Assembly (NCBI GenBank): GCA_042216675.1
Contig: JBDGTS010000008.1
Span: forward strand, 1-64,000
Reading direction: 5' to 3'
DNA: 64,000 nt
Source: Halobacteriaceae archaeon
Lineage (GTDB): Archaea; Halobacteriota; Halobacteria; Halobacteriales; Halobacteriaceae
The notes below the pieces were generated by a model. It was not told where the DNA came from. It searched no databases and worked only from the letters and a program-made list of their open reading frames with translations. Positions 1-64,000 of this stretch are shown here, one piece after another; positions within the stretch are counted from its first letter, which is position 1, and each line of letters starts with the position of its first letter. Made by a program: the position numbers and the translations under genes.

Positions 1-145
1 TCGGTCAAATTCACGCATCACAGCCCTGCTAAACCCCCTGTAGTCTCAACTTCCGGCCAGCCAATTCTATATCGCTCTATGTGATTTATACCGGCCGCGC
101 CCCCTCCCGATGCTTACTTCCCACAGACCACCGACATTACCACCC

Positions 146-1204
146 ATGACCTCTGAAGACCCACGCGACGTACTCGAGCGGGTCGGCGCCCGCTTCGATT
201 TCACCGAGTACGAGGCCGAAGCCTACCTCGCGGTGCTCGAACACGGCCGGGTGACGGCCTCGGAACTCGCGGACCTCACTTCCATCCCCCAACCACGCGT
301 CTACGACACCGTTCGGAGCCTCGCGGACCGGAATCTGGTGGACCTCCACGAGTCCCGGCCGATGGAAGTCGTCGCCATCGACCCACGGGAGGCGTTCGCC
401 GACGTGCGCACCTCGCTCGACGACCTCGAAGACGCCCTCGAACGCGCCTATGCGGCCCCCAAGCCGGGCGGCGAGGCGGTGACGCTCGTGAAGTCCCGGT
501 CGACCATCGTTCGCAATCTGCGCGACACCGTCGAGACGGCGGAGTACGAACTCCTCCTGTCGCTGACGCCGGACCTGCTGGCCGGCTTCGAGGAGGAGAT
601 CCGGGCCGCGCGGGACCGGGGGGTCGCCATCGACTTGCTGCTCTCCCCCGCCGCGGAGGTGCCAGACCCCGCGGACTACGACTACACGGCCGTCGCGACG
701 ACGGCGCGGGCCCGGCGGGGCGTCACCACGCCCATCGTGGCCGTCGCGGACGGGCGCCACTCCGTTTACGCGACCCGGGAGGCGCTTCGGGCGAATCAGG
801 ACCGCTACGGCGTCGTGTTCAACCGCTCGGAGCTGGGCTTCCTCGTCACCGGCTTCCTGCTGACGGCGGTGTGGAGCTCCGCGGAGTCGCTCGTGGAAGT
901 CCCCGACGAGCGGCCGTTTCCGCGGCGCTACGCCACGGTCCGGCGCTGCGTGACCGAACTCGACGCCGCGGACGGGGAGTTCTACGCGGCCATCCGGGGT
1001 CGGGACGTGATGACGGGCGACTCCCGGACCGTGCGGGGTCGCATCGTGGACCGGGACCTCGGGACCGCCCACGAGACGGCGGAACTCGTCGTCGAGACGG
1101 CGGACGGCGACGTCGAAGTCGGGGGACAGGCCGCGGCGCTGGAGGACGTCGAGGCCCACGAAATCGTCGTCGACACGGGGGAGGCCCCCGACTTCGAGTC
1201 CTGA
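146..1204 (+). CDS. trmB: TrmB-family sugar-responsive transcriptional regulator
   Basis: N-terminal wHTH (FTEYEAEAYLAVL..TASELADLTSIPQPRVYD) plus effector domain ending VGG.AA.EDVEA; start moved to ATG 146. Confidence 0.9.
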   Translation: MTSEDPRDVLERVGARFDFTEYEAEAYLAVLEHGRVTASELADLTSIPQPRVYDTVRSLADRNLVDLHESRPMEVVAIDPREAFADVRTSLDDLEDALERAYAAPKPGGEAVTLVKSRSTIVRNLRDTVETAEYELLLSLTPDLLAGFEEEIRAARDRGVAIDLLLSPAAEVPDPADYDYTAVATTARARRGVTTPIVAVADGRHSVYATREALRANQDRYGVVFNRSELGFLVTGFLLTAVWSSAESLVEVPDERPFPRRYATVRRCVTELDAADGEFYAAIRGRDVMTGDSRTVRGRIVDRDLGTAHETAELVVETADGDVEVGGQAAALEDVEAHEIVVDTGEAPDFES

Positions 1205-1249
1205 ATTGGGCGGTACTGTTTAGCCGTCCCCGCGTGAACGCCCATCCGT

Positions 1250-1549
1250 ATGAGCGACTCCGAGGACATTCCGAACGCGATGGAAGTGGGCCAGTCAGTG
1301 TACGACGAGGACGGCAACGAACTCGGCACTATCCGCGGGTGGGACGACGACGGCTTCTTCGTCACCACCCGACAGGGAATCGCGGCGCTCTCGGTCGAAC
1401 ACGAGCACACGACGCCGACGCATGGCGAGGCAGAACTGATGTGGCGCTGTTCGGACTGCGGGGAGATGGGTGACGTCGCGGCCGTCCCCGAGGCGTGCCC
1501 CTCCTGTGGGGCGCCGCGTGAGAACCTCTTCTACTGGACCGAGGATTAG
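1250..1549 (+). CDS. Small rubredoxin-like/CPxCG zinc-finger protein with PRC-barrel-like N-terminus
   Basis: WRCSDCG...CPSCG; VYDEDGNELGTI. Confidence 0.8.
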   Translation: MSDSEDIPNAMEVGQSVYDEDGNELGTIRGWDDDGFFVTTRQGIAALSVEHEHTTPTHGEAELMWRCSDCGEMGDVAAVPEACPSCGAPRENLFYWTED

Positions 1550-1884
1550 AAGGGCGCGTCGGGTGCGCCGCCGCTGTCCTCGCTCTCCTCACCCGGGAAC
1601 GAGGGGGACGTGCCGCCGTCGTCTTCCATGCCGGTCGTGGCGTTCACGACTTCGATTTCGGGAATCTCGGTGACCATTCGGGACTTGATGGCCTGAATCG
1701 TCATCGGCGAGATACCACAGCCGGAACACGCGCCGCTGAGCTGAATCGTCACCTCGCCGCTCTCGCGGTCGAGGTCCGTGATGGCGGCGTCGCCGCCGTG
1801 CATCTGGATCTGGGGGAAGTTGCGCCGCAGGAAGTTACTGATGCGCTCCTTCAGGTCGTCCCCGTCTTGGGTCTCGGTGCTCAT
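1546..1884 (-). CDS. NifU/NfuA-family Fe-S cluster carrier
   Basis: FPQIQMHGG..LSGACSGCGIS motif. Confidence 0.9.
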   Translation of the reverse strand: MSTETQDGDDLKERISNFLRRNFPQIQMHGGDAAITDLDRESGEVTIQLSGACSGCGISPMTIQAIKSRMVTEIPEIEVVNATTGMEDDGGTSPSFPGEESEDSGGAPDAPF

Positions 1885-1909
1885 GTCGTCAGATACTGTG
1901 CCCGCGGGC

Positions 1910-2251
1910 TTAGGCCTTTGGTTCGTCCTGATTGCCGACGCCGAACACGTTCTGCAGTTGGCTCTCGATTTCGTCGACGTACAGGTCCAGTAGCTCCGCC
2001 GCTCGCTCGTCGGAGACGACGACGCCCTCCAGTCTGTCGAGGGGGTCCTCGGGTAGTTCGAGGGTGAACTCGCCGTCGCCCTCGTAAACGGGTTCGCTCT
2101 CGTTCAGAATCTGCTGGTCGATGGCGTGGACCAGTTGGGAGTCGTACTCCCCGTTGAGGCGGTCGAACGCCCGCTTGTACGCGTTCTGCAACTGCGGGAA
2201 GTACTCGCGGTATTTCTCCGCCTCGAATTTCTCGGGGTCGAAGTCGGCCAT
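1910..2251 (-). CDS. Conserved haloarchaeal hypothetical protein
   Basis: Acidic ORF starting MADFDPEKFE, upstream of and co-oriented with nifU. Confidence 0.8.
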   Translation of the reverse strand: MADFDPEKFEAEKYREYFPQLQNAYKRAFDRLNGEYDSQLVHAIDQQILNESEPVYEGDGEFTLELPEDPLDRLEGVVVSDERAAELLDLYVDEIESQLQNVFGVGNQDEPKA

Positions 2252-2412
2252 GGAGTCGAGTTGGCCGCCGGCGCACAAAAGTCGGGCGGTCACTGCTCGT
2301 AAACCGTATGTGGCGATACAGAACTCCCGAATCGGCTCGTCGGGTCGGACGCCGACGGCCGCGCGGCCAGCGTTGACGCGGGCTTTATCCGTTCATCTCC
2401 CGTCTCTGTCGT

Positions 2413-2832
2413 ATGGCATCACGCGTCTTGGTTCCGGTAGACGACTCTGAGATGGCCGAGCGGGCACTTCGACACGCCCTCGAATCCCATCCCGACGCCG
2501 AAATCGATGTTCTCCACGTCGTCGGGGGGCCGTCTCAGATGATGGGGGACGCGGTGAGTCTCGCTCTGGCGGACGACATCGAGGCGGCCGCCCAAGAGCG
2601 TGCAGCCGAGGTTTTCGAGCGTGCGCGCGACGTCGCGGCGGAGTACGACGCGGACATCACGACGGACGTCGCGTGGGGGATGCCGGCCAAAGCGATCCTC
2701 GATCGAGCCGAGGACTACGACGTAGTCGTCATCGGCAGTCACGGGGGGACGTTGGCTGAGCGCTTCTTCGTCGGGAACGTCGCTCAGAAGGTAGTCCGGC
2801 GGTCGCCGGTGCCGGTGACGGTCGTCCGCTGA
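2413..2832 (+). CDS. Universal stress protein (UspA family)
   Basis: VLVPVDDS..VVIGSHG..GNVAQKVVRRSPVPVTVVR. Confidence 0.92.
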   Translation: MASRVLVPVDDSEMAERALRHALESHPDAEIDVLHVVGGPSQMMGDAVSLALADDIEAAAQERAAEVFERARDVAAEYDADITTDVAWGMPAKAILDRAEDYDVVVIGSHGGTLAERFFVGNVAQKVVRRSPVPVTVVR

Positions 2833-2897
2833 GGGATTTGCGGCCTCGATGGGGGCGTCCCGGCGACACGTATCGAGCCGCCGGCCGCGACGACTGG

Positions 2898-4313
2898 CTA
2901 CCCCAGTTGCTCGCCGACGATGCGGTCGGCCTCGGCGACGAACTCTCGCTCCCTGCCCGCGGGTACCGTCGCGCCCGCCGCCACGTCGTGGCCGCCGCCC
3001 TCGCCGCCGACGGCCGCGGCGGCGTCGCTCATCACCGCCGAGAGGTCGAGACCCGCGCGGGTGAGCCCCGGCGTGCCCCGTGCGGACACTTTGACGGCCC
3101 CGTCCTCGTCGGCCTTCTCAGCGAAGGCGACGATGGGGGTGCCCGAGTCCACGCCCTCCGTGCCCACGGCCATGCCGGCGACGATGCCCACGATGGTCTC
3201 CCGAATCTCGTCGCCGGCGTGGAACCACTGGAGATGGTTCTCGTGGGTGACGCCCTCGGATTTGACCCACTCCAGCCCCTGCGAGAGGTTCCGGCGGTGC
3301 TGGCGCAACAGGTCGCGGGCCGAGGCGAGCGCTTCGTCTCTGTCCCCGAGACAGACTGCGAGGCCCACGTCGGCCCGGTCGTAGCGCGCGGTGGCGTTGA
3401 GGAGCGTCGAGAACTCGCTTGCGTCCCGAAGTTCTGTCCCGGGAGTCTCACGGGCCAGCGTGTAGGTGGTCCCGACGAGGCGCTCGACTTTCGACGCGGG
3501 AACCCCGCGCTCGATGGCTCGTTGGAGCAGGGCGCTCACGATCGATTTCTTCTCCGTTCGGTCGAGGTCGGCCCAGCGCCGCCAGTCGCCGTCCACGCGG
3601 AGGTCGACGCCACAGGACTCCAGAAACTCGATGGCGCCGCGCTCGCTTCCGGTGACGCCCGGAATCCGCACGTCGCCGGCGTACTCCAGCAGTTTGTGGA
3701 GCGGGCGGGTCTGGGTGCCGTACATCGCGAGGTCCTGCCCGGTTTCGAGTGCGCCCGCCGCGACGCCTTCCGCCGCGACGTCGGCGTTCGCGCCGACGAG
3801 TTCGCCTCCGGAGGCCTGCATGTCGCCGACGGCGCCGACGACGGCCAGTGCCGCGAGGTCGCGGTTGTCGGTGTCGCCCTCCAAGGCCCGTGCGAGGACG
3901 TACGCCGCGCCCGCGCCAGACAGTTCCGAGGCGCCGTCGATGCCCTCCAGCAGAGGGTTGAGGTGGAACTCCGTGTCCGCGTCGGCGGGCCGGTGGTGGT
4001 CCGCGACGACGGGCGTGAACGCGCCCGCTCGCTCGTGGTCGACGATGGCGTCGAGTTGCCCGCTCCCGAAGTCGGTGAACAGCACCGTCTCGTAGCCGGT
4101 GGCGGCGACGTCGGCGACGGCCGCGTCGTCGAGTTGGTCCTCGAAGCGCACCTCGAAGGGGATGCCCGCCCGTTCGAGCGCCGTCGCGGCGACGGCAGCG
4201 CTCGTGAGGCCGTCCGCGTCGATGTGGGAGACGACGAGCACCTTCTCGGCGGCCCGGAGACAGTCGGCACAGCGTCGCGCCCGGTCGGCGAGCGCCGGTA
4301 CGGGTCCGCTCAT
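2898..4313 (-). CDS. recJ: RecJ-like DHH/DHHA1 exonuclease
   Basis: SHIDADG, TDFG, DHH and GGGHDVAAG motifs. Confidence 0.88.
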   Translation of the reverse strand: MSGPVPALADRARRCADCLRAAEKVLVVSHIDADGLTSAAVAATALERAGIPFEVRFEDQLDDAAVADVAATGYETVLFTDFGSGQLDAIVDHERAGAFTPVVADHHRPADADTEFHLNPLLEGIDGASELSGAGAAYVLARALEGDTDNRDLAALAVVGAVGDMQASGGELVGANADVAAEGVAAGALETGQDLAMYGTQTRPLHKLLEYAGDVRIPGVTGSERGAIEFLESCGVDLRVDGDWRRWADLDRTEKKSIVSALLQRAIERGVPASKVERLVGTTYTLARETPGTELRDASEFSTLLNATARYDRADVGLAVCLGDRDEALASARDLLRQHRRNLSQGLEWVKSEGVTHENHLQWFHAGDEIRETIVGIVAGMAVGTEGVDSGTPIVAFAEKADEDGAVKVSARGTPGLTRAGLDLSAVMSDAAAAVGGEGGGHDVAAGATVPAGREREFVAEADRIVGEQLG

Positions 4314-4351
4314 TCACTCGCCCTAGCGCGGACCCGCACAAAAAGTCACGC

Positions 4352-5083
4352 CTACGCCTCGGCGTCGAGGCGGGCGGCGACGGCCCGCGCCAGCGTCTCG
4401 AAGTCGGCGGTGTCGGGCACGACGTCCACCTCGATGCCCAGTTCGGCCGCCGTCTCGGCCGTCGGCTCCCCGATTGTTCCGACGACGGCCTCGTTCAGGC
4501 CGTCGATGGCGCCCTCGCGCACGCCCCGTTCGGCCGCGGCGTCGAGGAAGTGCTCGACGGTGAGCGAGGAGGTGAACAGCGCGGCGTCGAGGGTGCCCTC
4601 GGCGGCCGCGGCCGCGGACGCGCCGCTCCCGTTCGGGCGGACGAGGCGGTAGAGGACCGTCTCGTGGACGTACGCGCCGGCGGCTTCGAGGCCGTCCAAC
4701 AGCACGTCGCTCCCGTGGTCCGAGCGGGCCACCTCGACGCGCGCCCCGTCCACGCGGTCCCCCAGCGTCTCGACCAGTCCCGACGAGGAGTACTCCGCGG
4801 GCACCACACGCACCTCGTAGCCCGCGTCACGGAGGGCATCGGCCGTCGTCTCGCCGATTGCGCACAGCGTCGCGTCGCCGGGGTCCCAGCCGGCTTCGGC
4901 CACCCGGCCCGCGCCGGTGGTGCTGGTCAGAATCGCGTAGTCGGCGTCGGAGCGCGGGACGGCGTCGGCTGGGTCGACGGCGAGCATCGGGTCCGCGAGC
5001 GGTTCCATCCCGAGTTCTCGGAGCGTCTCGGCGGCGTCGGCGAGGCGCCCGTCCGCCGGCCGGAAGACGGCGACGCGGGTCAT
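4352..5083 (-). CDS. hemD: Uroporphyrinogen-III synthase
   Basis: MTRVAVFRP..ILTS..AIGETTA..FTSSLTV..IGEPTA; ATGA overlap with cobA. Confidence 0.9.
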   Translation of the reverse strand: MTRVAVFRPADGRLADAAETLRELGMEPLADPMLAVDPADAVPRSDADYAILTSTTGAGRVAEAGWDPGDATLCAIGETTADALRDAGYEVRVVPAEYSSSGLVETLGDRVDGARVEVARSDHGSDVLLDGLEAAGAYVHETVLYRLVRPNGSGASAAAAAEGTLDAALFTSSLTVEHFLDAAAERGVREGAIDGLNEAVVGTIGEPTAETAAELGIEVDVVPDTADFETLARAVAARLDAEA

Positions 5084-5829
5084 CGCCCCTCCAGCCAGTC
5101 CACGACGCGGTCCCGGTGTGCGGCAACCTCGCCGATGACCGTCACGGCCGGCGGCTCGATGCCCACCCGTTCGGCCTCCGCGGCGATGGAGGCGAGCGTT
5201 CCCGTCGCCACCTGCTGGTCGGTCCACGTCGCTCGCTCGACGAGCGCGGCCGGGGTGTCCGCGTCGAGGCCCGCCTCGTGGAGCTGTTTGGTGTACTCGG
5301 GGAGCCGACGAACTCCCATCAGCACGACGATGGTGCCGCCCGTCTCCGCCAGCGCCGCCCAATCGACGGCCGACTCCTCCTTCTCGGGGTCCTCGTGGCC
5401 CGTGACGATGGAGACGCTGGAGGACACCTCCCGATGGGTGGCGGGGATGCCCGCCACGCCGGGCGCGGCGATGGCCGAACTCACGCCCGGCACCACCTCG
5501 AAGGGCACGTCGTGGTCGGCGAGATAGCCCATCTCCTCGCCGCCGCGGCCGAAGACCATCGGGTCGCCGCCCTTGAGTCGGACGACGGTGTCGCCGCTTC
5601 GAGCGCGCTCGACCAGCCGCTCGTTGATTTCGGCCTGCGGCGTGCGCTCGCCGTCGGGGCGCTTGCCAACGTCGACGCGCTTCTCGGCGGGAATCGTCTC
5701 TAGCAGTTCCGGTCCCGGCAGGTGGTCGTGGAGGACCACGTCGGCCGCTTCGAGGAGCCGTTTTGCCTTCACCGTCAGCAGTTCGGGGTCGCCCGGACCG
5801 CTTCCGACGAGGTAGACGGTGCCGGTCAC
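5080..5829 (-). CDS. cobA: Uroporphyrinogen-III C-methyltransferase
   Basis: VYLVGSGPGDPELLT, RLKGGDP.VFGRGGEE. Confidence 0.95.
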   Translation of the reverse strand: MTGTVYLVGSGPGDPELLTVKAKRLLEAADVVLHDHLPGPELLETIPAEKRVDVGKRPDGERTPQAEINERLVERARSGDTVVRLKGGDPMVFGRGGEEMGYLADHDVPFEVVPGVSSAIAAPGVAGIPATHREVSSSVSIVTGHEDPEKEESAVDWAALAETGGTIVVLMGVRRLPEYTKQLHEAGLDADTPAALVERATWTDQQVATGTLASIAAEAERVGIEPPAVTVIGEVAAHRDRVVDWLEGR

Positions 5830-6869
5830 TGTCGCGCCTCCGCGGCGTCGATGAGGTCCCGGGCGCCCTGTGCCACGAGGTCCCGCGCGATGTCGCGGGC
5901 ACCGTCGGCGTGGTTCTCGACGTCTACGTCCCGGCTGACGCGCGCCTCGCGGTCACCGTCGGGGCCGAGGACGCGCGCCTCGACGTGGACTACCTCGCCT
6001 CGGAGGACGGCGTGGACGCCGATGGGCGCGATGCAGCCACCGCCAACCTCGGCGAGGACGGTGCGCTCCACCGTCGTTTCGACGCGCGTTCGGGGGTGGT
6101 CGAGGGCGGTCTGGAGATTCTCGGCGGTGTCGCCCGGCGCGGCGGTGATGGCGAGTGCGCCCTGTCCCGGCGCGGGGACGAACTCGTCGGCGGGGAGCCG
6201 TTGGTAGTCGAGTTGCGAGAGGAGGTTGCTCCGGCGGAGCCCTGCCTCCGCGAGGACGATGGCGTCGTACTCCGTCTCCACCTCGCGGCCGAGGGCCTGC
6301 CGTTCGAGTTCGGTGCGCTCCTGAAACCAGCTCTCGCCGCCGTTGCCGTCCTCGTCGAGGTGTCGCTCGTGTTCGGCCTGCAGCGTCGGCGCCAGCAGTT
6401 TCTCGATGCGCGTGTCGACGTTACCCCGAAGCGGTTCGACGGTGAGGTCCGGCCGGTTCGCCAGCAACTCCGCGCGCCGGCGTTGACTCGACGTGCCGAC
6501 GACGGCGCCGTGCGGGAGGTCCGCCAGCGCCGCGCCGTCGGGGGTCACCAGCACGTCGTTGGCGGCGCCGCGGCGGGGCACCGCCGCGACCACGAGGTCC
6601 TCGCCGCCCTCGGTGGGCACGTCCTTCAGCGAGTGGACGGCCGCGTCCGCGTCGCCGTCGAGGATGCGCTGGTCGAGACTCCGGACGAACGCGCCCGTCG
6701 TCCCGAGGTTCTGGATGAGTTCGTCGCGGACCTTGTCGCCCTCCGTCTCGACTTCCACGAGGTCGACCTCGTAGCGATGGTCCGCGAGTTCCGCCCGCAC
6801 GTCTTCGGCCTGACTCCGCGCGAGCGCCGAACCGCGCGTGGCGAGGCGTATCGGCCCGCGTCTGCTCAT
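5826..6869 (-). CDS. hemC: Hydroxymethylbilane synthase
   Basis: LATRGSALA, VHSLKDVP, GTSSQRR, RGNVDTR, PAPGQG, GGCIAPIG. Confidence 0.95.
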   Translation of the reverse strand: MSRRGPIRLATRGSALARSQAEDVRAELADHRYEVDLVEVETEGDKVRDELIQNLGTTGAFVRSLDQRILDGDADAAVHSLKDVPTEGGEDLVVAAVPRRGAANDVLVTPDGAALADLPHGAVVGTSSQRRRAELLANRPDLTVEPLRGNVDTRIEKLLAPTLQAEHERHLDEDGNGGESWFQERTELERQALGREVETEYDAIVLAEAGLRRSNLLSQLDYQRLPADEFVPAPGQGALAITAAPGDTAENLQTALDHPRTRVETTVERTVLAEVGGGCIAPIGVHAVLRGEVVHVEARVLGPDGDREARVSRDVDVENHADGARDIARDLVAQGARDLIDAAEARQ

Positions 6870-6910
6870 GGTGGTGGGTGGATGCCGGACGGTCAAACGT
6901 CCTTCGGAGA

Positions 6911-7056
6911 CGAGGTCCGAGGGAGCGAAGCGACCGAGGACCTCGGGAAAGCGAGCGGGGAACGAAGTGACCCGCGAGCCGCGCGGTGCGGTCCGACTGT
7001 CGACGAGGCCGACCGAGGACCTCGATAGTGCGAGCGGGGAGGAACGACCCGCGAGC
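6911..7056. repeat. Intergenic REP/BIME-like palindromic repeat with two degenerate ~79-bp units
   Basis: cgaggtcc..ggacctcg inverted repeat; cgaccgaggacctcg..gcgagcgggga..gacccgcgagc occurs twice; 23-bp identity with 59352-59374. Confidence 0.7.
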
Positions 7057-7105
7057 AGGGCGCCGTGAGCGGCGCGATGCGGTGGGAACGCAAGGAGAGC
7101 GACCG

Positions 7106-7522
7106 CTACCCCCCCATCGTCAGGCGCCGCCACGTGTAGCGCGTCGCGACGAGGACGCCGCCGACGACGGTGACGGCGCCGGCGAGGGCCAACAGCCCCC
7201 AGCGGCGCGGGTCGGGTTGCCACGGCGCGTCCACCGCCGCCAGTGCGCGGGCGTCCTTCGTGACGGCGACGGGGAGGAGGACGAGGACCACCGCCAGCGG
7301 AACGCCGGCGACGACCAGCGAGAGCGAGAAGGCGACGCCCACCGTGTCGCCGCCGATGCCGCCCGCGCCGAACTCCGCCGTCGCGGCGATGGCCAGCCAG
7401 ACGAACGAGAGCGCCCAGACGGCGGTGACGGCGGGGACGGCGGCGACCCAGTACCACCAGCGGCCCGCGTCGGGGAGCGAGCGACCCGGGAGCCGGCCGG
7501 GTTGGGCGCGGCGCCGGCTCAC
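7106..7522 (-). CDS. Small membrane protein
   Basis: 3-4 hydrophobic segments; RWWY.VA and W.PDP motifs shared with the next ORF. Confidence 0.7.
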   Translation of the reverse strand: MSRRRAQPGRLPGRSLPDAGRWWYWVAAVPAVTAVWALSFVWLAIAATAEFGAGGIGGDTVGVAFSLSLVVAGVPLAVVLVLLPVAVTKDARALAAVDAPWQPDPRRWGLLALAGAVTVVGGVLVATRYTWRRLTMGG

Positions 7523-7929
7523 GGCGTTCCGACGTGCTGGTGTCGCCGGTAGAGGTAGTACAGTCCCAACACTGGCTGGACCGGCGCGCCACCCGAGAAC
7601 AGGCCCGCCACGCCGAGCAGGCCGTACAGGAACGGGTCGGGGTCCCAGTCGAGGTTCGCCGCGGCGACGGCCTCCGCGTCGGCGTAGATGGCGACGGGGA
7701 ACAGGAGGGCCAACAGCATTCCCAGCAGGGCCAGCGGAACCACGATGGCGAGGACGGCGGCCATCGAGAGACCGAGCGCCACCGGCAGGTCACCGGGCGC
7801 GGCGCCGAGCGCGGCGAGCAGTACCAGCGGAAGGAGGAGCAACAGGGCCGCGAACACGAGGACGTCGTACACCGTCGTCACCGCGACGACGTACCACCAC
7901 CGCGAGGACACGGGCGCGGAGTCGGGCAT
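7519..7929 (-). CDS. Small membrane protein, paralogue of 7106..7522
   Basis: RWWYVVA..WDPDP..YYLYRRH; ATGA overlap. Confidence 0.72.
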   Translation of the reverse strand: MPDSAPVSSRWWYVVAVTTVYDVLVFAALLLLLPLVLLAALGAAPGDLPVALGLSMAAVLAIVVPLALLGMLLALLFPVAIYADAEAVAAANLDWDPDPFLYGLLGVAGLFSGGAPVQPVLGLYYLYRRHQHVGTP

Positions 7930-7952
7930 ACCGACCGCTTGGGCGCCCGTCG

Positions 7953-9293
7953 TTAAACGCGTTCCGCGAGGACCGTCTCGTAGGCGGCCAGCGCGGCCTC
8001 CACGTCCTCTTCGGTGTGCGCGGCGGAGACGAACTGGCTCTCGAACTGGTTGGGCGTGAGGAAGACGCCGGCCTCCTTCATCGCGGGCCAGAACAGGCGC
8101 TCCCAGCGCTCCGTGTCGGCGTCGGCGACGTCGGCGCCGTTCTTCGGGTAGGCGTCGAAGCCGGGGTGATCCGGGTTCTGGACGATGCCCTCCACGCAGT
8201 CGCTCGCGCCCACCTCGCCGTCGCGGGTGAAGATGACCTTGAACATGCTCCCGGTCCCGGCGACGGTGTACTCGGGGGCGTGGTCGGCGAGGATGTCCCG
8301 CAGGCCCGAGCGCAACTGCTCACCGAGTGCGTCGACGTGCTCGTACACGTCGTTCTCGGCGGCGTAGCGCAGGGTTTCGAGGCCCGCGGCCATCGTCACC
8401 GGGTGGCCCGAGAAGGTGCCCGACTGGAACACGTCGCCCGACGGCGTGAACTCCTCGATGATGCCCGCGGGGCCGCCGATGGCGCCGACGGGGAAGCCGC
8501 CCCCGACGACTTTGCCGAACGTCGTCAGGTCGGGTTCGACGCCGAGTGCGCCCTGCGCGCAGGCGAGGCCGCCGACGCGGAAGCCGGTGATGACTTCGTC
8601 GAAGATGAGGAGGGCACCGTGGTCGTCACAGAGGTCCCGCAGGGTCTCGTGGTAGCCCTCGACGGGGTGGACGATGCCCGTGTTGCCGAGCATCGGTTCG
8701 GTGAGGACGGCGGCGATGTCGTCGCCGTGTTCCTCGAACACCTCGGTGACGGCCGCGGCGTCGTTGAACGGCACCGGGAGCGTATGCTCCGCGAAGGCGT
8801 CGGGGACGCCCGCCGTCGACGGCTTGGGGTCGTCGGCGTCGCCGGCGACGAGCGTGGACTCCTGTGCGCCGTGGTAGCCGCCCTGCATCACGACGATTTT
8901 GTCGCGGCCGGTGTGGCCCCGCGCGAGGCGGACCGCGGAGGTGGTGGCTTCCGTTCCGGAGTTGACGAAGCGCACCATCTCCACACTCGGAACGTGGCGC
9001 GCGACGAACTCCGCGAGGTCGACCTCGACCTCGGTGGGCGCGCCGTACATCGGCCCGGCGCTGGCGGCGGACTGGACGGCGGCGGTGACGCTCTCGGGAA
9101 GGTCGTGGCCCAACAGCAGGGGACCGTAGCCGTTCACGAAGTCCAGATAGCGGTCGCCGTCGGCGTCGACGACGTGCCCGCCGTCGCCGTGGTCGACGAA
9201 GAACGGGTACGGGCGAATCGCTCGCACGGAGGAGTTGACGCCGCCGGGGAGGACCGACAGCGCGCGGCCGTAGAGGTCTCGTGAGTCGCGCAT
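7953..9293 (-). CDS. hemL: Glutamate-1-semialdehyde 2,1-aminomutase
   Basis: [42 protein letters not shown]. Confidence 0.95.
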
Positions 9294-9328
9294 GGGTGGG
9301 GCTTTGGCTGGCGCCCCAAAAGGTCTGC

Positions 9329-9847
9329 CTACCCGTCCTCGTCGCCGACAGCGGCCGGGGCGGCGTCTGGGTCGGCGTCGGGGGCAGCCTCGGTCTCGGG
9401 GTCGAGGGGCGCCGCGTCGAAGTCGCGATGTGTCCGCTCGACGACCGACACCGACACGTCCACGACGCCGGGGATGCGCCAGAGCGCCCGGCGCTGGTCC
9501 TCGACGGCCTCGGAACCGGCGTACCGGCCGAGGACGACGACGTCGCTCTTGCCGGCGACTTCGTACACCGTCGTCACCTGTCGCTCGTCGTGGAGGCGGG
9601 CGACGACGTTCGGGAGCATCGTCTGGTTCGTCTCCAGTTCGAAGACGGCGCGCGTGTCGTAGCCGAGACTGTCGTAGTCGAGGCGTGGCTCGTAGCCGAC
9701 GACCACGCCGCTCTCTTCGAGTTCCTGCACCCGCTCGGCGACGGTGGCCGTAGGGAGGTCCGCGGCGTCGGCCACGTCGCGGAGCGTCGCGCGGCCGTCC
9801 GTACGGAGCGCGGCGAGTACGCGTCTGTCGAGGTCGGAGAGTGACAT
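9329..9847 (-). CDS. Lrp/AsnC-family regulator
   Basis: [32 protein letters not shown]; VYEVAGKSD. Confidence 0.88.
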
Positions 9848-9901
9848 TATCGAGTGGTGGCGGGAGTGTGATCTGCGGGACGAGCGAGCGGCCGGCGGGC
9901 C

Positions 9902-10252
9902 TCAGACCGCCTCGGGACCCTCCTTGCCCGTGCGAATCTGGTAGGCGTCGTCCACGGGCAGGACGAATATTTTGCCGTCGCCGGGTTCGCCCGTGTGGGC
10001 GGCGTCCCGAATGGCCTCGACGACGTCCTCGGCGGGGATGTCCGCCACGATGCACTCCACCTTCGTCTTCTGGTGGAGGTCGACGACGTACTCCTCGCCA
10101 CGCCACTGCCCCGTCTTCGCCGGCTGCGTGCCGCGGCCGGACACGTCGGTGACTGTGAGCGACGGCGCGCCCACTTCCGCGAGGGCGCGTTTGACGTCCG
10201 CGAGTTTGTCCGGCCGAATCACTGCCATCACGAGTTTGATGTCGTCGCTCAT
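9902..10252 (-). CDS. glnK: P-II nitrogen regulatory protein
   Basis: [27 protein letters not shown]. Confidence 0.95.
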
Positions 10253-11613
10253 GCGTCTCCCTCCGTGGTGCCGCCGTCAGCGACTGGTTCGGAGCCACCG
10301 ACCTCCTCGATAGCGAACTCGGGGTACGCGGAGAGGCCGTGCTCGGACTGGTCGAGCCCGTCGATCTCGTCGGATTCGCTGACACGAAGGTCCATGAACA
10401 GACCCACGATGCTCAGCGTAATGATGGTGCCGACCACGCCCCACGTGCCGAGGATGGCGGAGCCCGCAATCTGCATCACGAACTGGTCCATGCTGAAGCC
10501 GGCCGTGTCGAAGACCGGAATCAGGATCGTGCCGATGAAGCCAGCGCTCCCGTGGACCGCGAAGACGCCACAGACGTCGTCGATTTTCAGCGAGTCCACG
10601 ACCCAGCGGTAGACGAACGGCGTCTGGAGGCCGCCGATGAGGCCGATGGCCAGCGCGCCGTACCACGTGACGTGGGCACAGGCGCCCGTAATCGCCACGA
10701 GGCCGGCGAGCAGGCCGTTCGCCGCGAACAGTGGGTCGGGCTTGCCTTCCCAGACCGTCGTGACCGCCGTCGAGGCGACGGCGCCGACGCCCATCGCGAG
10801 CGTCGTGTTCAGCAGGACGCGGCCGAGGGCCTGCCCCTGAAAGGCCATGTTGCTGAGCGTGGTGCCGCTCAGGACGGTGGCCTGCGTGCCGACGTTGAAG
10901 CCGTACCAGCCGAAGGCGAGGAACAGCGTCCCCAGCATCGCCAGCAGCACCGAGTGGCCGGGGATTGGCTGTGAGTTGCCCTCGCTGTCGAAGCGACCGC
11001 GGCGTGGTCCGATCATCTTCGCCGCCGTCAGGCCCGCGATGCCGCCCAGCGCGTGGACGACGGTCGCACCCGCGAAGTCCTGGTAGCCGGCGCCGATGGC
11101 CTCAGCGAGGTAGCCGCCCCCGCCCAGCGAGAGCAGGCCCCCCTTCCACGTGAGGCCGAGTGCGACGGGGTAGATGATCGCCGTCATCGCGATGGCCGTC
11201 GCCACGTACGCGCCGAAGTTCATCCGGCCCGCCACGGCCCCGGAGACGATGGTCGCCGCGGTCATGGCGAACACCGCGCCGAAGAACCAGTTGATCCAGA
11301 CCATCGACCCCCCGGCGGGGTCAGCCAAGTACGCGAAGGCCGCGCCCACGTCCAGCGCGCTCGAGGACGTGAGTTGGGCGACGACGGTGGCTAACCCGGA
11401 GCCGAGCAGGAAGAACACCAGCACGCCCAGCGCCCAGTCCATGAGGTTCTTCATGAACACGTTCGCGGCGTTCCGCGCGCGGACCTGTCCTGCTTCCAGC
11501 AGCGCGAACCCCGGCTGCATGAAGAAGATCAGGAAGCAGATCACCAGCACCCACACCGCGTAGATGCTGTCCGCGATGGCGGTGATGCTCGTCTGTAGCG
11601 GTTCGACTACCAT
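10249..11613 (-). CDS. amt: Ammonium transporter
   Basis: [39 protein letters not shown]. Confidence 0.95.
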
Positions 11614-11888
11614 TCGCCCACCTCCACAAAGGAAATACTCTGTGACCGTTCATCCGCAATTTCGTATGATTTCGCCATGTTCGTCTTGTACCTCGCACCT
11701 AATCGGCAAGGATGGATACTAAATAAACTCTGCCGTTTATGAACGGGCAGTAATCCGGGTGTTAATAGACAACCGTGAAATCTAATATCGGATTAAATGT
11801 ATATAAGGATGTAAACCGCGAAAATCCCACGCAAGAATTGCGGCGCCGCTGGACGGATAAAGTGACGGGGAAGTTACTCTTCGACCGC

Positions 11889-12851
11889 TCAGAGCCGGCG
11901 CGCGACGTCCTCCGCGAAGTACGTCACGACGAGGTCGGCGCCCGCGCGCTTGATACTCGTCAGTGATTCGAGCGCGACGGCCTCCAAGTCGAGCCACCCC
12001 CGGTCGGCGGCGGCGTGGAGCATCGCGTACTCCCCGGAGACGTTGTACGCCGCGACGGGATGGTCGAACTGCTCGCGCACGTCGGCCACCACGTCGAGGT
12101 AGGGGAGCGCCGGCTTGACCATCAGCACGTCAGCGCCCTGTTCCACGTCGCGGGCCACCTCGCGGCGCGCCTCGCGGCCGTTCGCGGGGTCCATCTGGTA
12201 GTGCCGGCGGTTCCCGAACGCGGGCGCGCCGTCCGCGGCGTCCCGGAACGGCCCGTAGAACGCGCTCTCGTACTTCGCGGCGTAGCTCATGACCGGCAGG
12301 CTCTCGTGGCCCGCCTCGTCGAGCGCCGCCCGGATGGCGCCCACCTGCCCGTCCATCATCCCGCTGGGGGCCACCATGTCCGCGCCCGCCTCGGCGTGTG
12401 AGACGGCCGTTCGGCCGTACAGGGAAAGCGTCTCGTCGTTCGCGACGGTCAGGTCGTCGCCAAGCACCCCGCAGTGGCCGTGGCTCGTGTACTCACAGAG
12501 GCACACGTCGGTGACGACGTAGGCGTCCGTCTCCTCGGTGATGGCCCGCGTCGCCCGCTGGACCACGCCGCTCTCGGCCCACGCCCGCGTTCCGCGCTCG
12601 TCTTTCGACTCCGGGATGCCAAAGAGGATGACGGCCTCGACGCCCGTCTCCAGTATCTCCTCGACTCGCTCGACGGCCTCGTCGACGGGCACTCGCTCGT
12701 GGCCCGGCATCGACTCGATCGGCACGCGCTCGTCCGCCGTCGCGTCGACGAACACGGGCGCGATGAGGTCCTCGGGGCGCACCGTCGTCTCGCTCACCAT
12801 CCCGCGGATGCCGTCCGCCCTGAGCCGGCGGGGACGACGCGTCAGGTCCAT
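11889..12851 (-). CDS. hemB: Porphobilinogen synthase, Zn-type
   Basis: DVCLCEYTSHGHCG, APSGMMDG, SAFYGPFR, MVKPAL, YNVSGEY. Confidence 0.96.
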   Translation of the reverse strand: MDLTRRPRRLRADGIRGMVSETTVRPEDLIAPVFVDATADERVPIESMPGHERVPVDEAVERVEEILETGVEAVILFGIPESKDERGTRAWAESGVVQRATRAITEETDAYVVTDVCLCEYTSHGHCGVLGDDLTVANDETLSLYGRTAVSHAEAGADMVAPSGMMDGQVGAIRAALDEAGHESLPVMSYAAKYESAFYGPFRDAADGAPAFGNRRHYQMDPANGREARREVARDVEQGADVLMVKPALPYLDVVADVREQFDHPVAAYNVSGEYAMLHAAADRGWLDLEAVALESLTSIKRAGADLVVTYFAEDVARRL

Positions 12852-12893
12852 GCGCGTTGGTGGGTGGCCCGCGCGGTTAAGCGTACGCTTGTG

Positions 12894-13598
12894 CTACAGC
12901 GTGGCTGTGGCCGCCACCACCGTCGCGGCGGCCAGCGTCGCCCAGTCACGGCCCGAGAAGGAGAGTGGCGGCAGGGTCGGGTTCCACGCGAAACAGCGGG
13001 CGCGGAGCGCCAGCGAGAGCGCCTCGGAGCGCCCGAACGCCCGACCGAGCCCGGTGACGCCGACCAGCCGAATCCGGTCCCGGAGCGAGCGCTCGGCCGC
13101 GAGTCGGGCGTGCATCGCCGACCGGATGCGCGCGAGGTCCGCACGCAGGACCGGGAGGAGGCGGAACACCATCCCGACGCCGAGCCCGAGGAACACGCCC
13201 ACGCGGCCGGGAACGAGCCACTGCACCGCCGCGCGCGACTCTCGGACCCGGGTCGTCCGGACGTAGGCGGCGCCCACCAGCACCGTCAGCCCGACCCGGA
13301 CGCCCGCGAGCGCCGGAAAGACGGCATCTTCGGGGACGAACCACGGGGGGCCGAGTCGCGCCCCCTCGACGAGCGGTGCCGCGAGCAGGAAGGGCAGGAA
13401 TCCGCGGAACGCCCACAGCGTCCGGAGCGGCGGCGTTCGCGAGAGCGCGAGGACGCCGAGGGTCACCGCACCCGCCGCGACGAGGCCCCGCGGCGTCGTG
13501 TGCGCGAACGCGGCGACGGCGAAGGCGGCCTGAAACGCCAACTTCGCGCGGGCGTCGAGAGTGTGGGCGAGCGAGTCGCCCGGTTCGTAGGCTAGCAC
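12894..13598 (-). CDS. ECF transporter T component (BioN/CbiQ-like)
   Basis: LDARAKL..AMHAR..ALRAR; hydrophobic; operon with bioY. Confidence 0.88.
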   Translation of the reverse strand: MLAYEPGDSLAHTLDARAKLAFQAAFAVAAFAHTTPRGLVAAGAVTLGVLALSRTPPLRTLWAFRGFLPFLLAAPLVEGARLGPPWFVPEDAVFPALAGVRVGLTVLVGAAYVRTTRVRESRAAVQWLVPGRVGVFLGLGVGMVFRLLPVLRADLARIRSAMHARLAAERSLRDRIRLVGVTGLGRAFGRSEALSLALRARCFAWNPTLPPLSFSGRDWATLAAATVVAATATL

Positions 13599-14293
13599 GG
13601 CGGACGCACGCCGAGTTCGGCGAGGTCGTCGCGCAGGGCCGCCGGTGTGCCGTCGGCGACGATTTCGCCGTCGCCGAGGACCGCCACGCGGTCGGCGAGT
13701 GACGCCACGTCCCGCAAGTCGTGGGTGACGACGACCACGCTCCGGCCCTCAGCGGACAGCGCCCCCAACCTGTCGAGAACGGCCTGTCGCGCCGGCCAGT
13801 CCAGCCCCGCGAACGGTTCGTCACAGACGAGGTGGTCGGGGTCCATCGCCAGCGCACCGGCGATGGCGACGCGGGCCTGCTCCCCGCCGGAGAGTTCGTC
13901 GATGCGCTCCTCGCGGCGGCCGGCCATGTTCACCGCGCCGAGGGCGTCGCGCGTCCGGCGGTCGATTTCCGCGCGGTCGAGGCCGAGGTTCTCCGGTCCG
14001 AACGCCACGTCCGTGTCCACCGTCGCCGCGACGAACTGGTCGCGGGGCTCCTGAAACACCATGCCGACGCTCGCGCGCGCGGCCACGAGGTCCTCCTCGA
14101 CGGGCGTCCCGTTGACCCGCACCGTGCCCTCGTCGGGGTCCAGCAGGCCGTTGAAGTGCCGAATCAGCGTCGTCTTGCCGGAGCCGTTTGGCCCCGCGAG
14201 GACGAGGAACTCGCCGTCGTCGACGGTGAGGTCCACGCCGTCGACGGCGACGGTGTCCCCGTAGCGGTGGACGAGGCCCGCCGTCGCTATCAT
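13592..14293 (-). CDS. ECF transporter ATPase (BioM/CbiO-like)
   Basis: GPNGSGKTT, LSGGEQ, CDEP, VTHD. Confidence 0.92.
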   Translation of the reverse strand: MIATAGLVHRYGDTVAVDGVDLTVDDGEFLVLAGPNGSGKTTLIRHFNGLLDPDEGTVRVNGTPVEEDLVAARASVGMVFQEPRDQFVAATVDTDVAFGPENLGLDRAEIDRRTRDALGAVNMAGRREERIDELSGGEQARVAIAGALAMDPDHLVCDEPFAGLDWPARQAVLDRLGALSAEGRSVVVVTHDLRDVASLADRVAVLGDGEIVADGTPAALRDDLAELGVRPPC

Positions 14294-14877
14294 CGAGCGA
14301 AGATGGCGTCGCTCCGCACGACGCCGATGGCCGCCGCGGCCTTGATGGCGCCGGTGAGGAGGAACGTACTCGTCAGCGCCAGCACCTTCCCCAGCGAGTA
14401 GCCGACGACGAGGACGAGGCCGACACCGCCCAGTCCCCAGACGACGAGCGACCCGGCGGCGATGGCGGCGGCGAGGCGCCACACCGGAATCTCGCGCGGG
14501 TCGCGGAGGTTGACGCCGCCGTGTGCGACGAGGCCGATGACGAACGCGCCGACGACGAACCCGACGATGTACCCTCCGGTCGGCCCGAGAATCACACCCA
14601 TGCCGCTCGCACCCTCCGCGAACACGGGCAACCCGAGCGCTCCCGACAGCATGTACAGGGTGAACGACGCGGCCCCCCACACCGGGCCGAGAACGATGCC
14701 GCCCAGATACACCCACAGCGTCTGGAGCGTCAGCGGCACCGTGCCACCGAACAGCGGATGTTGGATGCTCGATATCGGTGCCGTCGCGGCCGTCACCGCG
14801 GCGAACACCACGGCGCGGGCGACGTTCAGCGCGGCTTCCTCGCCGACGAGTTTCACGTCCTCCGTCTCGACGCTCAT
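14290..14877 (-). CDS. bioY: Biotin transporter S component
   Basis: VPLTLQTL..GLPVFA..GPTGGYIVGF. Confidence 0.92.
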   Translation of the reverse strand: MSVETEDVKLVGEEAALNVARAVVFAAVTAATAPISSIQHPLFGGTVPLTLQTLWVYLGGIVLGPVWGAASFTLYMLSGALGLPVFAEGASGMGVILGPTGGYIVGFVVGAFVIGLVAHGGVNLRDPREIPVWRLAAAIAAGSLVVWGLGGVGLVLVVGYSLGKVLALTSTFLLTGAIKAAAAIGVVRSDAIFAR

Positions 14878-14889
14878 ACCTGCCCTGAC

Positions 14890-14920
14890 TCGTCAACCGG
14901 TTTCAATCTGACGTTTACGA
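14890..14920. promoter_or_regulatory. Putative BirA-type biotin operator
   Basis: tcgtcaac-N15-gtttacga inverted repeat 13 bp upstream of bioY; resembles TGTAAAC-N15/16-GTTGACA. Confidence 0.65.
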
Positions 14921-14970
14921 ACCGCGACCCGACAGACATTTGACGCTGCCCCTACTGAATCGTTGTCAGT

Positions 14971-15567
14971 ATGGACGAGAAGACGGCGGAACTCCGTGAC
15001 CTGTTCGTCGAGGTGACCGACGAGGAGACGGTCACGGAGTCACAGGCCGAGACGCCCGGGTCGCTCGTCTCCGGTGACGACCCCGACGAGCGACTCGCAG
15101 ACGTCGTCGCGGAGATGCGCGCCGCCCTCGACTTCGCCACGGACCTCCCCGACGCGGCGCTCGTGGCCGTCGTCCGGGGCTACTACGGCGGGGAGTCCGA
15201 CGCCGACATCGCCGCTGACGTCGACGCCGACGTCGACGCCGACGTCGTCGCCGAGGCCCGCCTCGATATGCACCTGATTCGGGACGACGACGTGCCCGTC
15301 GACGCTGATGCGGTCCGCACAGCCGTCGACGAGGGGGCCGACGACGCCGCACTCGCGGAGCGCTTCGACGTTCGCGAGTCAGCGGTCCGCCGCGCCCGCC
15401 GCGCCGTCGTCGCTCGCCGTGAGAGCCGTCGCGTCAACCGCCGCTATCGCGACCAGTTCGAGAGCATCCTCGACGACCGGGACATCGCCGAACGCATGAC
15501 CGGCGACGAGGCCGAGGACGAACTCGCGGGCGCCACCGAGGGCCAAGAGGTCGACGTGAACTTCTAA
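14971..15567 (+). CDS. Conserved haloarchaeal protein (conditioned medium-induced protein 4-like)
   Basis: MDEKTAELRDLF..TVTESQ start and EVDVNF end recalled as typical of this family; HTH-like segments. Confidence 0.7.
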   Translation: MDEKTAELRDLFVEVTDEETVTESQAETPGSLVSGDDPDERLADVVAEMRAALDFATDLPDAALVAVVRGYYGGESDADIAADVDADVDADVVAEARLDMHLIRDDDVPVDADAVRTAVDEGADDAALAERFDVRESAVRRARRAVVARRESRRVNRRYRDQFESILDDRDIAERMTGDEAEDELAGATEGQEVDVNF

Positions 15568-15592
15568 GGGCGAGAGCGCGGCCAGCGTCGGC

Positions 15593-16231
15593 GTGTCCGT
15601 CACGTTCAGCGACCTCTCGACGGCCGCGTACTGTCCGCGACAGCTGTACTACGCCCGCCGCGACGACCGGGCGCCCCCGCCCCGCGTCGAGCGCATTCGA
15701 GCGCTCGCCTTCCGGTATCCCTCGATTCTCGACGGGGCCGCCCCGACCGACGCCGCGATACCCGCGGCCGAGTACCGCCGCCGTCTCCGCGCGCTTCGGG
15801 ACCGCGACCCGACACTCTGGCGTGCGCTTACCGACCCCGCCGAGCGCGAGCCGGTGGTGACCGGCCGCGACTGCCGCGGCGTCGTCCACAAGGTCCTCGC
15901 CGGGCCGGTGCCGTCGCTCGTCGTCGCCGGGGACCCGCCGGAGAACGGCGTCTGGGAGCCACAGTCCGTCCGCGCGGTGGCGGCGGCGAAGGCGCTCGCG
16001 TACCGCGAGGAAACCTCGGTCGAACGCGCCGTCGTCGAGTATCCCGCGCACGCCGTCGTCCGCGAACTCTCGCTCACGGGCCGCAGAAAGGCCACCTATC
16101 GTCGGGCGCTCCGCGCTGTTCGGTCGCTCGACGGGCCGCCGTCCCGCATCGACGACGACGCGAAGTGCGATGCCTGTGATTACCGCGAGACGTGTGGCGT
16201 GCCGACTCGCTCCCTACGCTCGCTCCTGTAG
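15593..16231 (+). CDS. Solo Cas4-like Fe-S protein with degenerate nuclease motifs
   Basis: AAYCPRQLYY and C-terminal KCDACDYRETC. Confidence 0.8.
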   Translation: MSVTFSDLSTAAYCPRQLYYARRDDRAPPPRVERIRALAFRYPSILDGAAPTDAAIPAAEYRRRLRALRDRDPTLWRALTDPAEREPVVTGRDCRGVVHKVLAGPVPSLVVAGDPPENGVWEPQSVRAVAAAKALAYREETSVERAVVEYPAHAVVRELSLTGRRKATYRRALRAVRSLDGPPSRIDDDAKCDACDYRETCGVPTRSLRSLL

Positions 16232-16810
16232 CCAGCGCTCGACGGCGTCCGCGCTCGCGCCGCGGCGGTGGATTTCGCCCGCCGCCACGTCGACGACGGT
16301 ACTCTCGGTGCCGGGCGTCTCGCCGCCGTCGAGGACGACGGCCGCGCCGTCACGGATCTCCGGGTCGAGGTCGGCGACGCGCGTGACGCTCCCGCGCCCG
16401 CTGACGTTGGCGCTCGTGCCGGTCACCGGCCCGGCGGCGTCGAGGAACTGCCGCGCGAGGCCGTGGTCCGGAACCCGGATGCCCACGCGGTCCCGCCCGC
16501 CGGTCAGGGCGTCGGGGACGGCGGCGCGCTTCTCGCAGACGACGGTGACCGGGCCGGGCAGGAACGCGGTCATGAACGCCCGCTCCGTTTCGGTCGTCCG
16601 CACGTAGTCGAACGCGTCCGCGGGGTCGGACACGGCCAGCGAGAGCGGGTCGTCGCGGTCTCGCCCCTTCGCCGCGAAGACGCGCTCGACGGGCTCGGAG
16701 TCCAGCGCGTCCGCGCCGAGGCCGTACACCGTCTCGGTGGGATAGACGACCATCTCGCCGGCCGCGACGGCTTCCGCGGCCCGCTCGATTTCGTCCGCGG
16801 CGGCGCTCAT
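16214..16810 (-). CDS. tsaC: L-threonylcarbamoyladenylate synthase (Sua5/TsaC)
   Basis: YPTETVYGLG, AKGR, PGPVT, GIRVP, TSANVSG. Confidence 0.93.
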   Translation of the reverse strand: MSAAADEIERAAEAVAAGEMVVYPTETVYGLGADALDSEPVERVFAAKGRDRDDPLSLAVSDPADAFDYVRTTETERAFMTAFLPGPVTVVCEKRAAVPDALTGGRDRVGIRVPDHGLARQFLDAAGPVTGTSANVSGRGSVTRVADLDPEIRDGAAVVLDGGETPGTESTVVDVAAGEIHRRGASADAVERWLQERA

Positions 16811-17316
16811 CGGTCCGCGAACGCGGCCTCCACCGCGTCGTAGTCCGGAAACTCCGGCCACTCCTCGGCGACCCACGCGTGGGTGACGGTGCGGTCGGGT
16901 TCGAGGACGAACACGGCCGGCCGCGGTTCCGCCACGCCGGTCATACCGTCGAGGTCGTGTTCGACGCCGTACTCCTCGGCGACGTGGTTCGCGGGGTCGC
17001 TGAACAGGCGCATCTCGGCCTCGCGTTCGCCGAGGAGCGTCGTGTGCTCGTACGGCGTCGAAATCGAGACGCCGAGCAGCTGAATCTCCTCGTCCCAGCC
17101 GCGCTCTGCGATCTCCTGCCAGATGTAGGTGGTCGGGAACGCCCCGTCCATCGGATGGAAGACGAGGACGGCCCGGTCGCCGCCCATCGCGTCCGACAGC
17201 GACGAATCCTCCCAGTACTCCTCGTTCACGAGCGGCCGGGTGAACTCCGGCGCCGTCTCGCCGGCCTCGACGTGGTCCGTCGCCGGAAGGTCGACGACCT
17301 CGAAGGGGAGATCCAT
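16807..17316 (-). CDS. Peroxiredoxin/AhpC-fold protein lacking cysteine
   Basis: GETAPEF..VLVFHP..LFSD....VAEEYGV..RPAVFV. Confidence 0.8.
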   Translation of the reverse strand: MDLPFEVVDLPATDHVEAGETAPEFTRPLVNEEYWEDSSLSDAMGGDRAVLVFHPMDGAFPTTYIWQEIAERGWDEEIQLLGVSISTPYEHTTLLGEREAEMRLFSDPANHVAEEYGVEHDLDGMTGVAEPRPAVFVLEPDRTVTHAWVAEEWPEFPDYDAVEAAFADR

Positions 17317-17573
17317 CAGCTCTCACCCCCGTCGCCGTAGGTGCGGTCGAGATACTCGACGATGTTCGCGCTCTCGGCCATCGTCACGTCGGTCTCCTCG
17401 TCCACGAGCGCCGGCACCGTGCGCACGCCCGCCACCCGCTTGACGGCGTCGCGCTCGCTGTGAAGCGGGAGTACGAACCGGGAGTCGTACGCCAGCCCCA
17501 GTTCGTCCAGCTTGTGGACGACCCGCTCACAGAACGGACAGGCCTGTAGTCGGTAGAGAATGCGCTCTGCCAT
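17316..17573 (-). CDS. Glutaredoxin/GST-N-like protein
   Basis: CPFC, RTVPALVD, MAESANIVEYL. Confidence 0.88.
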   Translation of the reverse strand: MAERILYRLQACPFCERVVHKLDELGLAYDSRFVLPLHSERDAVKRVAGVRTVPALVDEETDVTMAESANIVEYLDRTYGDGGES

Positions 17574-17663
17574 GGGCGTTCGTTTGGCCGTCAGCGGGGT
17601 AAGCGTGTTGCTCGTTCGGGAAGAAACGCTTATCCACCCGGCCTCATAACGTCACGCCACCAC

Positions 17664-19031
17664 ATGGGCATACACTCGCTAGCGGCGGTACCCATTTCGA
17701 GCGCGATTCTCGGTGTCGAACCCACGAAGGAGGTAATCACAGCGCTCGGCGTCGTCGCCCTCATCGTTCTGATGGGGCTGTCGGCGTTCTTCTCCTCCTC
17801 CGAGATCGCGATGTTCTCTCTCGCCCAGCATCGCATCGAGGCGCTCGCTGACGAGGGGCTCCCGGGGTCGAAGACCATCAAGGACCTCCAGTCGAACCCC
17901 CACCGTCTGCTCGTCACCATTCTGGTCGGCAACAACCTCGTGAACATCGCGATGTCCTCCATCTCGACGGCCATCGTGGGGTTCTACTTCGACGCCGGCC
18001 CGGCCGTCCTCATCTCCACGTTCGGCATCACGGCCCTCGTGTTGCTGTTCGGCGAGAGCGCCCCGAAGTCTTACGCCGTCGAGAACACCGAGTCGTGGGC
18101 GCTCCGCATCGCGCGCCCCCTGAAGTACTCGGAGTACGTGTTGTTGCCCCTCGTCGTCACGTTCGACTACCTCACGCGGGCCGTCAACCGCATCACCGGG
18201 GGGCGCTCGGCAATCGAGTCCTCCTACGTCACCCGCGACGAGATTCAGGACATGATCGAGACGGGGGAGCGCGAGGGCGTCATCGACGAGGAGGAGCGAG
18301 AGATGCTCCAGCGCATCTTCCGCTTCAACAACACCATCGCCAAGGAGGTGATGACCCCGCGACTGGACATGACGGCCATCTCGACGGACGCGTCCATCGA
18401 AGAGGCCCTCCAAGAGTGCATCCAGAGCGGACACGCCCGTCTCCCCGTCTACGAGGGAAGCCTCGACAACGTCATCGGCGTCGTCAACATCCGCGACCTC
18501 GTTCGCGACTACGAGTTCGGCGCCGAACGAGGGACGACGGGTCTCGAGGACGTCATCGAACCGACGCTCCACGTCCCGGAGTCGAAGAACGTCGACGAAC
18601 TCCTCGCGGAGATGCGGGAGAACCGCCTCCAGATGGTCGTCGTCATCGACGAGTTCGGCACCACCGAGGGGCTGGTGACGATGGAGGACATGATCGAGGA
18701 AATCGTCGGCGAAATCCTCGAAGGCGGCGAGGAGGAACCCCTCGAACGCGTCGACGAGAACACGGTCATCGTCCGCGGCGAGGTGAACATCGACGAGGTC
18801 AACGAGGCCCTCGACGTCGAGATTCCCGAGGGTGAGGAGTTCGAGACCATCGCCGGGTTCGTGTTCAACCGCGCGGGCCGCCTCGTGGAGGCCGGTGAGG
18901 ACATCGAGTACGAGGACATCCGCATCACCGTCGAACAGGTGGAGAACACCCGCATCGTTGAGGCGCGAATCGAACGCCTCCCGGCGGAGGACGAGGCGGA
19001 GGGCGAGGACGCCGTCGAGCCTGAGTCCTAG
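17664..19031 (+). CDS. CNNM/HlyC-CorC family CBS-domain protein
   Basis: SAFFSSSEIA, GESAPK, EVMTPR, VIDEFG.TEGLVTMED, ETIAG. Confidence 0.92.
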   Translation: MGIHSLAAVPISSAILGVEPTKEVITALGVVALIVLMGLSAFFSSSEIAMFSLAQHRIEALADEGLPGSKTIKDLQSNPHRLLVTILVGNNLVNIAMSSISTAIVGFYFDAGPAVLISTFGITALVLLFGESAPKSYAVENTESWALRIARPLKYSEYVLLPLVVTFDYLTRAVNRITGGRSAIESSYVTRDEIQDMIETGEREGVIDEEEREMLQRIFRFNNTIAKEVMTPRLDMTAISTDASIEEALQECIQSGHARLPVYEGSLDNVIGVVNIRDLVRDYEFGAERGTTGLEDVIEPTLHVPESKNVDELLAEMRENRLQMVVVIDEFGTTEGLVTMEDMIEEIVGEILEGGEEEPLERVDENTVIVRGEVNIDEVNEALDVEIPEGEEFETIAGFVFNRAGRLVEAGEDIEYEDIRITVEQVENTRIVEARIERLPAEDEAEGEDAVEPES

Positions 19032-20206
19032 AAGGCGGCCGACGCGGCCGCGAACGCGACGTAACTCGCGCCGAAGGCGAGGACGAGCGACCCGACCCAC
19101 GCCAGCACGGTGAAGACCATTTTCCGACGGCTCACGCCCGCCCGCCCGGCGGCGTAGCCGCTCCCGACGATGGCGCTGACGATGATTTCGTTGAACGAGA
19201 CGGGGATGCCGAAGAACACGGCCGTCTGCGCGATGGCGAAGGAGGGGATGAGCGCCGCGATGGACCGCCGCGGCCCCAGCGAGGAGTAGTCCTGTGAGAG
19301 CGCCTTTATCATCCGCGGCGCGCCGGTCCACGACCCCACGAGGAGGCCCGCGCCGCCGAGTGCCAAGAGCGCCATCGGGACGCCGCTCCCGCCCGTCTCG
19401 ATGAGCGGAATCAGCGGCCCGACGGCGAGGCCCACCTGCGTGCCGCCCGCCGAGAACGCCACGAGCGCCCCCAGCGCCAGCAGGAAGTGCTGTTGACCGC
19501 GCGCGGAGGAACCGGCCATGTCGTAGGCCAGCGCCCCCGCGGAGAAAAGCGCCAGCGCCAGCGTGCCGGCGGCGCGGACGAGTACCGGGGCGCCCGTGCC
19601 GCCCGCGAGCGCGCCCGCCATCGACACGCTCTCGCCGGCGGGACCGAGGAAGACGAAGCCGATGTTCGCGACGATGGCGCCGACGACGGCGGCCAACACC
19701 GGGATGGTGTACCGGTCGCGGTCGATGTCCCGGAGCAGGCGCGCCGTGCCGTAGGCGATGCCGCCGCCGACGAACGGCACGAGCACCCAGAGGGTCCCGA
19801 TCTCCTGATACTTCGCCCACGCCGGCCCGCGGCCGAGCGCCAACCCGGCACCGACGACGGCGCCAGTGACGGTGAACGCGGTGGCGATGGGGTAGCCCGT
19901 GAACACGCCGACGGCGACGAGCGTCGCGGCCGTCGCCAGCGCGATGATGGCCGCCAGCGGCGTGAGCGTGCCGCCGACGACGAGTTCGGAGCCGACGGCT
20001 TCGGAGACGGCCGCACCTTGGAGTACAGCCCCCGCGAAGCCGAGCAATCCGACGAAGAAGCCCGCCCGCATGACGGGAATCGCGTTGGCGCCGACGGCGG
20101 GCGCGAACGGGGTCGACCCCGAGGACCCGGCGCCGATGGACCACGCCATGAACAGACTCGCGACTCCGGCGACGGCCAGCGTCGCGACCGCGGCAGGGTC
20201 GACCAT
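19028..20206 (-). CDS. PiT-family inorganic phosphate/anion transporter
   Basis: AWSIGAGS..FAPAVGA; AFSAGGTQVG; GIPVSFN. Confidence 0.85.
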   Translation of the reverse strand: MVDPAAVATLAVAGVASLFMAWSIGAGSSGSTPFAPAVGANAIPVMRAGFFVGLLGFAGAVLQGAAVSEAVGSELVVGGTLTPLAAIIALATAATLVAVGVFTGYPIATAFTVTGAVVGAGLALGRGPAWAKYQEIGTLWVLVPFVGGGIAYGTARLLRDIDRDRYTIPVLAAVVGAIVANIGFVFLGPAGESVSMAGALAGGTGAPVLVRAAGTLALALFSAGALAYDMAGSSARGQQHFLLALGALVAFSAGGTQVGLAVGPLIPLIETGGSGVPMALLALGGAGLLVGSWTGAPRMIKALSQDYSSLGPRRSIAALIPSFAIAQTAVFFGIPVSFNEIIVSAIVGSGYAAGRAGVSRRKMVFTVLAWVGSLVLAFGASYVAFAAASAAF

Positions 20207-20241
20207 GGATGGGGAAGCCCGCGGGCGCTACTAAAGTGTGG

Positions 20242-20913
20242 TCAGTTGGTCGTGGCGTCGACGTTCGAGTCCGGCTCGGGCGCCTCGGCGCCCTCGACGA
20301 CTTCGGCGGCCTCCGTCTCCTTCTCCGTGTCGACGTGCCACCGGTCGTAGTCCGTCTCGAACTCCGCGAGTCGCTCGCGGGCCTCGTCCTTCAGGTCGTC
20401 GTCGTTGACGTTGACCTCGAAGACGTAGTCGCCGTCGCGGGTGCGCTGGAGGTTCGCGCTCACGAGGTCGTTGTCGAAGTAGTAGGGGGTAAAGCGCGTC
20501 ATCACGTTGCGGTAGACGGCGTCCTCGACCCGGCGGAGCGCCTTCCGCCCCGCCGTGTCGGCCGCGCGGGCGACGTGGCCCACGGAGTCCTGCCACTTCT
20601 CGACGGCGCCGTCGGGGTCCTCGTCGAGTTCCTCGTAGGACTCCACGAGTCGCTCGCCCGCCGTCTGCATGTCCTCGTCGGGAGACTTGCCGGCGCGTTC
20701 GCCCTCGCCCTCGCCGACGCTGGCCTGTTCGGCCGTCTTCTCGTTCACGTCCTCCGAGAGACGCTCGTGGGCCTTCGGCCGCCACTCGTTCCACTCCTCG
20801 AACGCCTCACCGTCGCGCCCCGAATCGCGGAGCGCCCGCGTGATGCGTTCGCCGTGTTCGACGACGTCGCCCCACGTTCCCCGGACTTTGAATCCGGCGA
20901 TGCTGTCCTCCAT
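20242..20913 (-). CDS. Conserved haloarchaeal hypothetical protein
   Basis: Acidic ORF MEDSIAGFKVRGTW..PYYFDNDLVSAN. Confidence 0.8.
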   Translation of the reverse strand: MEDSIAGFKVRGTWGDVVEHGERITRALRDSGRDGEAFEEWNEWRPKAHERLSEDVNEKTAEQASVGEGEGERAGKSPDEDMQTAGERLVESYEELDEDPDGAVEKWQDSVGHVARAADTAGRKALRRVEDAVYRNVMTRFTPYYFDNDLVSANLQRTRDGDYVFEVNVNDDDLKDEARERLAEFETDYDRWHVDTEKETEAAEVVEGAEAPEPDSNVDATTN

Positions 20914-21064
20914 CTCGTTATCACCTGCAAGTGCCGGAGCCTTATAAACTTCTGCCGTGTGGCGCGGTCTCAGCCCCCGTGCCCAGCGCCCGCGAGAGCC
21001 AAACGCCTTTGACCCCGCCACGCGACGCCTCGGCCATGAGCCGATGCTTCCGGGGGTGGCCGCG

Positions 21065-21280
21065 GTGAGCGACGAGGGGACCGCGCCCTGTGACGGCTGT
21101 ACCGACCCCGTCTCGGACGCTCTCGCCCGCACCGTCCGCCTCACGGTGGACCGCTCGCGCGTCGACGACCAGCGCCTCTGTCCGGCCTGTTTCGCCGACT
21201 GGATGGAGCGCTACGACCGCGAGATGCGCGGCGCGGACGGCGGCGGCGACGACGACGGCGGCGAGATAATCGTAGACTGA
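21065..21280 (+). CDS. Small zinc-finger protein
   Basis: CDGC...LCPACF; GTG start inferred. Confidence 0.7.
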   Translation: MSDEGTAPCDGCTDPVSDALARTVRLTVDRSRVDDQRLCPACFADWMERYDREMRGADGGGDDDGGEIIVD

Positions 21281-21373
21281 ACCCCTTCTCTTCCGGTCGA
21301 GGCTGTGCCGGCGTCGTGCGGTTTCGGGGTGTGGCGACCTCTAGCGAAGCCGACCCCCGTATGGCTCCATAGG

Positions 21374-21976
21374 TCACCCGACCCGACCGGAGGTGGCGCT
21401 CCGGATGCGCTCTCGCAGGGCCGGGGCCGACTCGCGGGGCGCTCTGACCTCGAACGTGACCGTCTCGCCGTAGTCGGCGTCGAAGTCGGCCCCGGCGCTC
21501 TCCAGCACCGAGCGCACCGTCCCCGAGTCGTCGTACGTCGTCGTGAGCGTGAACGTCTCGTGGGGCACTTCCTCGACGACGCCCGCATCGTCGACGGCCT
21601 CCTTCACGCCACGGCTGTAGGCCCGCGCGAGGCCGCCGACGCCGAGTTCCGTCCCGCCGAAGTACCGCACGACGGCCGCGACGACGTTCTCGATGTCCCG
21701 TTGCACGAGGACGTTCAGCGCCGGCCCGCCGGACGACCCGCTCGGTTCGCCGTCGTCGGACTGCCACTCGCGGACGAGGACGCCCGTCTCGGGGTCGCCC
21801 TCCCGCACCCGGTAGCAGGGAACGACGTGGCTCGCGTCGGGATACTCCGTGCGCACCTCCGCGACGAAGTCTTCGGCGTCGGCGACGGTGTGGACGGGCG
21901 CGGCGTGACCGACGAACTCCGACCCCCGAATCTCGAAGGCGGCCTCCCCTCGGCCCGCGAGCGTCCGGTAGGCCAT
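21374..21976 (-). CDS. IMPACT/YigZ family protein
   Basis: EIRGSEF, DDGEPSG, VVRYFGGTELGVGGL. Confidence 0.92.
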   Translation of the reverse strand: MAYRTLAGRGEAAFEIRGSEFVGHAAPVHTVADAEDFVAEVRTEYPDASHVVPCYRVREGDPETGVLVREWQSDDGEPSGSSGGPALNVLVQRDIENVVAAVVRYFGGTELGVGGLARAYSRGVKEAVDDAGVVEEVPHETFTLTTTYDDSGTVRSVLESAGADFDADYGETVTFEVRAPRESAPALRERIRSATSGRVG

Positions 21977-22479
21977 CAGCTGAGTTCGACCGAACGCACG
22001 TAGGGCAGGTCGGTCAGTTCCGTAATCAACTCGCCCGGGAGCGGTTCGTCGGTGACCAGAATCAGCGTCGGTTCGTCCGTGAACTCGGGGTCCTCGCTGA
22101 TGGTCTGCCGGATGGAGATGTCCCGGTCGGCCAGCAGGCCGGTCACCTCCGCGACGATGCCCGCGGCGTCGGCCTCGTGGACCGACACCCGGAGGACGGA
22201 GAGGTCCAACACCGGCGCGAGGTCCATCAGGCTCGGAATCTGGGAGATGTTCTGGAAGATTGGTCGGAGTTGGTCGTCGTCGAGAATCGTCTCGGTGGTG
22301 GCGTCCACGACGCGCCGGTCCACGCCCACCTCGCGGGCGATGCCGGTGTCGGGAATCTCGATGCCGCCGGAGACGACGCGGCCCTCGTCGTTGACGGAGA
22401 AGCCGCGTTCGAGGAGCAGGCGCACCACCGCCTGCTGACCGGGGCTCCCCTCGAACTTCCGGAGGATTTCGTCGAACAT
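21976..22479 (-). CDS. ACT-domain regulatory protein
   Basis: GIVAEVTGLLADRDISIRQ ACT fold plus N-terminal HTH-like part. Confidence 0.85.
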   Translation of the reverse strand: MFDEILRKFEGSPGQQAVVRLLLERGFSVNDEGRVVSGGIEIPDTGIAREVGVDRRVVDATTETILDDDQLRPIFQNISQIPSLMDLAPVLDLSVLRVSVHEADAAGIVAEVTGLLADRDISIRQTISEDPEFTDEPTLILVTDEPLPGELITELTDLPYVRSVELS

Positions 22480-23061
22480 CTACAGGTCGCCCTTCGTCGA
22501 GGGAATGTCGCCGCCCCGAACCCGCGTCGCGTCGTCCAGCGCCCGGGCGCAGGCCTTGAACAGCGCCTCGATTTCGTGGTGCGCGTTCTCGCCTTCGACG
22601 TCGACGTGGAGAGTGAGGCCGGCGTTCACGGCGACGGAGCGCCAGAAGTGCCGGGCCATGTCGCTCGTCAGCTCGCCCACCGCGTCCTGTGAGAACCCCC
22701 CGTCGAAGCGGTAGAGGGGGCGTCCGCTCACGTCGAGGACGACGCCGGCCACCGCCTCGTCGAGGGGCACCCGGCGGTCCGCGAACCGCTCGATGCCGGC
22801 GCGGTCCCCGAGGGCGTCGTCGAGTGCGTTCCCGAGGACGATGCCCACGTCCTCGACGGTGTGGTGGTCGTCGACGTGCAGGTCGCCGTCGGCCGCCACC
22901 GTCAGGTCGAAGCGGCCGTGGCGCGCCACCGCGTCGAGCATGTGGTCGAAGAAGCCGATACCCGTCTCGACGTCGGCGTCGCCGTCGCCGTCGAGGGCCA
23001 GTGCCACCTCGACGTCCGTCTCGCCCGTCGTGCGCGACGCGGCGCCCGTTCGCTCGCTCAT
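22480..23061 (-). CDS. hisB: Imidazoleglycerol-phosphate dehydratase
   Basis: [31 protein letters not shown]. Confidence 0.96.
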
Positions 23062-23110
23062 ATCCTCACTGGCGGGGCCGGGCATATGGCCGTTGCGGGT
23101 GACTCGGCCC

Positions 23111-23169
23111 CGTTACGGCAGTCGGGGGCGTGACCCCGCCCGCGTTACGGCAGTCGGGGGCGTGACCCC
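23111..23169. repeat. 27-bp direct repeat, two copies, 32-bp period
   Basis: cgttacggcagtcgggggcgtgacccc at 23111 and 23143. Confidence 0.85.
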
Positions 23170-23176
23170 CTTCGCC

Positions 23177-23413
23177 CTATTCCTCGCCGGGCGTCCGGTC
23201 CCCGCTCACCTGTTCGAGAATCTCCTCGGGCAGTTCCTCGACCCGCTCCCAGTCGTCGAGGTGCGAGCGCGGGCGCTCCTCGACGGCGAGGAAGCCCTGC
23301 TCGACGGTGTACGACCACAGCGTCACGGGGTCGTCGCGGCCGTCGGTGACGTACACGTACTGGTCGGCGCCCTCGCCGGGAGCGCGGAACACGGTGTCGC
23401 TGATGTCGTCCAT
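23177..23413 (-). CDS. Small acidic hypothetical protein
   Basis: MDDISDTVFRAPG..; haloarchaeal-like composition. Confidence 0.55.
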   Translation of the reverse strand: MDDISDTVFRAPGEGADQYVYVTDGRDDPVTLWSYTVEQGFLAVEERPRSHLDDWERVEELPEEILEQVSGDRTPGEE

Positions 23414-23459
23414 ACGAAGCCTCGTCGCGCCGGGGCCTTGACGGTGCAGGGTTCGGGGG

Positions 23460-23981
23460 CTACGCCACCGGGTCCGGTTCCTCCGCGGTGACGACGATGG
23501 GGACGCGGCAGGTGTGGCCCCGGTCGAAGATGGAGACCTCGACGGCGACGCCGTCTGGGAGGGCGGACCGAACCGTCTCGGGCACCGTCTCACCGGCGAA
23601 CACCCGAACGAGGCCGTCGTCAACGTTGTACCGGACCCACCTGACGTTCGGGCCGGCCTCGTCGAGCAGTCGACGCGTCTCGTCGCGGGCGAACGACCCG
23701 CACCTGAACCGCGCGTACTGCTCGAACGGGAGGGCGTTGTACTCGACCGGCGTGCCGTTCTCGTCGTAGCTGGCGACGGCGAGGACGGTGTCGTTCTCGG
23801 GGTAGTACCGGTCGCCGTCCGCCGGGAGCGCGCCGGCGTCCACCGTCGCCAGCGTCGCATCGTCGCCGACCGTCGGGTGGGCGTTCGACCCGCCCTCGCC
23901 GCCGAGGACGCCCGCGCAGCCGGCGGTGGCGAGCAGACAGCACAGCGCCAGCGGGAGGGCGAGTTCGCGGAGACGAGTCAC
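23460..23981 (-). CDS. Putative lipoprotein
   Basis: Hydrophobic signal ending LATAGC; GTG start inferred. Confidence 0.7.
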   Translation of the reverse strand: MTRLRELALPLALCCLLATAGCAGVLGGEGGSNAHPTVGDDATLATVDAGALPADGDRYYPENDTVLAVASYDENGTPVEYNALPFEQYARFRCGSFARDETRRLLDEAGPNVRWVRYNVDDGLVRVFAGETVPETVRSALPDGVAVEVSIFDRGHTCRVPIVVTAEEPDPVA

Positions 23982-24074
23982 GTAGTTGACTCGAACTGCG
24001 ACCGAAAAGTAGCTGACGGGGGCGACGAACAAACCGAACGAACTTTTATGATGGTCGCGCATCAGACAACGAAC

Positions 24075-25625
24075 ATGACCGCACCGGACGAACCGTCCGA
24101 CGACCGGGACGGACCCGCGCCGGACCGCCGGTCCGTCCTCGCCGGGGGGACAGCGGGGTTCCTGAAGATGCTCGCCCCTGAGGCCACTGGAGACCGACCC
24201 GCCCGAACCGACGGCGGCGCCTCGTCGACAGCGGCGCCCGCAACGACAGACGTTGAGCCGGCACCCGCCGGCGCGGAGAGCGTCGTGGACCACGGCGCGA
24301 CCCTCGACGGCCAGACTGACGACACGGCGGCGCTCCGCGCGGCCTTCGAGGCGGCGGGGGGTGAGGGCGCCGTCGTCGTTCCGCCCGGCGGGGAACTCCG
24401 GGTGACCGAGCCAGTGGTCTTCGACCTCGGCGGCGCGTCGGGGTTCCAACTCCGCTGTCGGTCCCCCATCGCGCCCGACGCCGGCGTGGGGGATGCGTTG
24501 ACCATCCAGAAGGGACAGCCCCGACGGGTCGACTTCTGGGTCCGCGGCGGCGGACGCGACGCCGACTACACCCGTCCCGACCCCGACGGCGCGGATCAGG
24601 CGCTCGTCCTCCGCCTCGTCAGGGGCGGCCGCTACCGAATCCTCGGCGGGGGGTACGGCGGTCGGATCCTCCGCGTCGTCGACCGGGACGACAACGACGC
24701 GTACAAGACGTCCAAACTCCGCATCGAGGAACTGGCGACGCGGTGGTACGACGGCGACTTCTGCGGCCAGTCGTTCTACGTCGACGGGAAGAGTGCCATC
24801 GGCAAACTCGGTCTCGTCCACGACTTCTGGAGCGCGTACGGCCCCGTCGTCGACGGCGGCTACGACTTCGGCATCGGTCACATCGCCGGCGGGTGGCAGA
24901 ACACCGGCCTCAGCCTCCGGAACACGGGCAACCTCACCATCGGGACGTTCGCAGTCGGCGACGAGAGCCACAGCGTGGCCCTCCTCTCGCTCTCGGACTG
25001 TCGGGGAATCCACGTGAAGCGTGCATTCTGCCTCCGCGCGCGCACCGGCGTCAGCGTCACGGGGTCCGCGAACGTCTCCATCGGCGACCTCTACACGGTC
25101 GCCAACGAGGGCGCGGGCCTCGCGGTCCGCGACACCGAACGGTTGCGGGTCGCGCACACCAGTAGCCGGGACACCGTGGCAGAGCGACACGAGGGGGCCG
25201 AGCAGGTGTCCGTCGACCTGTTCACGGCCTACGCCGACGACGCCGAAGCGGCCCTCGACGTGACCGACAGCACCGACCTCACCGTTCGCGGGTCGGTCGA
25301 GCAAGGTATCGCCGTGGACGGGGCCTCCGACGCCGTCCATCTCGACGGCGTCCGTGCTCCCTTGGTGAGCGTCCCGGCCGACAACGACGTGCGCGTCGAA
25401 GGAGGCGACGTGGGCTACTTCGAGGGGACACCGCGGAAGCGAAACGGCCTCGGGAGGGAGGAATCCGCCGCCGAGACGCCGACTGCGGACGACTGGCAGG
25501 TCGGCGACGTGGTCCAGTTCGTCGACACCGGGGACGGGTCCGGCGACGGTCTCTATCTCCGCGTGCACGACGGGTGGGAGCGCCTCGATGGGCGCGTCCA
25601 GCGGATTCCGTTCTGGCCGCCGTAA
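24075..25625 (+). CDS. Pectate-lyase-like beta-helix protein with possible Tat motif
   Basis: DRRSVL; SVVDHGA.LDG.TDDTAALRAA..VVVPPG glycosidase-type N-terminus; beta-helix periodicity. Confidence 0.78.
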   Translation: MTAPDEPSDDRDGPAPDRRSVLAGGTAGFLKMLAPEATGDRPARTDGGASSTAAPATTDVEPAPAGAESVVDHGATLDGQTDDTAALRAAFEAAGGEGAVVVPPGGELRVTEPVVFDLGGASGFQLRCRSPIAPDAGVGDALTIQKGQPRRVDFWVRGGGRDADYTRPDPDGADQALVLRLVRGGRYRILGGGYGGRILRVVDRDDNDAYKTSKLRIEELATRWYDGDFCGQSFYVDGKSAIGKLGLVHDFWSAYGPVVDGGYDFGIGHIAGGWQNTGLSLRNTGNLTIGTFAVGDESHSVALLSLSDCRGIHVKRAFCLRARTGVSVTGSANVSIGDLYTVANEGAGLAVRDTERLRVAHTSSRDTVAERHEGAEQVSVDLFTAYADDAEAALDVTDSTDLTVRGSVEQGIAVDGASDAVHLDGVRAPLVSVPADNDVRVEGGDVGYFEGTPRKRNGLGREESAAETPTADDWQVGDVVQFVDTGDGSGDGLYLRVHDGWERLDGRVQRIPFWPP

Positions 25626-26354
25626 TCACGCCACCGCGCGCTTGGCTTCCGCGAGCGTGAACGCCCCCTCGTACAGCGCCGTCCCGACGACGACGGCGCC
25701 CGCACCCGCCGCCTTGCAGGCCCGCACGTCGTCGACGCTCGCCACGCCGCCGCTGGCGATGACGGGGATGTCCACCGCCGACACCACGTCGGCGATGACG
25801 TCCTCGCGGACGCCTGCCTTCTGCCCCTCCACGTCCACGTCGGTGAACAGGATGGCGCAGGCGCCCCGGTCCTCGTAGCGCGCTGCCGCCTCCGCGGGCG
25901 CGAGACCGGTCCCCTCCGTCCACCCGGAGACGACGACTTCGCCGCCTTTCGCGTCGAGGCTCACGACCACCGACTCGGGGTGGGCGTCGCTGATTGCGGC
26001 CACAATCTCGGGGTTCTCGACGGCGGCGGTGCCGAGGACCACGCGGTCCACGCCCCTGTCGAGGAGGGCTGTCGCGTCCGCGACGGTGCGGATGCCGCCC
26101 CCGAGTTGCACGTCGACGTCCACTGCGTCGAGGACGGCGTCCACGGCGTCGGCGTTCTCGCGTTCGCCCTCGAACGCGCCGTCGAGGTCCACGAGGTGGA
26201 GCGTCTCGGCGCCCGCTTCGACCCAGCGTCGGGCCGCCGCCACGGGGTCGCCGTACTCGGTGGCGGTGCCGCGTTCGCCGCCGACGAGTTGCACGACTTG
26301 CCCGTCCTGCATGTCGACTGCCGGGATGACCTCGAACTCCGGAAACGGCGTCAT
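25626..26354 (-). CDS. hisA: ProFAR isomerase
   Basis: IPAVD, LHLVDLDGA, QLGGGIR, IASGGV, VVGTALY. Confidence 0.96.
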   Translation of the reverse strand: MTPFPEFEVIPAVDMQDGQVVQLVGGERGTATEYGDPVAAARRWVEAGAETLHLVDLDGAFEGERENADAVDAVLDAVDVDVQLGGGIRTVADATALLDRGVDRVVLGTAAVENPEIVAAISDAHPESVVVSLDAKGGEVVVSGWTEGTGLAPAEAAARYEDRGACAILFTDVDVEGQKAGVREDVIADVVSAVDIPVIASGGVASVDDVRACKAAGAGAVVVGTALYEGAFTLAEAKRAVA

Positions 26355-26443
26355 GCCTCTCCGTGGGCCAGCGGCGGGCGTAAAGCCGTCGAACGAGGGC
26401 CCGGATGGAACGGTTTAATTGGTCGCCGCCCCTTCCGCCGTCC

Positions 26444-27619
26444 GTGCCAGAAGCGCTGTTCCTCGTCGGACTCCTCGTCGCCGTCTTCGTCGGGTTCAAC
26501 ATCGGGGGGTCCTCGACGGGCGTGGCGTTCGGTCCTGCGGTGGGGAGCGGCCTCGTCTCGAAACTCTCCGCCGCGGCGCTGATGAGCGTCTTCGCACTGC
26601 TGGGCGGGTGGACAGTCGGCCGCAACGTCATCGACACGATGGGCGGCGACATCGTCCCGCAGTCGGAGTTCACCCTCGCCGCCAGCGTCGGCGTCCTCTT
26701 CTTCGTCGGCGCGGCGCTGTTGCTCTCGAATCTCTTCGGCGTCCCCGCCTCCACGTCGATGACGGCCGTCGGCGCCATCGCCGGCCTCGGCGTCGCGACG
26801 GGCACCCTCGACTGGGGCGTGATGGGGCGCATCGTCACGTGGTGGCTCATCGCCCCCATCCTCGCGTTCTGGGTCTGTGCGGTCATCGGGCGCTACTTCT
26901 ACCCGTATCTGGACCGGCGGGCCCGCCTCGGCGCGACGGCGGGCGGCGTCGTCTCCGTCGAGGACGGCCGGCCGCGCCTCGCCGAGGACGCGACGCGCCG
27001 TGACCTCGTGGGCGCGGCGCTCGTCGTCGCCATCGGCTGTTACATGGCCTTCTCGGCGGGGGCCTCCAACGTCGCGAACGCCGTCGCGCCACTCGTCGGG
27101 AGCGGCGAGTTGGGCGTCGACGGCGGCGTCGTCCTCGCGGGCGCGGCAATCACCATCGGCGCGTTCACCATCGCTCGTCGGACGCTGGACACCGTCGGCA
27201 ACGACCTGACGGACCTCCCCCTACTGGCGGCGCTCATCGTCGAAGTCGTCAGCGCGTCTCTCATCACCGGCCTGTCGTGGGCCGGCATTCCGGCCAGCCT
27301 CGCCGTGAGCGCCACGATGTGCATCATCGGTCTCGGGTGGGGACGCGCGACGCGGACGGTCAAAATCTCCGACGCCGCGGGCGCCGCCGTCCGGGGTGAG
27401 GGCGACCCGGACCTCTCCGTGGGTGCGCTGGCGGCCGAGGAAGCGCACGTCGAGGCGGGCGAACCGGTCCAGCCCATCGGCACCGAGCAGTCGGACGACC
27501 TCGTGACTGCGGACCTGTTCGACCCGGCGACGACTGGCCGAGTCATCATGCTCTGGATACTGACACCGAGCATTTCGGCGGCCGCGTCGTTCTTTCTCTT
27601 CCGATTCGCCCCCATCTGA
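26444..27619 (+). CDS. PiT-family inorganic phosphate/anion transporter
   Basis: GFNIGGS, GVPASTS, AGASNVANA; TTTAAT box ~30 bp before the GTG. Confidence 0.88.
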   Translation: MPEALFLVGLLVAVFVGFNIGGSSTGVAFGPAVGSGLVSKLSAAALMSVFALLGGWTVGRNVIDTMGGDIVPQSEFTLAASVGVLFFVGAALLLSNLFGVPASTSMTAVGAIAGLGVATGTLDWGVMGRIVTWWLIAPILAFWVCAVIGRYFYPYLDRRARLGATAGGVVSVEDGRPRLAEDATRRDLVGAALVVAIGCYMAFSAGASNVANAVAPLVGSGELGVDGGVVLAGAAITIGAFTIARRTLDTVGNDLTDLPLLAALIVEVVSASLITGLSWAGIPASLAVSATMCIIGLGWGRATRTVKISDAAGAAVRGEGDPDLSVGALAAEEAHVEAGEPVQPIGTEQSDDLVTADLFDPATTGRVIMLWILTPSISAAASFFLFRFAPI

Positions 27620-27691
27620 CGCGATTTTCCATCGTCTTTTGTGATGAGCGAACAGCAAGGTTGAACAGTCCGGCTTTCGAACCCCTGCATG

Positions 27692-28081
27692 ATGCCCACG
27701 GTAGAATACCTCAACTACGAAGTGCTGGACGACCACGGCTGGGAGATGGACGACGACGACCTCTTCGAGAAGGCCGCCGACGCCGACCTCGGCGACGAGG
27801 ACTACGGCTCACTCGACGTCAATCAGGGCGAGTACATCCTCGAAGCGGCCGAGGCGCAGGGCTACGACTGGCCCTTCTCGTGTCGCGCCGGTGCCTGTGC
27901 GAACTGTGCGGCCATCGTGAAGGAGGGCGACATCGACATGGACATGCAGCAGATTCTCTCCGACGAGGAAGTCGAGGAGAAGAACGTCCGCCTCACCTGC
28001 ATCGGCTCCCCGGCCGCCGACACGGTCAAAATCGTCTACAACGCGAAGCACCTCGACTACCTGCAGAACCGCGTCATCTGA
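27692..28081 (+). CDS. fer: Haloarchaeal 2Fe-2S ferredoxin
   Basis: [27 protein letters not shown]. Confidence 0.96.
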
Positions 28082-28195
28082 GGTCCCCGTCTCTTCGCGC
28101 GTTTTCGCTCGCTGTCTCTCGGAGCGACTGCTCTCGCGTCCCGATGACCGGCATGGCGACGGATAGCAAACGCTAACAGGCCCCGCCGACCCCCT

Positions 28196-29158
28196 GTGAG
28201 CGTGTACGAGGCCTCCATTCCGGACCTCCTGCGCCTGTTCGCGGTGCCCGTCTTCGCGTGGGCGGCGGTGCGGGACCTGCGCACCCGCCGCGTGCCCAAC
28301 CGGGCGTGGCTCCCCCTCTTCGCGCTCGGGGTCCTCCTGCTGGCGTGGGAGGCGTGGACGGTGTTCACCGGGCCGGCGCTCCCCTACCGCGAGCGCCTGT
28401 TCGCCGTCCGCGTCGGCGTCAGCGTCGGCGTCGTGATGTCACTCGCCTACCTGCTGTGGGCGGCCCGCGCGTTCGGCGGCGCGGACGCGAAGGCGTTCAT
28501 GGCCGTCGCGCTCCTGTTCCCGACGTACCCCACCTACCACGTCGCCGGGACGACGCTTCCGCTCGTGGAGACGACGTTGGGCGTGTTCTCGTTGACCGTC
28601 CTCACGAACACGGTGCTGGCGGGCCTCGCCTACCCGTTCGCGCTGGCGGCCCGCAACCTCGCCGCCGGCCGGGTCGGCTGGGTCGCGTTCGTCGGCGTCC
28701 CCGTCGCGTGGGACGACGTGCCGGAGACCCACGGCCGACTGCTGGAGGCCGGCGACGGCGGCGGCTTCACCCGGGGCGGCCTCGACCTCGACGCTCTCCG
28801 GATGTATCTCCGGTGGCGCGACGCCGACCTCGCGGCCCTCCGGTCGAACCCGGACCTTCGGGACCCCGCGACCCTCCCCGCGGAGCCACGGGACCCCACC
28901 GACGGCGCCGTGGCGACTGACGGCGGCCACGACGACCCGTGGGGCGCGGCGGCGTTTCTCGACTCGCTGGACGGCGACGCCTACGGCACCGACCCCGAGA
29001 CGCTTCGGGCGGGGTTGGACCTCCTCGTGGACCGCGAGGAGGTGTGGGTGTCGCCCGGTATCCCCTTCGTCGTTCCCACGTTCCTCGGTCTCTGCGTGGC
29101 GCTGACGTACGGCGACCTGTCGGCCGTCGTTCTCCGGGCCGTCGGGCTGGCGGCCTGA
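28196..29158 (+). CDS. pibD: Prepilin/prearchaellin peptidase (A24)
   Basis: [24 protein letters not shown]. Confidence 0.9.
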
Positions 29159-29199
29159 CGACCAGAAGGCCCTTGTTCGGGACAGCCGTTCTCGCCGTC

Positions 29200-29574
29200 A
29201 TGAGCGACGGTGAGTCCCCCTCCCTCGACTTCGGCGCGTCGGGGCACATCCCCGCTATCGCACAGGACGCCGAGACGGACGAGGTGCTAATGTTGGCCTA
29301 CGTCACGCCCGAGGCCGTCGAGCGCACTCGCGAGACGGGGCTGGCCCACTACTACTCTCGGAGCAGGGAGGAACTGTGGCAGAAGGGCGAGACGAGCGGC
29401 AACGTCCAGCACGTCTCGGAGGTGCGCGTGGACTGCGACGGCGACACCCTGCTCTACCGCGTCGAACAGGAGGGCGGCGCCTGCCACACCGGCCACCGCT
29501 CCTGTTTCTACCGCACGCTCGACGGCGACCACGTCGGGGAGCGCGTCTTCGATCCCGACGAGGTGTATGACTGA
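29200..29574 (+). CDS. hisI: Phosphoribosyl-AMP cyclohydrolase
   Basis: YSRSR.ELW.KGETSG, DCDGD, ACHTG..SCF. Confidence 0.95.
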
Positions 29575-30682
29575 CGACCTGGCCGCGGCGCTGGCCGACG
29601 CCGACGAGACGTACCGCGAGCGACAGGCCGCCGTCGAGGAGTACGGCGAGGACGCCCTGCAGACTGTGGCCGACGCGTACCGGGACCTCACGGCCGTCCT
29701 CGACCGCTCGGAGGACTCCGCCACCGGCACCGGCGACTTCGAGGAGTTCCTCGAGTTTCAGGGTCGGGTCGCCACGCTCGTCGAGGACCTGCCCGAGGAC
29801 GTGCCCAAGCGCGAGGCGTTCGAGGCCGTCTCGGAGGTGCTTCACGCCCGCCACCTCCGGGGCAAGCACTTCTCGCAGGCCCGCGACCACCTCGCGGACG
29901 TGGAACCCCTCGTCGAGCGACTGGAGCGCCGCGACGAGGCGCTAGAGACCTACCGCGAGGCCCGCCTCGCCGTCATCGACCGGCGCGAGGAACTGCAGTC
30001 CCGCGTCGACCACCTCGAATCGCTCGTCGCCTACGAGGACGTGGACTGGAACGCGCCCGTGACCGACCTGCGGGACCCCATCGAGGCGTACAACGACGCC
30101 GTGGCCGACGCCGTGACCGACTTCGAGGAGTCGGCGCCCGCCCGCGACTTCCTCGACTGGCTCGGCACCGTCGCCCGCGACTACCCCCTCGTCGACGTCG
30201 AGGCGCCGCCGGGGGACGTGGTGGCCTTCCTCGCCGACGCCGCCGTCGGCGCGGAACCGCTTCCGACGGTGCGCGAGTACGCCGGCTACTCGCGCTCGAA
30301 ACTCGACCACTACGTGGCCGACCCGGGGCGGTTTCTCGCCGTCGTCGGCGGGAGCGAGACGTATCTCGCCGGCCTCTCGGCCGACCCGTTCACCGTCGAC
30401 TGGCCGCCCCGCCCGGCCGACGAACTCCGCTTCCGGTGTGACGAACTCGTCGCCGCCGTCGGGCGCCTCGACGACGATGCGGCCGCCCGCTGTCGCGACG
30501 TGCGGGCACTGACCCGTCGGGACGACTACGAGCGCCTGCGCGAGGCGGCCGTCGCCCGGGATGTACTCGACGCCGACGAGCGAGAGCGCGTCGCGAGCGG
30601 TGCGGCCCGCGAGTCGCTGGCCGAGGCCGAGGCGGAACTGGCCCGCCTCGACGACGCCCTCGACGCGCACCCCGAGCGGTAG
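29567..30682 (+). CDS. Conserved helical/coiled-coil hypothetical protein
   Basis: Acidic helical ORF overlapping the hisI stop; SATGTGDF motif. Confidence 0.78.
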
Positions 30683-30712
30683 GCTCTTTTCGGCGCGCGA
30701 ACAAGCGCGGCC

Positions 30713-31306
30713 ATGGAACTGTACCGGGTGTCGCCGGCCGTGACCCGGCGCCTCGCCCTCGTCGGTGCGCTGGCGCTGGCCGTCTCCGGCTGGCTCCCTC
30801 ACCACATCTGCTGGGACGACCCGATGTGTGCGGTGCCGTGGCTCTCGCTCGTGCCTGTGGTCCTCGCGCTGGCCGTCCTCCGCCGGGGGTGGACGACCCG
30901 CCTCGCCACCGCCGTCGGTTTCGTCGCGGCGGCGTTCTGGGTCGCGGGGCTGATCCACGTCCTCACGAACGTCGAGTCCGTGGTGACGGACATCCTCATC
31001 GGCACCCCGCGTGCGGAGACGCTTCACCGCCTCGCCGCCGCGGGGTATCTCTACGGCGGGACGCTCTCGTTCGCGTCGTTCACGGTCCACGCGGCCCGGC
31101 GCTACGCGCCCGGCGAGCGTCGCCCCGTCGTCGCCGTCTCGCTGGCCCTCGCCGCCCTCCCCGCGGTCGGCCTCGTCGCCGTCAGCGTCGGCCGCGTCGA
31201 CGCGGTGCTGATGGAGGCGCTTCCGGAAGTCGTCACCGTCCTCGCCGTCGTCACGACGGGCCTCGTCGTGACGGCCACCGTCCGGGCGGGGGGCCTCTGG
31301 CCCTAG
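30713..31306 (+). CDS. Membrane protein
   Basis: ~6 hydrophobic segments. Confidence 0.6.
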   Translation: MELYRVSPAVTRRLALVGALALAVSGWLPHHICWDDPMCAVPWLSLVPVVLALAVLRRGWTTRLATAVGFVAAAFWVAGLIHVLTNVESVVTDILIGTPRAETLHRLAAAGYLYGGTLSFASFTVHAARRYAPGERRPVVAVSLALAALPAVGLVAVSVGRVDAVLMEALPEVVTVLAVVTTGLVVTATVRAGGLWP

Positions 31307-31728
31307 CGCTCTCTGCCCTCCCGGAACGCCGCGCGCCAGTTCGAGGGTCGGAGCCGTGGGTTCACGCCGCCGACGCCGACGGCCACGAGGACGAGCGTCG
31401 CCCACCCGCCGACGACGGCCCACACCGGCACGACGGCGGTGAGCGCTCCCGCACCGCCGTCACCCCCGCTCAGCGCGGCCATCGCCTGCACGAACAGCGC
31501 CCAGAACAGTCCCCAGAACGCGACGGCCGCGGCGAGGGAGTCCGTGAACGCACCGTCACCCCGCCGGTACTCGACAGTGCCGAGGGCCACGCCCGCCGTC
31601 ATCGACCCGACGGCGACGACGGCCCACTCCGTGCCGGGGTCGAGGCCCGTGTCCCGCATCGCCGCCACCAGCGTCGTCACCATCGCGGCGACGCCGAGCG
31701 CACCGACTGCGCGGGTCCGGGCTGTCAT
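31303..31728 (-). CDS. Membrane protein
   Basis: 4 hydrophobic segments. Confidence 0.55.
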   Translation of the reverse strand: MTARTRAVGALGVAAMVTTLVAAMRDTGLDPGTEWAVVAVGSMTAGVALGTVEYRRGDGAFTDSLAAAVAFWGLFWALFVQAMAALSGGDGGAGALTAVVPVWAVVGGWATLVLVAVGVGGVNPRLRPSNWRAAFREGRER

Positions 31729-31771
31729 GTTCGGTGCCTGCCATCCCGGCGGCATAAAAATGGCGCCGGAG

Positions 31772-33121
31772 TCACCCGCGGGCCGCCCGGAGCGGGTCGG
31801 CCATGCGTGCGAGGAGTTCCTCGGCGCGCGCCTCGCTCCCCGCCTCCGCGTAGACGCGGACGAGCGGTTCCGTGCCGCTGGGGCGCGCCAGCACCCACCC
31901 GTCCCCGAAGTCGAGGCGGTAGCCGTCGATGGTCGTCACCTGCGCGTCGCTCTCCGCCGCCATCCGCTCAGCGGCGTCGAGCATCGCCTCTCGCTCGGCG
32001 TCGGTGGCGTATGCGACGTTCTCGCGGACGCTGTGGTAGTCCGCGTGGGCCGCCGCCACGTCGCTGGCCGGTCGTTCGGCCACCAGTTCGAGGAAGCGCC
32101 CGGCGATGTACGCGCCGTCCCGGGCGAGGCGGTACGGCGGGAACGCGACGCCGCCGTTGCCCTCGCCGGCGACGGGCACTCGTTCGCCCGCGCGTTCGAG
32201 TTCGCGGACCCGCGCGAAGATGTAGGCGCTCCCGATGGGGGTGAGGTCCACCTGCCCGCCGGCGCTCTCGACGGCGTCGACCACTCGCTGGGAGACGTTC
32301 ACCGCAGAGACGAGGGTGTCGCCGCTCCCCACCGCCGCGGCCGCGAACGCGGCGAACGAGGATTCCGGGGGGATTGTCGCGCCCGTCTCGTCCACGAACA
32401 CCGCGCGGTCCGCGTCGCCGTCGTGAGCGACCCCCACGTCCGCGTCGGCGGCGCGCACCAGTCGCCGCAAGTCCCCGAGATGCTCCGCCACGGGTTCGGG
32501 GTCCCGCCCCGGGAACCGCCCGTCCGGTTGCGCGTTCGTCGTCACCACCGAACAGCCGAGGCGACGCAGAATAGTCGGCGTCGTCGCGGCTCCGGCGCCG
32601 TGGCCGGGGTCCACCGCCACTCTGAGGTTCGCGTTCGCGATGGTCGTCCGGTCCAGCGCGTCACACACCGTCTCGGCGTAGCGCTGGCCGGCGTCCTCGA
32701 CGTGGCGGGTGTCGCCGACGGCGTCCCAGTCCGCCCGCCGCGCAGACCCGAACTCGTCCGCCACGGCGTCGTAGGCGTCGGGCGACAGTTCGTGCCCGGT
32801 GTCGTCGTACAGTTTGATGCCGTTGTCGGCCGGCGGATTGTGCGAGGCGGTGACGACGACCCCGGGCACCCCCGCACGCTCGGCGTGGACCTGTAGCGAC
32901 GGGGTCGGCTGGACGCCGAGGCGGTCCACGTCGGCGCCAGCACTGGCGGCGCCCGCGGCGACGGCGTTCGTCAGCAGCTCGCCGGTGGTCCGCGTGTCTC
33001 GCGCCACGGCGATGCGCTCGGCGTCCCACGTCGTCACCGCGGCGCGCGCCACCCGCGTCGCGAACGCGGGCGTCACCTCCGTCACCGGACCCCGCGTCCC
33101 GCTCGACCCGAACACGTCCAT
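31772..33121 (-). CDS. Phosphohexomutase (GlmM/PMM/phosphopentomutase family)
   Basis: FGSSGTRG, TASHNP, DGDADR, GEGNGG, RPSGTEP. Confidence 0.92.
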   Translation of the reverse strand: MDVFGSSGTRGPVTEVTPAFATRVARAAVTTWDAERIAVARDTRTTGELLTNAVAAGAASAGADVDRLGVQPTPSLQVHAERAGVPGVVVTASHNPPADNGIKLYDDTGHELSPDAYDAVADEFGSARRADWDAVGDTRHVEDAGQRYAETVCDALDRTTIANANLRVAVDPGHGAGAATTPTILRRLGCSVVTTNAQPDGRFPGRDPEPVAEHLGDLRRLVRAADADVGVAHDGDADRAVFVDETGATIPPESSFAAFAAAAVGSGDTLVSAVNVSQRVVDAVESAGGQVDLTPIGSAYIFARVRELERAGERVPVAGEGNGGVAFPPYRLARDGAYIAGRFLELVAERPASDVAAAHADYHSVRENVAYATDAEREAMLDAAERMAAESDAQVTTIDGYRLDFGDGWVLARPSGTEPLVRVYAEAGSEARAEELLARMADPLRAARG

Positions 33122-33204
33122 GGTCGGGGCGACGGCGGCGGGGCGGAAAGCCGTTTTGACGCGCGTTCCGCAACGCTTTCGCCGGTCGGCGCGCCCCCTC
33201 CGGC

Positions 33205-33966
33205 ATGGACGAGCGCACCCAGATTGGGGCACAGCGCCAGCGAGTCCCGGTGGCCGTCGCGTCCGGCGTCGGCGTCGTCGTCGTACGCGTGGGGGGTGAC
33301 CGCGTCGGAGAGTTCACCCTCGACCACCGCTGTGAGGCCCGCGACGTGGCCGTCGCGGACGGGCGCCTCGCCGTCGCCACGCCGGAGGACGTTCTGCTCG
33401 GCGGCGACGCCACGCCCTCTGACTTCGGCCCGGCGGCCGTCGTCGGTGCCGACGGAGCGACCGTGGTCGCCGTCGACCCTGACGGGCGGGTGGCCCGCCA
33501 CGACGGCGCGTGGGAGACCTGCGTCCGCGTGTCGAGCGCTGTTCACGCCGCCGACGGGGGGTGGCTCGCCACGGCCGACGGCGTGCGCCGCATCGAAGAC
33601 GGCGCCGACCTCGGCCTCGGGGCCGTGCAGGACGTGGCCGCGCCGGGGTGGGCCGCGACGGACGACGGCCTCTATCGCCGCACCGAGAGCGGATGGGAGC
33701 GCGAGCGCCGGGGCGCGTTCGTCGCCGTCACCGTCGCGGACGGGGACGTGTTCGCTGCCACTACCGACGCGGTGGTGACGCGCATCGACGGCGCGTGGGC
33801 CGAGCGCGAGTCGCCGGTCGGAGAGCCAGTCGTCGACGTTTGCGCCGGCGAGGGCGTCTACGCTGTCACCGAACGCGGGACGTTCCTCGTCGACGCCGGC
33901 GACGGCTGGCGGTCGCGCGCGCTCGGCGTGCCGGACGTGGCGCGGATGGCGCCGCTCGGGCCGTAA
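33205..33966 (+). CDS. Beta-propeller-like hypothetical protein
   Basis: Repeated .AT.DG..R..GW blades. Confidence 0.7.
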   Translation: MDERTQIGAQRQRVPVAVASGVGVVVVRVGGDRVGEFTLDHRCEARDVAVADGRLAVATPEDVLLGGDATPSDFGPAAVVGADGATVVAVDPDGRVARHDGAWETCVRVSSAVHAADGGWLATADGVRRIEDGADLGLGAVQDVAAPGWAATDDGLYRRTESGWERERRGAFVAVTVADGDVFAATTDAVVTRIDGAWAERESPVGEPVVDVCAGEGVYAVTERGTFLVDAGDGWRSRALGVPDVARMAPLGP

Positions 33967-34003
33967 CGCAAACGGATTTAATCAGGCCCCCGAATGCGGG
34001 CAT

Positions 34004-34852
34004 ATGATACTTCCCGGCTCCGCCTCCCAGTCGCTGGCCGCGGCGCTCGCGGCCGACTGCGACGAGGCGCTCGGCCGCGTCACCTACGAGAGTTTCCCCG
34101 ACGGCGAGCAGGTGGTTCGGGTGCCGGACCTGCACGGCGAACGCGCCGTCGTCGTCGCGTCGACGGCCAGCGACGCCGCACACGTCCAACTCCTGCAACT
34201 GCAGGACGCCGCGCGCGAGGCCGGCGCGAGCGAGGTGGTGACCGTCATCCCCTACATGGGCTACGCCAGACAGGACGAGGCGTTCCAGTCGGGCGAACCC
34301 GTGTCGGCGCGCGCCGTCGCCCGCGCCGTCGGAACCGGGGCGGACCGCGTCGTCGTCGTGGACCCCCACGAGGAGGGCGTCCTCGACTACTTCGGCGTCC
34401 CGGCCACCGCCGCCTCCGCCGCGTCCGTCCTCGCGGCCCCCCTCGACGGCCTCGACGAGCCGCTGTTCCTCTCGCCCGACGAGGGCGCCGTCGCCCTCGC
34501 GCGCACCGTTCGGGACGCCTACAGTCGGGGGACGGTCGACTACTTCCGAAAAGAGCGCGACTACGACACCGGCGAGGTGGAGGTGACGCCGGGCGACGTG
34601 GACGTGGCCGGGCGCGACGTGGTGGTGACCGACGACATCGTCGCTACAGGGTCCACGATGAGCGAAGCCATCGCGGCGCTTCGGGAACAGAACCCCGGCC
34701 GCATCGTCGTCGCGACGGTCCACGCGCTGTTGGCCGGGAACGCCAGAACGAAACTCGCCGCGGCGGGCGTGGACCGCGTCGTCGCGACGGACACCATCGA
34801 GGGCGCCGTCTCCTGTGTCTCCGCCGCGCCGGCCGTCGCCGACGAACTCTAA
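34004..34852 (+). CDS. prs: Ribose-phosphate diphosphokinase
   Basis: FPDGE, PYMGYARQD, SPDEGA, DDIVATGSTM. Confidence 0.95.
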   Translation: MILPGSASQSLAAALAADCDEALGRVTYESFPDGEQVVRVPDLHGERAVVVASTASDAAHVQLLQLQDAAREAGASEVVTVIPYMGYARQDEAFQSGEPVSARAVARAVGTGADRVVVVDPHEEGVLDYFGVPATAASAASVLAAPLDGLDEPLFLSPDEGAVALARTVRDAYSRGTVDYFRKERDYDTGEVEVTPGDVDVAGRDVVVTDDIVATGSTMSEAIAALREQNPGRIVVATVHALLAGNARTKLAAAGVDRVVATDTIEGAVSCVSAAPAVADEL

Positions 34853-37800
34853 ACCGCGCGCACCGCGAGGTCGACGCGCACGCCTTCGACCTCTGCCTCG
34901 CGCGTCTCGTCGGGGTTCTCGACGTCGCCGAGGCGGTCCGCGCGCACCTCCTCGACGATGAGGTCCTCGCGTTCGCTGACGAGTTCGGCCACTCGCTCGT
35001 CGAAGACGGCCACGTCGAGGTGGATGCGCTCGTCCATCTCGAGGTCGAGGTCCTTGCGCATCTCCTGCACGCGCCGGATGATTTCGCGGGCGTACCCCTC
35101 GCTCTCGATGTCCTCGGTGAGGCTCGCGTCCACGAAGACGGTGCCGTTCTCGAACTCCGCGCCCGCCACGTCCTCGGGCGGTTGGCGGACGAACGAGACC
35201 ATCTCGGCGTCGAGGTCCACCCGCTCGCCCAGCGTCTCGGCCACCGCGTCCTCCAGCGCCGCGATGGTCGGCTCCTCGATGCGGGCCTCGTTGAGGGCGG
35301 TCATGACCTCGCCCGCCCGGTCACCGAACGCCGGGCCGAGAACGCTCATGTCGGCCTCGGCGCTGTACTGGAGCGCCTCGAACTCCTCGTCGGGGTCCAG
35401 AATCTCGACCGCACGGGCGTTGAGGCGGTCCGCGAGCAGGTCCTCGTGGGCCCGAATCGCGCTCGCCACGTCGTCCTCGGCGGCGTCCACGACGACGCGG
35501 CGGACGGGCCACCGGAGCTTTCGACCCGCCTGCTGGCGGGCGTGGGAGCCGGCCTCCTCGGCGGCGCGCACCGTCTCGATGCGGTCCTCCAGCGCCGGCA
35601 CGCGCAGGTCGCGGTCCACCGTCGGCCAGTCGCACATGTGGACGGTGTCGTGTTCCCTGTCGCCGGTGAGGGCGCCGTAAATCTCCTCGGTGACGTAGGG
35701 CGCGAACGGCGCGAGCAGGGCGACGACCTCGCGGAGCACCTCGTAGATGGTGGCGTAGGCCGCCGTCTTGCTCGCGGTGTCCTCCTCGGCCCACATCCGC
35801 TCGCGGACGACCTGCACGTAGTAGCGTGACACGTCCTCGACGACGAACTCGAGGATTGCGTCGAGGGCCTTGTCCTGTTCGTACGCCTCGAAGCGGTCGG
35901 TGGCCTCCCGCACCGTCGTCTGCAGGCGCGAGAGGACCCACTCGTCCACCGTCTCCAGTTCCACGTCCGCGACGTCGACGGCCGTCGGGTCGAAGCCGTC
36001 CATCCGCATGTAGGGGAGCGGGAAGCGGAAGACGTTCCACAGGATGTTGAGTCGGCGGACCATCTCGCCCGTCTCGTCGTAGGAGAACTGCGTGTCCTCG
36101 CCGCGGGCGGCCACCGAGAGCAGGAACAGCCGCATCGGGTCGGCGCCGTACTCCTCGATGACCTCTGCGGGGTCCACGCGGATGTCTTTGGACTTCGACA
36201 TCGCGCGGCCGTCGGGCATCAGCGCGTGGCCGTGCATCAGCACTCGCTCGTAGGGTGTCTCGTCGAGGGCGGCGGTGCCCATCCCGAGTTGCGACCAGAA
36301 CCACCCTCGCGTCTGGTCGTGGGCCTCGATGATGAGGTCCGCGGGCCACAGTTCCTCGAACTTCTCCTCCGTCTCGGGGAAGTCGATAGTCCCCCACGTC
36401 GCGACGGCGGAGTCCAGCCACACGTCGAAGACGTCCGGAACGCGGGTGTAGGTGGTGTCGTCCTCGGTGATGGTCAGGTCGTCGACGGTGCCCTTGTGCA
36501 GGTCCACCGACTCGGGGTCGATGTCTTGGTCGACCCGCGCCGCGAGTTCCTCCCGGTCGCCGATGACGATGGCGTCGTCCATCTCGCCGGACCAGTCGTC
36601 GGGGGTCCAGATTGGGATGGGCGTCCCCCAGTAGCGCTGGCGCGAGACGTTCCAGTCGGGCGCCTCCTCCACGAAGTCGAGAAAGCGGTTGTCGCGGGCC
36701 CACGAGGGGTACCACTCCGCGTCGTCGATGTTGTCCAGCAGGTCCTCCTTGATGTCGGTGATGGTGATGAACCACTGGTCGGTGACGATCTGGACGATGC
36801 CGGTGTCACACCGCCAGCAGTGGCCGTAGGAGTGTGTCGTCCTTCCGGACGCGAGGAGCAGCCCCTTCGCGTCGAGGTCTGCGATGACGTCGCCGTTGGC
36901 GTCGCGGACGAACTCGCCCGCGTACTCGCCGGCGGCGTCGGTGTACGTGCCGTCCTCCGCGACCGGACAGAAGGCGTCGAGGCCGAGTTCCTGCCCGCGC
37001 GCGAAGTCCTCCTCACCGTGACCGGGCGCGGAGTGGACGAGGCCCGTCCCCTCTCCCTCCGTGTCGACGTAGTCCGCGCCGTGGACTTCGAGTGCGCCCT
37101 CGCCGTCGGGGTGGGCCGGCACCTCCTCGGCGAGGGGATGCTCGTACTCGAAGCCGACGAGGTCCGCGCCGTTGAGTTCCGCCTCGACTTCGTAGTCGTC
37201 GTAGCGCCCCTCTCGCAGGACTTCCTCGACTTTCGGCTCGGCGACGTAGAGGAGGTCGCCGTCCGCGCGCACCGCCACGTAGTCGCCCTCGGTGTCGACG
37301 GCGACGAACGTGTTCGCGGGAATCGTCCACGGCGTCGTCGTCCAGATGACGAGCGACCCCTCGCGGTCGGCGAGGGGGAACTTGACGTAGATGGAGGGGT
37401 CCTCGACGTCCTCGTACTCGACTTCGTTGTTGGCGATGGCGGTCTGACAGCGGGGACACTGCGTGATGGAGCGCTTGCCCTGTTCCACGAGGCCGCGCTC
37501 GTGGGTCTGCTTGAAGCCCCACCACGCGGCCTCCATGTACGTCGGGTCCACCGTCTTGTACGGGTTCTCCCAGTCCATCCAGACGCCGAAGGACTCGAAG
37601 TCCGACTGCAGGGAGTCGAGGCTGTCCTCGGCGAAGTCCCGGCACTCCTCGATGAAGGACTCGACGCCGAACTCCTCGATGTCCCGCTTGTTCTCGAACC
37701 CCAGTTCCTCCTCCACGCGCGTCTCGATGGGCAGGCCGTGCATGTCGTAGCCGGGCCGGTCCGTGACGGCGTGGCCCTGCATCCGCTTGTAGCGGATGTA

Positions 37801-38007
37801 CACGTCCTTCAGGCTCTTGTTCCACGCGTGGCCCATGTGCGCGGACCCGGAGGTGTACGGCGGGCCGTCGACGAAGAAGAACGGGTCGCCGTCCGCCCGG
37901 TGCTCTACCGTCTGCTCGTAGGCGTTCACCTCCGCCCAGTGCTCGCGCACCCGCTCCTCCACGGCGTGCGGGTCGTACTGCTCCGCGACGTCGCCGAACT
38001 CGTCCAT
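34849..38007 (-). CDS. ileS: Isoleucine--tRNA ligase
   Basis: DGPPY, HMGH, WTTTPWT, SRQRYWG, AMSKS. Confidence 0.97.
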   Translation of the reverse strand: MDEFGDVAEQYDPHAVEERVREHWAEVNAYEQTVEHRADGDPFFFVDGPPYTSGSAHMGHAWNKSLKDVYIRYKRMQGHAVTDRPGYDMHGLPIETRVEEELGFENKRDIEEFGVESFIEECRDFAEDSLDSLQSDFESFGVWMDWENPYKTVDPTYMEAAWWGFKQTHERGLVEQGKRSITQCPRCQTAIANNEVEYEDVEDPSIYVKFPLADREGSLVIWTTTPWTIPANTFVAVDTEGDYVAVRADGDLLYVAEPKVEEVLREGRYDDYEVEAELNGADLVGFEYEHPLAEEVPAHPDGEGALEVHGADYVDTEGEGTGLVHSAPGHGEEDFARGQELGLDAFCPVAEDGTYTDAAGEYAGEFVRDANGDVIADLDAKGLLLASGRTTHSYGHCWRCDTGIVQIVTDQWFITITDIKEDLLDNIDDAEWYPSWARDNRFLDFVEEAPDWNVSRQRYWGTPIPIWTPDDWSGEMDDAIVIGDREELAARVDQDIDPESVDLHKGTVDDLTITEDDTTYTRVPDVFDVWLDSAVATWGTIDFPETEEKFEELWPADLIIEAHDQTRGWFWSQLGMGTAALDETPYERVLMHGHALMPDGRAMSKSKDIRVDPAEVIEEYGADPMRLFLLSVAARGEDTQFSYDETGEMVRRLNILWNVFRFPLPYMRMDGFDPTAVDVADVELETVDEWVLSRLQTTVREATDRFEAYEQDKALDAILEFVVEDVSRYYVQVVRERMWAEEDTASKTAAYATIYEVLREVVALLAPFAPYVTEEIYGALTGDREHDTVHMCDWPTVDRDLRVPALEDRIETVRAAEEAGSHARQQAGRKLRWPVRRVVVDAAEDDVASAIRAHEDLLADRLNARAVEILDPDEEFEALQYSAEADMSVLGPAFGDRAGEVMTALNEARIEEPTIAALEDAVAETLGERVDLDAEMVSFVRQPPEDVAGAEFENGTVFVDASLTEDIESEGYAREIIRRVQEMRKDLDLEMDERIHLDVAVFDERVAELVSEREDLIVEEVRADRLGDVENPDETREAEVEGVRVDLAVRAV

Positions 38008-38053
38008 ACCGGGAGTGACGGCCCGGGAACCAAAACAGAACCGGTCTGGCCGG

Positions 38054-38284
38054 TCAGGCGCCGCGAGCGAGGACCGTACGGTAGCCGAGCATGTACGCGC
38101 CGACGTAGAGGACGACGCCGCCGAACGCCACCAGCCACAAGGCCGTCACCGTGTGGCCGGCGCTCAGTTCCTGCGCACCGGTGACTTCCGCCAGCAGGCC
38201 GACGCCGGTGATGACGAGGGCGACGGCCCCGAACACGATTGACGCCACGAGTTCGCCCGCGACTTCGGCGAGTACGTCGTACAT
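38054..38284 (-). CDS. Small membrane protein
   Basis: Two hydrophobic helices, MYDVLAEV start. Confidence 0.6.
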   Translation of the reverse strand: MYDVLAEVAGELVASIVFGAVALVITGVGLLAEVTGAQELSAGHTVTALWLVAFGGVVLYVGAYMLGYRTVLARGA

Positions 38285-38379
38285 GACAGGAGATGAGCCG
38301 TCCCGTACCAAGAGCCTTCCGTGGGGGTGTGACCCATCCCCACGCAACATTTATGTGCCACATCCGACAACTCCGGGCG

Positions 38380-38604
38380 ATGACGTACAGTTCAGCGGAC
38401 TACGCACTGCTCGCGAAGCGCGGGTTCCTCGTCGGCGCCACCCTGTTGCTCGTCGGGGCCGGCGGCGAGATTCTCGGCCACGCGCTGTACGGGTCGCTCC
38501 CGGCCTGGGAGTCGACGCTGTTCACCGACATGGAGATTCTCGGCATCCTCATCGGCCTCTTCGCGCCGTTCGTCTTCGGCGTCGCCGCGCCGCTGATGGA
38601 CTGA
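38380..38604 (+). CDS. Small membrane protein
   Basis: DYALLAKRGF..WE.TLF..E..G..PFVFG; TTTATG box ~30 bp upstream. Confidence 0.7.
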   Translation: MTYSSADYALLAKRGFLVGATLLLVGAGGEILGHALYGSLPAWESTLFTDMEILGILIGLFAPFVFGVAAPLMD

Positions 38605-38661
38605 CGGACCGTGGTCTCCGGCCGGGAAACCTTCTTACTGTTGCCGGGCGACGACTCATAC

Positions 38662-39096
38662 ATGTCCGCCGACTGCCCGTTTTGTGCCATCGTCGCCGGC
38701 GAGATTCCGGCGCGCACCGTCCACGAGGACGAGACGGCGATGGGGTTCCTCGACGCGAACCCCCTCGCGCCGGGCCACACGCTCGTCATCCCGAAAGACC
38801 ACCACGAGCGAGTGGGTGACCTGCCCGCGGGCCTCGCCGAGAACGTGCTGACGACGCTCTACGACCTCGCGCCGGCCGTGGAGGCGGCCGTCGAGGCCGA
38901 CGGCACGACCATCGCGTTCAACGACGGCGAGGCCGCGGGACAGGAGGTGCCCCACGTCCACGGCCACGTCGTCCCGCGCTTCGACGACGACGGCGGCCGC
39001 CCGATTCACGCGCTGTTCGACTCGCGCCCGGACCTCGCGGAGGAGGAACTCGACCGCATCGCGGGCGACGTGGTCGAGCGCGTCTCGGACCGCTAA
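38662..39096 (+). CDS. HIT-family protein
   Basis: CPFC..GHTLVIPK..GQEVPHVHGHVVPR. Confidence 0.93.
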   Translation: MSADCPFCAIVAGEIPARTVHEDETAMGFLDANPLAPGHTLVIPKDHHERVGDLPAGLAENVLTTLYDLAPAVEAAVEADGTTIAFNDGEAAGQEVPHVHGHVVPRFDDDGGRPIHALFDSRPDLAEEELDRIAGDVVERVSDR

Positions 39097-39129
39097 CCTT
39101 TTCGAGGGTGGGCGCGCCCAGTCCCGTCG

Positions 39130-39873
39130 ATGGCAGTCAGTTCAGCCGCGGTCCTCGGCGCCGTCGGCGGCGCGGGCGCGACCCGCCTCGCCGTCGAGTT
39201 CGGGGCGCTGTTGGCCCGCGACGACCGTGACGTGGCGATTCTCGACGCCGCCTACGCGACGCAGGGCCTCGCGCGCCACGTCGCCGACCGCATCGACCCC
39301 GACGTGACGGCGCTCGTGACAGCCGACGACCCGACGCTGGCCGACGCGCTCTCCGACCATCCACTCGACGTGCCGGGCCGCCTCGCGCTCTGCCCCGCAC
39401 ACGCCCCCTTCGAGCGCATCGCCCGCGCGAAGGCGCCCGAGGCGGCCCGCGCGTTCGAGGACCTCGTGGCGCAGGCCGCGGCCGACTTCGACCACGTTCT
39501 GCTGGACGTGCCGCCCGTCGCCGCGAACCAGTCCGTCGCCGCCGTCACCACGGCCGAGCGGGTCTGTGTGGCGTACCCGCCGACGGACCGGGGCGTCGAC
39601 GCCCTCCAGCGAACCCGGGGCCGCCTCGCCGACGTGGGCGCGGGTGCCGACCTCGTGGTGGCGAACCGCGCCGACCCGGACACAGTGCCGCCGGACGCCG
39701 ACCACGCGATACCGGCGAGCGACGCGACGACGGCCGCCGCGGCGCCGTCGTGTCTCGACGCCGGCGACCCGATGGGGCCAGCCGTCGCTGACGTCGTCAC
39801 TGCGCTGTTCGAGACGGGCCTCGACGTCGACGTGGCGGGCGGACTGCTCGACTCCGCGCGCCGCCGCCTATAG
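39130..39873 (+). CDS. ParA/MinD-like protein with degenerate Walker A
   Basis: GAVGGAGAT, VAILDA, DHVLLDVPP, VVANR. Confidence 0.82.
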   Translation: MAVSSAAVLGAVGGAGATRLAVEFGALLARDDRDVAILDAAYATQGLARHVADRIDPDVTALVTADDPTLADALSDHPLDVPGRLALCPAHAPFERIARAKAPEAARAFEDLVAQAAADFDHVLLDVPPVAANQSVAAVTTAERVCVAYPPTDRGVDALQRTRGRLADVGAGADLVVANRADPDTVPPDADHAIPASDATTAAAAPSCLDAGDPMGPAVADVVTALFETGLDVDVAGGLLDSARRRL

Positions 39874-40380
39874 AACGTCCTCGGGGTCGCCGACGGCGCC
39901 TGCGAGTCGGTCCCGCTTCGACGCCATCGACTCGGCGGGCGCGAGCGTCTCGTTCACCGCCTCGCGCGCCTCGGGAATCGGGTCGTGGGTCTCGACGAAC
40001 GCCCCAAGCGCGAACTCCGTCTCGCTCGCGCCCGTGAGCGAGAGCGCGTCCGTGCGTGAGAGGTCGGCCGAGAGCCAGTCACGGAGTATCTCGCGCTCCG
40101 TGGGCGAGAGCGGCGTTACGCCCTCGACGCCGAGGAGGTGGAGCGCCTTCGCCGCCGTCACGGGGACGACGCCCGCCTCGTCGGCGCTCTCGCCGACGCT
40201 CGCGCCGCCCGCGTACGTCCGCGCGACCGTCGCGGCCGCCTCGGGCGTGCAGGGTAGCGCTTCGGCCACGTCTCGCAACCGGTCCGCCAGCGAGCGGTCG
40301 GTCCGGTCGACGGACGCGACGCCCCGCGCCTGCTGTTCGGTCGTCGTCTCGATGCCGGCCGCGATGTCCGACAGCCCCAT
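39868..40380 (-). CDS. Conserved hypothetical protein with HTH-like segments
   Basis: SVGESADEAGVVPVTAAKALHLLG; LSRTDALSLTGASETEF. Confidence 0.75.
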   Translation of the reverse strand: MGLSDIAAGIETTTEQQARGVASVDRTDRSLADRLRDVAEALPCTPEAAATVARTYAGGASVGESADEAGVVPVTAAKALHLLGVEGVTPLSPTEREILRDWLSADLSRTDALSLTGASETEFALGAFVETHDPIPEAREAVNETLAPAESMASKRDRLAGAVGDPEDVL

Positions 40381-40448
40381 TACCGACTTCTGACACCTCT
40401 ATCCACTTCAAACCCTCGCACGACTGATACGCGGGCCGACAGACCGCG

Positions 40449-40483
40449 CCGAACCACCGACCGGTTACCGGTCGGTAGTTCGG
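40449..40483. promoter_or_regulatory. 35-bp palindrome centred between divergent promoters
   Basis: ccgaaccaccgaccggt-t-accggtcggtagttcgg, 16/17 arm match. Confidence 0.75.
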
Positions 40484-40519
40484 TCGTAGTCACGCGGTTT
40501 CACCCGGTTTGCGGCGATG

Positions 40520-40527
40520 TTTAAATA
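40520..40527 (+). promoter_or_regulatory. TATA box of tfb
   Basis: TTTAAATA ending 28 bp before ATG 40555, consistent with a leaderless transcript. Confidence 0.7.
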
Positions 40528-40554
40528 CTCCTTCCGGTCCAACCTTCAGGTGTG

Positions 40555-41415
40555 ATGAGTCAGGCACGTTCGTCCTGTCCGGAATGCAGTGGCACCCTCA
40601 AAACCGCGCGCGACGAGACCGTCTGCGCCGAGTGCGGACTGGTCGTCGAGGAGAACCGCATCGACCACGGTCCCGAGTGGCGGTCGTTCAGCGACGACGA
40701 CACCAACCGCGAGCGAACTGGCGCACCCCTCACTCGCTCGCGTCACGACCGGGGGCTCTCGACGGAAATCGGCCGCGACACGCGGCTGAAGGGGCGCAAG
40801 CGCCGCCGCCTCGCCCGGATGCGTCGCGAACACAACCGCGCACAGATTTCCTCGAAGGCCGAGCGGAACAAGGTGTACGGCTTCACCGAAATCCGGCGGC
40901 TGGTCGGCGCGCTCTCGCTCCCCTGCGACGTGCGCGAACAGGCGTGTGTCCTCTTCGAGTCCGCGCAGACCGAGGACCTGCTCCACGGTCGCTCTATCGA
41001 AGGCTTCGCCGCCGCCGCGGTGTACGCGACGTGCCGGACGCGTGCTATCTCCCGCGGGGTGAACGAGATTCTCGACCCGGCACGCGCCGACGAGGACGAA
41101 CTCTCGGCGGCCTACGACGCGATGAATCGCGAACTCGGCCTCCCGACCGGTCCCATCGACCCCCGCGAGTACGTCCCCCGCTTCGCGACGGCCCTCGACG
41201 TGAGTGACGCGGTGGAGCGTTGTGCCATCGACCTCGCCGAGACGGCCCGCGAGGAGGGCCTCGACGTGGGCCGTAACCCGCGCGGCGTCGCGGCGGCCTG
41301 TCTCTACACCGCCGCCAAGCGCGTCGGCGCCGACCTCACGCAGGCCCGCGCCGCCGACGCGGCGGACGTGTCGCCCGCGACGCTCCGCAACACCTACACC
41401 GACCTGCAGAACTGA
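40555..41415 (+). CDS. tfb: Transcription initiation factor IIB paralogue
   Basis: CPEC..CAECG Zn ribbon, IDHGPEWRSF, GRSIE, GRNPRGVAAACLY, terminal HTH. Confidence 0.95.
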   Translation: MSQARSSCPECSGTLKTARDETVCAECGLVVEENRIDHGPEWRSFSDDDTNRERTGAPLTRSRHDRGLSTEIGRDTRLKGRKRRRLARMRREHNRAQISSKAERNKVYGFTEIRRLVGALSLPCDVREQACVLFESAQTEDLLHGRSIEGFAAAAVYATCRTRAISRGVNEILDPARADEDELSAAYDAMNRELGLPTGPIDPREYVPRFATALDVSDAVERCAIDLAETAREEGLDVGRNPRGVAAACLYTAAKRVGADLTQARAADAADVSPATLRNTYTDLQN

Positions 41416-42053
41416 ACCGCGTCCGCCAGTTCTCGAAAGCGCGTCGCCGCCGTACTCGACGGCGCAGTCGCCGTCACCGGAACCCCACTCGCCTCAGCGA
41501 CGGCGTTCGACTCGGGAACCGCGACGACCGGCGCACCGAACGCCTCCGCGACCTGTTCTGTCGGCGCTTCGCCGCTGACCCGGTTGAGGACGACCCGGAC
41601 GAGGCCGGTGTCGAACTCCCGGGCGAGCGCCCGCGTCCGCAGGCCGTCGGCCAGCGCCGTCCGGTCCCGGGTCGTCACCGGCACGCAGGCGTCCGCCGCG
41701 AACAGCGGCAGACCGGCGTCGGCGCTCAGACCTGCGGGGCTGTCGACCACGACGGTGCCGTAGCGGGCCGCGACGGCGTCCAACACGTCCGTGAGCGCCG
41801 CGGGGTCGGCGGCGCGGGCGCCCGCCAGCGACCGGCCACACGGGAGCACGTCGACGGCGCCGCCCTCCCGCACGGCCTCGATGGGGTCCGCGCGGCCCGC
41901 CAACACGTCGTGGAGGTCCGGCCCGCGACTCGTCGGGAGGTCCGCCATCGTGAGGTCCGCGTCCACCACCACCGCGTCGAGGGCCGCGGCGAGGTTGAGC
42001 GCCGTCGTCGTCTTCCCGACGCCTCCCTTCCCACCCGCGACGGCGACGATCAT
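41394..42053 (-). CDS. MinD/ParA-family ATPase
   Basis: GGKGGVGKTT, DADL, VVDSPAG, VVLNR. Confidence 0.92.
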   Translation of the reverse strand: MIVAVAGGKGGVGKTTTALNLAAALDAVVVDADLTMADLPTSRGPDLHDVLAGRADPIEAVREGGAVDVLPCGRSLAGARAADPAALTDVLDAVAARYGTVVVDSPAGLSADAGLPLFAADACVPVTTRDRTALADGLRTRALAREFDTGLVRVVLNRVSGEAPTEQVAEAFGAPVVAVPESNAVAEASGVPVTATAPSSTAATRFRELADAVQFCRSV

Positions 42054-42565
42054 CGGTCCCGGAGGCGCTCGATTCGGTCGGCGACGGCGGCCAGCGCCGC
42101 GTCGGTTCTCGGGCCGGCGTCCCCGGCCGCCACGTCGTCGAGCCACGCCGCGACGGGAACCGGAACGGGGTCGCTCGGGGCCGAATCGGCCACTGTGGTG
42201 TCACTCAGGGCTGAGTCGACCGCCACGGCGTCCCGCGGGGGGCGCGGGTCGCCGAGTTCGGCCACCACGTCGGCGCCACACTGCGTCCCCCCGTCGCCGT
42301 CGACGCGCCGCACCTCCGCTGGGGGGTCGGCCGGCGGCGCTGGGGTGGCGTAGCCGAGTGCGAGCGCCCCCTCGGCAGGGACGTCGCCCTCGAAGCCGTC
42401 TTCGTCCCATCCCGGCGCCGCGTCGCCGTGTCTGCGCGGGTACCAGACGGGGCCGTCGAGGCAGTTCTCCACGCGGACGGTTCGCGGCGCGTCGGCGTCG
42501 GTGTGAATCTGTAGTTCGACCAGCGTCACGCCGTCGCGTCGTCGCGTCGTCGCGTCGAGGTGCAT
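42050..42565 (-). CDS. Conserved hypothetical protein with beta-rich N-domain, coupled to the MinD/ParA ATPase
   Basis: ATGA overlap; GVTLV..V.VEN.LDGPVW.PRR.G. Confidence 0.75.
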   Translation of the reverse strand: MHLDATTRRRDGVTLVELQIHTDADAPRTVRVENCLDGPVWYPRRHGDAAPGWDEDGFEGDVPAEGALALGYATPAPPADPPAEVRRVDGDGGTQCGADVVAELGDPRPPRDAVAVDSALSDTTVADSAPSDPVPVPVAAWLDDVAAGDAGPRTDAALAAVADRIERLRDR

Positions 42566-42630
42566 GGCCTCGGCTGGCCGCCCGTTCGGACTTAAACCTC
42601 GACACCGGCGGCCGGGTGCGTGCCCGCCCG

Positions 42631-43455
42631 TCAGACCAGCACCACCGGCGCGTCGAGGCAGTCCCGAGCGGCCGCGGCCGACCCGAACCGGTCGCAGGCG
42701 AGTACGACTGGCGCCCGAACGTCGGCCAGCCGAGCGGCCGCGAGCGCCGCGGTCACCGAATCGCCCTCGTACGCCGCCGGCGTCGGCCCGGGGTCGGCGT
42801 CGCCCGGGACGGCCGCGACGGCGTCTCGGAACGCGCCGTAGTGGTCCCGCGCGAGTCGCTCGCGCGCCTCCCGGCGTTTGTTGTCGGCCCTGTCTGCGAG
42901 TGCGAGGCGCCGCTCCCGGGCGTCCCGCGCGTCGCGGGCGACCCGCCGCGCCCGTTCGAGAGCCTGTTCGGCGGCGATGCGTTCGGTTTCCGCCTCCGAG
43001 AGGCGCCGCGTCGCGTCCGCGAGGGCGGCCTCCGCGTCGGCCGCGTCGGCGTCCAGTTCGCGTCTGGCCTCGATTTCCCCCCGGAGGCGCGCCACCTCCT
43101 CGCGCAAGTCGGCCACGTCCGCGCCGGCCGTCGCGGCCCGGCGCCGCGCCGCGGCCACGTCCGCTTCGGGCACGTCGATTCGCTCGCGGTCGGCGTCGAG
43201 TTCGGCCGCGTCCTCGTCCTCGGGCGCGGTGGCGCCACGGGACCGGGCCGCGGCGGCGACGGCCGCACGCACCGGCGTCGCCATCTCCGGCCGGACGTGG
43301 CCCACGTACTCGTGGACCGGGCCGGGGTCGGGACAGCGCACGCGCCCGTCGTCGGGGTCACGAACCGCCGCGGCGACGGCCGCGCCCGACACCTCGGCGC
43401 CGCGCGCGTCGACGGCCCGACCCGACGCGTCGAGGCCGTCGAACCGGAGTTTCAT
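42631..43455 (-). CDS. Coiled-coil hypothetical protein
   Basis: Central ~110-aa heptad-like region between globular ends. Confidence 0.75.
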   Translation of the reverse strand: MKLRFDGLDASGRAVDARGAEVSGAAVAAAVRDPDDGRVRCPDPGPVHEYVGHVRPEMATPVRAAVAAAARSRGATAPEDEDAAELDADRERIDVPEADVAAARRRAATAGADVADLREEVARLRGEIEARRELDADAADAEAALADATRRLSEAETERIAAEQALERARRVARDARDARERRLALADRADNKRREARERLARDHYGAFRDAVAAVPGDADPGPTPAAYEGDSVTAALAAARLADVRAPVVLACDRFGSAAAARDCLDAPVVLV

Positions 43456-43796
43456 AGATCGGTGTTCCGCATCGCCGCGGGGTCGGGGTGGTCAGTGTTC
43501 GCCGCGAAGGCCGGATAGGGGGTGCTGGGCGCGTCCCGGTCGGCGTACGCCACCGCCGCTTTCCGCACTGACTCGGGCACGTCGGCGTACTCGTTGAGCG
43601 GTTCCGTGCGCTCTATCTGCACGTCGCCGCCGTGGTCGGCGCGCAGGCGCAGGGCGAGGAAGGCGCCAAACTCAGTTTCCCTGAGAAGCGCCGCGCGGCC
43701 GAACCGGCGCACCACGCTCCCCTCGTGGGCGTTGCAGACGTTCCGGAGTGCCTGTCTGGCCGCCTTCGAGTAGCACGCGACGAGCAGCACGCGCAC
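43452..43796 (-). CDS. Conserved hypothetical protein
   Basis: LLVACYS.AAR..LRNVC..RRFGRAAL; 4-bp overlap with the next gene. Confidence 0.72.
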   Translation of the reverse strand: MRVLLVACYSKAARQALRNVCNAHEGSVVRRFGRAALLRETEFGAFLALRLRADHGGDVQIERTEPLNEYADVPESVRKAAVAYADRDAPSTPYPAFAANTDHPDPAAMRNTDL

Positions 43797-43836
43797 CCCT
43801 CGGATTTCCGACCACTAAAAACCACGCGACGGCGCG

Positions 43837-44115
43837 TCAGTCGATGCGCTCTATCTCGAACTCGGAGCCGTCTTCGGTGAGTGCGTTTGCGCGCTCGCGG
43901 GCCTCGCTGGCGCTCTCCGCGACCACCACGAGGTCGTCGGCCGGGTCCGGGCGCCCGGCGCGATAGGCACTCCGGCCGTCCTCGGCGTCGAACTCGGTGA
44001 CGTAGGTGCGGAGGACGCCCACGACGCGTCGCTCGGCCGTGGCGAGGTCAACCTCGCCGGTTTCGAGGTCCGAGAGCGCTTCCTCGACGTTCCGGAGCGC
44101 GGCGATTCGGTCCAT
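43837..44115 (-). CDS. Conserved hypothetical protein
   Basis: MDRIAALRNVEEAL..E.GEVDLAT.E. Confidence 0.72.
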   Translation of the reverse strand: MDRIAALRNVEEALSDLETGEVDLATAERRVVGVLRTYVTEFDAEDGRSAYRAGRPDPADDLVVVAESASEARERANALTEDGSEFEIERID

Positions 44116-44198
44116 CAGCGGAGCAACGCCGGAGCGCGAAAAGAAGATGACGGTCAGGGTCCGGTAGCGTGAAGCCGCCCCCTCCCCTTCCGCGAGAC

Positions 44199-45560
44199 GT
44201 GCAGACTGCCCGCGTCCGCGCGGTGTGGCGGCGCGTCCTCGGCCTCTCGTGGCCAATCATGGCCGAGCAGACGCTCCGGACGCTGATGCGCACGACGGAC
44301 GTCATCGTGACGGCGACGTTCTCGCCCGCGGCCGTCGCGGCCATCGGCCTCGCTGACTTGTACGCCCGCCTCCCCCTCCGCATCGGGTTGGGTCTCGGCG
44401 GCGGCGCCATCGCCCTCTCCAGTCAGGACACCGGGCGCGGCGCGGCGGCCGACCGCGACGAGGCCATCACGCAGGCTCTTTTCGTGGGCGTCCTCGCCGG
44501 CCTCCCGTTCGTCGCCTTCGGTCTGTTCCTCGGCGAGGCGGCCATCGCCGTCCTCGGCGCGCCGCCCGCCGTCGCGCGGATGGGCGGCACCTACCTCGCC
44601 ATCATCCTCCTGACAGCGCCGGCGCGCCACGTCGCTCTCATCGGCGCCCGCTCGCTGCAGGGCACCGGCGACACCCGCACGCCGATGTACGTCAACGTCG
44701 TCTCGAACGCCCTCAACATCGCCGGCTCCGTCGTCCTCGGGCTGGGCCTGCTCGGCGCGCCTCGCCTCGGCATCGTCGGGGTCGGCCTCGCCACCGCCGT
44801 CGGCAACGTCGTCACGGCGTCGGCGCTCCTCGTCGCTCTCGCGGGCCGGTGGACCGAGGCCGCCCTCGTCCGCCCGACGAACCCGGTCATCGCCCGGCAA
44901 CTCCTGTCCGTGAGCGCGCCGCGCGTCGGCGAGGGCCTCGTCGCCACCGTCGCGGCGTTCCCGTTCAACAGCCTCCTCCTCTCCTTCGGGACGCCGGTCA
45001 ACGCCGGCTACCAGATCGGGCGGCGGATGTATCAGCAGGTGACCGGACCGCTCTCGCGTGGCTACAACGTCGCGGCGAGCGTCGTCGTCGGGCAGGCTCT
45101 CGGAGACGAGGCCCCGGACCGCGCCCGTTTCGAGGGGTGGGCGACGGCGGCGCTGGGCCTCCTCACCGTCGGTACCGTCGGCCTCGCCCTGTTCGTCTGG
45201 GCCGACGCCTTCGTCCACCTGTTCACGGATGACTCCCAAATCGTCGGCCCGGCCGTCGGCTTCGCGCGGGCCTACGGCGTCTCCGCGCCGTTCCTCGTCC
45301 TCTTCGTCGTCCTCTCGGGCGCGCTTCAGGGGGGAAGCGACACCCGCACCCCGTTCGTCGCGCGGACGACGGGGCTCTTTGGCTTCATGCTGGGCTTCTC
45401 CGCGCTGACGGGCCTCGCCCTCGGGTGGGGCGCCCACGGCGCCTACGCCGGCATCGTCCTGTTCCACGTCTGGGCGGCGCTGGTCGTGGGCTACGGCTTC
45501 CGGCGCGGGGACTGGGTCGAGAAGGCGACGGCGATGATGGACGAGCGTGCGGCGGCCTAG
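44199..45560 (+). CDS. MATE-family efflux transporter
   Basis: LSWPIM, AVAAIG, LQGTGDTRTPM, LQGGSDTRTP; start uncertain. Confidence 0.9.
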   Translation: MQTARVRAVWRRVLGLSWPIMAEQTLRTLMRTTDVIVTATFSPAAVAAIGLADLYARLPLRIGLGLGGGAIALSSQDTGRGAAADRDEAITQALFVGVLAGLPFVAFGLFLGEAAIAVLGAPPAVARMGGTYLAIILLTAPARHVALIGARSLQGTGDTRTPMYVNVVSNALNIAGSVVLGLGLLGAPRLGIVGVGLATAVGNVVTASALLVALAGRWTEAALVRPTNPVIARQLLSVSAPRVGEGLVATVAAFPFNSLLLSFGTPVNAGYQIGRRMYQQVTGPLSRGYNVAASVVVGQALGDEAPDRARFEGWATAALGLLTVGTVGLALFVWADAFVHLFTDDSQIVGPAVGFARAYGVSAPFLVLFVVLSGALQGGSDTRTPFVARTTGLFGFMLGFSALTGLALGWGAHGAYAGIVLFHVWAALVVGYGFRRGDWVEKATAMMDERAAA

Positions 45561-48500
45561 AGCGTGCGGAAGTGGTCCGGCGAGGGCTGGTAGATTTCGC
45601 CCTTCTGCTTGAGGTTCTCGATTTCGTTCTCGGCCTTCGAGCGCTCCATCCCGTCGGCCTCGGCGGCGTCAAGCACTTTTTCGAGGGGCGCGCCCTCGTC
45701 GTACTCGTCCTGCAGGTCGTCGATGACGTCCTTGATGCCCCGGATGCGGTCACGCTGGCTCTTGGAGGTGCCCGTCTCGATGACGTCGGCGTCGAACTCG
45801 CCCGTCTCGGGGTCCATCCCGACGTCCTCCATCGTCTTGCGCACGATCTCGATGACGCGGTCGGCGTCGGCCTCGGTCACCTCGTCGGCGAGGCGCACCC
45901 GCGCGGAGGCCTCCGCGAGGCGGACCAGCGCTTCGAGTTTTCGGGCGGTCACCGGCACGGGGGCGTCCTCGCCGGTGCCCTGCGCCCGCAGGTCGACGTA
46001 GAACTCGCGGATGCGCGCCATCGCCGCCTCCGTCATCGTCGGGAAGATGTTGCGCCGCGAGTAGGCGACGTACTTCCGCAGGAGTTCGGGTTCGATGGCG
46101 GGCGCCACGTCGTCGGTGACGCTCTCGACTTCCGCCTCGGAGACGTTCGACTGGGTCATCTCCGTGCGGTGGGTGTTGAGTTCGCCCGCGTAGTTCGTCT
46201 TCAGGATGTGGTCGGCGAGTTCGGCGTCTCGCTCCTCGTCCGGTTGGTCCGTGACGGTGAAGATGAGGTCGAACCGGGAGATGAGCGCGGGTTCGAGGTC
46301 GATCTGCTCGCCGATGCCCTCGTACTGGTCGAAGCGGCCGTGTTTGGGGTTCGCCGCCCCCAGTAACGAGCATCGGGCCTTCAGCGTGGCGTTGATGCCC
46401 GCCTTCGAGATGGAGACGGTCTGCTGTTCGAGGGCCTCGTGGAGCGCCGAGCGGTCGCCGGCCTCCATCTTGTCGAGTTCGTCCACCGCCGCCACGCCCT
46501 TGTCCGCGAGGACGACGGCGCCGGCTTCCAGCGTCCACTGCTGGCCGTCGCCGAAGTCGTCGCGGACGGCGGCGGCGGTGAGACCGGCCGAACTGGAGCC
46601 TTTACCGGAGGTGTACACCGACCGGGGGCTGATGTGGCGGATGTACTGGAGCAGTTGGGAGTTGTGCGAGACGATTCCATTCGAGACGTAGCTGTGCGTC
46701 CCCCCGACTTCGAGGTCGTACACCCACTCGTCGTCCGGTTCGACCGTCTCGATGGACTCGATTCGGTCCCAGCGCACGTCGCTCTCGGCGAGCGACCGGA
46801 GCGCTCGCACGTCATCGGCGGCCGCGAGTGCCTCGTCGATGGTGTTGAGGACCGCGTCGCGAGCGTCCGTGGTGTGTCCGCCGTCGGGCGCCACGTCCTC
46901 GCGCTCGTAGTAGCTAATCGCCGTCTGGGTCACGTCCATCCCGTCGGCGAGCGTCTGTTGGGAGAGTCTGAGTTCCCGTCGCACCGCCGTGATGTCGTCC
47001 CAGTCTCCCGCAGCTATTTTCGCTCGCATCGTCCGGAGGTGTTCGAGGCGGTCCTCGAAGGCCGAAACGACGGCGTCGAGACTCTCTCGGCTCGGATTCC
47101 GGTCTCCTCGTTCGTAGTGCTGGTACGTCGTCCGGGGAACGCCACACTCCCGCTGAGACAGCGCCAGTGCCTCCCGAACTCGGCGGAGGTCATCGCCCAC
47201 GTCGGGCACTACATCCCGGTTCGTGTTCCGGTCGGCGTCCCCGAACGCCTCGGCGGCGGACGACTTCCGCTCCGTGACGAAGCCGACCGATTCGACGTAT
47301 CGAACGAAATCCTCGCCGCTGATGCGCAGTCGATAGCTCCCGTTGTGGCGAGATTCGAGGCTCGAACCGACGCCGAGGCTCAACAGCAGCGACCGCACTC
47401 CGCCGAGTAGCGTCTCGCTCATCGACGCCACCGTTATTTCACGCTCTGCCGACGAGACGTGCCCTTCGCCCTCGACGTACGCTTCGAGGAACGCCGCCTT
47501 GATTTCGGGGCTCGCGCGGAACAGCGATTCGGGAACGCGTTGCGCCGCGGAGCCGTCGAGAACTGCTGGCTCGATGCCGTGGAGGAAGCGCACGAGTTCG
47601 CTCGACGTGCAGATAATCTCGGCTGCGGCCGTTCCGCTTCGGCTGTTCCGTTCCGTCCAGTTGACGCCGAGACGGTCGAGCGCCTCCGTCACGTCGTCGA
47701 GTACCGCACGGTCGTTGTTCGTGACGCGAAGGTCTGCGGTGTTGTCGTCGTTCAGCGTCGCGTACCCCTCCGCAACGACGTATCCGACGAACCGGGCTAA
47801 CCACGGCGTCCACTCGCTCGGCGGGTCGAGTCGGACCGCGTTGGGCGACTTCGAGCGTCGGAACTCGATGGCTAGTTCGTCGTCCCCGGCTTCGGGGAGG
47901 TGTCGCGGCGTGGCGACGAAGTCGCCTTCGTCGAGGTCCGACGCCTCTATTGGCCTGAAATCCCCGCCTGACTGTACGAACAGAGGGTGTGACGGCGTCA
48001 CCGTCAGTACCCGACCGCTGGCGGTTGCGATGCGGTACATCTCCTCCGGCGCCTCGCGCTTCCACACTTTCGTCGCGCGTCGCGGTTCGATCCGTCCGTC
48101 GGGTGTGAGCGAGGGGACCTCGGCGTCAACCGTATCGTACACGCCGTCGTCAATCGGTTTCGGGTCGTCGAGGTTCGCCTCCACGAACTCCCGAATCCCG
48201 ACTTCCGAGCCGTCAGCGAGCGTGATGGGGGTGTCCCCGTCGAGACACTTCCCCGTACCCGGGTCCCCGATGAGGAGCATGTGGAGGTCCCCCCGCGTCC
48301 GGGAGCCGTCGGGGAGGTGCTTGGTGACGCCGGAGAACAACTGGAGCGCCATCGCCAACTTCGCCTGCCGGTGGCCGTAGATGGCGGGCGCGATGGAGTC
48401 CACCATCATCTCGTAGATGTCGTCGCTGTCGGACAGTTCGGCGATGTCGGCCTTGTCCTCGTCGTCGATGTCCATGTCCTCGTACTCCTCGTCCTCCACG

Positions 48501-49237
48501 GACACCGAGCGGCCGTCCATGTAGATGTCGAAGACGGGGCTGTCGTCCTGTCCGCCGCCCTGTTGGTCGAGTCGGAGGACGCCCGTGACGGTGACGTGGT
48601 CGCCGGGCGAGACGACGCCCGTCAGGTCGTCCTCGACGTTCACGTCGATAGACTGGGGCGTCTCGCCCCCGCGTAGGCCCTCGGGGCTCTCCTGAATTCG
48701 GAGTTTTTGGGAGTCCACGAACTCCGACTGGTCGACGTTGAGTTGGAACGGCCCCTGTCGCTCACAGCCCTCGCACTCGTGGGGTTCCTGATACGTGCCA
48801 CTGGACTGGGGGACGTAGGTGAGCGTGCCACAGCGCTGGCACTCGAAGGCCGCCTCCTGCACCTTCGGGCGCACGTCGGTGGCCTTGCGAATCATCCCCT
48901 TCACGGCCACCATCGTCGAGACGTGCTCTGAACGGAGGTCCCGAATCTCGGTGGCCTCGACGCCGGAGAGGCGGACGTGAGCCTGTCCGAGACTCACGTC
49001 GACGGGCAAATCGTAGAGGCGCAGGGCCTCCTCGGCGTACTCCTGCAGTTGGTCCGGTTGCGCGACGAAGTCCTCCGCGAGGTCCGGGTCGAACTGGTAC
49101 AGGTCCGCCCACTCGACCCCGAGGGACTTCTGCTCGCGCGGGTAGCGGCGCGCCAACTCACCGATGTCGTCGCTGTAGTAGCGTCGGTAGAACTGCTCGA
49201 ACCGTTCGACGAGTTCCTGATTCTCGGCGCGCGCCAT
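45557..49237 (-). CDS. mcm: MCM replicative helicase containing one intein
   Basis: CQRC..CEGC Zn finger, IQESPE, GDPGTGK|S, GLTAA, DELDKM, AANP, SRFD. Confidence 0.97.
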   Translation of the reverse strand: MARAENQELVERFEQFYRRYYSDDIGELARRYPREQKSLGVEWADLYQFDPDLAEDFVAQPDQLQEYAEEALRLYDLPVDVSLGQAHVRLSGVEATEIRDLRSEHVSTMVAVKGMIRKATDVRPKVQEAAFECQRCGTLTYVPQSSGTYQEPHECEGCERQGPFQLNVDQSEFVDSQKLRIQESPEGLRGGETPQSIDVNVEDDLTGVVSPGDHVTVTGVLRLDQQGGGQDDSPVFDIYMDGRSVSVEDEEYEDMDIDDEDKADIAELSDSDDIYEMMVDSIAPAIYGHRQAKLAMALQLFSGVTKHLPDGSRTRGDLHMLLIGDPGTGKCLDGDTPITLADGSEVGIREFVEANLDDPKPIDDGVYDTVDAEVPSLTPDGRIEPRRATKVWKREAPEEMYRIATASGRVLTVTPSHPLFVQSGGDFRPIEASDLDEGDFVATPRHLPEAGDDELAIEFRRSKSPNAVRLDPPSEWTPWLARFVGYVVAEGYATLNDDNTADLRVTNNDRAVLDDVTEALDRLGVNWTERNSRSGTAAAEIICTSSELVRFLHGIEPAVLDGSAAQRVPESLFRASPEIKAAFLEAYVEGEGHVSSAEREITVASMSETLLGGVRSLLLSLGVGSSLESRHNGSYRLRISGEDFVRYVESVGFVTERKSSAAEAFGDADRNTNRDVVPDVGDDLRRVREALALSQRECGVPRTTYQHYERGDRNPSRESLDAVVSAFEDRLEHLRTMRAKIAAGDWDDITAVRRELRLSQQTLADGMDVTQTAISYYEREDVAPDGGHTTDARDAVLNTIDEALAAADDVRALRSLAESDVRWDRIESIETVEPDDEWVYDLEVGGTHSYVSNGIVSHNSQLLQYIRHISPRSVYTSGKGSSSAGLTAAAVRDDFGDGQQWTLEAGAVVLADKGVAAVDELDKMEAGDRSALHEALEQQTVSISKAGINATLKARCSLLGAANPKHGRFDQYEGIGEQIDLEPALISRFDLIFTVTDQPDEERDAELADHILKTNYAGELNTHRTEMTQSNVSEAEVESVTDDVAPAIEPELLRKYVAYSRRNIFPTMTEAAMARIREFYVDLRAQGTGEDAPVPVTARKLEALVRLAEASARVRLADEVTEADADRVIEIVRKTMEDVGMDPETGEFDADVIETGTSKSQRDRIRGIKDVIDDLQDEYDEGAPLEKVLDAAEADGMERSKAENEIENLKQKGEIYQPSPDHFRTL
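46661..48247 (-). mobile_element. 529-aa intein in the MCM Walker A, with LAGLIDADG endonuclease and two HTH-XRE-like domains
   Basis: Starts CLDGDT after GTGK, TPSHP block B, VGYVVAEG and LEAYVEGEG motifs, ends VYDLEV..SHN|S. Confidence 0.95.
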
Positions 49238-49276
49238 GCCGGCGTAGGTAGCGCCCCCTCCCCTATGAACCTAGCG

Positions 49277-50710
49277 TCAACGGTCGTCGAGGGCCGCGCC
49301 CACGTCAGTCGGGTACGTGTCGGGCAGATAGCGCCCCATGTCGAGTTCGCGGTACGGGAACTCGCGCAAGGCGTCGTTCTCGACGTGCGGGGAGTCGTGG
49401 CGCTGGAGGTGGTCGACGGCGGCCTCGCGCAGTCGCTCGACGACGGCCGGCCGTTCGGGGGCCTGATTGTCCGTCTCGCGTGGGTCCGCGGCCACGTCGA
49501 ACAGCTGCTCGCGACCGCCGTTGGCCATCCAGACGTACTTCCAGTCGCCCTCGCGCACCATCATCGTGAAGTTCGGGCCGATGCTGAAGTGACTCGTCTT
49601 CCGTGGCGTCTGGTGGACCGCGAACAGTCGGTCGTGGCTCTCGCCGCCCAGAACGTCCACGCCGTCGCGCAGGTCTTGGTCCCCCGCCGCCGTCGTGCAG
49701 ATGCCGAGGACGTCCGCCAGCGACACCAAGTCGTCCCGGCGCTCCCCGGCGGGGAGTTCCGCGGGCCAACTCACGAGGAACGGCACCCGCGACGACTGCT
49801 CGAACATCGACGTCTTGCCCCACCCGTGGTGGTCGCCGAGCATCTCGCCGTGGTCCGACGTGAAGACGATGAGGGTGTTCTCGCCGTCCTCGCGGGCCTC
49901 CACGGCGTCGAGGACGCGCCCGATTTCCCGGTCCAGTTGCGTGACGAGGCCGTAGTAGTACGCCCGGGCGACCCGGGCCGTGTGCGCGCCGGTGTCGTCG
50001 GTCCGGGCTTTCCACCAGTGGTAGTTCTGGGCCGGTATCTTCTCGTCCATCAGGTCCAGTTCCTGATTGTCACGGATGGGGTCGGGCACCGCGTCGGGGT
50101 CGTACAGTTCGTCGAACGGCGGCGAGGGGTTGAAGCGAGGATGGGGATTCGAGAAGGAGACGAAGCCGAAAAACGGCCCGTCGCGCTCCTCGATTTCGGC
50201 CGTCGCCCGGTCGGCAATCCACGCCGACTTGCGGTCTTCGGGGTCGAGCGGGCAGGACTGTGGGAGCATGTTCATCGCGCCCACCTTCCCGCCGTCCCAC
50301 GACGTGTCGGCGTCGACTTCGGCGGCGTAGTCGCCGCCGTCGAGTTGCAGGTCGTAGCCGAGGTCGATGTCGCCGGGGTGGGCGTGGTACTTCCCCACGC
50401 CGAACGTCTCGTAACCGCGTTCTCGCATCGCGCGGGCGAGGAACGGCCCGCACTCGTCTTCGAGGTGGTGGGCGTCCCGCTTGTCGTTGCCGAGGTAGCC
50501 CGTCCGGCAGGGGTCCGAGCCGGTGCGCACGACGTGTCGCGCGGGGACGCAGATGGGCGCTGGCGAGTAGGCGTTCGTGTAGGAGACGCCGCGGTCCACC
50601 AGCCGGTCGAGGTTCGGCGTGTGGACGTGGTCGTGGCCGAGCGCGTTGATGGTGTCGAAGCGCTGCTGGTCCGTCATCACGAGCAGGACGTTCGGCTGGT
50701 CCGCTGGCAT
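49277..50710 (-). CDS. Cys-type sulfatase, no obvious signal peptide
   Basis: PNVLLVMTDQQR, CVPAR, GKYH, PHP, TSDHG. Confidence 0.92.
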   Translation of the reverse strand: MPADQPNVLLVMTDQQRFDTINALGHDHVHTPNLDRLVDRGVSYTNAYSPAPICVPARHVVRTGSDPCRTGYLGNDKRDAHHLEDECGPFLARAMRERGYETFGVGKYHAHPGDIDLGYDLQLDGGDYAAEVDADTSWDGGKVGAMNMLPQSCPLDPEDRKSAWIADRATAEIEERDGPFFGFVSFSNPHPRFNPSPPFDELYDPDAVPDPIRDNQELDLMDEKIPAQNYHWWKARTDDTGAHTARVARAYYYGLVTQLDREIGRVLDAVEAREDGENTLIVFTSDHGEMLGDHHGWGKTSMFEQSSRVPFLVSWPAELPAGERRDDLVSLADVLGICTTAAGDQDLRDGVDVLGGESHDRLFAVHQTPRKTSHFSIGPNFTMMVREGDWKYVWMANGGREQLFDVAADPRETDNQAPERPAVVERLREAAVDHLQRHDSPHVENDALREFPYRELDMGRYLPDTYPTDVGAALDDR

Positions 50711-50792
50711 TACCCATCAGTCAGCGGCGGGCTACCTCAACGTTGCGCCGTCGTCCAGTAGAGTTATCTTTCCGTTCGCTCTCACCCCGTCC

Positions 50793-52052
50793 ATGTCGCT
50801 GCTTCGCCGCCTCTGGGACCGCCGCGAGTCGTCCCCGCTTTTCGTGGCGCTCTCAGTTCTCACCGTGGCCGTCCTCCTCTCGTGGCCCGTCGTCGACTTC
50901 TATCTCCGACAGGTCGGCGTCGGCATCCCGTTCGGATTCAACGACTTCGGGGCGTACATGAGCGCCATCCACCGCGTCCGAACCGGCGGCTCGCTGTACC
51001 AGATGACCCACGGTAGCTACCACGGCAGTTACCTCTACCCCCCCGTGACGGCCCTGATTTTCCACCCGTTCCTCGGCTTCGACTTCAAGACGGGCGCCAT
51101 CATCTTCGTCTCCGCCTCGCTCGTCCTCCTCTGGGTCGGCGTCGAGTCCGTCGCTCGCGTCCTCGGCTATGAACTCGGCGTCGCGGAGCGACTGCTCCTG
51201 TTGGTCGCGCTCTTTGGCTTCCAGCCCGCGCTTCGGGACTACAAGTGGGCGCAGATTTCCTCGCTCCTCGCCGCCCTCCTCTGTTTCGCGTTCTACACGG
51301 GCGAACTCGCCGAGGAGACGGACGACGACCGGTATCGCTACGCCAGCGGCGCGCTGACGACACTCGGAAGCGCGTTCAAGCTGTTCTTCGCCACCTCCGG
51401 CGCGCACCTCCTTCGGGACCGGAAGCGCTTCGCCGGCGCGATGGCCGCCGCGGGCGTCCTCGCCGTCGTCTCCGTCGTCGCGTTCGGCGTCGAGATGCAC
51501 CGCGACTACGTCGACGTGTTGATGTGGGGCAAGGGTTGGGGTGGCACCCGCGCGCCGTACCTCTGGGACACCTCCGCGGCGTACCGGCCGCTCTACATGC
51601 TCGGCAACCTCGGGATGGCCGCTCGCGTCGTGGGCGTGTTCGGCACCGTCGGCCTGACGCTGGCCGCCCGCCGCGACGACTCCGCCGCCGCGCGCCGCGC
51701 GACGTTCGCGCTCGGCGTCGCCGTCATTCCCCTATTGGCGCCGCTCGCCGACAGCCACGACCTCGTGGTGATGCTCCTCCCGGCGGTCATCCTCCTCGCC
51801 CTCGAACTCGACCGCCCGGACGGCTATCCGTGGATTCCGGTCCTCGCGGTCCTGCTCTTTCACCTCCACCGCTACTCCGTCGAGGTGGCGATAAATCGCC
51901 CGGACCTGCTCCCCGTCGGGTCGTCGTTCGTCCGCGCTCACGCGCCGTGGTTCCAGACCGGGATGTGGGCGACGTTCCTCCTCGTCGGTCTCGCGGCGGT
52001 CCGGGTCGCCGAACACGCCGCACTGCCGGACTGGGCGGACGCAGTGCGCTGA
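50793..52052 (+). CDS. GT87-like membrane glycosyltransferase (GT-C)
   Basis: NDFGAY, YLYPP, AQIS, FKLF; multiple TM helices. Confidence 0.8.
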   Translation: MSLLRRLWDRRESSPLFVALSVLTVAVLLSWPVVDFYLRQVGVGIPFGFNDFGAYMSAIHRVRTGGSLYQMTHGSYHGSYLYPPVTALIFHPFLGFDFKTGAIIFVSASLVLLWVGVESVARVLGYELGVAERLLLLVALFGFQPALRDYKWAQISSLLAALLCFAFYTGELAEETDDDRYRYASGALTTLGSAFKLFFATSGAHLLRDRKRFAGAMAAAGVLAVVSVVAFGVEMHRDYVDVLMWGKGWGGTRAPYLWDTSAAYRPLYMLGNLGMAARVVGVFGTVGLTLAARRDDSAAARRATFALGVAVIPLLAPLADSHDLVVMLLPAVILLALELDRPDGYPWIPVLAVLLFHLHRYSVEVAINRPDLLPVGSSFVRAHAPWFQTGMWATFLLVGLAAVRVAEHAALPDWADAVR

Positions 52053-52116
52053 CCGCTCGCGGCGCCCCGGCGCCGTGGAGACAGTTTTAACCGAGCGACC
52101 GTTCGCTTGGACAACT

Positions 52117-53436
52117 ATGGACTTCGACGGGCGACTGACTCGCCGGCGGTGGCTCTCTTCGCTGGCCGCCGCCACGGGGAGTATCGCTGGCTGCGCGGCG
52201 CCCCTCGGGGACGGCACGTCGGCCGACAGCGACGCGCCGTCGTCCGATTCCGACCCGACCACGAGGGCCGGCGGCGCCGGCGATGACTCGGCGTGGCCGA
52301 CGTTCCGTGGCGACGACAGAAACACCGGGTGCGCGCTGAACGACCACGCCCCGGCCGACTACCCGGAGCGGAAGTGGACCGTGTCCATCGGCGACGGCGT
52401 CTGGAGCAGCCCGGTCGTCGCCGACGGCCGTCTCTACATCGGCTCGATGGACTACAAGGTGTACGCGATAGACGCGGCCACCGGCGAGATAGATTGGACC
52501 TACGAGACCGACGGGCCGGTCCAATCGACGCCAACCGTCGCCGACGGCCGCGTGTACGTCGGCTCCTTCGACAAGCACGTCTACTGTCTCGACGCCGAGA
52601 CGGGCACGAAGCAGTGGTCTCACGAGACGGCCGGACTGGTCAACAGCAGTCCCACCGTGGACGACTCTCGGGTGTACATCGGCAGCGGCGTCATCGGCGT
52701 CGGGGAGGTACACTCGTATCTCGAATCGAGCGGCGTCGAACCGGAGGGTGGCGGGCTGTACGCCCTGAACCGCGAGACGGGGGCGCTCGAGTGGCGCCGG
52801 TATCCGACCTACCGAATCAGTAGCACGCCGGCGGTCGTGGACTCGACCGTCTACATCGGCCTCACGGACGGGGAGCCGAACCGGCCGCTGATAGCGGCGC
52901 TCGACGCTTCGAGCGGCGACGCCGAGTGGGAGTTCGAGACGAACAACGCGGCGATAACGAGTCCCTCGGTGCAGTCCGGTCGGGTCTACTGTGCGACGTT
53001 CTTCGGAACTGTCCACGCTCTCTCCACCGAGACTGGCGAGGAGGCGTGGGGCTTCAACATCGGTGACGGCGACATCCGGGGCTCGACCGCCGTCTGTGAC
53101 GGGTCCGTCTACGTCCCGGCGTCGGGCAACAAACTGGGGGAGCGCTCGGACAACCCGGTGCTGTACTCGCTCTCGGTGGACGGGGACGTGCAGTGGGAGC
53201 ACGAGATACCCGGCGCTCGGCAGATGGGGAGTAGCCCCGCCGTGACGAGCGACGCGATATACGTCGGCACGCACTTCCGCAACGGCGGCGGCGGGATGTA
53301 CGCCGTGAGCCACGCCGGTGAGCGCCTGTGGGGCAGAGAGGTCGAGGACGGGGAAGGCGTGGGGAGCAGCCCCGCCGTCGACGACGGCACGCTCTACTAC
53401 GGCGCGGACAACGGCATCGTGTACGCGCTGGAGTAG
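52117..53436 (+). CDS. Tat lipoprotein with PQQ-type (BamB-like) beta-propeller
   Basis: TRRRWL..IAGC; WPTFRGD..NTG; repeated SSP.V.DG..Y.GS..W. Confidence 0.9.
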   Translation: MDFDGRLTRRRWLSSLAAATGSIAGCAAPLGDGTSADSDAPSSDSDPTTRAGGAGDDSAWPTFRGDDRNTGCALNDHAPADYPERKWTVSIGDGVWSSPVVADGRLYIGSMDYKVYAIDAATGEIDWTYETDGPVQSTPTVADGRVYVGSFDKHVYCLDAETGTKQWSHETAGLVNSSPTVDDSRVYIGSGVIGVGEVHSYLESSGVEPEGGGLYALNRETGALEWRRYPTYRISSTPAVVDSTVYIGLTDGEPNRPLIAALDASSGDAEWEFETNNAAITSPSVQSGRVYCATFFGTVHALSTETGEEAWGFNIGDGDIRGSTAVCDGSVYVPASGNKLGERSDNPVLYSLSVDGDVQWEHEIPGARQMGSSPAVTSDAIYVGTHFRNGGGGMYAVSHAGERLWGREVEDGEGVGSSPAVDDGTLYYGADNGIVYALE

Positions 53437-53494
53437 CCGCGCACCGCACGGAAATACGTCATTAACTATAATGTGGGTAGTGCCATAGGGAGTC

Positions 53495-56215
53495 GTGCCA
53501 CCAAACGATACTGGCGGGGACGAGGGACGCACAGCGACGACAGACGACCTCCGACTCACCCGACGGACAGCGATGGCACTGCTCGGCGTCGGCGGCGCGG
53601 CGGCCGCCGGCGCTGGCTCGGCGGCGGCGACACACGACAAGGGGAACTCCGGCGCGCCGACGCGGCCGTGGAATCAGCACGTCGACGCTCAGGACCACGA
53701 CCTGACGAACGTCAGGGACCTCTCGACGGAGACGCTCACCGTCGACAACGTCTACACGCGTGCCCGGTGTGCCGACGTGTTGGTGTGGCGAGACGAGAGC
53801 GGGACGCTGTTCGCGGACAGTGCCGAGGAGACGCTGTACGAGGGCGACGACTTCACGGCCGCCGTGCAGGCGGCTCTCGACGGTCTCACGGACGGCCGCA
53901 CGTCGAAAGAGCGCGTCGTCGTGGCCACGTCGGGGACGATGGGGCCCCACGAGTGGGACGGCGACGTCGAGGCCATCGACGTCCCGAGTCACACGATTCT
54001 CGACCTCTGCGGGACCATCTTCGTCGAGGACGAGGGGGAGGCGCTCGTGCGACCGCTCCGGGCGCTCAACGCCGAGAACATCGAGATTCCGCACGTCCGC
54101 ATCGTGGGCAACTTCCGCGCGGCCATCTGGTTCCGGAGCGTGTTCAACGTGAAGTTCGGGCACATCGACATTCGCACGCCCGAGGACAGCATCATCTCGG
54201 GCACGGGCGGCGGGGTCCGCATCGACGGTTTCGCGAACGGGCGCGGCGACGACACCGTTCGCTGTAAAGACATTCAGGTTGACAGCGCCTACATCGAGAA
54301 CACCGTCGGCCACGCCTTCGAGACGTACGCGGTGGACCGCATTCAGGTCGGACAGGTCATCGCGAACAGGCCGAACTTCGCGGGCGTCCTCCTCAACGAC
54401 ACGCGCGACGCGACGGTCGGTGCCGTCGTCGGGAAGGAGGTGGACGTGGGCGGCGGCTACGCCGCCTTCCGCGTCGCCAACGGCTGCAAGGACGTGACCT
54501 GCGACCAGGTCGTCTGCCGGCGCGGCGCGCGCGGCGTCTTCGGCGTCTCGGGGTGTACCGACATCACCGTCGGCGAGGTCAACATCCAGCAGACGGACGC
54601 CAACGGCATCCTCATTCAGGACTGCCAGCGCTTCTCCATCAACGGCGGCGTCGTGAAGAACTGCTTCGGCGACGCCATCCGCGTCGACTCGCGCGACTCC
54701 GACAGACACGACCCCGCGGAGGGCGTCTCGGTGTCGAACGTCCGCGTCGTGGACACCCGCGAGGAGAAACAGCAGACCAACGGCATCTACGAGTCCGGTC
54801 CCGACACGGGGAACAACCGCTTCGTGGACAACGACTTGCGCGACGCCGGCACGGAGGCGAACATGCGGCTCTTTTCGGCGAGCAGTGTCGTCCGCGACAA
54901 CATGGCCGGCGGCGTGGACCACGGCACGGTGACGCTCTCCAGTGGAAGCACGCCCGCCGCGCGCGTCACCGGCGTCACCGACAAAGGCCCCTCGACGCTC
55001 GCCCTCCGGGCGAAGACGCGGGAGCCGCCGTCGTCACCCTTCGGGTACGACCACCGGTTCGAGTGGACCGGCAGCCAGTGGGACCTCGTCATCGAGTGGC
55101 AGACGGACCCCGGCGAGGACGTGCCCCTCGACTACATCGTCGACCGGCCACAGGCCAACATCGGCGAGACGCCGACCATCCCGCCGATACAGTTCGAGGG
55201 CCCCATCACCGCCGGCACCTATCGGCTGAACGCCGTCCACTCGGGACTGGCGCTCGAAACGGCGGCCGCCGACGCCGCGCCGGGCACCAACGTCCAGCAA
55301 GGCATCTGGGAGGACACCGACTACCAGAAGTGGACGGCAGTTCCCCTCGACGCCTACGAGGACCAGTTCCGAATCGAGAACTTCGCCAGCGGCGCGGTGC
55401 TCGGCGTCGAAGGTGGTTCGATGAACGACGGTGCGAACGTCAACGTCCAGTCGTGGTCCGACGTGCCGCACCAACGCTGGACCATCGAGGAGTACGGGAA
55501 CGGCCAGTACGCCGTCCGCGCGGTCCACTCCGGGCAGGCGCTCAACGTCGCCGGCGAGGACACCAACGACGGCGCGAACGTCGTCCAGTGGCCCTACGGC
55601 GGCGAGGGCGCCGGCAACGAGCTCTGGGACTTCGAGCAACAGGCCGTCGGCGGCGTCAGCGCCGGCATCGTCGACGACTTCGAGGACGGGAATCTCGACG
55701 AGTACGACGGGCAGACCGGAAACTACACCGTCAACAGCGACGCGCCGGTGGCCTCCGGCAGTCAGAGCCTGAAGAGCGACTCGGGCGGCGCCATCATCTC
55801 GATGGATGGCCTCGACCGCTACCCTGCCGAGGGGACGACGTTCTCCGCGAAAGTGGGGTACACGTCGGCGAACCCGACCATGGGTATCGCTTTCGGCGCG
55901 CAGGACGCCTCGTCGTTCTACTTCGCCCGCGTCTACCGCCCGGACGACTCCGACCCCCGCCTCCAACTGTACTCCCCGGAGAGCGGGAAACTCATCGGCG
56001 GCACGCTCTCCGGCCCGCTCACCGCGAACGCGCTGTACGAACTGGTCGTGGACTGGGCCGAGGGCGGCGAGTTCACGCTGACCATCAACGACCCCGACGG
56101 CAACGAACTCGAATCCCGGACTGCGACCGACGACGTGGGCATCGTCGGCGGCGGCGTCGGCACGCGGAACACGGCCATCCTCGACGAGTATCGCATCGAC
56201 TCGGGCACGCAGTAG
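53495..56215 (+). CDS. Tat-secreted beta-helix plus ricin-B lectin multidomain protein
   Basis: TRRTAM; beta-helix core; QxW repeats (YQKW, HQRW, NVVQW). Confidence 0.85.
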   Translation: MPPNDTGGDEGRTATTDDLRLTRRTAMALLGVGGAAAAGAGSAAATHDKGNSGAPTRPWNQHVDAQDHDLTNVRDLSTETLTVDNVYTRARCADVLVWRDESGTLFADSAEETLYEGDDFTAAVQAALDGLTDGRTSKERVVVATSGTMGPHEWDGDVEAIDVPSHTILDLCGTIFVEDEGEALVRPLRALNAENIEIPHVRIVGNFRAAIWFRSVFNVKFGHIDIRTPEDSIISGTGGGVRIDGFANGRGDDTVRCKDIQVDSAYIENTVGHAFETYAVDRIQVGQVIANRPNFAGVLLNDTRDATVGAVVGKEVDVGGGYAAFRVANGCKDVTCDQVVCRRGARGVFGVSGCTDITVGEVNIQQTDANGILIQDCQRFSINGGVVKNCFGDAIRVDSRDSDRHDPAEGVSVSNVRVVDTREEKQQTNGIYESGPDTGNNRFVDNDLRDAGTEANMRLFSASSVVRDNMAGGVDHGTVTLSSGSTPAARVTGVTDKGPSTLALRAKTREPPSSPFGYDHRFEWTGSQWDLVIEWQTDPGEDVPLDYIVDRPQANIGETPTIPPIQFEGPITAGTYRLNAVHSGLALETAAADAAPGTNVQQGIWEDTDYQKWTAVPLDAYEDQFRIENFASGAVLGVEGGSMNDGANVNVQSWSDVPHQRWTIEEYGNGQYAVRAVHSGQALNVAGEDTNDGANVVQWPYGGEGAGNELWDFEQQAVGGVSAGIVDDFEDGNLDEYDGQTGNYTVNSDAPVASGSQSLKSDSGGAIISMDGLDRYPAEGTTFSAKVGYTSANPTMGIAFGAQDASSFYFARVYRPDDSDPRLQLYSPESGKLIGGTLSGPLTANALYELVVDWAEGGEFTLTINDPDGNELESRTATDDVGIVGGGVGTRNTAILDEYRIDSGTQ

Positions 56216-56259
56216 CAACTGCGGCCACCCCCTTTCGCGGGCCGGGGTCGGCGACGCAC

Positions 56260-56872
56260 ACCCCCCGACTGCACGTCCGTGAGCGGTTCGAGGATGGGGG
56301 TGTCACCGGCGGCGACGAGCACGTCGGCCACGGAGCGTTCCGACGCCCGACCGCGGTCGCCCCCGAAGCGATAGGTCGCGCTAGTCTCGTTGAGGGACAC
56401 GCTCTCGCGGTTTCGGACGATGCCGATGGCGTCGGTCGCGGCGTCGAGGACTGCCTCGACGCGCGCCCCCGCGTCGACGACGTCGCGCTGGTCGCGGTAG
56501 TACCTGACCGCGTCCGTGACGAGCGACGCGAGGTGGCCCCACTGGTCCTGGTGTCGCTCTCTGACGAGATAGTCGGTGACGCCGGCGGAGATGGCACGAC
56601 TCGCGACCGCTTCGGTCCCCTCGCCGGTGCACAGAATGAACGGCAGCGTCGGGACCGTCGCTCGAACGGCTTCGAGGAGGGCGACCCCGTCCGTCTCCGG
56701 CAGGTCGTGGTCGCTGACGACGCACTCGATTCGCGGTTCCCCCTCGATGACGTCGATGGCCGTCCCGACCGACGCCACGGGGACGACCTGAATCGGTCCG
56801 TGGTCTGGAAGCGCGCTCACAGGCGGCGAAGGCTTCGTCCGCCGTCACCACCAGAACACGGAGCGTCGGCAC
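56260..56872 (-). pseudogene. Frameshifted, truncated receiver(+PAS) gene
   Basis: LRVLVV..EAFAA lies in a different frame from IECVVSDHDLPETDG..PFILCTGEG; shift at ~56821; no stop before it runs into the convergent gene. Confidence 0.72.
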
Positions 56873-56928
56873 GGCCCTGCCTCGAACGACTTCCGCACGG
56901 ACAATCAAACTGGCTAACGCCCGTCCGG

Positions 56929-59073
56929 TCAGTCCGCCTTCGACAGTTCGACGACGAAAACCGCGCCCTCGGGGTCGTTGTCTTCGACCCGGACCGTTCC
57001 CCCGTACGCGTCGACGAGTTGTTCGACGAGGTAGAGCCCGATTCCCGTTCCCCCGCTGTCGAGGCCCTTTTCGCCTTTCCCGAACACCGCGTCCTTCTGT
57101 GCGTCGGGCACGCCCGGTCCGTTATCGGCGATCCGGACCTCGACCACCCCGTCCCCTTCGCTCGCCGTGACGGTGACTTCGGGCACCTCCGAGTCGTTGT
57201 GCTGGATCGCGTTCGTGAGGAGGTTTCGGAACACGGAGTCGAGCAGTTCGTCCGCCAGAACCGAACAGCGTGGGATCGCCCCCTTGACGGTGACGGCGGC
57301 GCTCTGATACTCCGACCGGACCTCCTCGACCTCGGCGTGGAGCGTCGAGCGCAGTTCGACCGGCTTCAGGGTGTCGTCGGTCGAGCGCATCACGTCCGCG
57401 AGGTCGCGTGCCGTCTCGGTGAGTTCGACCGCGTGTGCGGCGCTCTCACGAATGGTCTCCAGATACCCCTGCCCCGCCTCGTCGACGTACGTGTCCAGTA
57501 CGTCCGCGTAGGCGGTCACGAGTTGGAGGTCGTTCCGGATGTCGTGACGGAGCATCTGGTTCATCAAGTCGAGGTTGTCGCGTTGCTCCGCGAGTTGCTG
57601 TTCGTACCGCTTGCGCGCCGTGATGTCCTGAATCACGCCGTCGTACAGGACTTCGCCGTCGTCCTCGTGAGCGATGGCCGTCACGCTCCCCCAGATCTCT
57701 TCGCCGTCGAGCGTGACGAGTTCGAGTTCTCTCTCGGTCACGGCCCCCTCCTCACGGAGCGTCTCGCTGAACGCCTCCCGCTGTTCGGGATCGGCGTACA
57801 GTTCCTTCACCGTCTGGTCGCGGAGCGCGTCGACCGAGTCCGCGTCGAAGATGTCCGCCATCGCTTCGTTCAGGAACCGAAATTCGCCGTCCGGCCCCGC
57901 GGTGTTCTGATAGACCCCGATCGGGAGGTTCTCGACGAGGCGCTCGTACCGCCTGAGTTCCGCTTCGCGTTCCTTCCGGTCGGTGATGTCCTGAACGACC
58001 TTGTGGAGATGCTCAGTCCTCGTCGCGTCTTCGGTGAGCGCGGCGGTGACGGCGACGTCCTTCGTCTCGCCGTCGAGGGTCTGGAACTCGACCTCGTGTC
58101 TGACCCGCTCCTGGTCCGACGAGCGGAGGGCCTCGATGAGGGTGTCGCGCTCCTCGGGGTCGGCGTACACCTCGGCGACGCGGTGGTCGCGGAGTTCCTC
58201 CGCCGACTCGGCGTTCAACAGCGAGACGAGCGCCGGGTTGACGTATTCGAACGTCCCGTCCGACGTCGCCTCGGTTCGCAGGACCCCACTCGGGACCGCC
58301 TCTAGAAGGCGTTGTGCGGCTTCGAGTTCCTGTTCGGACTGTTTTCGGTCCGTGATGTCCTGCTGGAAGCCGACGAAGTGCTCTACGGTCTCCCCCACCC
58401 GGACGGGCGCTATCGTGACGCGGTTCCAGAACTCGGTGCCGTCCCGTCGGTAGTTCCGCAGTTCGACCGTAACCGACTTTTCGGCGTCGACCGCCTCTCG
58501 AATCTCCTCGACCGGTTCGGACGCCGTCGCGTCCCCCTGCAGGAACCTGCAGTTGCGCCCGAGGACCTCCTCCTCGGCGTAGCCGGTCAGTTTCTGAAAC
58601 CCGTCGTTCGCGTAAATCAGGGGGTTGTCCTCACGACTGGGGTCGCTGACCGTGACGCCTATCGGTGCCGCGTCGACGGCCTGCACGAGTCGGTCACGGT
58701 CCCGAAGGCGTTCGCCCGGCGTCCTGATCGGCGAGACGCGCGCGAGGACGTGTGGCTCGCCATCGACGGTGACCGACGAGAGACGCGCCTCGACGAGCGG
58801 ACTCGCCCCCGAATCGGGGGTCACCGTCCACTTGTGCGTTTCACCCTCGGGGTCTTCTCGCCGGACGTGTGCCAGAATCCCGTCCGACGAGCGCTGACTG
58901 GCAGTCGCGACCGACGTGACCGTCTCCCCCCGAATCCGCTCGCGGTCGCGGTCGGCCAGTTCGCAGAACCGCCGATTGCACTCTCGAATCCGTCCCGTTT
59001 CCGATTCGATGAGCAACAGCCCATCGGGATTCTCGTCGAAGAGTGTCTGGTACGCCGCCTCGGAAACGCTCAT
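56929..59073 (-). CDS. PAS-LOV-PAS-PAS sensor histidine kinase
   Basis: NPLIYAN..GRNCRFLQG; LRHDIRN H-box; NAIQH, DNGPG, GTGIGL. Confidence 0.93.
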   Translation of the reverse strand: MSVSEAAYQTLFDENPDGLLLIESETGRIRECNRRFCELADRDRERIRGETVTSVATASQRSSDGILAHVRREDPEGETHKWTVTPDSGASPLVEARLSSVTVDGEPHVLARVSPIRTPGERLRDRDRLVQAVDAAPIGVTVSDPSREDNPLIYANDGFQKLTGYAEEEVLGRNCRFLQGDATASEPVEEIREAVDAEKSVTVELRNYRRDGTEFWNRVTIAPVRVGETVEHFVGFQQDITDRKQSEQELEAAQRLLEAVPSGVLRTEATSDGTFEYVNPALVSLLNAESAEELRDHRVAEVYADPEERDTLIEALRSSDQERVRHEVEFQTLDGETKDVAVTAALTEDATRTEHLHKVVQDITDRKEREAELRRYERLVENLPIGVYQNTAGPDGEFRFLNEAMADIFDADSVDALRDQTVKELYADPEQREAFSETLREEGAVTERELELVTLDGEEIWGSVTAIAHEDDGEVLYDGVIQDITARKRYEQQLAEQRDNLDLMNQMLRHDIRNDLQLVTAYADVLDTYVDEAGQGYLETIRESAAHAVELTETARDLADVMRSTDDTLKPVELRSTLHAEVEEVRSEYQSAAVTVKGAIPRCSVLADELLDSVFRNLLTNAIQHNDSEVPEVTVTASEGDGVVEVRIADNGPGVPDAQKDAVFGKGEKGLDSGGTGIGLYLVEQLVDAYGGTVRVEDNDPEGAVFVVELSKAD

Positions 59074-59106
59074 GCGGGGGGTTCCCCTGTGTCAGTTTAA
59101 ATGCTT

Positions 59107-59402
59107 TGAGACCGCCCTGGACTCGCGATACTCGTCCGCGCGCTCTCGACTCGGTGTACTCGCGAGGCCGCCCGGAGTCGAATCTCAGTCACTCCCGTTC
59201 GCTCGTTTCACTCGCTCACCTCCCGCTCCCTGCGTCGAATCCGCGGCCCCGTGAGCCGCTCACGATGTTCGCGGCAGCATGGACCGCCCGGATTCGAACC
59301 TCGGTCGCTGGGTCGAACCCCTACGTGCGGTCTTTCTGCCCGCGTTTTTTGCGAGGGAGCGAAGCGACCGAGGAAAAAGCGGGATGGGGCCGCCGTGGCT
59401 CG
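59107..59402 (-). repeat. Distal tRNA-Pro 3'-end fragments with modules A' and B'
   Basis: ggaccgcccggattcgaacc-like copies near 59107, 59166, 59281 and 59384. Confidence 0.8.
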
Positions 59403-59454
59403 CTGGACTCGTCACTCACGCCGCCCCGACGAGGTCGGGAACGGCCGTTCCCGG

Positions 59455-60528
59455 TCAGAATTCGGGGAAGCGTTCGAGTTCCCCCGTTGGGACCGTCTGC
59501 CTGCCGACGACGAAGTCCCCGTCCACGGATTCGGTGACCTCGAATCCCCCAATCTCCGTCGGCAGGAAGTCCTCGCTGTCAGCGGCGGCCGACGCGCGCG
59601 CCTCGTCGGTGAACGGAAACGCGAACACCTTCTCGGTCTCTTGGTCCCCGACTCTCCAGCCGATTCCCGTTCCGAGTGCGCCCTCGGGCAGGCTGTTCGT
59701 ACTCCCGCTCACGTACACCGTCCCGTACGTCACCCGAACAAACGTATCTGCCTGGACAATTTCGAATAGCCGAGCGACTTTCGCATCGACCTCGTGAGCC
59801 CGCGCAACCGCGCCGGCCCGAGCATCGACGAACGTCTCGAGCAGGTCGGCCCCCTCGGGGTCGAATACGGCGATGACGACCGAATCACTGACGCCGATCG
59901 CGTTTCCGGTCTCGTTGTTCTCGATGATAGTGACGCCCTCGTACTCCGTCGGGCCGCTGGCCCACCCCTCGTTCAGATACGCGTCGACGGCGCTCTGCTC
60001 GTCGAACGTCCCGAGGTAGACGTGCGCCGCAGCGCCGCTCTCGGACCCGTCTCGCCACGGTGTCCGGATGCGGATGGAATCGTTGACCTGTCCCGGTTCG
60101 ACGTGCTGTGGCGTGTGCTCGTCGCCCGGAAATTTGCCCGACTGACTCGATAGCAATCCGTCCTGAAGACTGGCCTTCATCGAGCGGATCGCTGCGGCGT
60201 CGACGTACCATAGCTCGAAGTTGACCGTCCCGTCGACTGTCGAGGCTGGCGCTGGTATCCAGTCGGCGTACGGATAGTCGCCGGGCGTTCTGGTTTCGGT
60301 ATCGGTCCCGCCGTCTTCAGTCTCTGTCGTGGCGTCGGTCGCGTCGCCTTCTGTCTCCGTTCCGGTTTCAGTCGTCGCCGTCGTCGCGGTGCTGTCACCG
60401 CCCCCGGGTAGCGTCGCTGTGTCCTGCGTCCGGTCGTCCGTCCCGTCACCGCTACACCCGGCCACCAGCACGGCCCCAACTAACCCGCCACGTTGGAGGA
60501 GTCGGCGTCGGCTGTAGTTGGCACTCAT
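59455..60528 (-). CDS. Tat lipoprotein with Thr-rich linker
   Basis: SRRRLL..VAGC; T/E-rich linker; YADWIP. Confidence 0.82.
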   Translation of the reverse strand: MSANYSRRRLLQRGGLVGAVLVAGCSGDGTDDRTQDTATLPGGGDSTATTATTETGTETEGDATDATTETEDGGTDTETRTPGDYPYADWIPAPASTVDGTVNFELWYVDAAAIRSMKASLQDGLLSSQSGKFPGDEHTPQHVEPGQVNDSIRIRTPWRDGSESGAAAHVYLGTFDEQSAVDAYLNEGWASGPTEYEGVTIIENNETGNAIGVSDSVVIAVFDPEGADLLETFVDARAGAVARAHEVDAKVARLFEIVQADTFVRVTYGTVYVSGSTNSLPEGALGTGIGWRVGDQETEKVFAFPFTDEARASAAADSEDFLPTEIGGFEVTESVDGDFVVGRQTVPTGELERFPEF

Positions 60529-60531
60529 CGT

Positions 60532-60560
60532 GCTAATTGTGAACGTGAATCACAATTAGC
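60532..60560. promoter_or_regulatory. Perfect 11-7-11 inverted repeat (operator or recombinase site)
   Basis: gctaattgtga-acgtgaa-tcacaattagc. Confidence 0.65.
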
Positions 60561-60682
60561 GTTTTGATAGGAATGATGACGGGCGTCCGAAAACTGGCCT
60601 CCCGGGACCTTTCCCGCAGAACGCTACACAGTTGGTGACCCGAACCGACGACGATTTGCCGAAGGGGGCTGGGGCCTTCCGG

Positions 60683-60906
60683 TGGTGCCCCGTGGATTCG
60701 AACCGGGGTCGCGACCCCGACTCCGACCGTGCGGTCTTTTTTCCCACGTTTTTGCGAGCGAGGTCGCTGCGCGACCGAGCGACGCCAAAAGTGGAATGGG
60801 ACCGCCCGGATTCGAACCTCAGTCGGACGCGCTCGCTTCGCTGTGCGCGACCTCCCTGCTTCGAATCCGGGGCCCCCATGCGCCGCTCACGGTGTTCGCG
60901 GCAGCA
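60683..60906 (-). repeat. Proximal tRNA-Pro 3'-end fragments with modules B and A
   Basis: 60694-60713 identical to tRNA 60918-60937; 60796-60818 identical to 60906-60928. Confidence 0.85.
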
Positions 60907-60977
60907 TGGGACCGCCCGGATTCGAACCGGGGTCGCGGGCACCCAAGGCCCGAAGTATACCACTAACCCACGGTCCC
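60907..60977 (-). tRNA. tRNA-Pro(TGG)
   Basis: GGGACCG acceptor stem pairing with CGGTCCC-A; CGGGC-CTTGGGT-GCCCG anticodon arm; GGTTCGAATCC T-arm; no intron; CCA not encoded. Confidence 0.95.
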
Positions 60978-61054
60978 GCGGATGGGACCCCACGAGCGTC
61001 GTGATGGTCCCGCTACACGCCGAGAGTCGGCCCGCCGCGCGGTAAGCGTTTCGC

Positions 61055-63109
61055 TTACCGCCGTTCGTCGTCCAGTTCGAGGTCCGCCACTACGTCGAAG
61101 GGGTCCCGGCCCTTGCGCACGCCGTCGAGAATCTGGAACGACTCCTCGGGCGAGAGGAAGTGGCGGGTCACCGCGCGACCCAGCGCCGTCGGCTCCAAGC
61201 CGTCGATGAACTCGTAGTCGAGGAGTTTCCCGACGGCCCACGTCGTGTCGATGTCGCCGACCATCCGGTCGTTGAGGCGCTTGGCGGCCGACCCGCCGAC
61301 GACGACGTTCGCCAGCGTCTCGGCGACGGCCTCGTCGGCGTCGTAGCGGGCCACCACGTCCTCCATGTCGCCCTTGAGGAGTTTGAACGCCGCCTCGTCC
61401 TCGGTCATCTCCATCGACCCGTGGTAGGAGCAGTCCGGTTCCACGAGGAGATACACTACCCCCCGGTCGTGGTAGTCCGGGCGGCCCGCACGGCCGAGCA
61501 TCTGGTGGAACTCCTGCACCGTGAGCCACTCGATGCCCATCGCCAGCGAGTCGAAGACGACCTGCGAGGCGGGGAAGTCCACCCCCGCCGCCAGCGCCGC
61601 CGTGGTGACGACGGCCGCGAGGTCCTGATTCAGGAACTGTCTCTCGACGGACTTCCGGCGACCGTAGTCGAGGCCGGCGTGGTACGGCGCGGCGTCGTAC
61701 TCCAGTTTCCGCGAAATCTCGTGACAGCGCCGCCGCGAGTTCGTGAAGATGATGGTCTGTCCCCGATACCCCTTCGAGGATTTTCGGTCGAACTCGCGCT
61801 TGACGAGGCGGTTGGCGATGCGGGGCTTCTCGCCCCCGTCGGCGAACGTGACGTGTCGCTCGACGGGGACCGGGCGCTCCTCGAACTCGATGAGTTTCGC
61901 TTCGAGACGGCGGGCGAGCCATTCGGGGTTGCCCACCGTCGCGGAGAGGTAAACCCACTGCGCGCCGCCGTAGGACGACCGATTTTCGGCGCGCGTCTCA
62001 CAGTAGTGCTTGAGCCGCGAGATGAGGCCGTCGAGGCGGTGGCCGCGCTCCTCGGCCTGCAGATTGTGTACCTCGTCGATGACGACGGTGCCGATGTCGC
62101 CCAAGTCCCGGCCCGTGCGGAGGGCGTGGTCGATGCCCTCGTAGGTGCCGACGATGACGTCGGCGTCGGGTTCGAAGCGCTCGCCGCCGTCGCGGATGCG
62201 ACTCGACCCGACGCGGATGCTCACCTCGCCGAGGTGGCCGTACTCGTCGCGGAAGTCCTCGTGCTTCTGGTTCGCGAGGGCGACGAGGGGCACCAGGAAG
62301 AGCAGTTTCCCGTCGCCGCGACACATCCGGTCGAGGCCCGCCATCTCGCCGACGAGGGTCTTCCCAGTCGCCGTCGCGGAGACGACCATCTGGTCGTCCC
62401 CGTCCAGCAGGCCGTTCTCGACGGCGAGGCTCTGGACCGGGAGCAAGGTGTCGAAGCGGTCCTCCAGCAGTTCCTGCACGTCGGGATGCAAATCGAGGTC
62501 GGAGACGGGGACGTTGTCCACGTCGTCCGTCGTCGCGCTGATCTCGTCGAACTTCGTCAGGTCGGGGTCGAGTTCGCCCGACAGCAGATTGACGACGCGT
62601 TCGAGGTCCTGCACCTCGAAGAGCAGTTCTTCGAGGCGTTCGACGGCGCTCCCGCTGACCTCGCCGTGAAAGGCGAGTTCGCGTTCGAGTTCCGCCACCG
62701 CGCAGTCGGGGCAGATGTACTCGTCGTCGGCCTCGATGGCGGTGTCGTCGGTGAGCGGCGAGTAGTCGCCGCTGTTGGCGCAGTACCGGCAGGTCCGCAC
62801 GACGGCGGCCTCCAGTTGGTAGCCGTCGAGCATCGCGCGGAGTTCGTCGCGGCCGCGCTGTGAGGTCTGCTCGGAGATGCGGATGCGCGAGGCGCGGCGC
62901 GCGATTTCCACGAACTCCTCGGGTGGCCGTGGCTCCTCGCTGTCGCCCTCTTGCACCCGGAACTTCCCGGGACGGGGGCCAGCGCTCGTCTCCTTCAGTT
63001 CGAGGACGCCGCCGAACACGCGGTCCCCGTCCCGGTACACCGCCGCGCGGTAGTCGTCGCCGGACTCGTGGAGGAACAGCGTGCCGACCTGCTGGGCCTG
63101 CGTCGCCAC
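61055..63109 (-). CDS. Archaeal Ski2-like SF2 helicase with N-terminal Zn finger (ASH-Ski2-like)
   Basis: CRYC..CPDC, SATATGKT, DEVH, SAT, YHAGL, QMLGRAGRP; GTG start inferred. Confidence 0.9.
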   Translation of the reverse strand: MATQAQQVGTLFLHESGDDYRAAVYRDGDRVFGGVLELKETSAGPRPGKFRVQEGDSEEPRPPEEFVEIARRASRIRISEQTSQRGRDELRAMLDGYQLEAAVVRTCRYCANSGDYSPLTDDTAIEADDEYICPDCAVAELERELAFHGEVSGSAVERLEELLFEVQDLERVVNLLSGELDPDLTKFDEISATTDDVDNVPVSDLDLHPDVQELLEDRFDTLLPVQSLAVENGLLDGDDQMVVSATATGKTLVGEMAGLDRMCRGDGKLLFLVPLVALANQKHEDFRDEYGHLGEVSIRVGSSRIRDGGERFEPDADVIVGTYEGIDHALRTGRDLGDIGTVVIDEVHNLQAEERGHRLDGLISRLKHYCETRAENRSSYGGAQWVYLSATVGNPEWLARRLEAKLIEFEERPVPVERHVTFADGGEKPRIANRLVKREFDRKSSKGYRGQTIIFTNSRRRCHEISRKLEYDAAPYHAGLDYGRRKSVERQFLNQDLAAVVTTAALAAGVDFPASQVVFDSLAMGIEWLTVQEFHQMLGRAGRPDYHDRGVVYLLVEPDCSYHGSMEMTEDEAAFKLLKGDMEDVVARYDADEAVAETLANVVVGGSAAKRLNDRMVGDIDTTWAVGKLLDYEFIDGLEPTALGRAVTRHFLSPEESFQILDGVRKGRDPFDVVADLELDDERR

Positions 63110-63232
63110 GACGCCGTGTAGGCCGTGGCGGTATTTCAGCGGTTCGCCTCGGCGGCGGTCGGACGCGCCGGTCATGGCCACCGATGGCTTTACCGCCGTC
63201 GTGTGAGAGAGACAACTCGATGGGTCGAAACC

Positions 63233-63631
63233 GTGGCCGATGAGTCGGGCGCCGCGCTCACGAGGCGCGGCGTCGTCTCGGGCGCCGTCGCCGCGCTCGC
63301 CGGCTGTGCGGCGCTCGACGGCGAATCGCGTCCGGACGCCGTGCCGCTCACGATGTACAGCAGTTCGTCAGAGCGTCAGCGGGTCACGGTCACGCTCACG
63401 ACGCCGGACGGCGACACCGATTTCGAGCGACACGTCACCCTCGACCCGGACGAGGCGCGGAAGTGGACGATTCAGGACCCCGCCTCCGAGTACGAGGTCC
63501 GGGTCGCCCTCGACGGCGGCCCGACGAAGACGGCGACGTGGGACGTGGGCCACTGTGTGAGCCGATTCAGTATCGCGCTCTTTCCGGAGAACTCCGACGA
63601 GGCCATCTCGTTCGGCGCGCCGGCCTGCTGA
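63233..63631 (+). CDS. Small Tat lipoprotein
   Basis: TRRGVV..LAGC. Confidence 0.72.
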   Translation: MADESGAALTRRGVVSGAVAALAGCAALDGESRPDAVPLTMYSSSSERQRVTVTLTTPDGDTDFERHVTLDPDEARKWTIQDPASEYEVRVALDGGPTKTATWDVGHCVSRFSIALFPENSDEAISFGAPAC

Positions 63632-63675
63632 GTTGGGCCCCCGCTTTTATGCTCGCGGGCACCCGTCGTTCTCCC

Positions 63676-64000
63676 ATGCGAAGTTTCACCGTCGGTCGGA
63701 TCTACGGCATCCCCATCCGCCTCGACCTGACGCTCCTCCTGATTCTCCCCCTGCTGGCGTGGCTCATCGGGGGACAGGTCGAACTGTGGGTGACCAATCT
63801 CAACGGCATCGGTGCGAACATCGACGCCGCGCCGCTGACGAGCGGGTCGACCCCGATGATTCTCGGGGCCGCGGCCGCAATCGGTCTCTTCCTCGGGGTG
63901 TTGCTCCACGAACTCGGACACTCGGTGGTCGCCATCCACTACGGCTACCCCATCGACTCCATCACGCTCTGGATTCTGGGCGGCATCGCGCAGTTCACCG
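63676..64000 (+). CDS. Site-2 (M50) metalloprotease, truncated by the window end
   Basis: MRSFTVGRIYGIPIRLD..LLHELGH; not in the ORF track. Confidence 0.88.
   Translation, partial: MRSFTVGRIYGIPIRLDLTLLLILPLLAWLIGGQVELWVTNLNGIGANIDAAPLTSGSTPMILGAAAAIGLFLGVLLHELGHSVVAIHYGYPIDSITLWILGGIAQFT

What the first reader, a model, noticed from the sequence alone, without database searches (positions are those of the whole stretch)
39130..44115. Candidate uncharacterised system: twin ParA/MinD + extra TFB + HTH-like + coiled-coil cassette near mcm
Seen: dead-ParA -> <- HTH-like | palindrome | tfb -> <- active MinD <- coupled beta-rich protein <- coiled-coil protein <- two small proteins. The genes are packed with 4-, 6- and 22-bp overlaps and lie one gene from mcm. 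Established: ParA/MinD ATPases position DNA or protein cargo through partner proteins, and haloarchaea carry several TFB paralogues. Inference: a positioning, segregation or developmental module with its own TFB and cis site. From memory, a similar neighbourhood occurs in other haloarchaea without an assigned function (unverified).
Basis: partly seen in the sequence, partly recalled or inferred. Interest (0 to 1): 0.78.

Follow-up and report, generated by a model that had tools for sequence, protein, structure and literature searches.

The report
Conserved haloarchaeal MinD1 gene system beside mcm
This is a real set of about eight genes, found only in salt-loving archaea and gained or lost as a set, built around the uncharacterised positioning ATPase MinD1 and a small DNA-binding-type protein with its own conserved DNA site, and it names testable partners for MinD1.

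Summary

The cassette is two conserved blocks.
- Block 1 follows mcm: DUF7854, then two translationally coupled pairs, DUF7855-DUF7856 and DUF7857-MinD. This MinD is the counterpart of Haloferax volcanii MinD1 (HVO_0225).
- Block 2 holds a TFB paralogue and DUF7858 (HTH-like), read divergently from a ~170-bp spacer. At its centre is a conserved ACCGGT-N-ACCGGT palindrome. A ParA-fold protein lacking both Walker A lysines follows.

DUF7856 and DUF7858 occur in the same 124 of 201 Halobacteria genomes. This holds even where the blocks lie more than 70 kb apart. DUF7855 was in 0 of 132 genomes of other families in the phylum.

The TFB is not private to the system. Seven of seven genomes of one family that lacks the system keep the TFB beside mcm, without the palindrome.

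Published H. volcanii data show DUF7858 and the TFB strongly derepressed in csmR and cirA mutants while block 1 is unchanged.

Function is inferred: a MinD1 positioning module with new partners, and DUF7858 as the likely palindrome binder. It is a new variant of a known kind and is testable in Haloferax.

The parts
39130..39873 (+). A: ParA/MinD-fold protein without Walker A lysines (pseudo-ATPase). By gene order it is the counterpart of H. volcanii HVO_0228.
   Evidence: AAA_31 at 27.1 bits, cut-off 27. The motif xGxxGGAG(T/A)TR replaces KGGxGK(S/T) in the window and in 14 of 14 orthologues. HVO_0228 is noted as a weak Walker A match in passages of 10.1101/2020.04.03.021790.
39868..40380 (-). 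B: DUF7858, a 170-aa protein with HTH-like segments. It is the candidate binder of the palindrome.
   Evidence: PF25257, E 2.5e-71. HTH_28 in 6 of 18 orthologues. Mean column identity 64%. Single copy in 10 of 10 genomes checked.
40449..40483 (.). Palindrome with core ACCGGT-T-ACCGGT at 40460-40472. It lies 86 bp from the B start codon and 89 bp from the TFB ATG.
   Evidence: A core with at most 2 mismatches lies about 80-96 bp upstream of the TFB start in the window and in 22 of 23 other loci from DUF7858-positive genomes.
40520..40527 (+). TATA box TTTAAATA of the TFB promoter (near-leaderless transcript).
   Evidence: Sequence. An AT-rich hexamer at this place in 19 of 19 TFB loci.
40552..41415 (+). 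TFB paralogue. The start is probably the ATG at 40555. Counterpart of HVO_0226.
   Evidence: Zn ribbon plus TFIIB repeats. 65-68% identity to the cluster-linked TFB of five genomes, against 54% or less for their other TFBs.
41394..42053 (-). MinD-type deviant Walker A ATPase, the counterpart of MinD1 (HVO_0225).
   Evidence: CbiA, ParA and AAA_31 above cut-off. GKGGVGKTT and the conserved Asp residues. minD_arch at 137.7 bits, below its cut-off of 201.75.
42050..42565 (-). E: DUF7857. It has a conserved ~100-aa N-terminal domain, a GDPRPPRD motif, a variable linker and a helical C-terminus. Its stop overlaps the MinD start by 4 bp.
   Evidence: PF25256, E 5.6e-31. Alignment. The 4-bp overlap recurs in 18 of 20 loci.
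42591..42596 (-). TATA-like TTTAAG about 30 nt upstream of the E start.
   Evidence: An AT-rich hexamer at this place in 21 of 22 sequences, window included.
42631..43455 (-). F: DUF7856. It has a long antiparallel coiled coil, with N- and C-terminal alpha/beta segments at its two ends in sequence.
   Evidence: PF25254, E 1e-84. Model pLDDT 97.2, pTM 0.82, helices 78-215.
43452..43796 (-). G: DUF7855. It has a ferredoxin-like beta-alpha-beta-beta-alpha-beta core plus C-terminal helices. The likely start is the GTG at 43790. Its stop overlaps the F start by 4 bp.
   Evidence: PF25253, E 1.9e-54. Model pLDDT 96.3. Mean column identity 70%. The 4-bp overlap recurs in 16 of 24 loci.
43815..43821 (-). 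TATA-like TTTTTAG about 25-30 nt upstream of the G start.
   Evidence: An AT-rich hexamer at this place in 23 of 25 sequences, window included.
43837..44115 (-). H: DUF7854, 92 aa. In most genomes it starts within 9 bp of the mcm stop.
   Evidence: PF25252, E 1.2e-31. The mcm-to-H gap is 9 bp or less in 15 of 22 loci.
45557..49237 (-). Context: mcm with an intein. It is the conserved upstream neighbour of block 1, here separated from H by a MATE gene at 44169-45560 (+).

Best explanation
The interval is a Halobacteria-specific, chromosomal, single-copy gene system made of two blocks that are kept or lost together.

Block 1 lies downstream of mcm. It holds H (DUF7854), then G-F (DUF7855-DUF7856), then E-MinD1 (DUF7857 and the ATPase). 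Each pair is translationally coupled and has its own TATA-like box.

Block 2 holds a TFB paralogue and B (DUF7858). They are read divergently from a ~170-bp spacer with the ACCGGT-N-ACCGGT palindrome at its centre. A, a ParA-fold pseudo-ATPase, follows.

Proposed mechanism (all inferred, none shown):
- MinD1 is the ATP-driven positioning motor, and E is its stoichiometric adaptor.
- F is a roughly 100-angstrom coiled-coil rod with a small head and no ATPase motifs. With G it forms the scaffold or cargo.
- B binds the palindrome and from there activates the TFB gene and its own gene.
- The target is more likely nucleoid- or replication-associated than motility or shape.
For: Synteny. 24 loci from 24 genomes in 7 families were chosen for having DUF7856.
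- mcm is alongside in 22 of 24, H in 23, G in 24, E in 21, MinD in 21, TFB in 18, B in 17 and A in 14.
- Order and strands are the same throughout.

Coupling.
- The 4-bp E/MinD overlap is in 18 of 20 loci.
- The 4-bp G/F overlap is in 16 of 24.
- The divergent TFB-B spacer is 148-195 bp in 16 of 17.

Promoters. TATA-like boxes precede G (23 of 25), E (21 of 22), B (17 of 18), TFB (19 of 19) and A (13 of 15), but H in only 7 of 24.

Co-inheritance.
- PF25254 and PF25257 each hit 124 of 201 genomes, with identical family and genus tallies and the same handles.
- PF25253 hits 128 of 201.
- F and B both remain in at least 17 genomes where they lie more than 70 kb apart. In genus g7, both are present in 23 of 23 genomes, and they lie on one contig more than 85 kb apart in the 10 I could compare (coordinates).
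- In G162, F, H and B are gone while G, E, MinD and TFB, which lie between them, remain. That needs two separate deletions.

Palindrome.
- It is present at the same offset in the window and in 22 of 23 other TFB loci of B-positive genomes.
- It is found in 1 of 10 TFB-orthologue loci of B-negative genomes, and that one is a relic.
- It stays with the TFB when B has moved away (L030, L035).

ATPase state. MinD1 motifs are intact. The A motifs are lost in all 15 sequences aligned.

Models. F has pLDDT 97.2 and G 96.3.

H. volcanii data from the supplement of PMC13286277.
- Wild-type TPM at low, mid and stationary density: G 79, 32, 16.5. F 76, 27, 6.7. E 37, 12.5, 3.2. MinD1 9.2, 2.9, 1.1.
- B and TFB rise together in the csmR mutant: log2FC +5.37 and +2.99.

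Location. The cluster lies 50-223 kb from the long Orc1-type gene in 9 of 10 complete chromosomes from 10 genera (with coordinates).
Against: - No physical interaction is shown.
- H. volcanii minD1 deletion gave no shape, division or MinD4-localisation phenotype. The quadruple minD mutant swims like the minD2/4 double (passages).
- Strong derepression of B and TFB does not change HVO_0222-0225 transcripts. So block 2 does not drive block 1 transcription under those conditions.
- Much of the co-loss could be single deletions of adjacent genes. All B-negative genomes that keep the TFB belong to one family, which counts as one evolutionary event.
- Fold matches are weak: F has Foldseek E of 0.017 or worse and TM of 0.34 or less, and G has Z of 7.5 or less.
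- B's DNA binding rests on weak HTH_28 hits in 6 of 18 orthologues.
- Origin proximity is not independent of conserved synteny, and one genome (G045) has the cluster 1.22 Mb from that Orc1 gene.
- G, and in one genome G-E-MinD, persist without F and B. The parts are therefore not strictly interdependent.
Confidence: 0.42

Rival explanations
1. The two blocks are unrelated and merely neighbours by descent. Block 2 is a motility and shape regulatory switch: B as activator plus an alternative TFB under CsmR and CirA control. Block 1 is a separate module of unknown function.
For: - A CsmR ChIP peak and motif lie in the HVO_0226/0227 spacer (supplement file 7).
- B rises 40- to 150-fold and TFB 7- to 10-fold in the csmR and cirA mutants, while HVO_0222-0225 do not change.
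- The paper lists the TFB variant HVO_0226 among possible regulators of motility and shape (passage).
- The blocks are separated in several genera.
- The TFB persists without block 1.
Against: - F and B have identical presence and absence in 201 genomes, including genera where they are unlinked.
- In G162, F and B were lost while the genes between them were kept.
- A full CsmR motif was seen only in L018's spacer among those I read by eye, and not in the window.
Confidence: 0.25
2. The system is a chromosome partition-like machine. B is a centromere-binding protein, the palindrome is its centromere-like site near the main origin, MinD1 (with A as a regulatory pseudo-ATPase) is the motor, and F is an SMC-like organiser.
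For: - A ParA/MinD ATPase, an HTH-type protein and a palindrome next to that protein's gene recall ParABS and archaeal SegAB. That comparison is from my own knowledge.
- The exact core occurs 1 to 5 times per genome (1, 1, 1, 2, 3 and 5 in six genomes, own included), against 0 for the reversed control.
- The cluster is 50-223 kb from the long Orc1-type gene in 9 of 10 chromosomes.
- F's best, though weak, fold rows are SMC and Rad50 heads with coiled coils.
- A silent minD1 phenotype is expected in a polyploid.
- B mRNA is abundant (692 TPM in wild type), unlike a typical regulator.
Against: - B has no ParB-family match.
- F lacks any P-loop (sequence).
- When TFB and B are separated, the site follows the TFB promoter and not B. 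That fits an operator better than a centromere.
- The extra sites flank unrelated genes.
- Origin proximity may be inherited synteny.
Confidence: 0.13
3. Block 1 encodes accessory factors of the MCM helicase or replisome, for loading, positioning or regulation. The link to mcm is functional.
For: - mcm is adjacent in 22 of 24 loci, and H starts 9 bp or less after the mcm stop in 15 of 22.
- G remains beside mcm in G035 and G056 after the rest was lost.
- Expression of G through MinD1 falls 5- to 11-fold from low density to stationary phase.
Against: - mcm TPM is flat across growth (192, 146, 171) while G through MinD1 fall.
- H has its own transcription start in H. volcanii (supplement of PMC4983044).
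- 77 of 201 genomes have no DUF7856, and every fetched locus of a DUF7856-negative genome that reached the TFB's neighbour still held mcm.
- In the window a MATE gene separates H from mcm.
Confidence: 0.12
4. It is a mobile element or an anti-virus defence island.
For: F gives one weak PADLOC hit to JetC (E 2e-4, 17.3 bits, coiled-coil part only). Lamassu and Wadjet rows appear among the weak fold matches.
Against: - It is single copy with fixed synteny beside mcm in seven families.
- GC content is like its surroundings.
- No integrase is present, and 7 of 8 proteins have no PADLOC match.
- PHROGs matches only the two ParA-fold proteins.
Confidence: 0.02

Closest known systems
H. volcanii MinD paralogues (MinD1 HVO_0225; MinD2 and MinD4 act in motility)
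   Same: The window's ATPase is the positional counterpart of MinD1. Gene order mcm-H-G-F-E-MinD-TFB-B-A fits HVO_0220 to HVO_0228. The product names and gene lengths for HVO_0220 to HVO_0228 in the supplement of PMC13286277 fit that order. It has the deviant Walker A motif.
   Different: MinD1 has no described function or partner (passage). The other MinD paralogues do not lie in this neighbourhood. The partners proposed here (E, F, G, H, B, A) are not discussed in any main text I could search.
ParABS and archaeal SegAB-type partition systems (comparison from my own knowledge)
   Same: A ParA/MinD-fold ATPase, a small DNA-binding-type protein, and a palindromic site beside that protein's gene.
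   Different: B is not a ParB family member. There are two ATPase-fold proteins, one of them dead. There are four extra lineage-specific proteins. The site follows a TFB promoter.
ParA-type ATPases that move coiled-coil cargo, such as PomXYZ of Myxococcus (from my own knowledge)
   Same: A ParA/MinD ATPase encoded with coiled-coil proteins that could be its cargo or activators.
   Different: There is no sequence relationship. The system is archaeal, and localisation is unknown.
SMC/Rad50 head plus coiled-coil architecture
   Same: F's model has a long antiparallel coiled coil (helices 78-215), with the N- and C-terminal segments (1-72 and 233-273) on either side of it in sequence. The top Foldseek rows are SMC and Rad50 heads.
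   Different: F has no Walker A, Walker B or signature motifs and only 274 aa. The matches are weak: E of 0.017 or worse, and Rad50 at Z 9.4 with rmsd 9.1.
CsmR/CirA motility and shape regulon of H. volcanii (PMC13286277)
   Same: HVO_0226 and HVO_0227 share a CsmR ChIP peak and are derepressed in the csmR and cirA mutants.
   Different: The CsmR motif TATCA-N4-TGATA is a different element from the ACCGGT palindrome, and lies beside it in L018. The main text does not discuss HVO_0227. The window's spacer has no full CsmR motif.

Membership tests
ParA/MinD deviant Walker A ATPases: gene D (41394-42053) | Deviant Walker A KGGxxGK(S/T), including the signature lysine | tested here: met
   GKGGVGKTT in the window. 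K9 and K14 are nearly invariant and G13 and T16 invariant across 22 orthologues.
ParA/MinD deviant Walker A ATPases: gene D | Family models above their curated cut-offs | tested here: met
   CbiA 49.4 bits (cut-off 25.4), ParA 39.4 (27.1), AAA_31 37.6 (27).
Archaeal MinD subfamily TIGR01969: gene D | Score at or above the curated cut-off of 201.75 bits | tested here: not met
   137.7 bits. It is MinD-like but outside the curated subfamily threshold.
Bacterial-type Min system (MinCDE) | MinC or MinE partner encoded alongside | tested here: not met
   None of the 12 neighbouring proteins matches a MinC or MinE family. A passage of PMC11621097 says no MinE equivalent is known.
Bacterial-type Min system (MinCDE) | C-terminal amphipathic membrane-targeting helix on MinD | not tested
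   A passage of 10.1101/2020.04.03.021790 says MinD1-3 have no clear membrane-targeting sequence. I ran no amphipathicity analysis.
ParA/MinD ATPases: gene A (39130-39873) | Walker A lysines needed for ATP binding and dimerisation | tested here: not met
   AVGGAGATR in the window. Both lysine positions are non-lysine in all 15 sequences, while three MinD sequences in the same alignment keep them. The fold family is only borderline: AAA_31 at 27.1 bits against 27.
TFB / TFIIB | N-terminal zinc ribbon plus two cyclin-like TFIIB repeats | tested here: met
   Zn_Ribbon_TF 52.1 bits and TFIIB 118.9 bits in two stretches. NCBIfam PRK00423 scores 257, below its cut-off of 384.
SMC/Rad50/RecN ABC-type proteins: gene F | ABC ATPase head with Walker A, Walker B and signature motif | tested here: not met
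   No P-loop in the window protein or in the consensus of 25 sequences. SMC models score 11.7-15.1 bits against cut-offs of 567-729.
SMC/Rad50/RecN ABC-type proteins: gene F | Same fold: a split head joined by an antiparallel coiled coil | tested here: inconclusive
   Foldseek best row is a cohesin head at E 0.017, TM 0.19. VIA gives Rad50 9q9h_A at Z 9.4, rmsd 9.1 over 263 residues, below the level that means anything for helical proteins.
ParABS-type partition system | Centromere-binding protein of the ParB or RHH families | tested here: not met
   B matches only DUF7858 above threshold. Its profile finds no solved structure at E of 1 or better.
ParABS-type partition system | Specific centromere repeats bound by the partner protein | not testable with these tools
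   A conserved palindrome exists. Binding cannot be computed here.
HTH DNA-binding proteins: gene B | Recognisable helix-turn-helix domain | tested here: inconclusive
   HTH_28 in 6 of 18 orthologues, best E 2.8e-4. The window copy itself has no HTH hit at E of 5 or better. No structure was predicted for B.
Known anti-virus defence systems (PADLOC) | Match of the component proteins to system models | tested here: not met
   7 of 8 proteins have no match. F matches JetC at E 2e-4, 17.3 bits, in the coiled coil only.

The most novel reading that the evidence does not exclude
Halobacteria carry an origin-proximal, partition-like machine built from parts with no known relatives. DUF7858 binds a near-unique palindrome as a centromere-like anchor. 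MinD1, with a dead ParA-fold paralogue as modulator, supplies ATP-driven movement. A miniature, ATPase-less, SMC-shaped rod (DUF7856), together with DUF7855 and DUF7857, organises the DNA or the replisome. This would be the first candidate chromosome-organising system specific to polyploid haloarchaea, and it would give MinD1 a function.
Probability: 0.13. Interest if true: 0.9.

Novelty: new variant of a known kind. Interest (0 to 1): 0.62.

Why it matters
MinD1 of Haloferax volcanii has no described function or partners (passage of PMC11621097). How polyploid haloarchaea organise or partition their chromosomes is, to my knowledge, an open question.

This analysis turns a row of Pfam DUFs into a defined system:
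- a parts list;
- transcription units;
- a conserved cis element;
- a candidate DNA-binding component;
- a predicted SMC-shaped rod;
- a clear pattern of loss as a set.

All parts exist in H. volcanii as HVO_0221 to HVO_0228, where deletions, fluorescent fusions, ChIP and pull-downs are routine. Each proposed link can therefore be tested directly.

The analysis also separates the conserved ACCGGT palindrome from the published CsmR motif in the same spacer. HVO_0227 reaches 12,000-96,000 TPM in the csmR and cirA mutants, yet I found no main text that mentions it.

Tried and rejected
- **Complex prediction of MinD with DUF7857**. The verdict was 'no answer' (score 0.00). It is evidence neither way.
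- **Fold searches for F** (Foldseek pdb; VIA wide). The coiled coil dominates, and no match rises above the level expected for helical proteins.
- **Fold searches for G**. Only a generic ferredoxin-like core was found: UreE C-domain at Z 7.5, and Cas2 rows at Foldseek E around 0.025. No functional inference was drawn.
- **Profile of G against 1.84 billion representatives**. 28 proteins reached E of 0.001 or better. Most are about 50-175 aa, apparently the family itself. Five are longer (327-2573 aa) with multi-stretch matches, which I took for noise without checking. No link to a known family emerged.
- **ESM Atlas.** For G it returned its own family, plus an unnamed Actinomycetota cluster at 0.90, which is a lead only. 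For an E orthologue it returned Ig-like neighbours at TM 0.23-0.32, also a lead only.
- **Profile of B against PDB sequences**. Nothing at E of 1 or better.
- **Extra exact palindrome copies** in G113, G081 and G041, seven sites. The flanking genes are unrelated: chorismate synthase, levansucrase, a molybdopterin oxidoreductase, an amidotransferase and an integrase. No shared regulon emerged.
- **Search for an A orthologue in five DUF7856-negative genomes**. I used a profile that also contained three MinD rows. The best hits (134 bits or less) look like MinD paralogues, so the result is inconclusive.
- **PADLOC and PHROGs**. No defence or viral signature.
- **Earlier findings of this scan**. 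Nothing.
- **Not done.** I did not run the look-up of sequencing runs, read laying, a TFB or MinD tree, or a structure of B, E, H or A.
- **Not readable.** The PDF supplements of PMC13286277 and the supplement of the bioRxiv preprint could not be read. They may hold further data on HVO_0225 to HVO_0228.

Full report
**1. What is in the window**

| Label | Coordinates | Identity |
|---|---|---|
| A | 39130-39873 (+) | ParA-fold pseudo-ATPase |
| B | 39868-40380 (-) | DUF7858 |
| TFB | 40552-41415 (+) | TFB paralogue |
| D | 41394-42053 (-) | MinD-type ATPase |
| E | 42050-42565 (-) | DUF7857 |
| F | 42631-43455 (-) | DUF7856 |
| G | 43452-43796 (-) | DUF7855 |
| H | 43837-44115 (-) | DUF7854 |

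- The overlaps are 6 bp (A/B, convergent), 22 bp (TFB/MinD, convergent), 4 bp (E stop/MinD start) and 4 bp (G stop/F start).
- A MATE transporter gene at 44169-45560 (+) separates H from an intein-bearing mcm at 45557-49237 (-).
- Pfam assigns H, G, F, E and B to the consecutively numbered families DUF7854 to DUF7858, with E-values from 1e-31 to 1e-85.
- The TFB has a zinc ribbon and two TFIIB repeats.
- The MinD matches CbiA, ParA and AAA_31 above their cut-offs. It stays below the curated archaeal MinD cut-off, at 137.7 against 201.75 bits.
- A reaches AAA_31 only at the cut-off (27.1 against 27). It has neither Walker A lysine, a state shared by all 14 orthologues aligned.
- GC content (0.66-0.78) does not set the region apart.

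**2. Conserved neighbourhood**

DUF7856 is single copy in 122 of the 124 genomes that have it, out of 201 sampled Halobacteria genomes. Two genomes carry a second, sub-cut-off match. H. volcanii is the only positive among the 14 control genomes.

I fetched about 20 kb around the gene in 24 genomes from seven families and compared them with the window's proteins by tblastn. The loci were chosen for having DUF7856.

| Gene alongside | Loci (of 24) |
|---|---|
| mcm | 22 |
| H | 23 |
| G | 24 |
| E | 21 |
| MinD | 21 |
| TFB | 18 |
| B | 17 |
| A | 14 |

The order and strands are always the same: mcm > H > G > F > E > MinD, then the convergent TFB, the divergent B and the convergent A.

This order fits the H. 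volcanii numbering.
- HVO_0220 is MCM (passage of PMC3972481).
- HVO_0225 is MinD1, and HVO_0228 is a ParA/MinD homologue with a weak Walker A match (passages of 10.1101/2020.04.03.021790).
- HVO_0226 is a TFB (passage of PMC13286277).
- The product names and gene lengths for HVO_0220 to HVO_0228 in that paper's supplement also fit.

**3. Transcription units**

- The E/MinD 4-bp overlap recurs in 18 of 20 loci and the G/F overlap in 16 of 24.
- H begins 9 bp or less after the mcm stop in 15 of 22 loci.
- AT-rich, TATA-like hexamers lie 23-40 nt upstream of the start codons of G (23 of 25 sequences, window included), E (21 of 22), B (17 of 18), TFB (19 of 19) and A (13 of 15). For H the count is only 7 of 24.
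- The window has such boxes before H, G and E.

The cassette is therefore several short, mostly leaderless units: mcm(-H), G-F, E-MinD, TFB, B and A.

Published H. volcanii data agree.
- A dRNA-seq table lists primary transcription starts for HVO_0221 (5-nt leader) and HVO_0227 (1-nt leader). It lists none for HVO_0222, 0225, 0226 or 0228 (supplement of PMC4983044).
- Wild-type TPM values at low, mid and stationary density (supplement file 4 of PMC13286277):

| Gene | Low | Mid | Stationary |
|---|---|---|---|
| mcm | 192 | 146 | 171 |
| H | 237 | 228 | 106 |
| G | 79 | 32 | 16.5 |
| F | 76 | 27 | 6.7 |
| E | 37 | 12.5 | 3.2 |
| MinD1 | 9.2 | 2.9 | 1.1 |

G and F are equal, G through MinD1 fall together, and mcm is flat.

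**4. The palindrome**

- The window's site at 40449-40483 has 17-nt arms.
- Its core, ACCGGT-T-ACCGGT, lies 86 bp from the B start and 89 bp from the TFB ATG.
- Every TFB-B spacer I extracted holds the same element: the window plus 16 loci.
- A core with at most 2 mismatches lies about 80-96 bp upstream of the TFB start in 17 of 18 TFB loci of the first set. The exception, L016, has a longer palindrome with 3 core mismatches.
- It is also present in 5 of 5 further TFB-B pairs found elsewhere in genomes whose block 1 lacks them.
- Where B has moved 1.8 kb away (L030), or is elsewhere in the genome (L035), the site stays with the TFB. B genes without a TFB neighbour (L041, L042) have no site.
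- The exact core occurs once in the window's assembly and 1, 1, 2, 3 and 5 times in five other genomes. The reversed control gives 0 in all of them.
- The seven extra copies flank unrelated genes.
- The site lies roughly 45-55 bp upstream of both TATA boxes. That is the position of an upstream activating site rather than a repressor site (inference).

**5. Inheritance**

- DUF7858 (B) is found in 124 of 201 genomes, with the same family and genus tallies and the same handles as DUF7856 (F).
- DUF7855 (G) is found in those 124 plus four more.
- The match holds although F and B lie more than 70 kb apart in at least 17 genomes. In genus g7, both are present in 23 of 23 genomes, and they lie on one contig more than 85 kb apart in the 10 I could compare (coordinates).
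- Decayed copies exist. In G122, truncated F and B remnants abut. In G167, B carries a stop codon. In G191, B is split.
- DUF7855 was found in 0 of 132 genomes of other families in the phylum.

**6. The TFB is older and wider than the system**

- In five system-positive genomes the cluster TFB is 65-68% identical to the window's, while their other TFBs reach 54% or less.
- In family f5, where 0 of 49 genomes have F or B, 7 of 7 genomes from six genera keep a 57-67% identical TFB. In 6 of the 7 it lies right beside mcm.
- None of the seven has the palindrome within 170 bp upstream, apart from one 2-mismatch relic at the right offset, in L047.
- Intermediate states exist in f5: mcm-G-TFB in G035 and G056, and mcm-G-E-MinD-TFB in G162. 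None of these has F, H, B or the site.
- Three system-negative genomes of other families (G015, G078, G005) have no TFB above 55% identity.

The ancestral arrangement was thus probably the full cluster. F and B were lost together even when the genes between them stayed, and the site disappeared along with B.

The caveat is that all B-negative, TFB-positive cases belong to one family.

**7. Protein models**

- **F** folds with pLDDT 97.2 and pTM 0.82. It has beta strands and helices at 1-72, helices spanning 78-215 with a turn at 134-138, and an alpha/beta segment at 233-273.
  - The top Foldseek rows are SMC and Rad50 heads with coiled coils, but they are weak (E of 0.017 or worse). The wide search is dominated by the coiled coil.
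  - F has no P-loop.
- **G** folds with pLDDT 96.3 into a ferredoxin-like core at residues 1-66 plus helices. It has only generic matches.
  - A profile search of 1.84 billion proteins found just 28 hits.
- **E** has a conserved N-terminal domain, a GDPRPPRD motif, a variable acidic linker and a helical C-terminus. An Atlas model of an orthologue has Ig-like neighbours at low TM.
- **B** shows HTH_28 hits in 6 of 18 orthologues.

**8. Regulation in H. volcanii**

All of this comes from the supplement of PMC13286277.
- A CsmR ChIP peak with the motif TATCA-N4-TGATA lies between HVO_0226 (77 bp away) and HVO_0227 (86 bp away) (file 7; motif from passages).
- In the csmR mutant at low density, HVO_0227 rises by log2FC +5.37 (padj 7e-48) and HVO_0226 by +2.99 (padj 1.5e-18). 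HVO_0222-0225 and 0228 do not change (file 2).
- HVO_0227 TPM values (file 4):

| Strain | Low | Mid | Stationary |
|---|---|---|---|
| Wild type | 692 | 636 | 146 |
| cirA mutant | 55,709 | 96,433 | 33,145 |
| csmR mutant | 27,212 | 31,476 | 12,098 |

- The CsmR-type motif lies next to the palindrome in L018's spacer and is distinct from it. The window's spacer has no full copy.
- Joint induction of B and the TFB fits a shared activating site with positive feedback by B (inference).
- The unchanged block 1 argues against block 2 driving block 1 transcription.

**9. Location**

The long Orc1-type gene marks the start of several complete assemblies. It lies 50-223 kb from the cluster in 9 of 10 complete chromosomes from ten genera, which is 1.7-11.7% of chromosome length. 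In G045 it lies 1.22 Mb away (with coordinates). This may simply reflect conserved synteny.

**10. Reading**

Shown:
- a lineage-specific, co-inherited system with defined units and a conserved cis element;
- an intact MinD1 ATPase and a conserved dead paralogue.

Inferred:
- MinD1 with E, and F with G, act as a positioning machine;
- B binds the palindrome.

Motility, shape and division phenotypes of minD1 mutants were looked for and not found (passages). That finding, together with the mcm and origin-side location and F's outline, tilts the guess toward a nucleoid- or replication-linked target. This remains a guess.

The main rival is that the blocks are functionally separate, with block 2 belonging to the CsmR/CirA motility and shape circuit.

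**11. Novelty**

- The families exist in Pfam as DUFs.
- MinD1, HVO_0228 and the TFB HVO_0226 are named in papers.
- No paper in the searchable library mentions DUF7854 to DUF7858.
- HVO_0221-0224 and HVO_0227 appear in no main text.
- The system-level picture appears to be new.

Noticed in passing
L021:8514-9134, L022:8481-9131, L027:10730-11296, L030:8526-9107, L031:10757-11389, L033:8511-9158, L034:8555-9181, L036:10755-11345: In 8 of 24 loci an extra co-directional gene of about 190-215 aa sits between H and G. The four copies scanned match DUF7504/DUF7090, a RecA/KaiC-like fold family related to DUF835. The window's genome has seven paralogues elsewhere but none in this cluster.
   Followed up: partly
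window 44169-45560 (+): A MATE efflux gene is inserted between H and mcm, on the opposite strand. None of the five loci from the window's own family has it there. One other genome has a MATE gene on the far side of mcm. Its 5' end lies about 23 bp from the TATA-like stretch before H.
   Followed up: partly
window 45557-49237 (-): mcm encodes 1226 aa with a large insertion at about residues 330-845 that looks like an intein. Related loci show different numbers and positions of such insertions. This is consistent with the intein-rich haloarchaeal MCM described in PMC10643990 (search listing only).
   Followed up: no
L018 spacer (L018:12927-13094): A full CsmR-type motif, TATCA-N4-TGATA, lies about 10 bp from the ACCGGT palindrome, between it and the TATA box of B. 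Among the other spacers read by eye, I saw only partial copies.
   Followed up: partly
L126 (G041:C1:2381400-2384400), site at about 1514: A second perfect, extended palindrome with the same flanks as that genome's TFB site lies upstream of a chorismate synthase gene and just after a gene that, by eye from its N-terminal sequence, resembles a uracil-DNA glycosylase (no family scan). Other extra sites have weaker flanks.
   Followed up: partly
window 42566-42600 and the same place in 21 loci: Between the TATA-like box and the E start codon there is a conserved GC-rich stretch, of the type CGAA..CGGGCGGCCA(G/A)C, in most loci. It may be an initiator or leader element.
   Followed up: no
G122:C1:2610802-2611371: Truncated DUF7856 (profile positions 1-151) and DUF7858 (114-169) remnants abut. 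This looks like a deletion that removed E, MinD and TFB together.
   Followed up: no
window 38293-39096 (+): DUF7860 (a small membrane protein) and a HIT-family gene precede A. HIT lies beside A in many loci, and in the relocated block 2 copies as well. In H. volcanii, HVO_0228 and HVO_0229 share a mid-phase expression peak.
   Followed up: partly
supplement of PMC13286277 (H. volcanii HVO_0227): HVO_0227 mRNA reaches 33,000-96,000 TPM in the cirA mutant and 12,000-31,000 TPM in the csmR mutant, against 146-692 in wild type. My searches found no main text that mentions it.
   Followed up: partly
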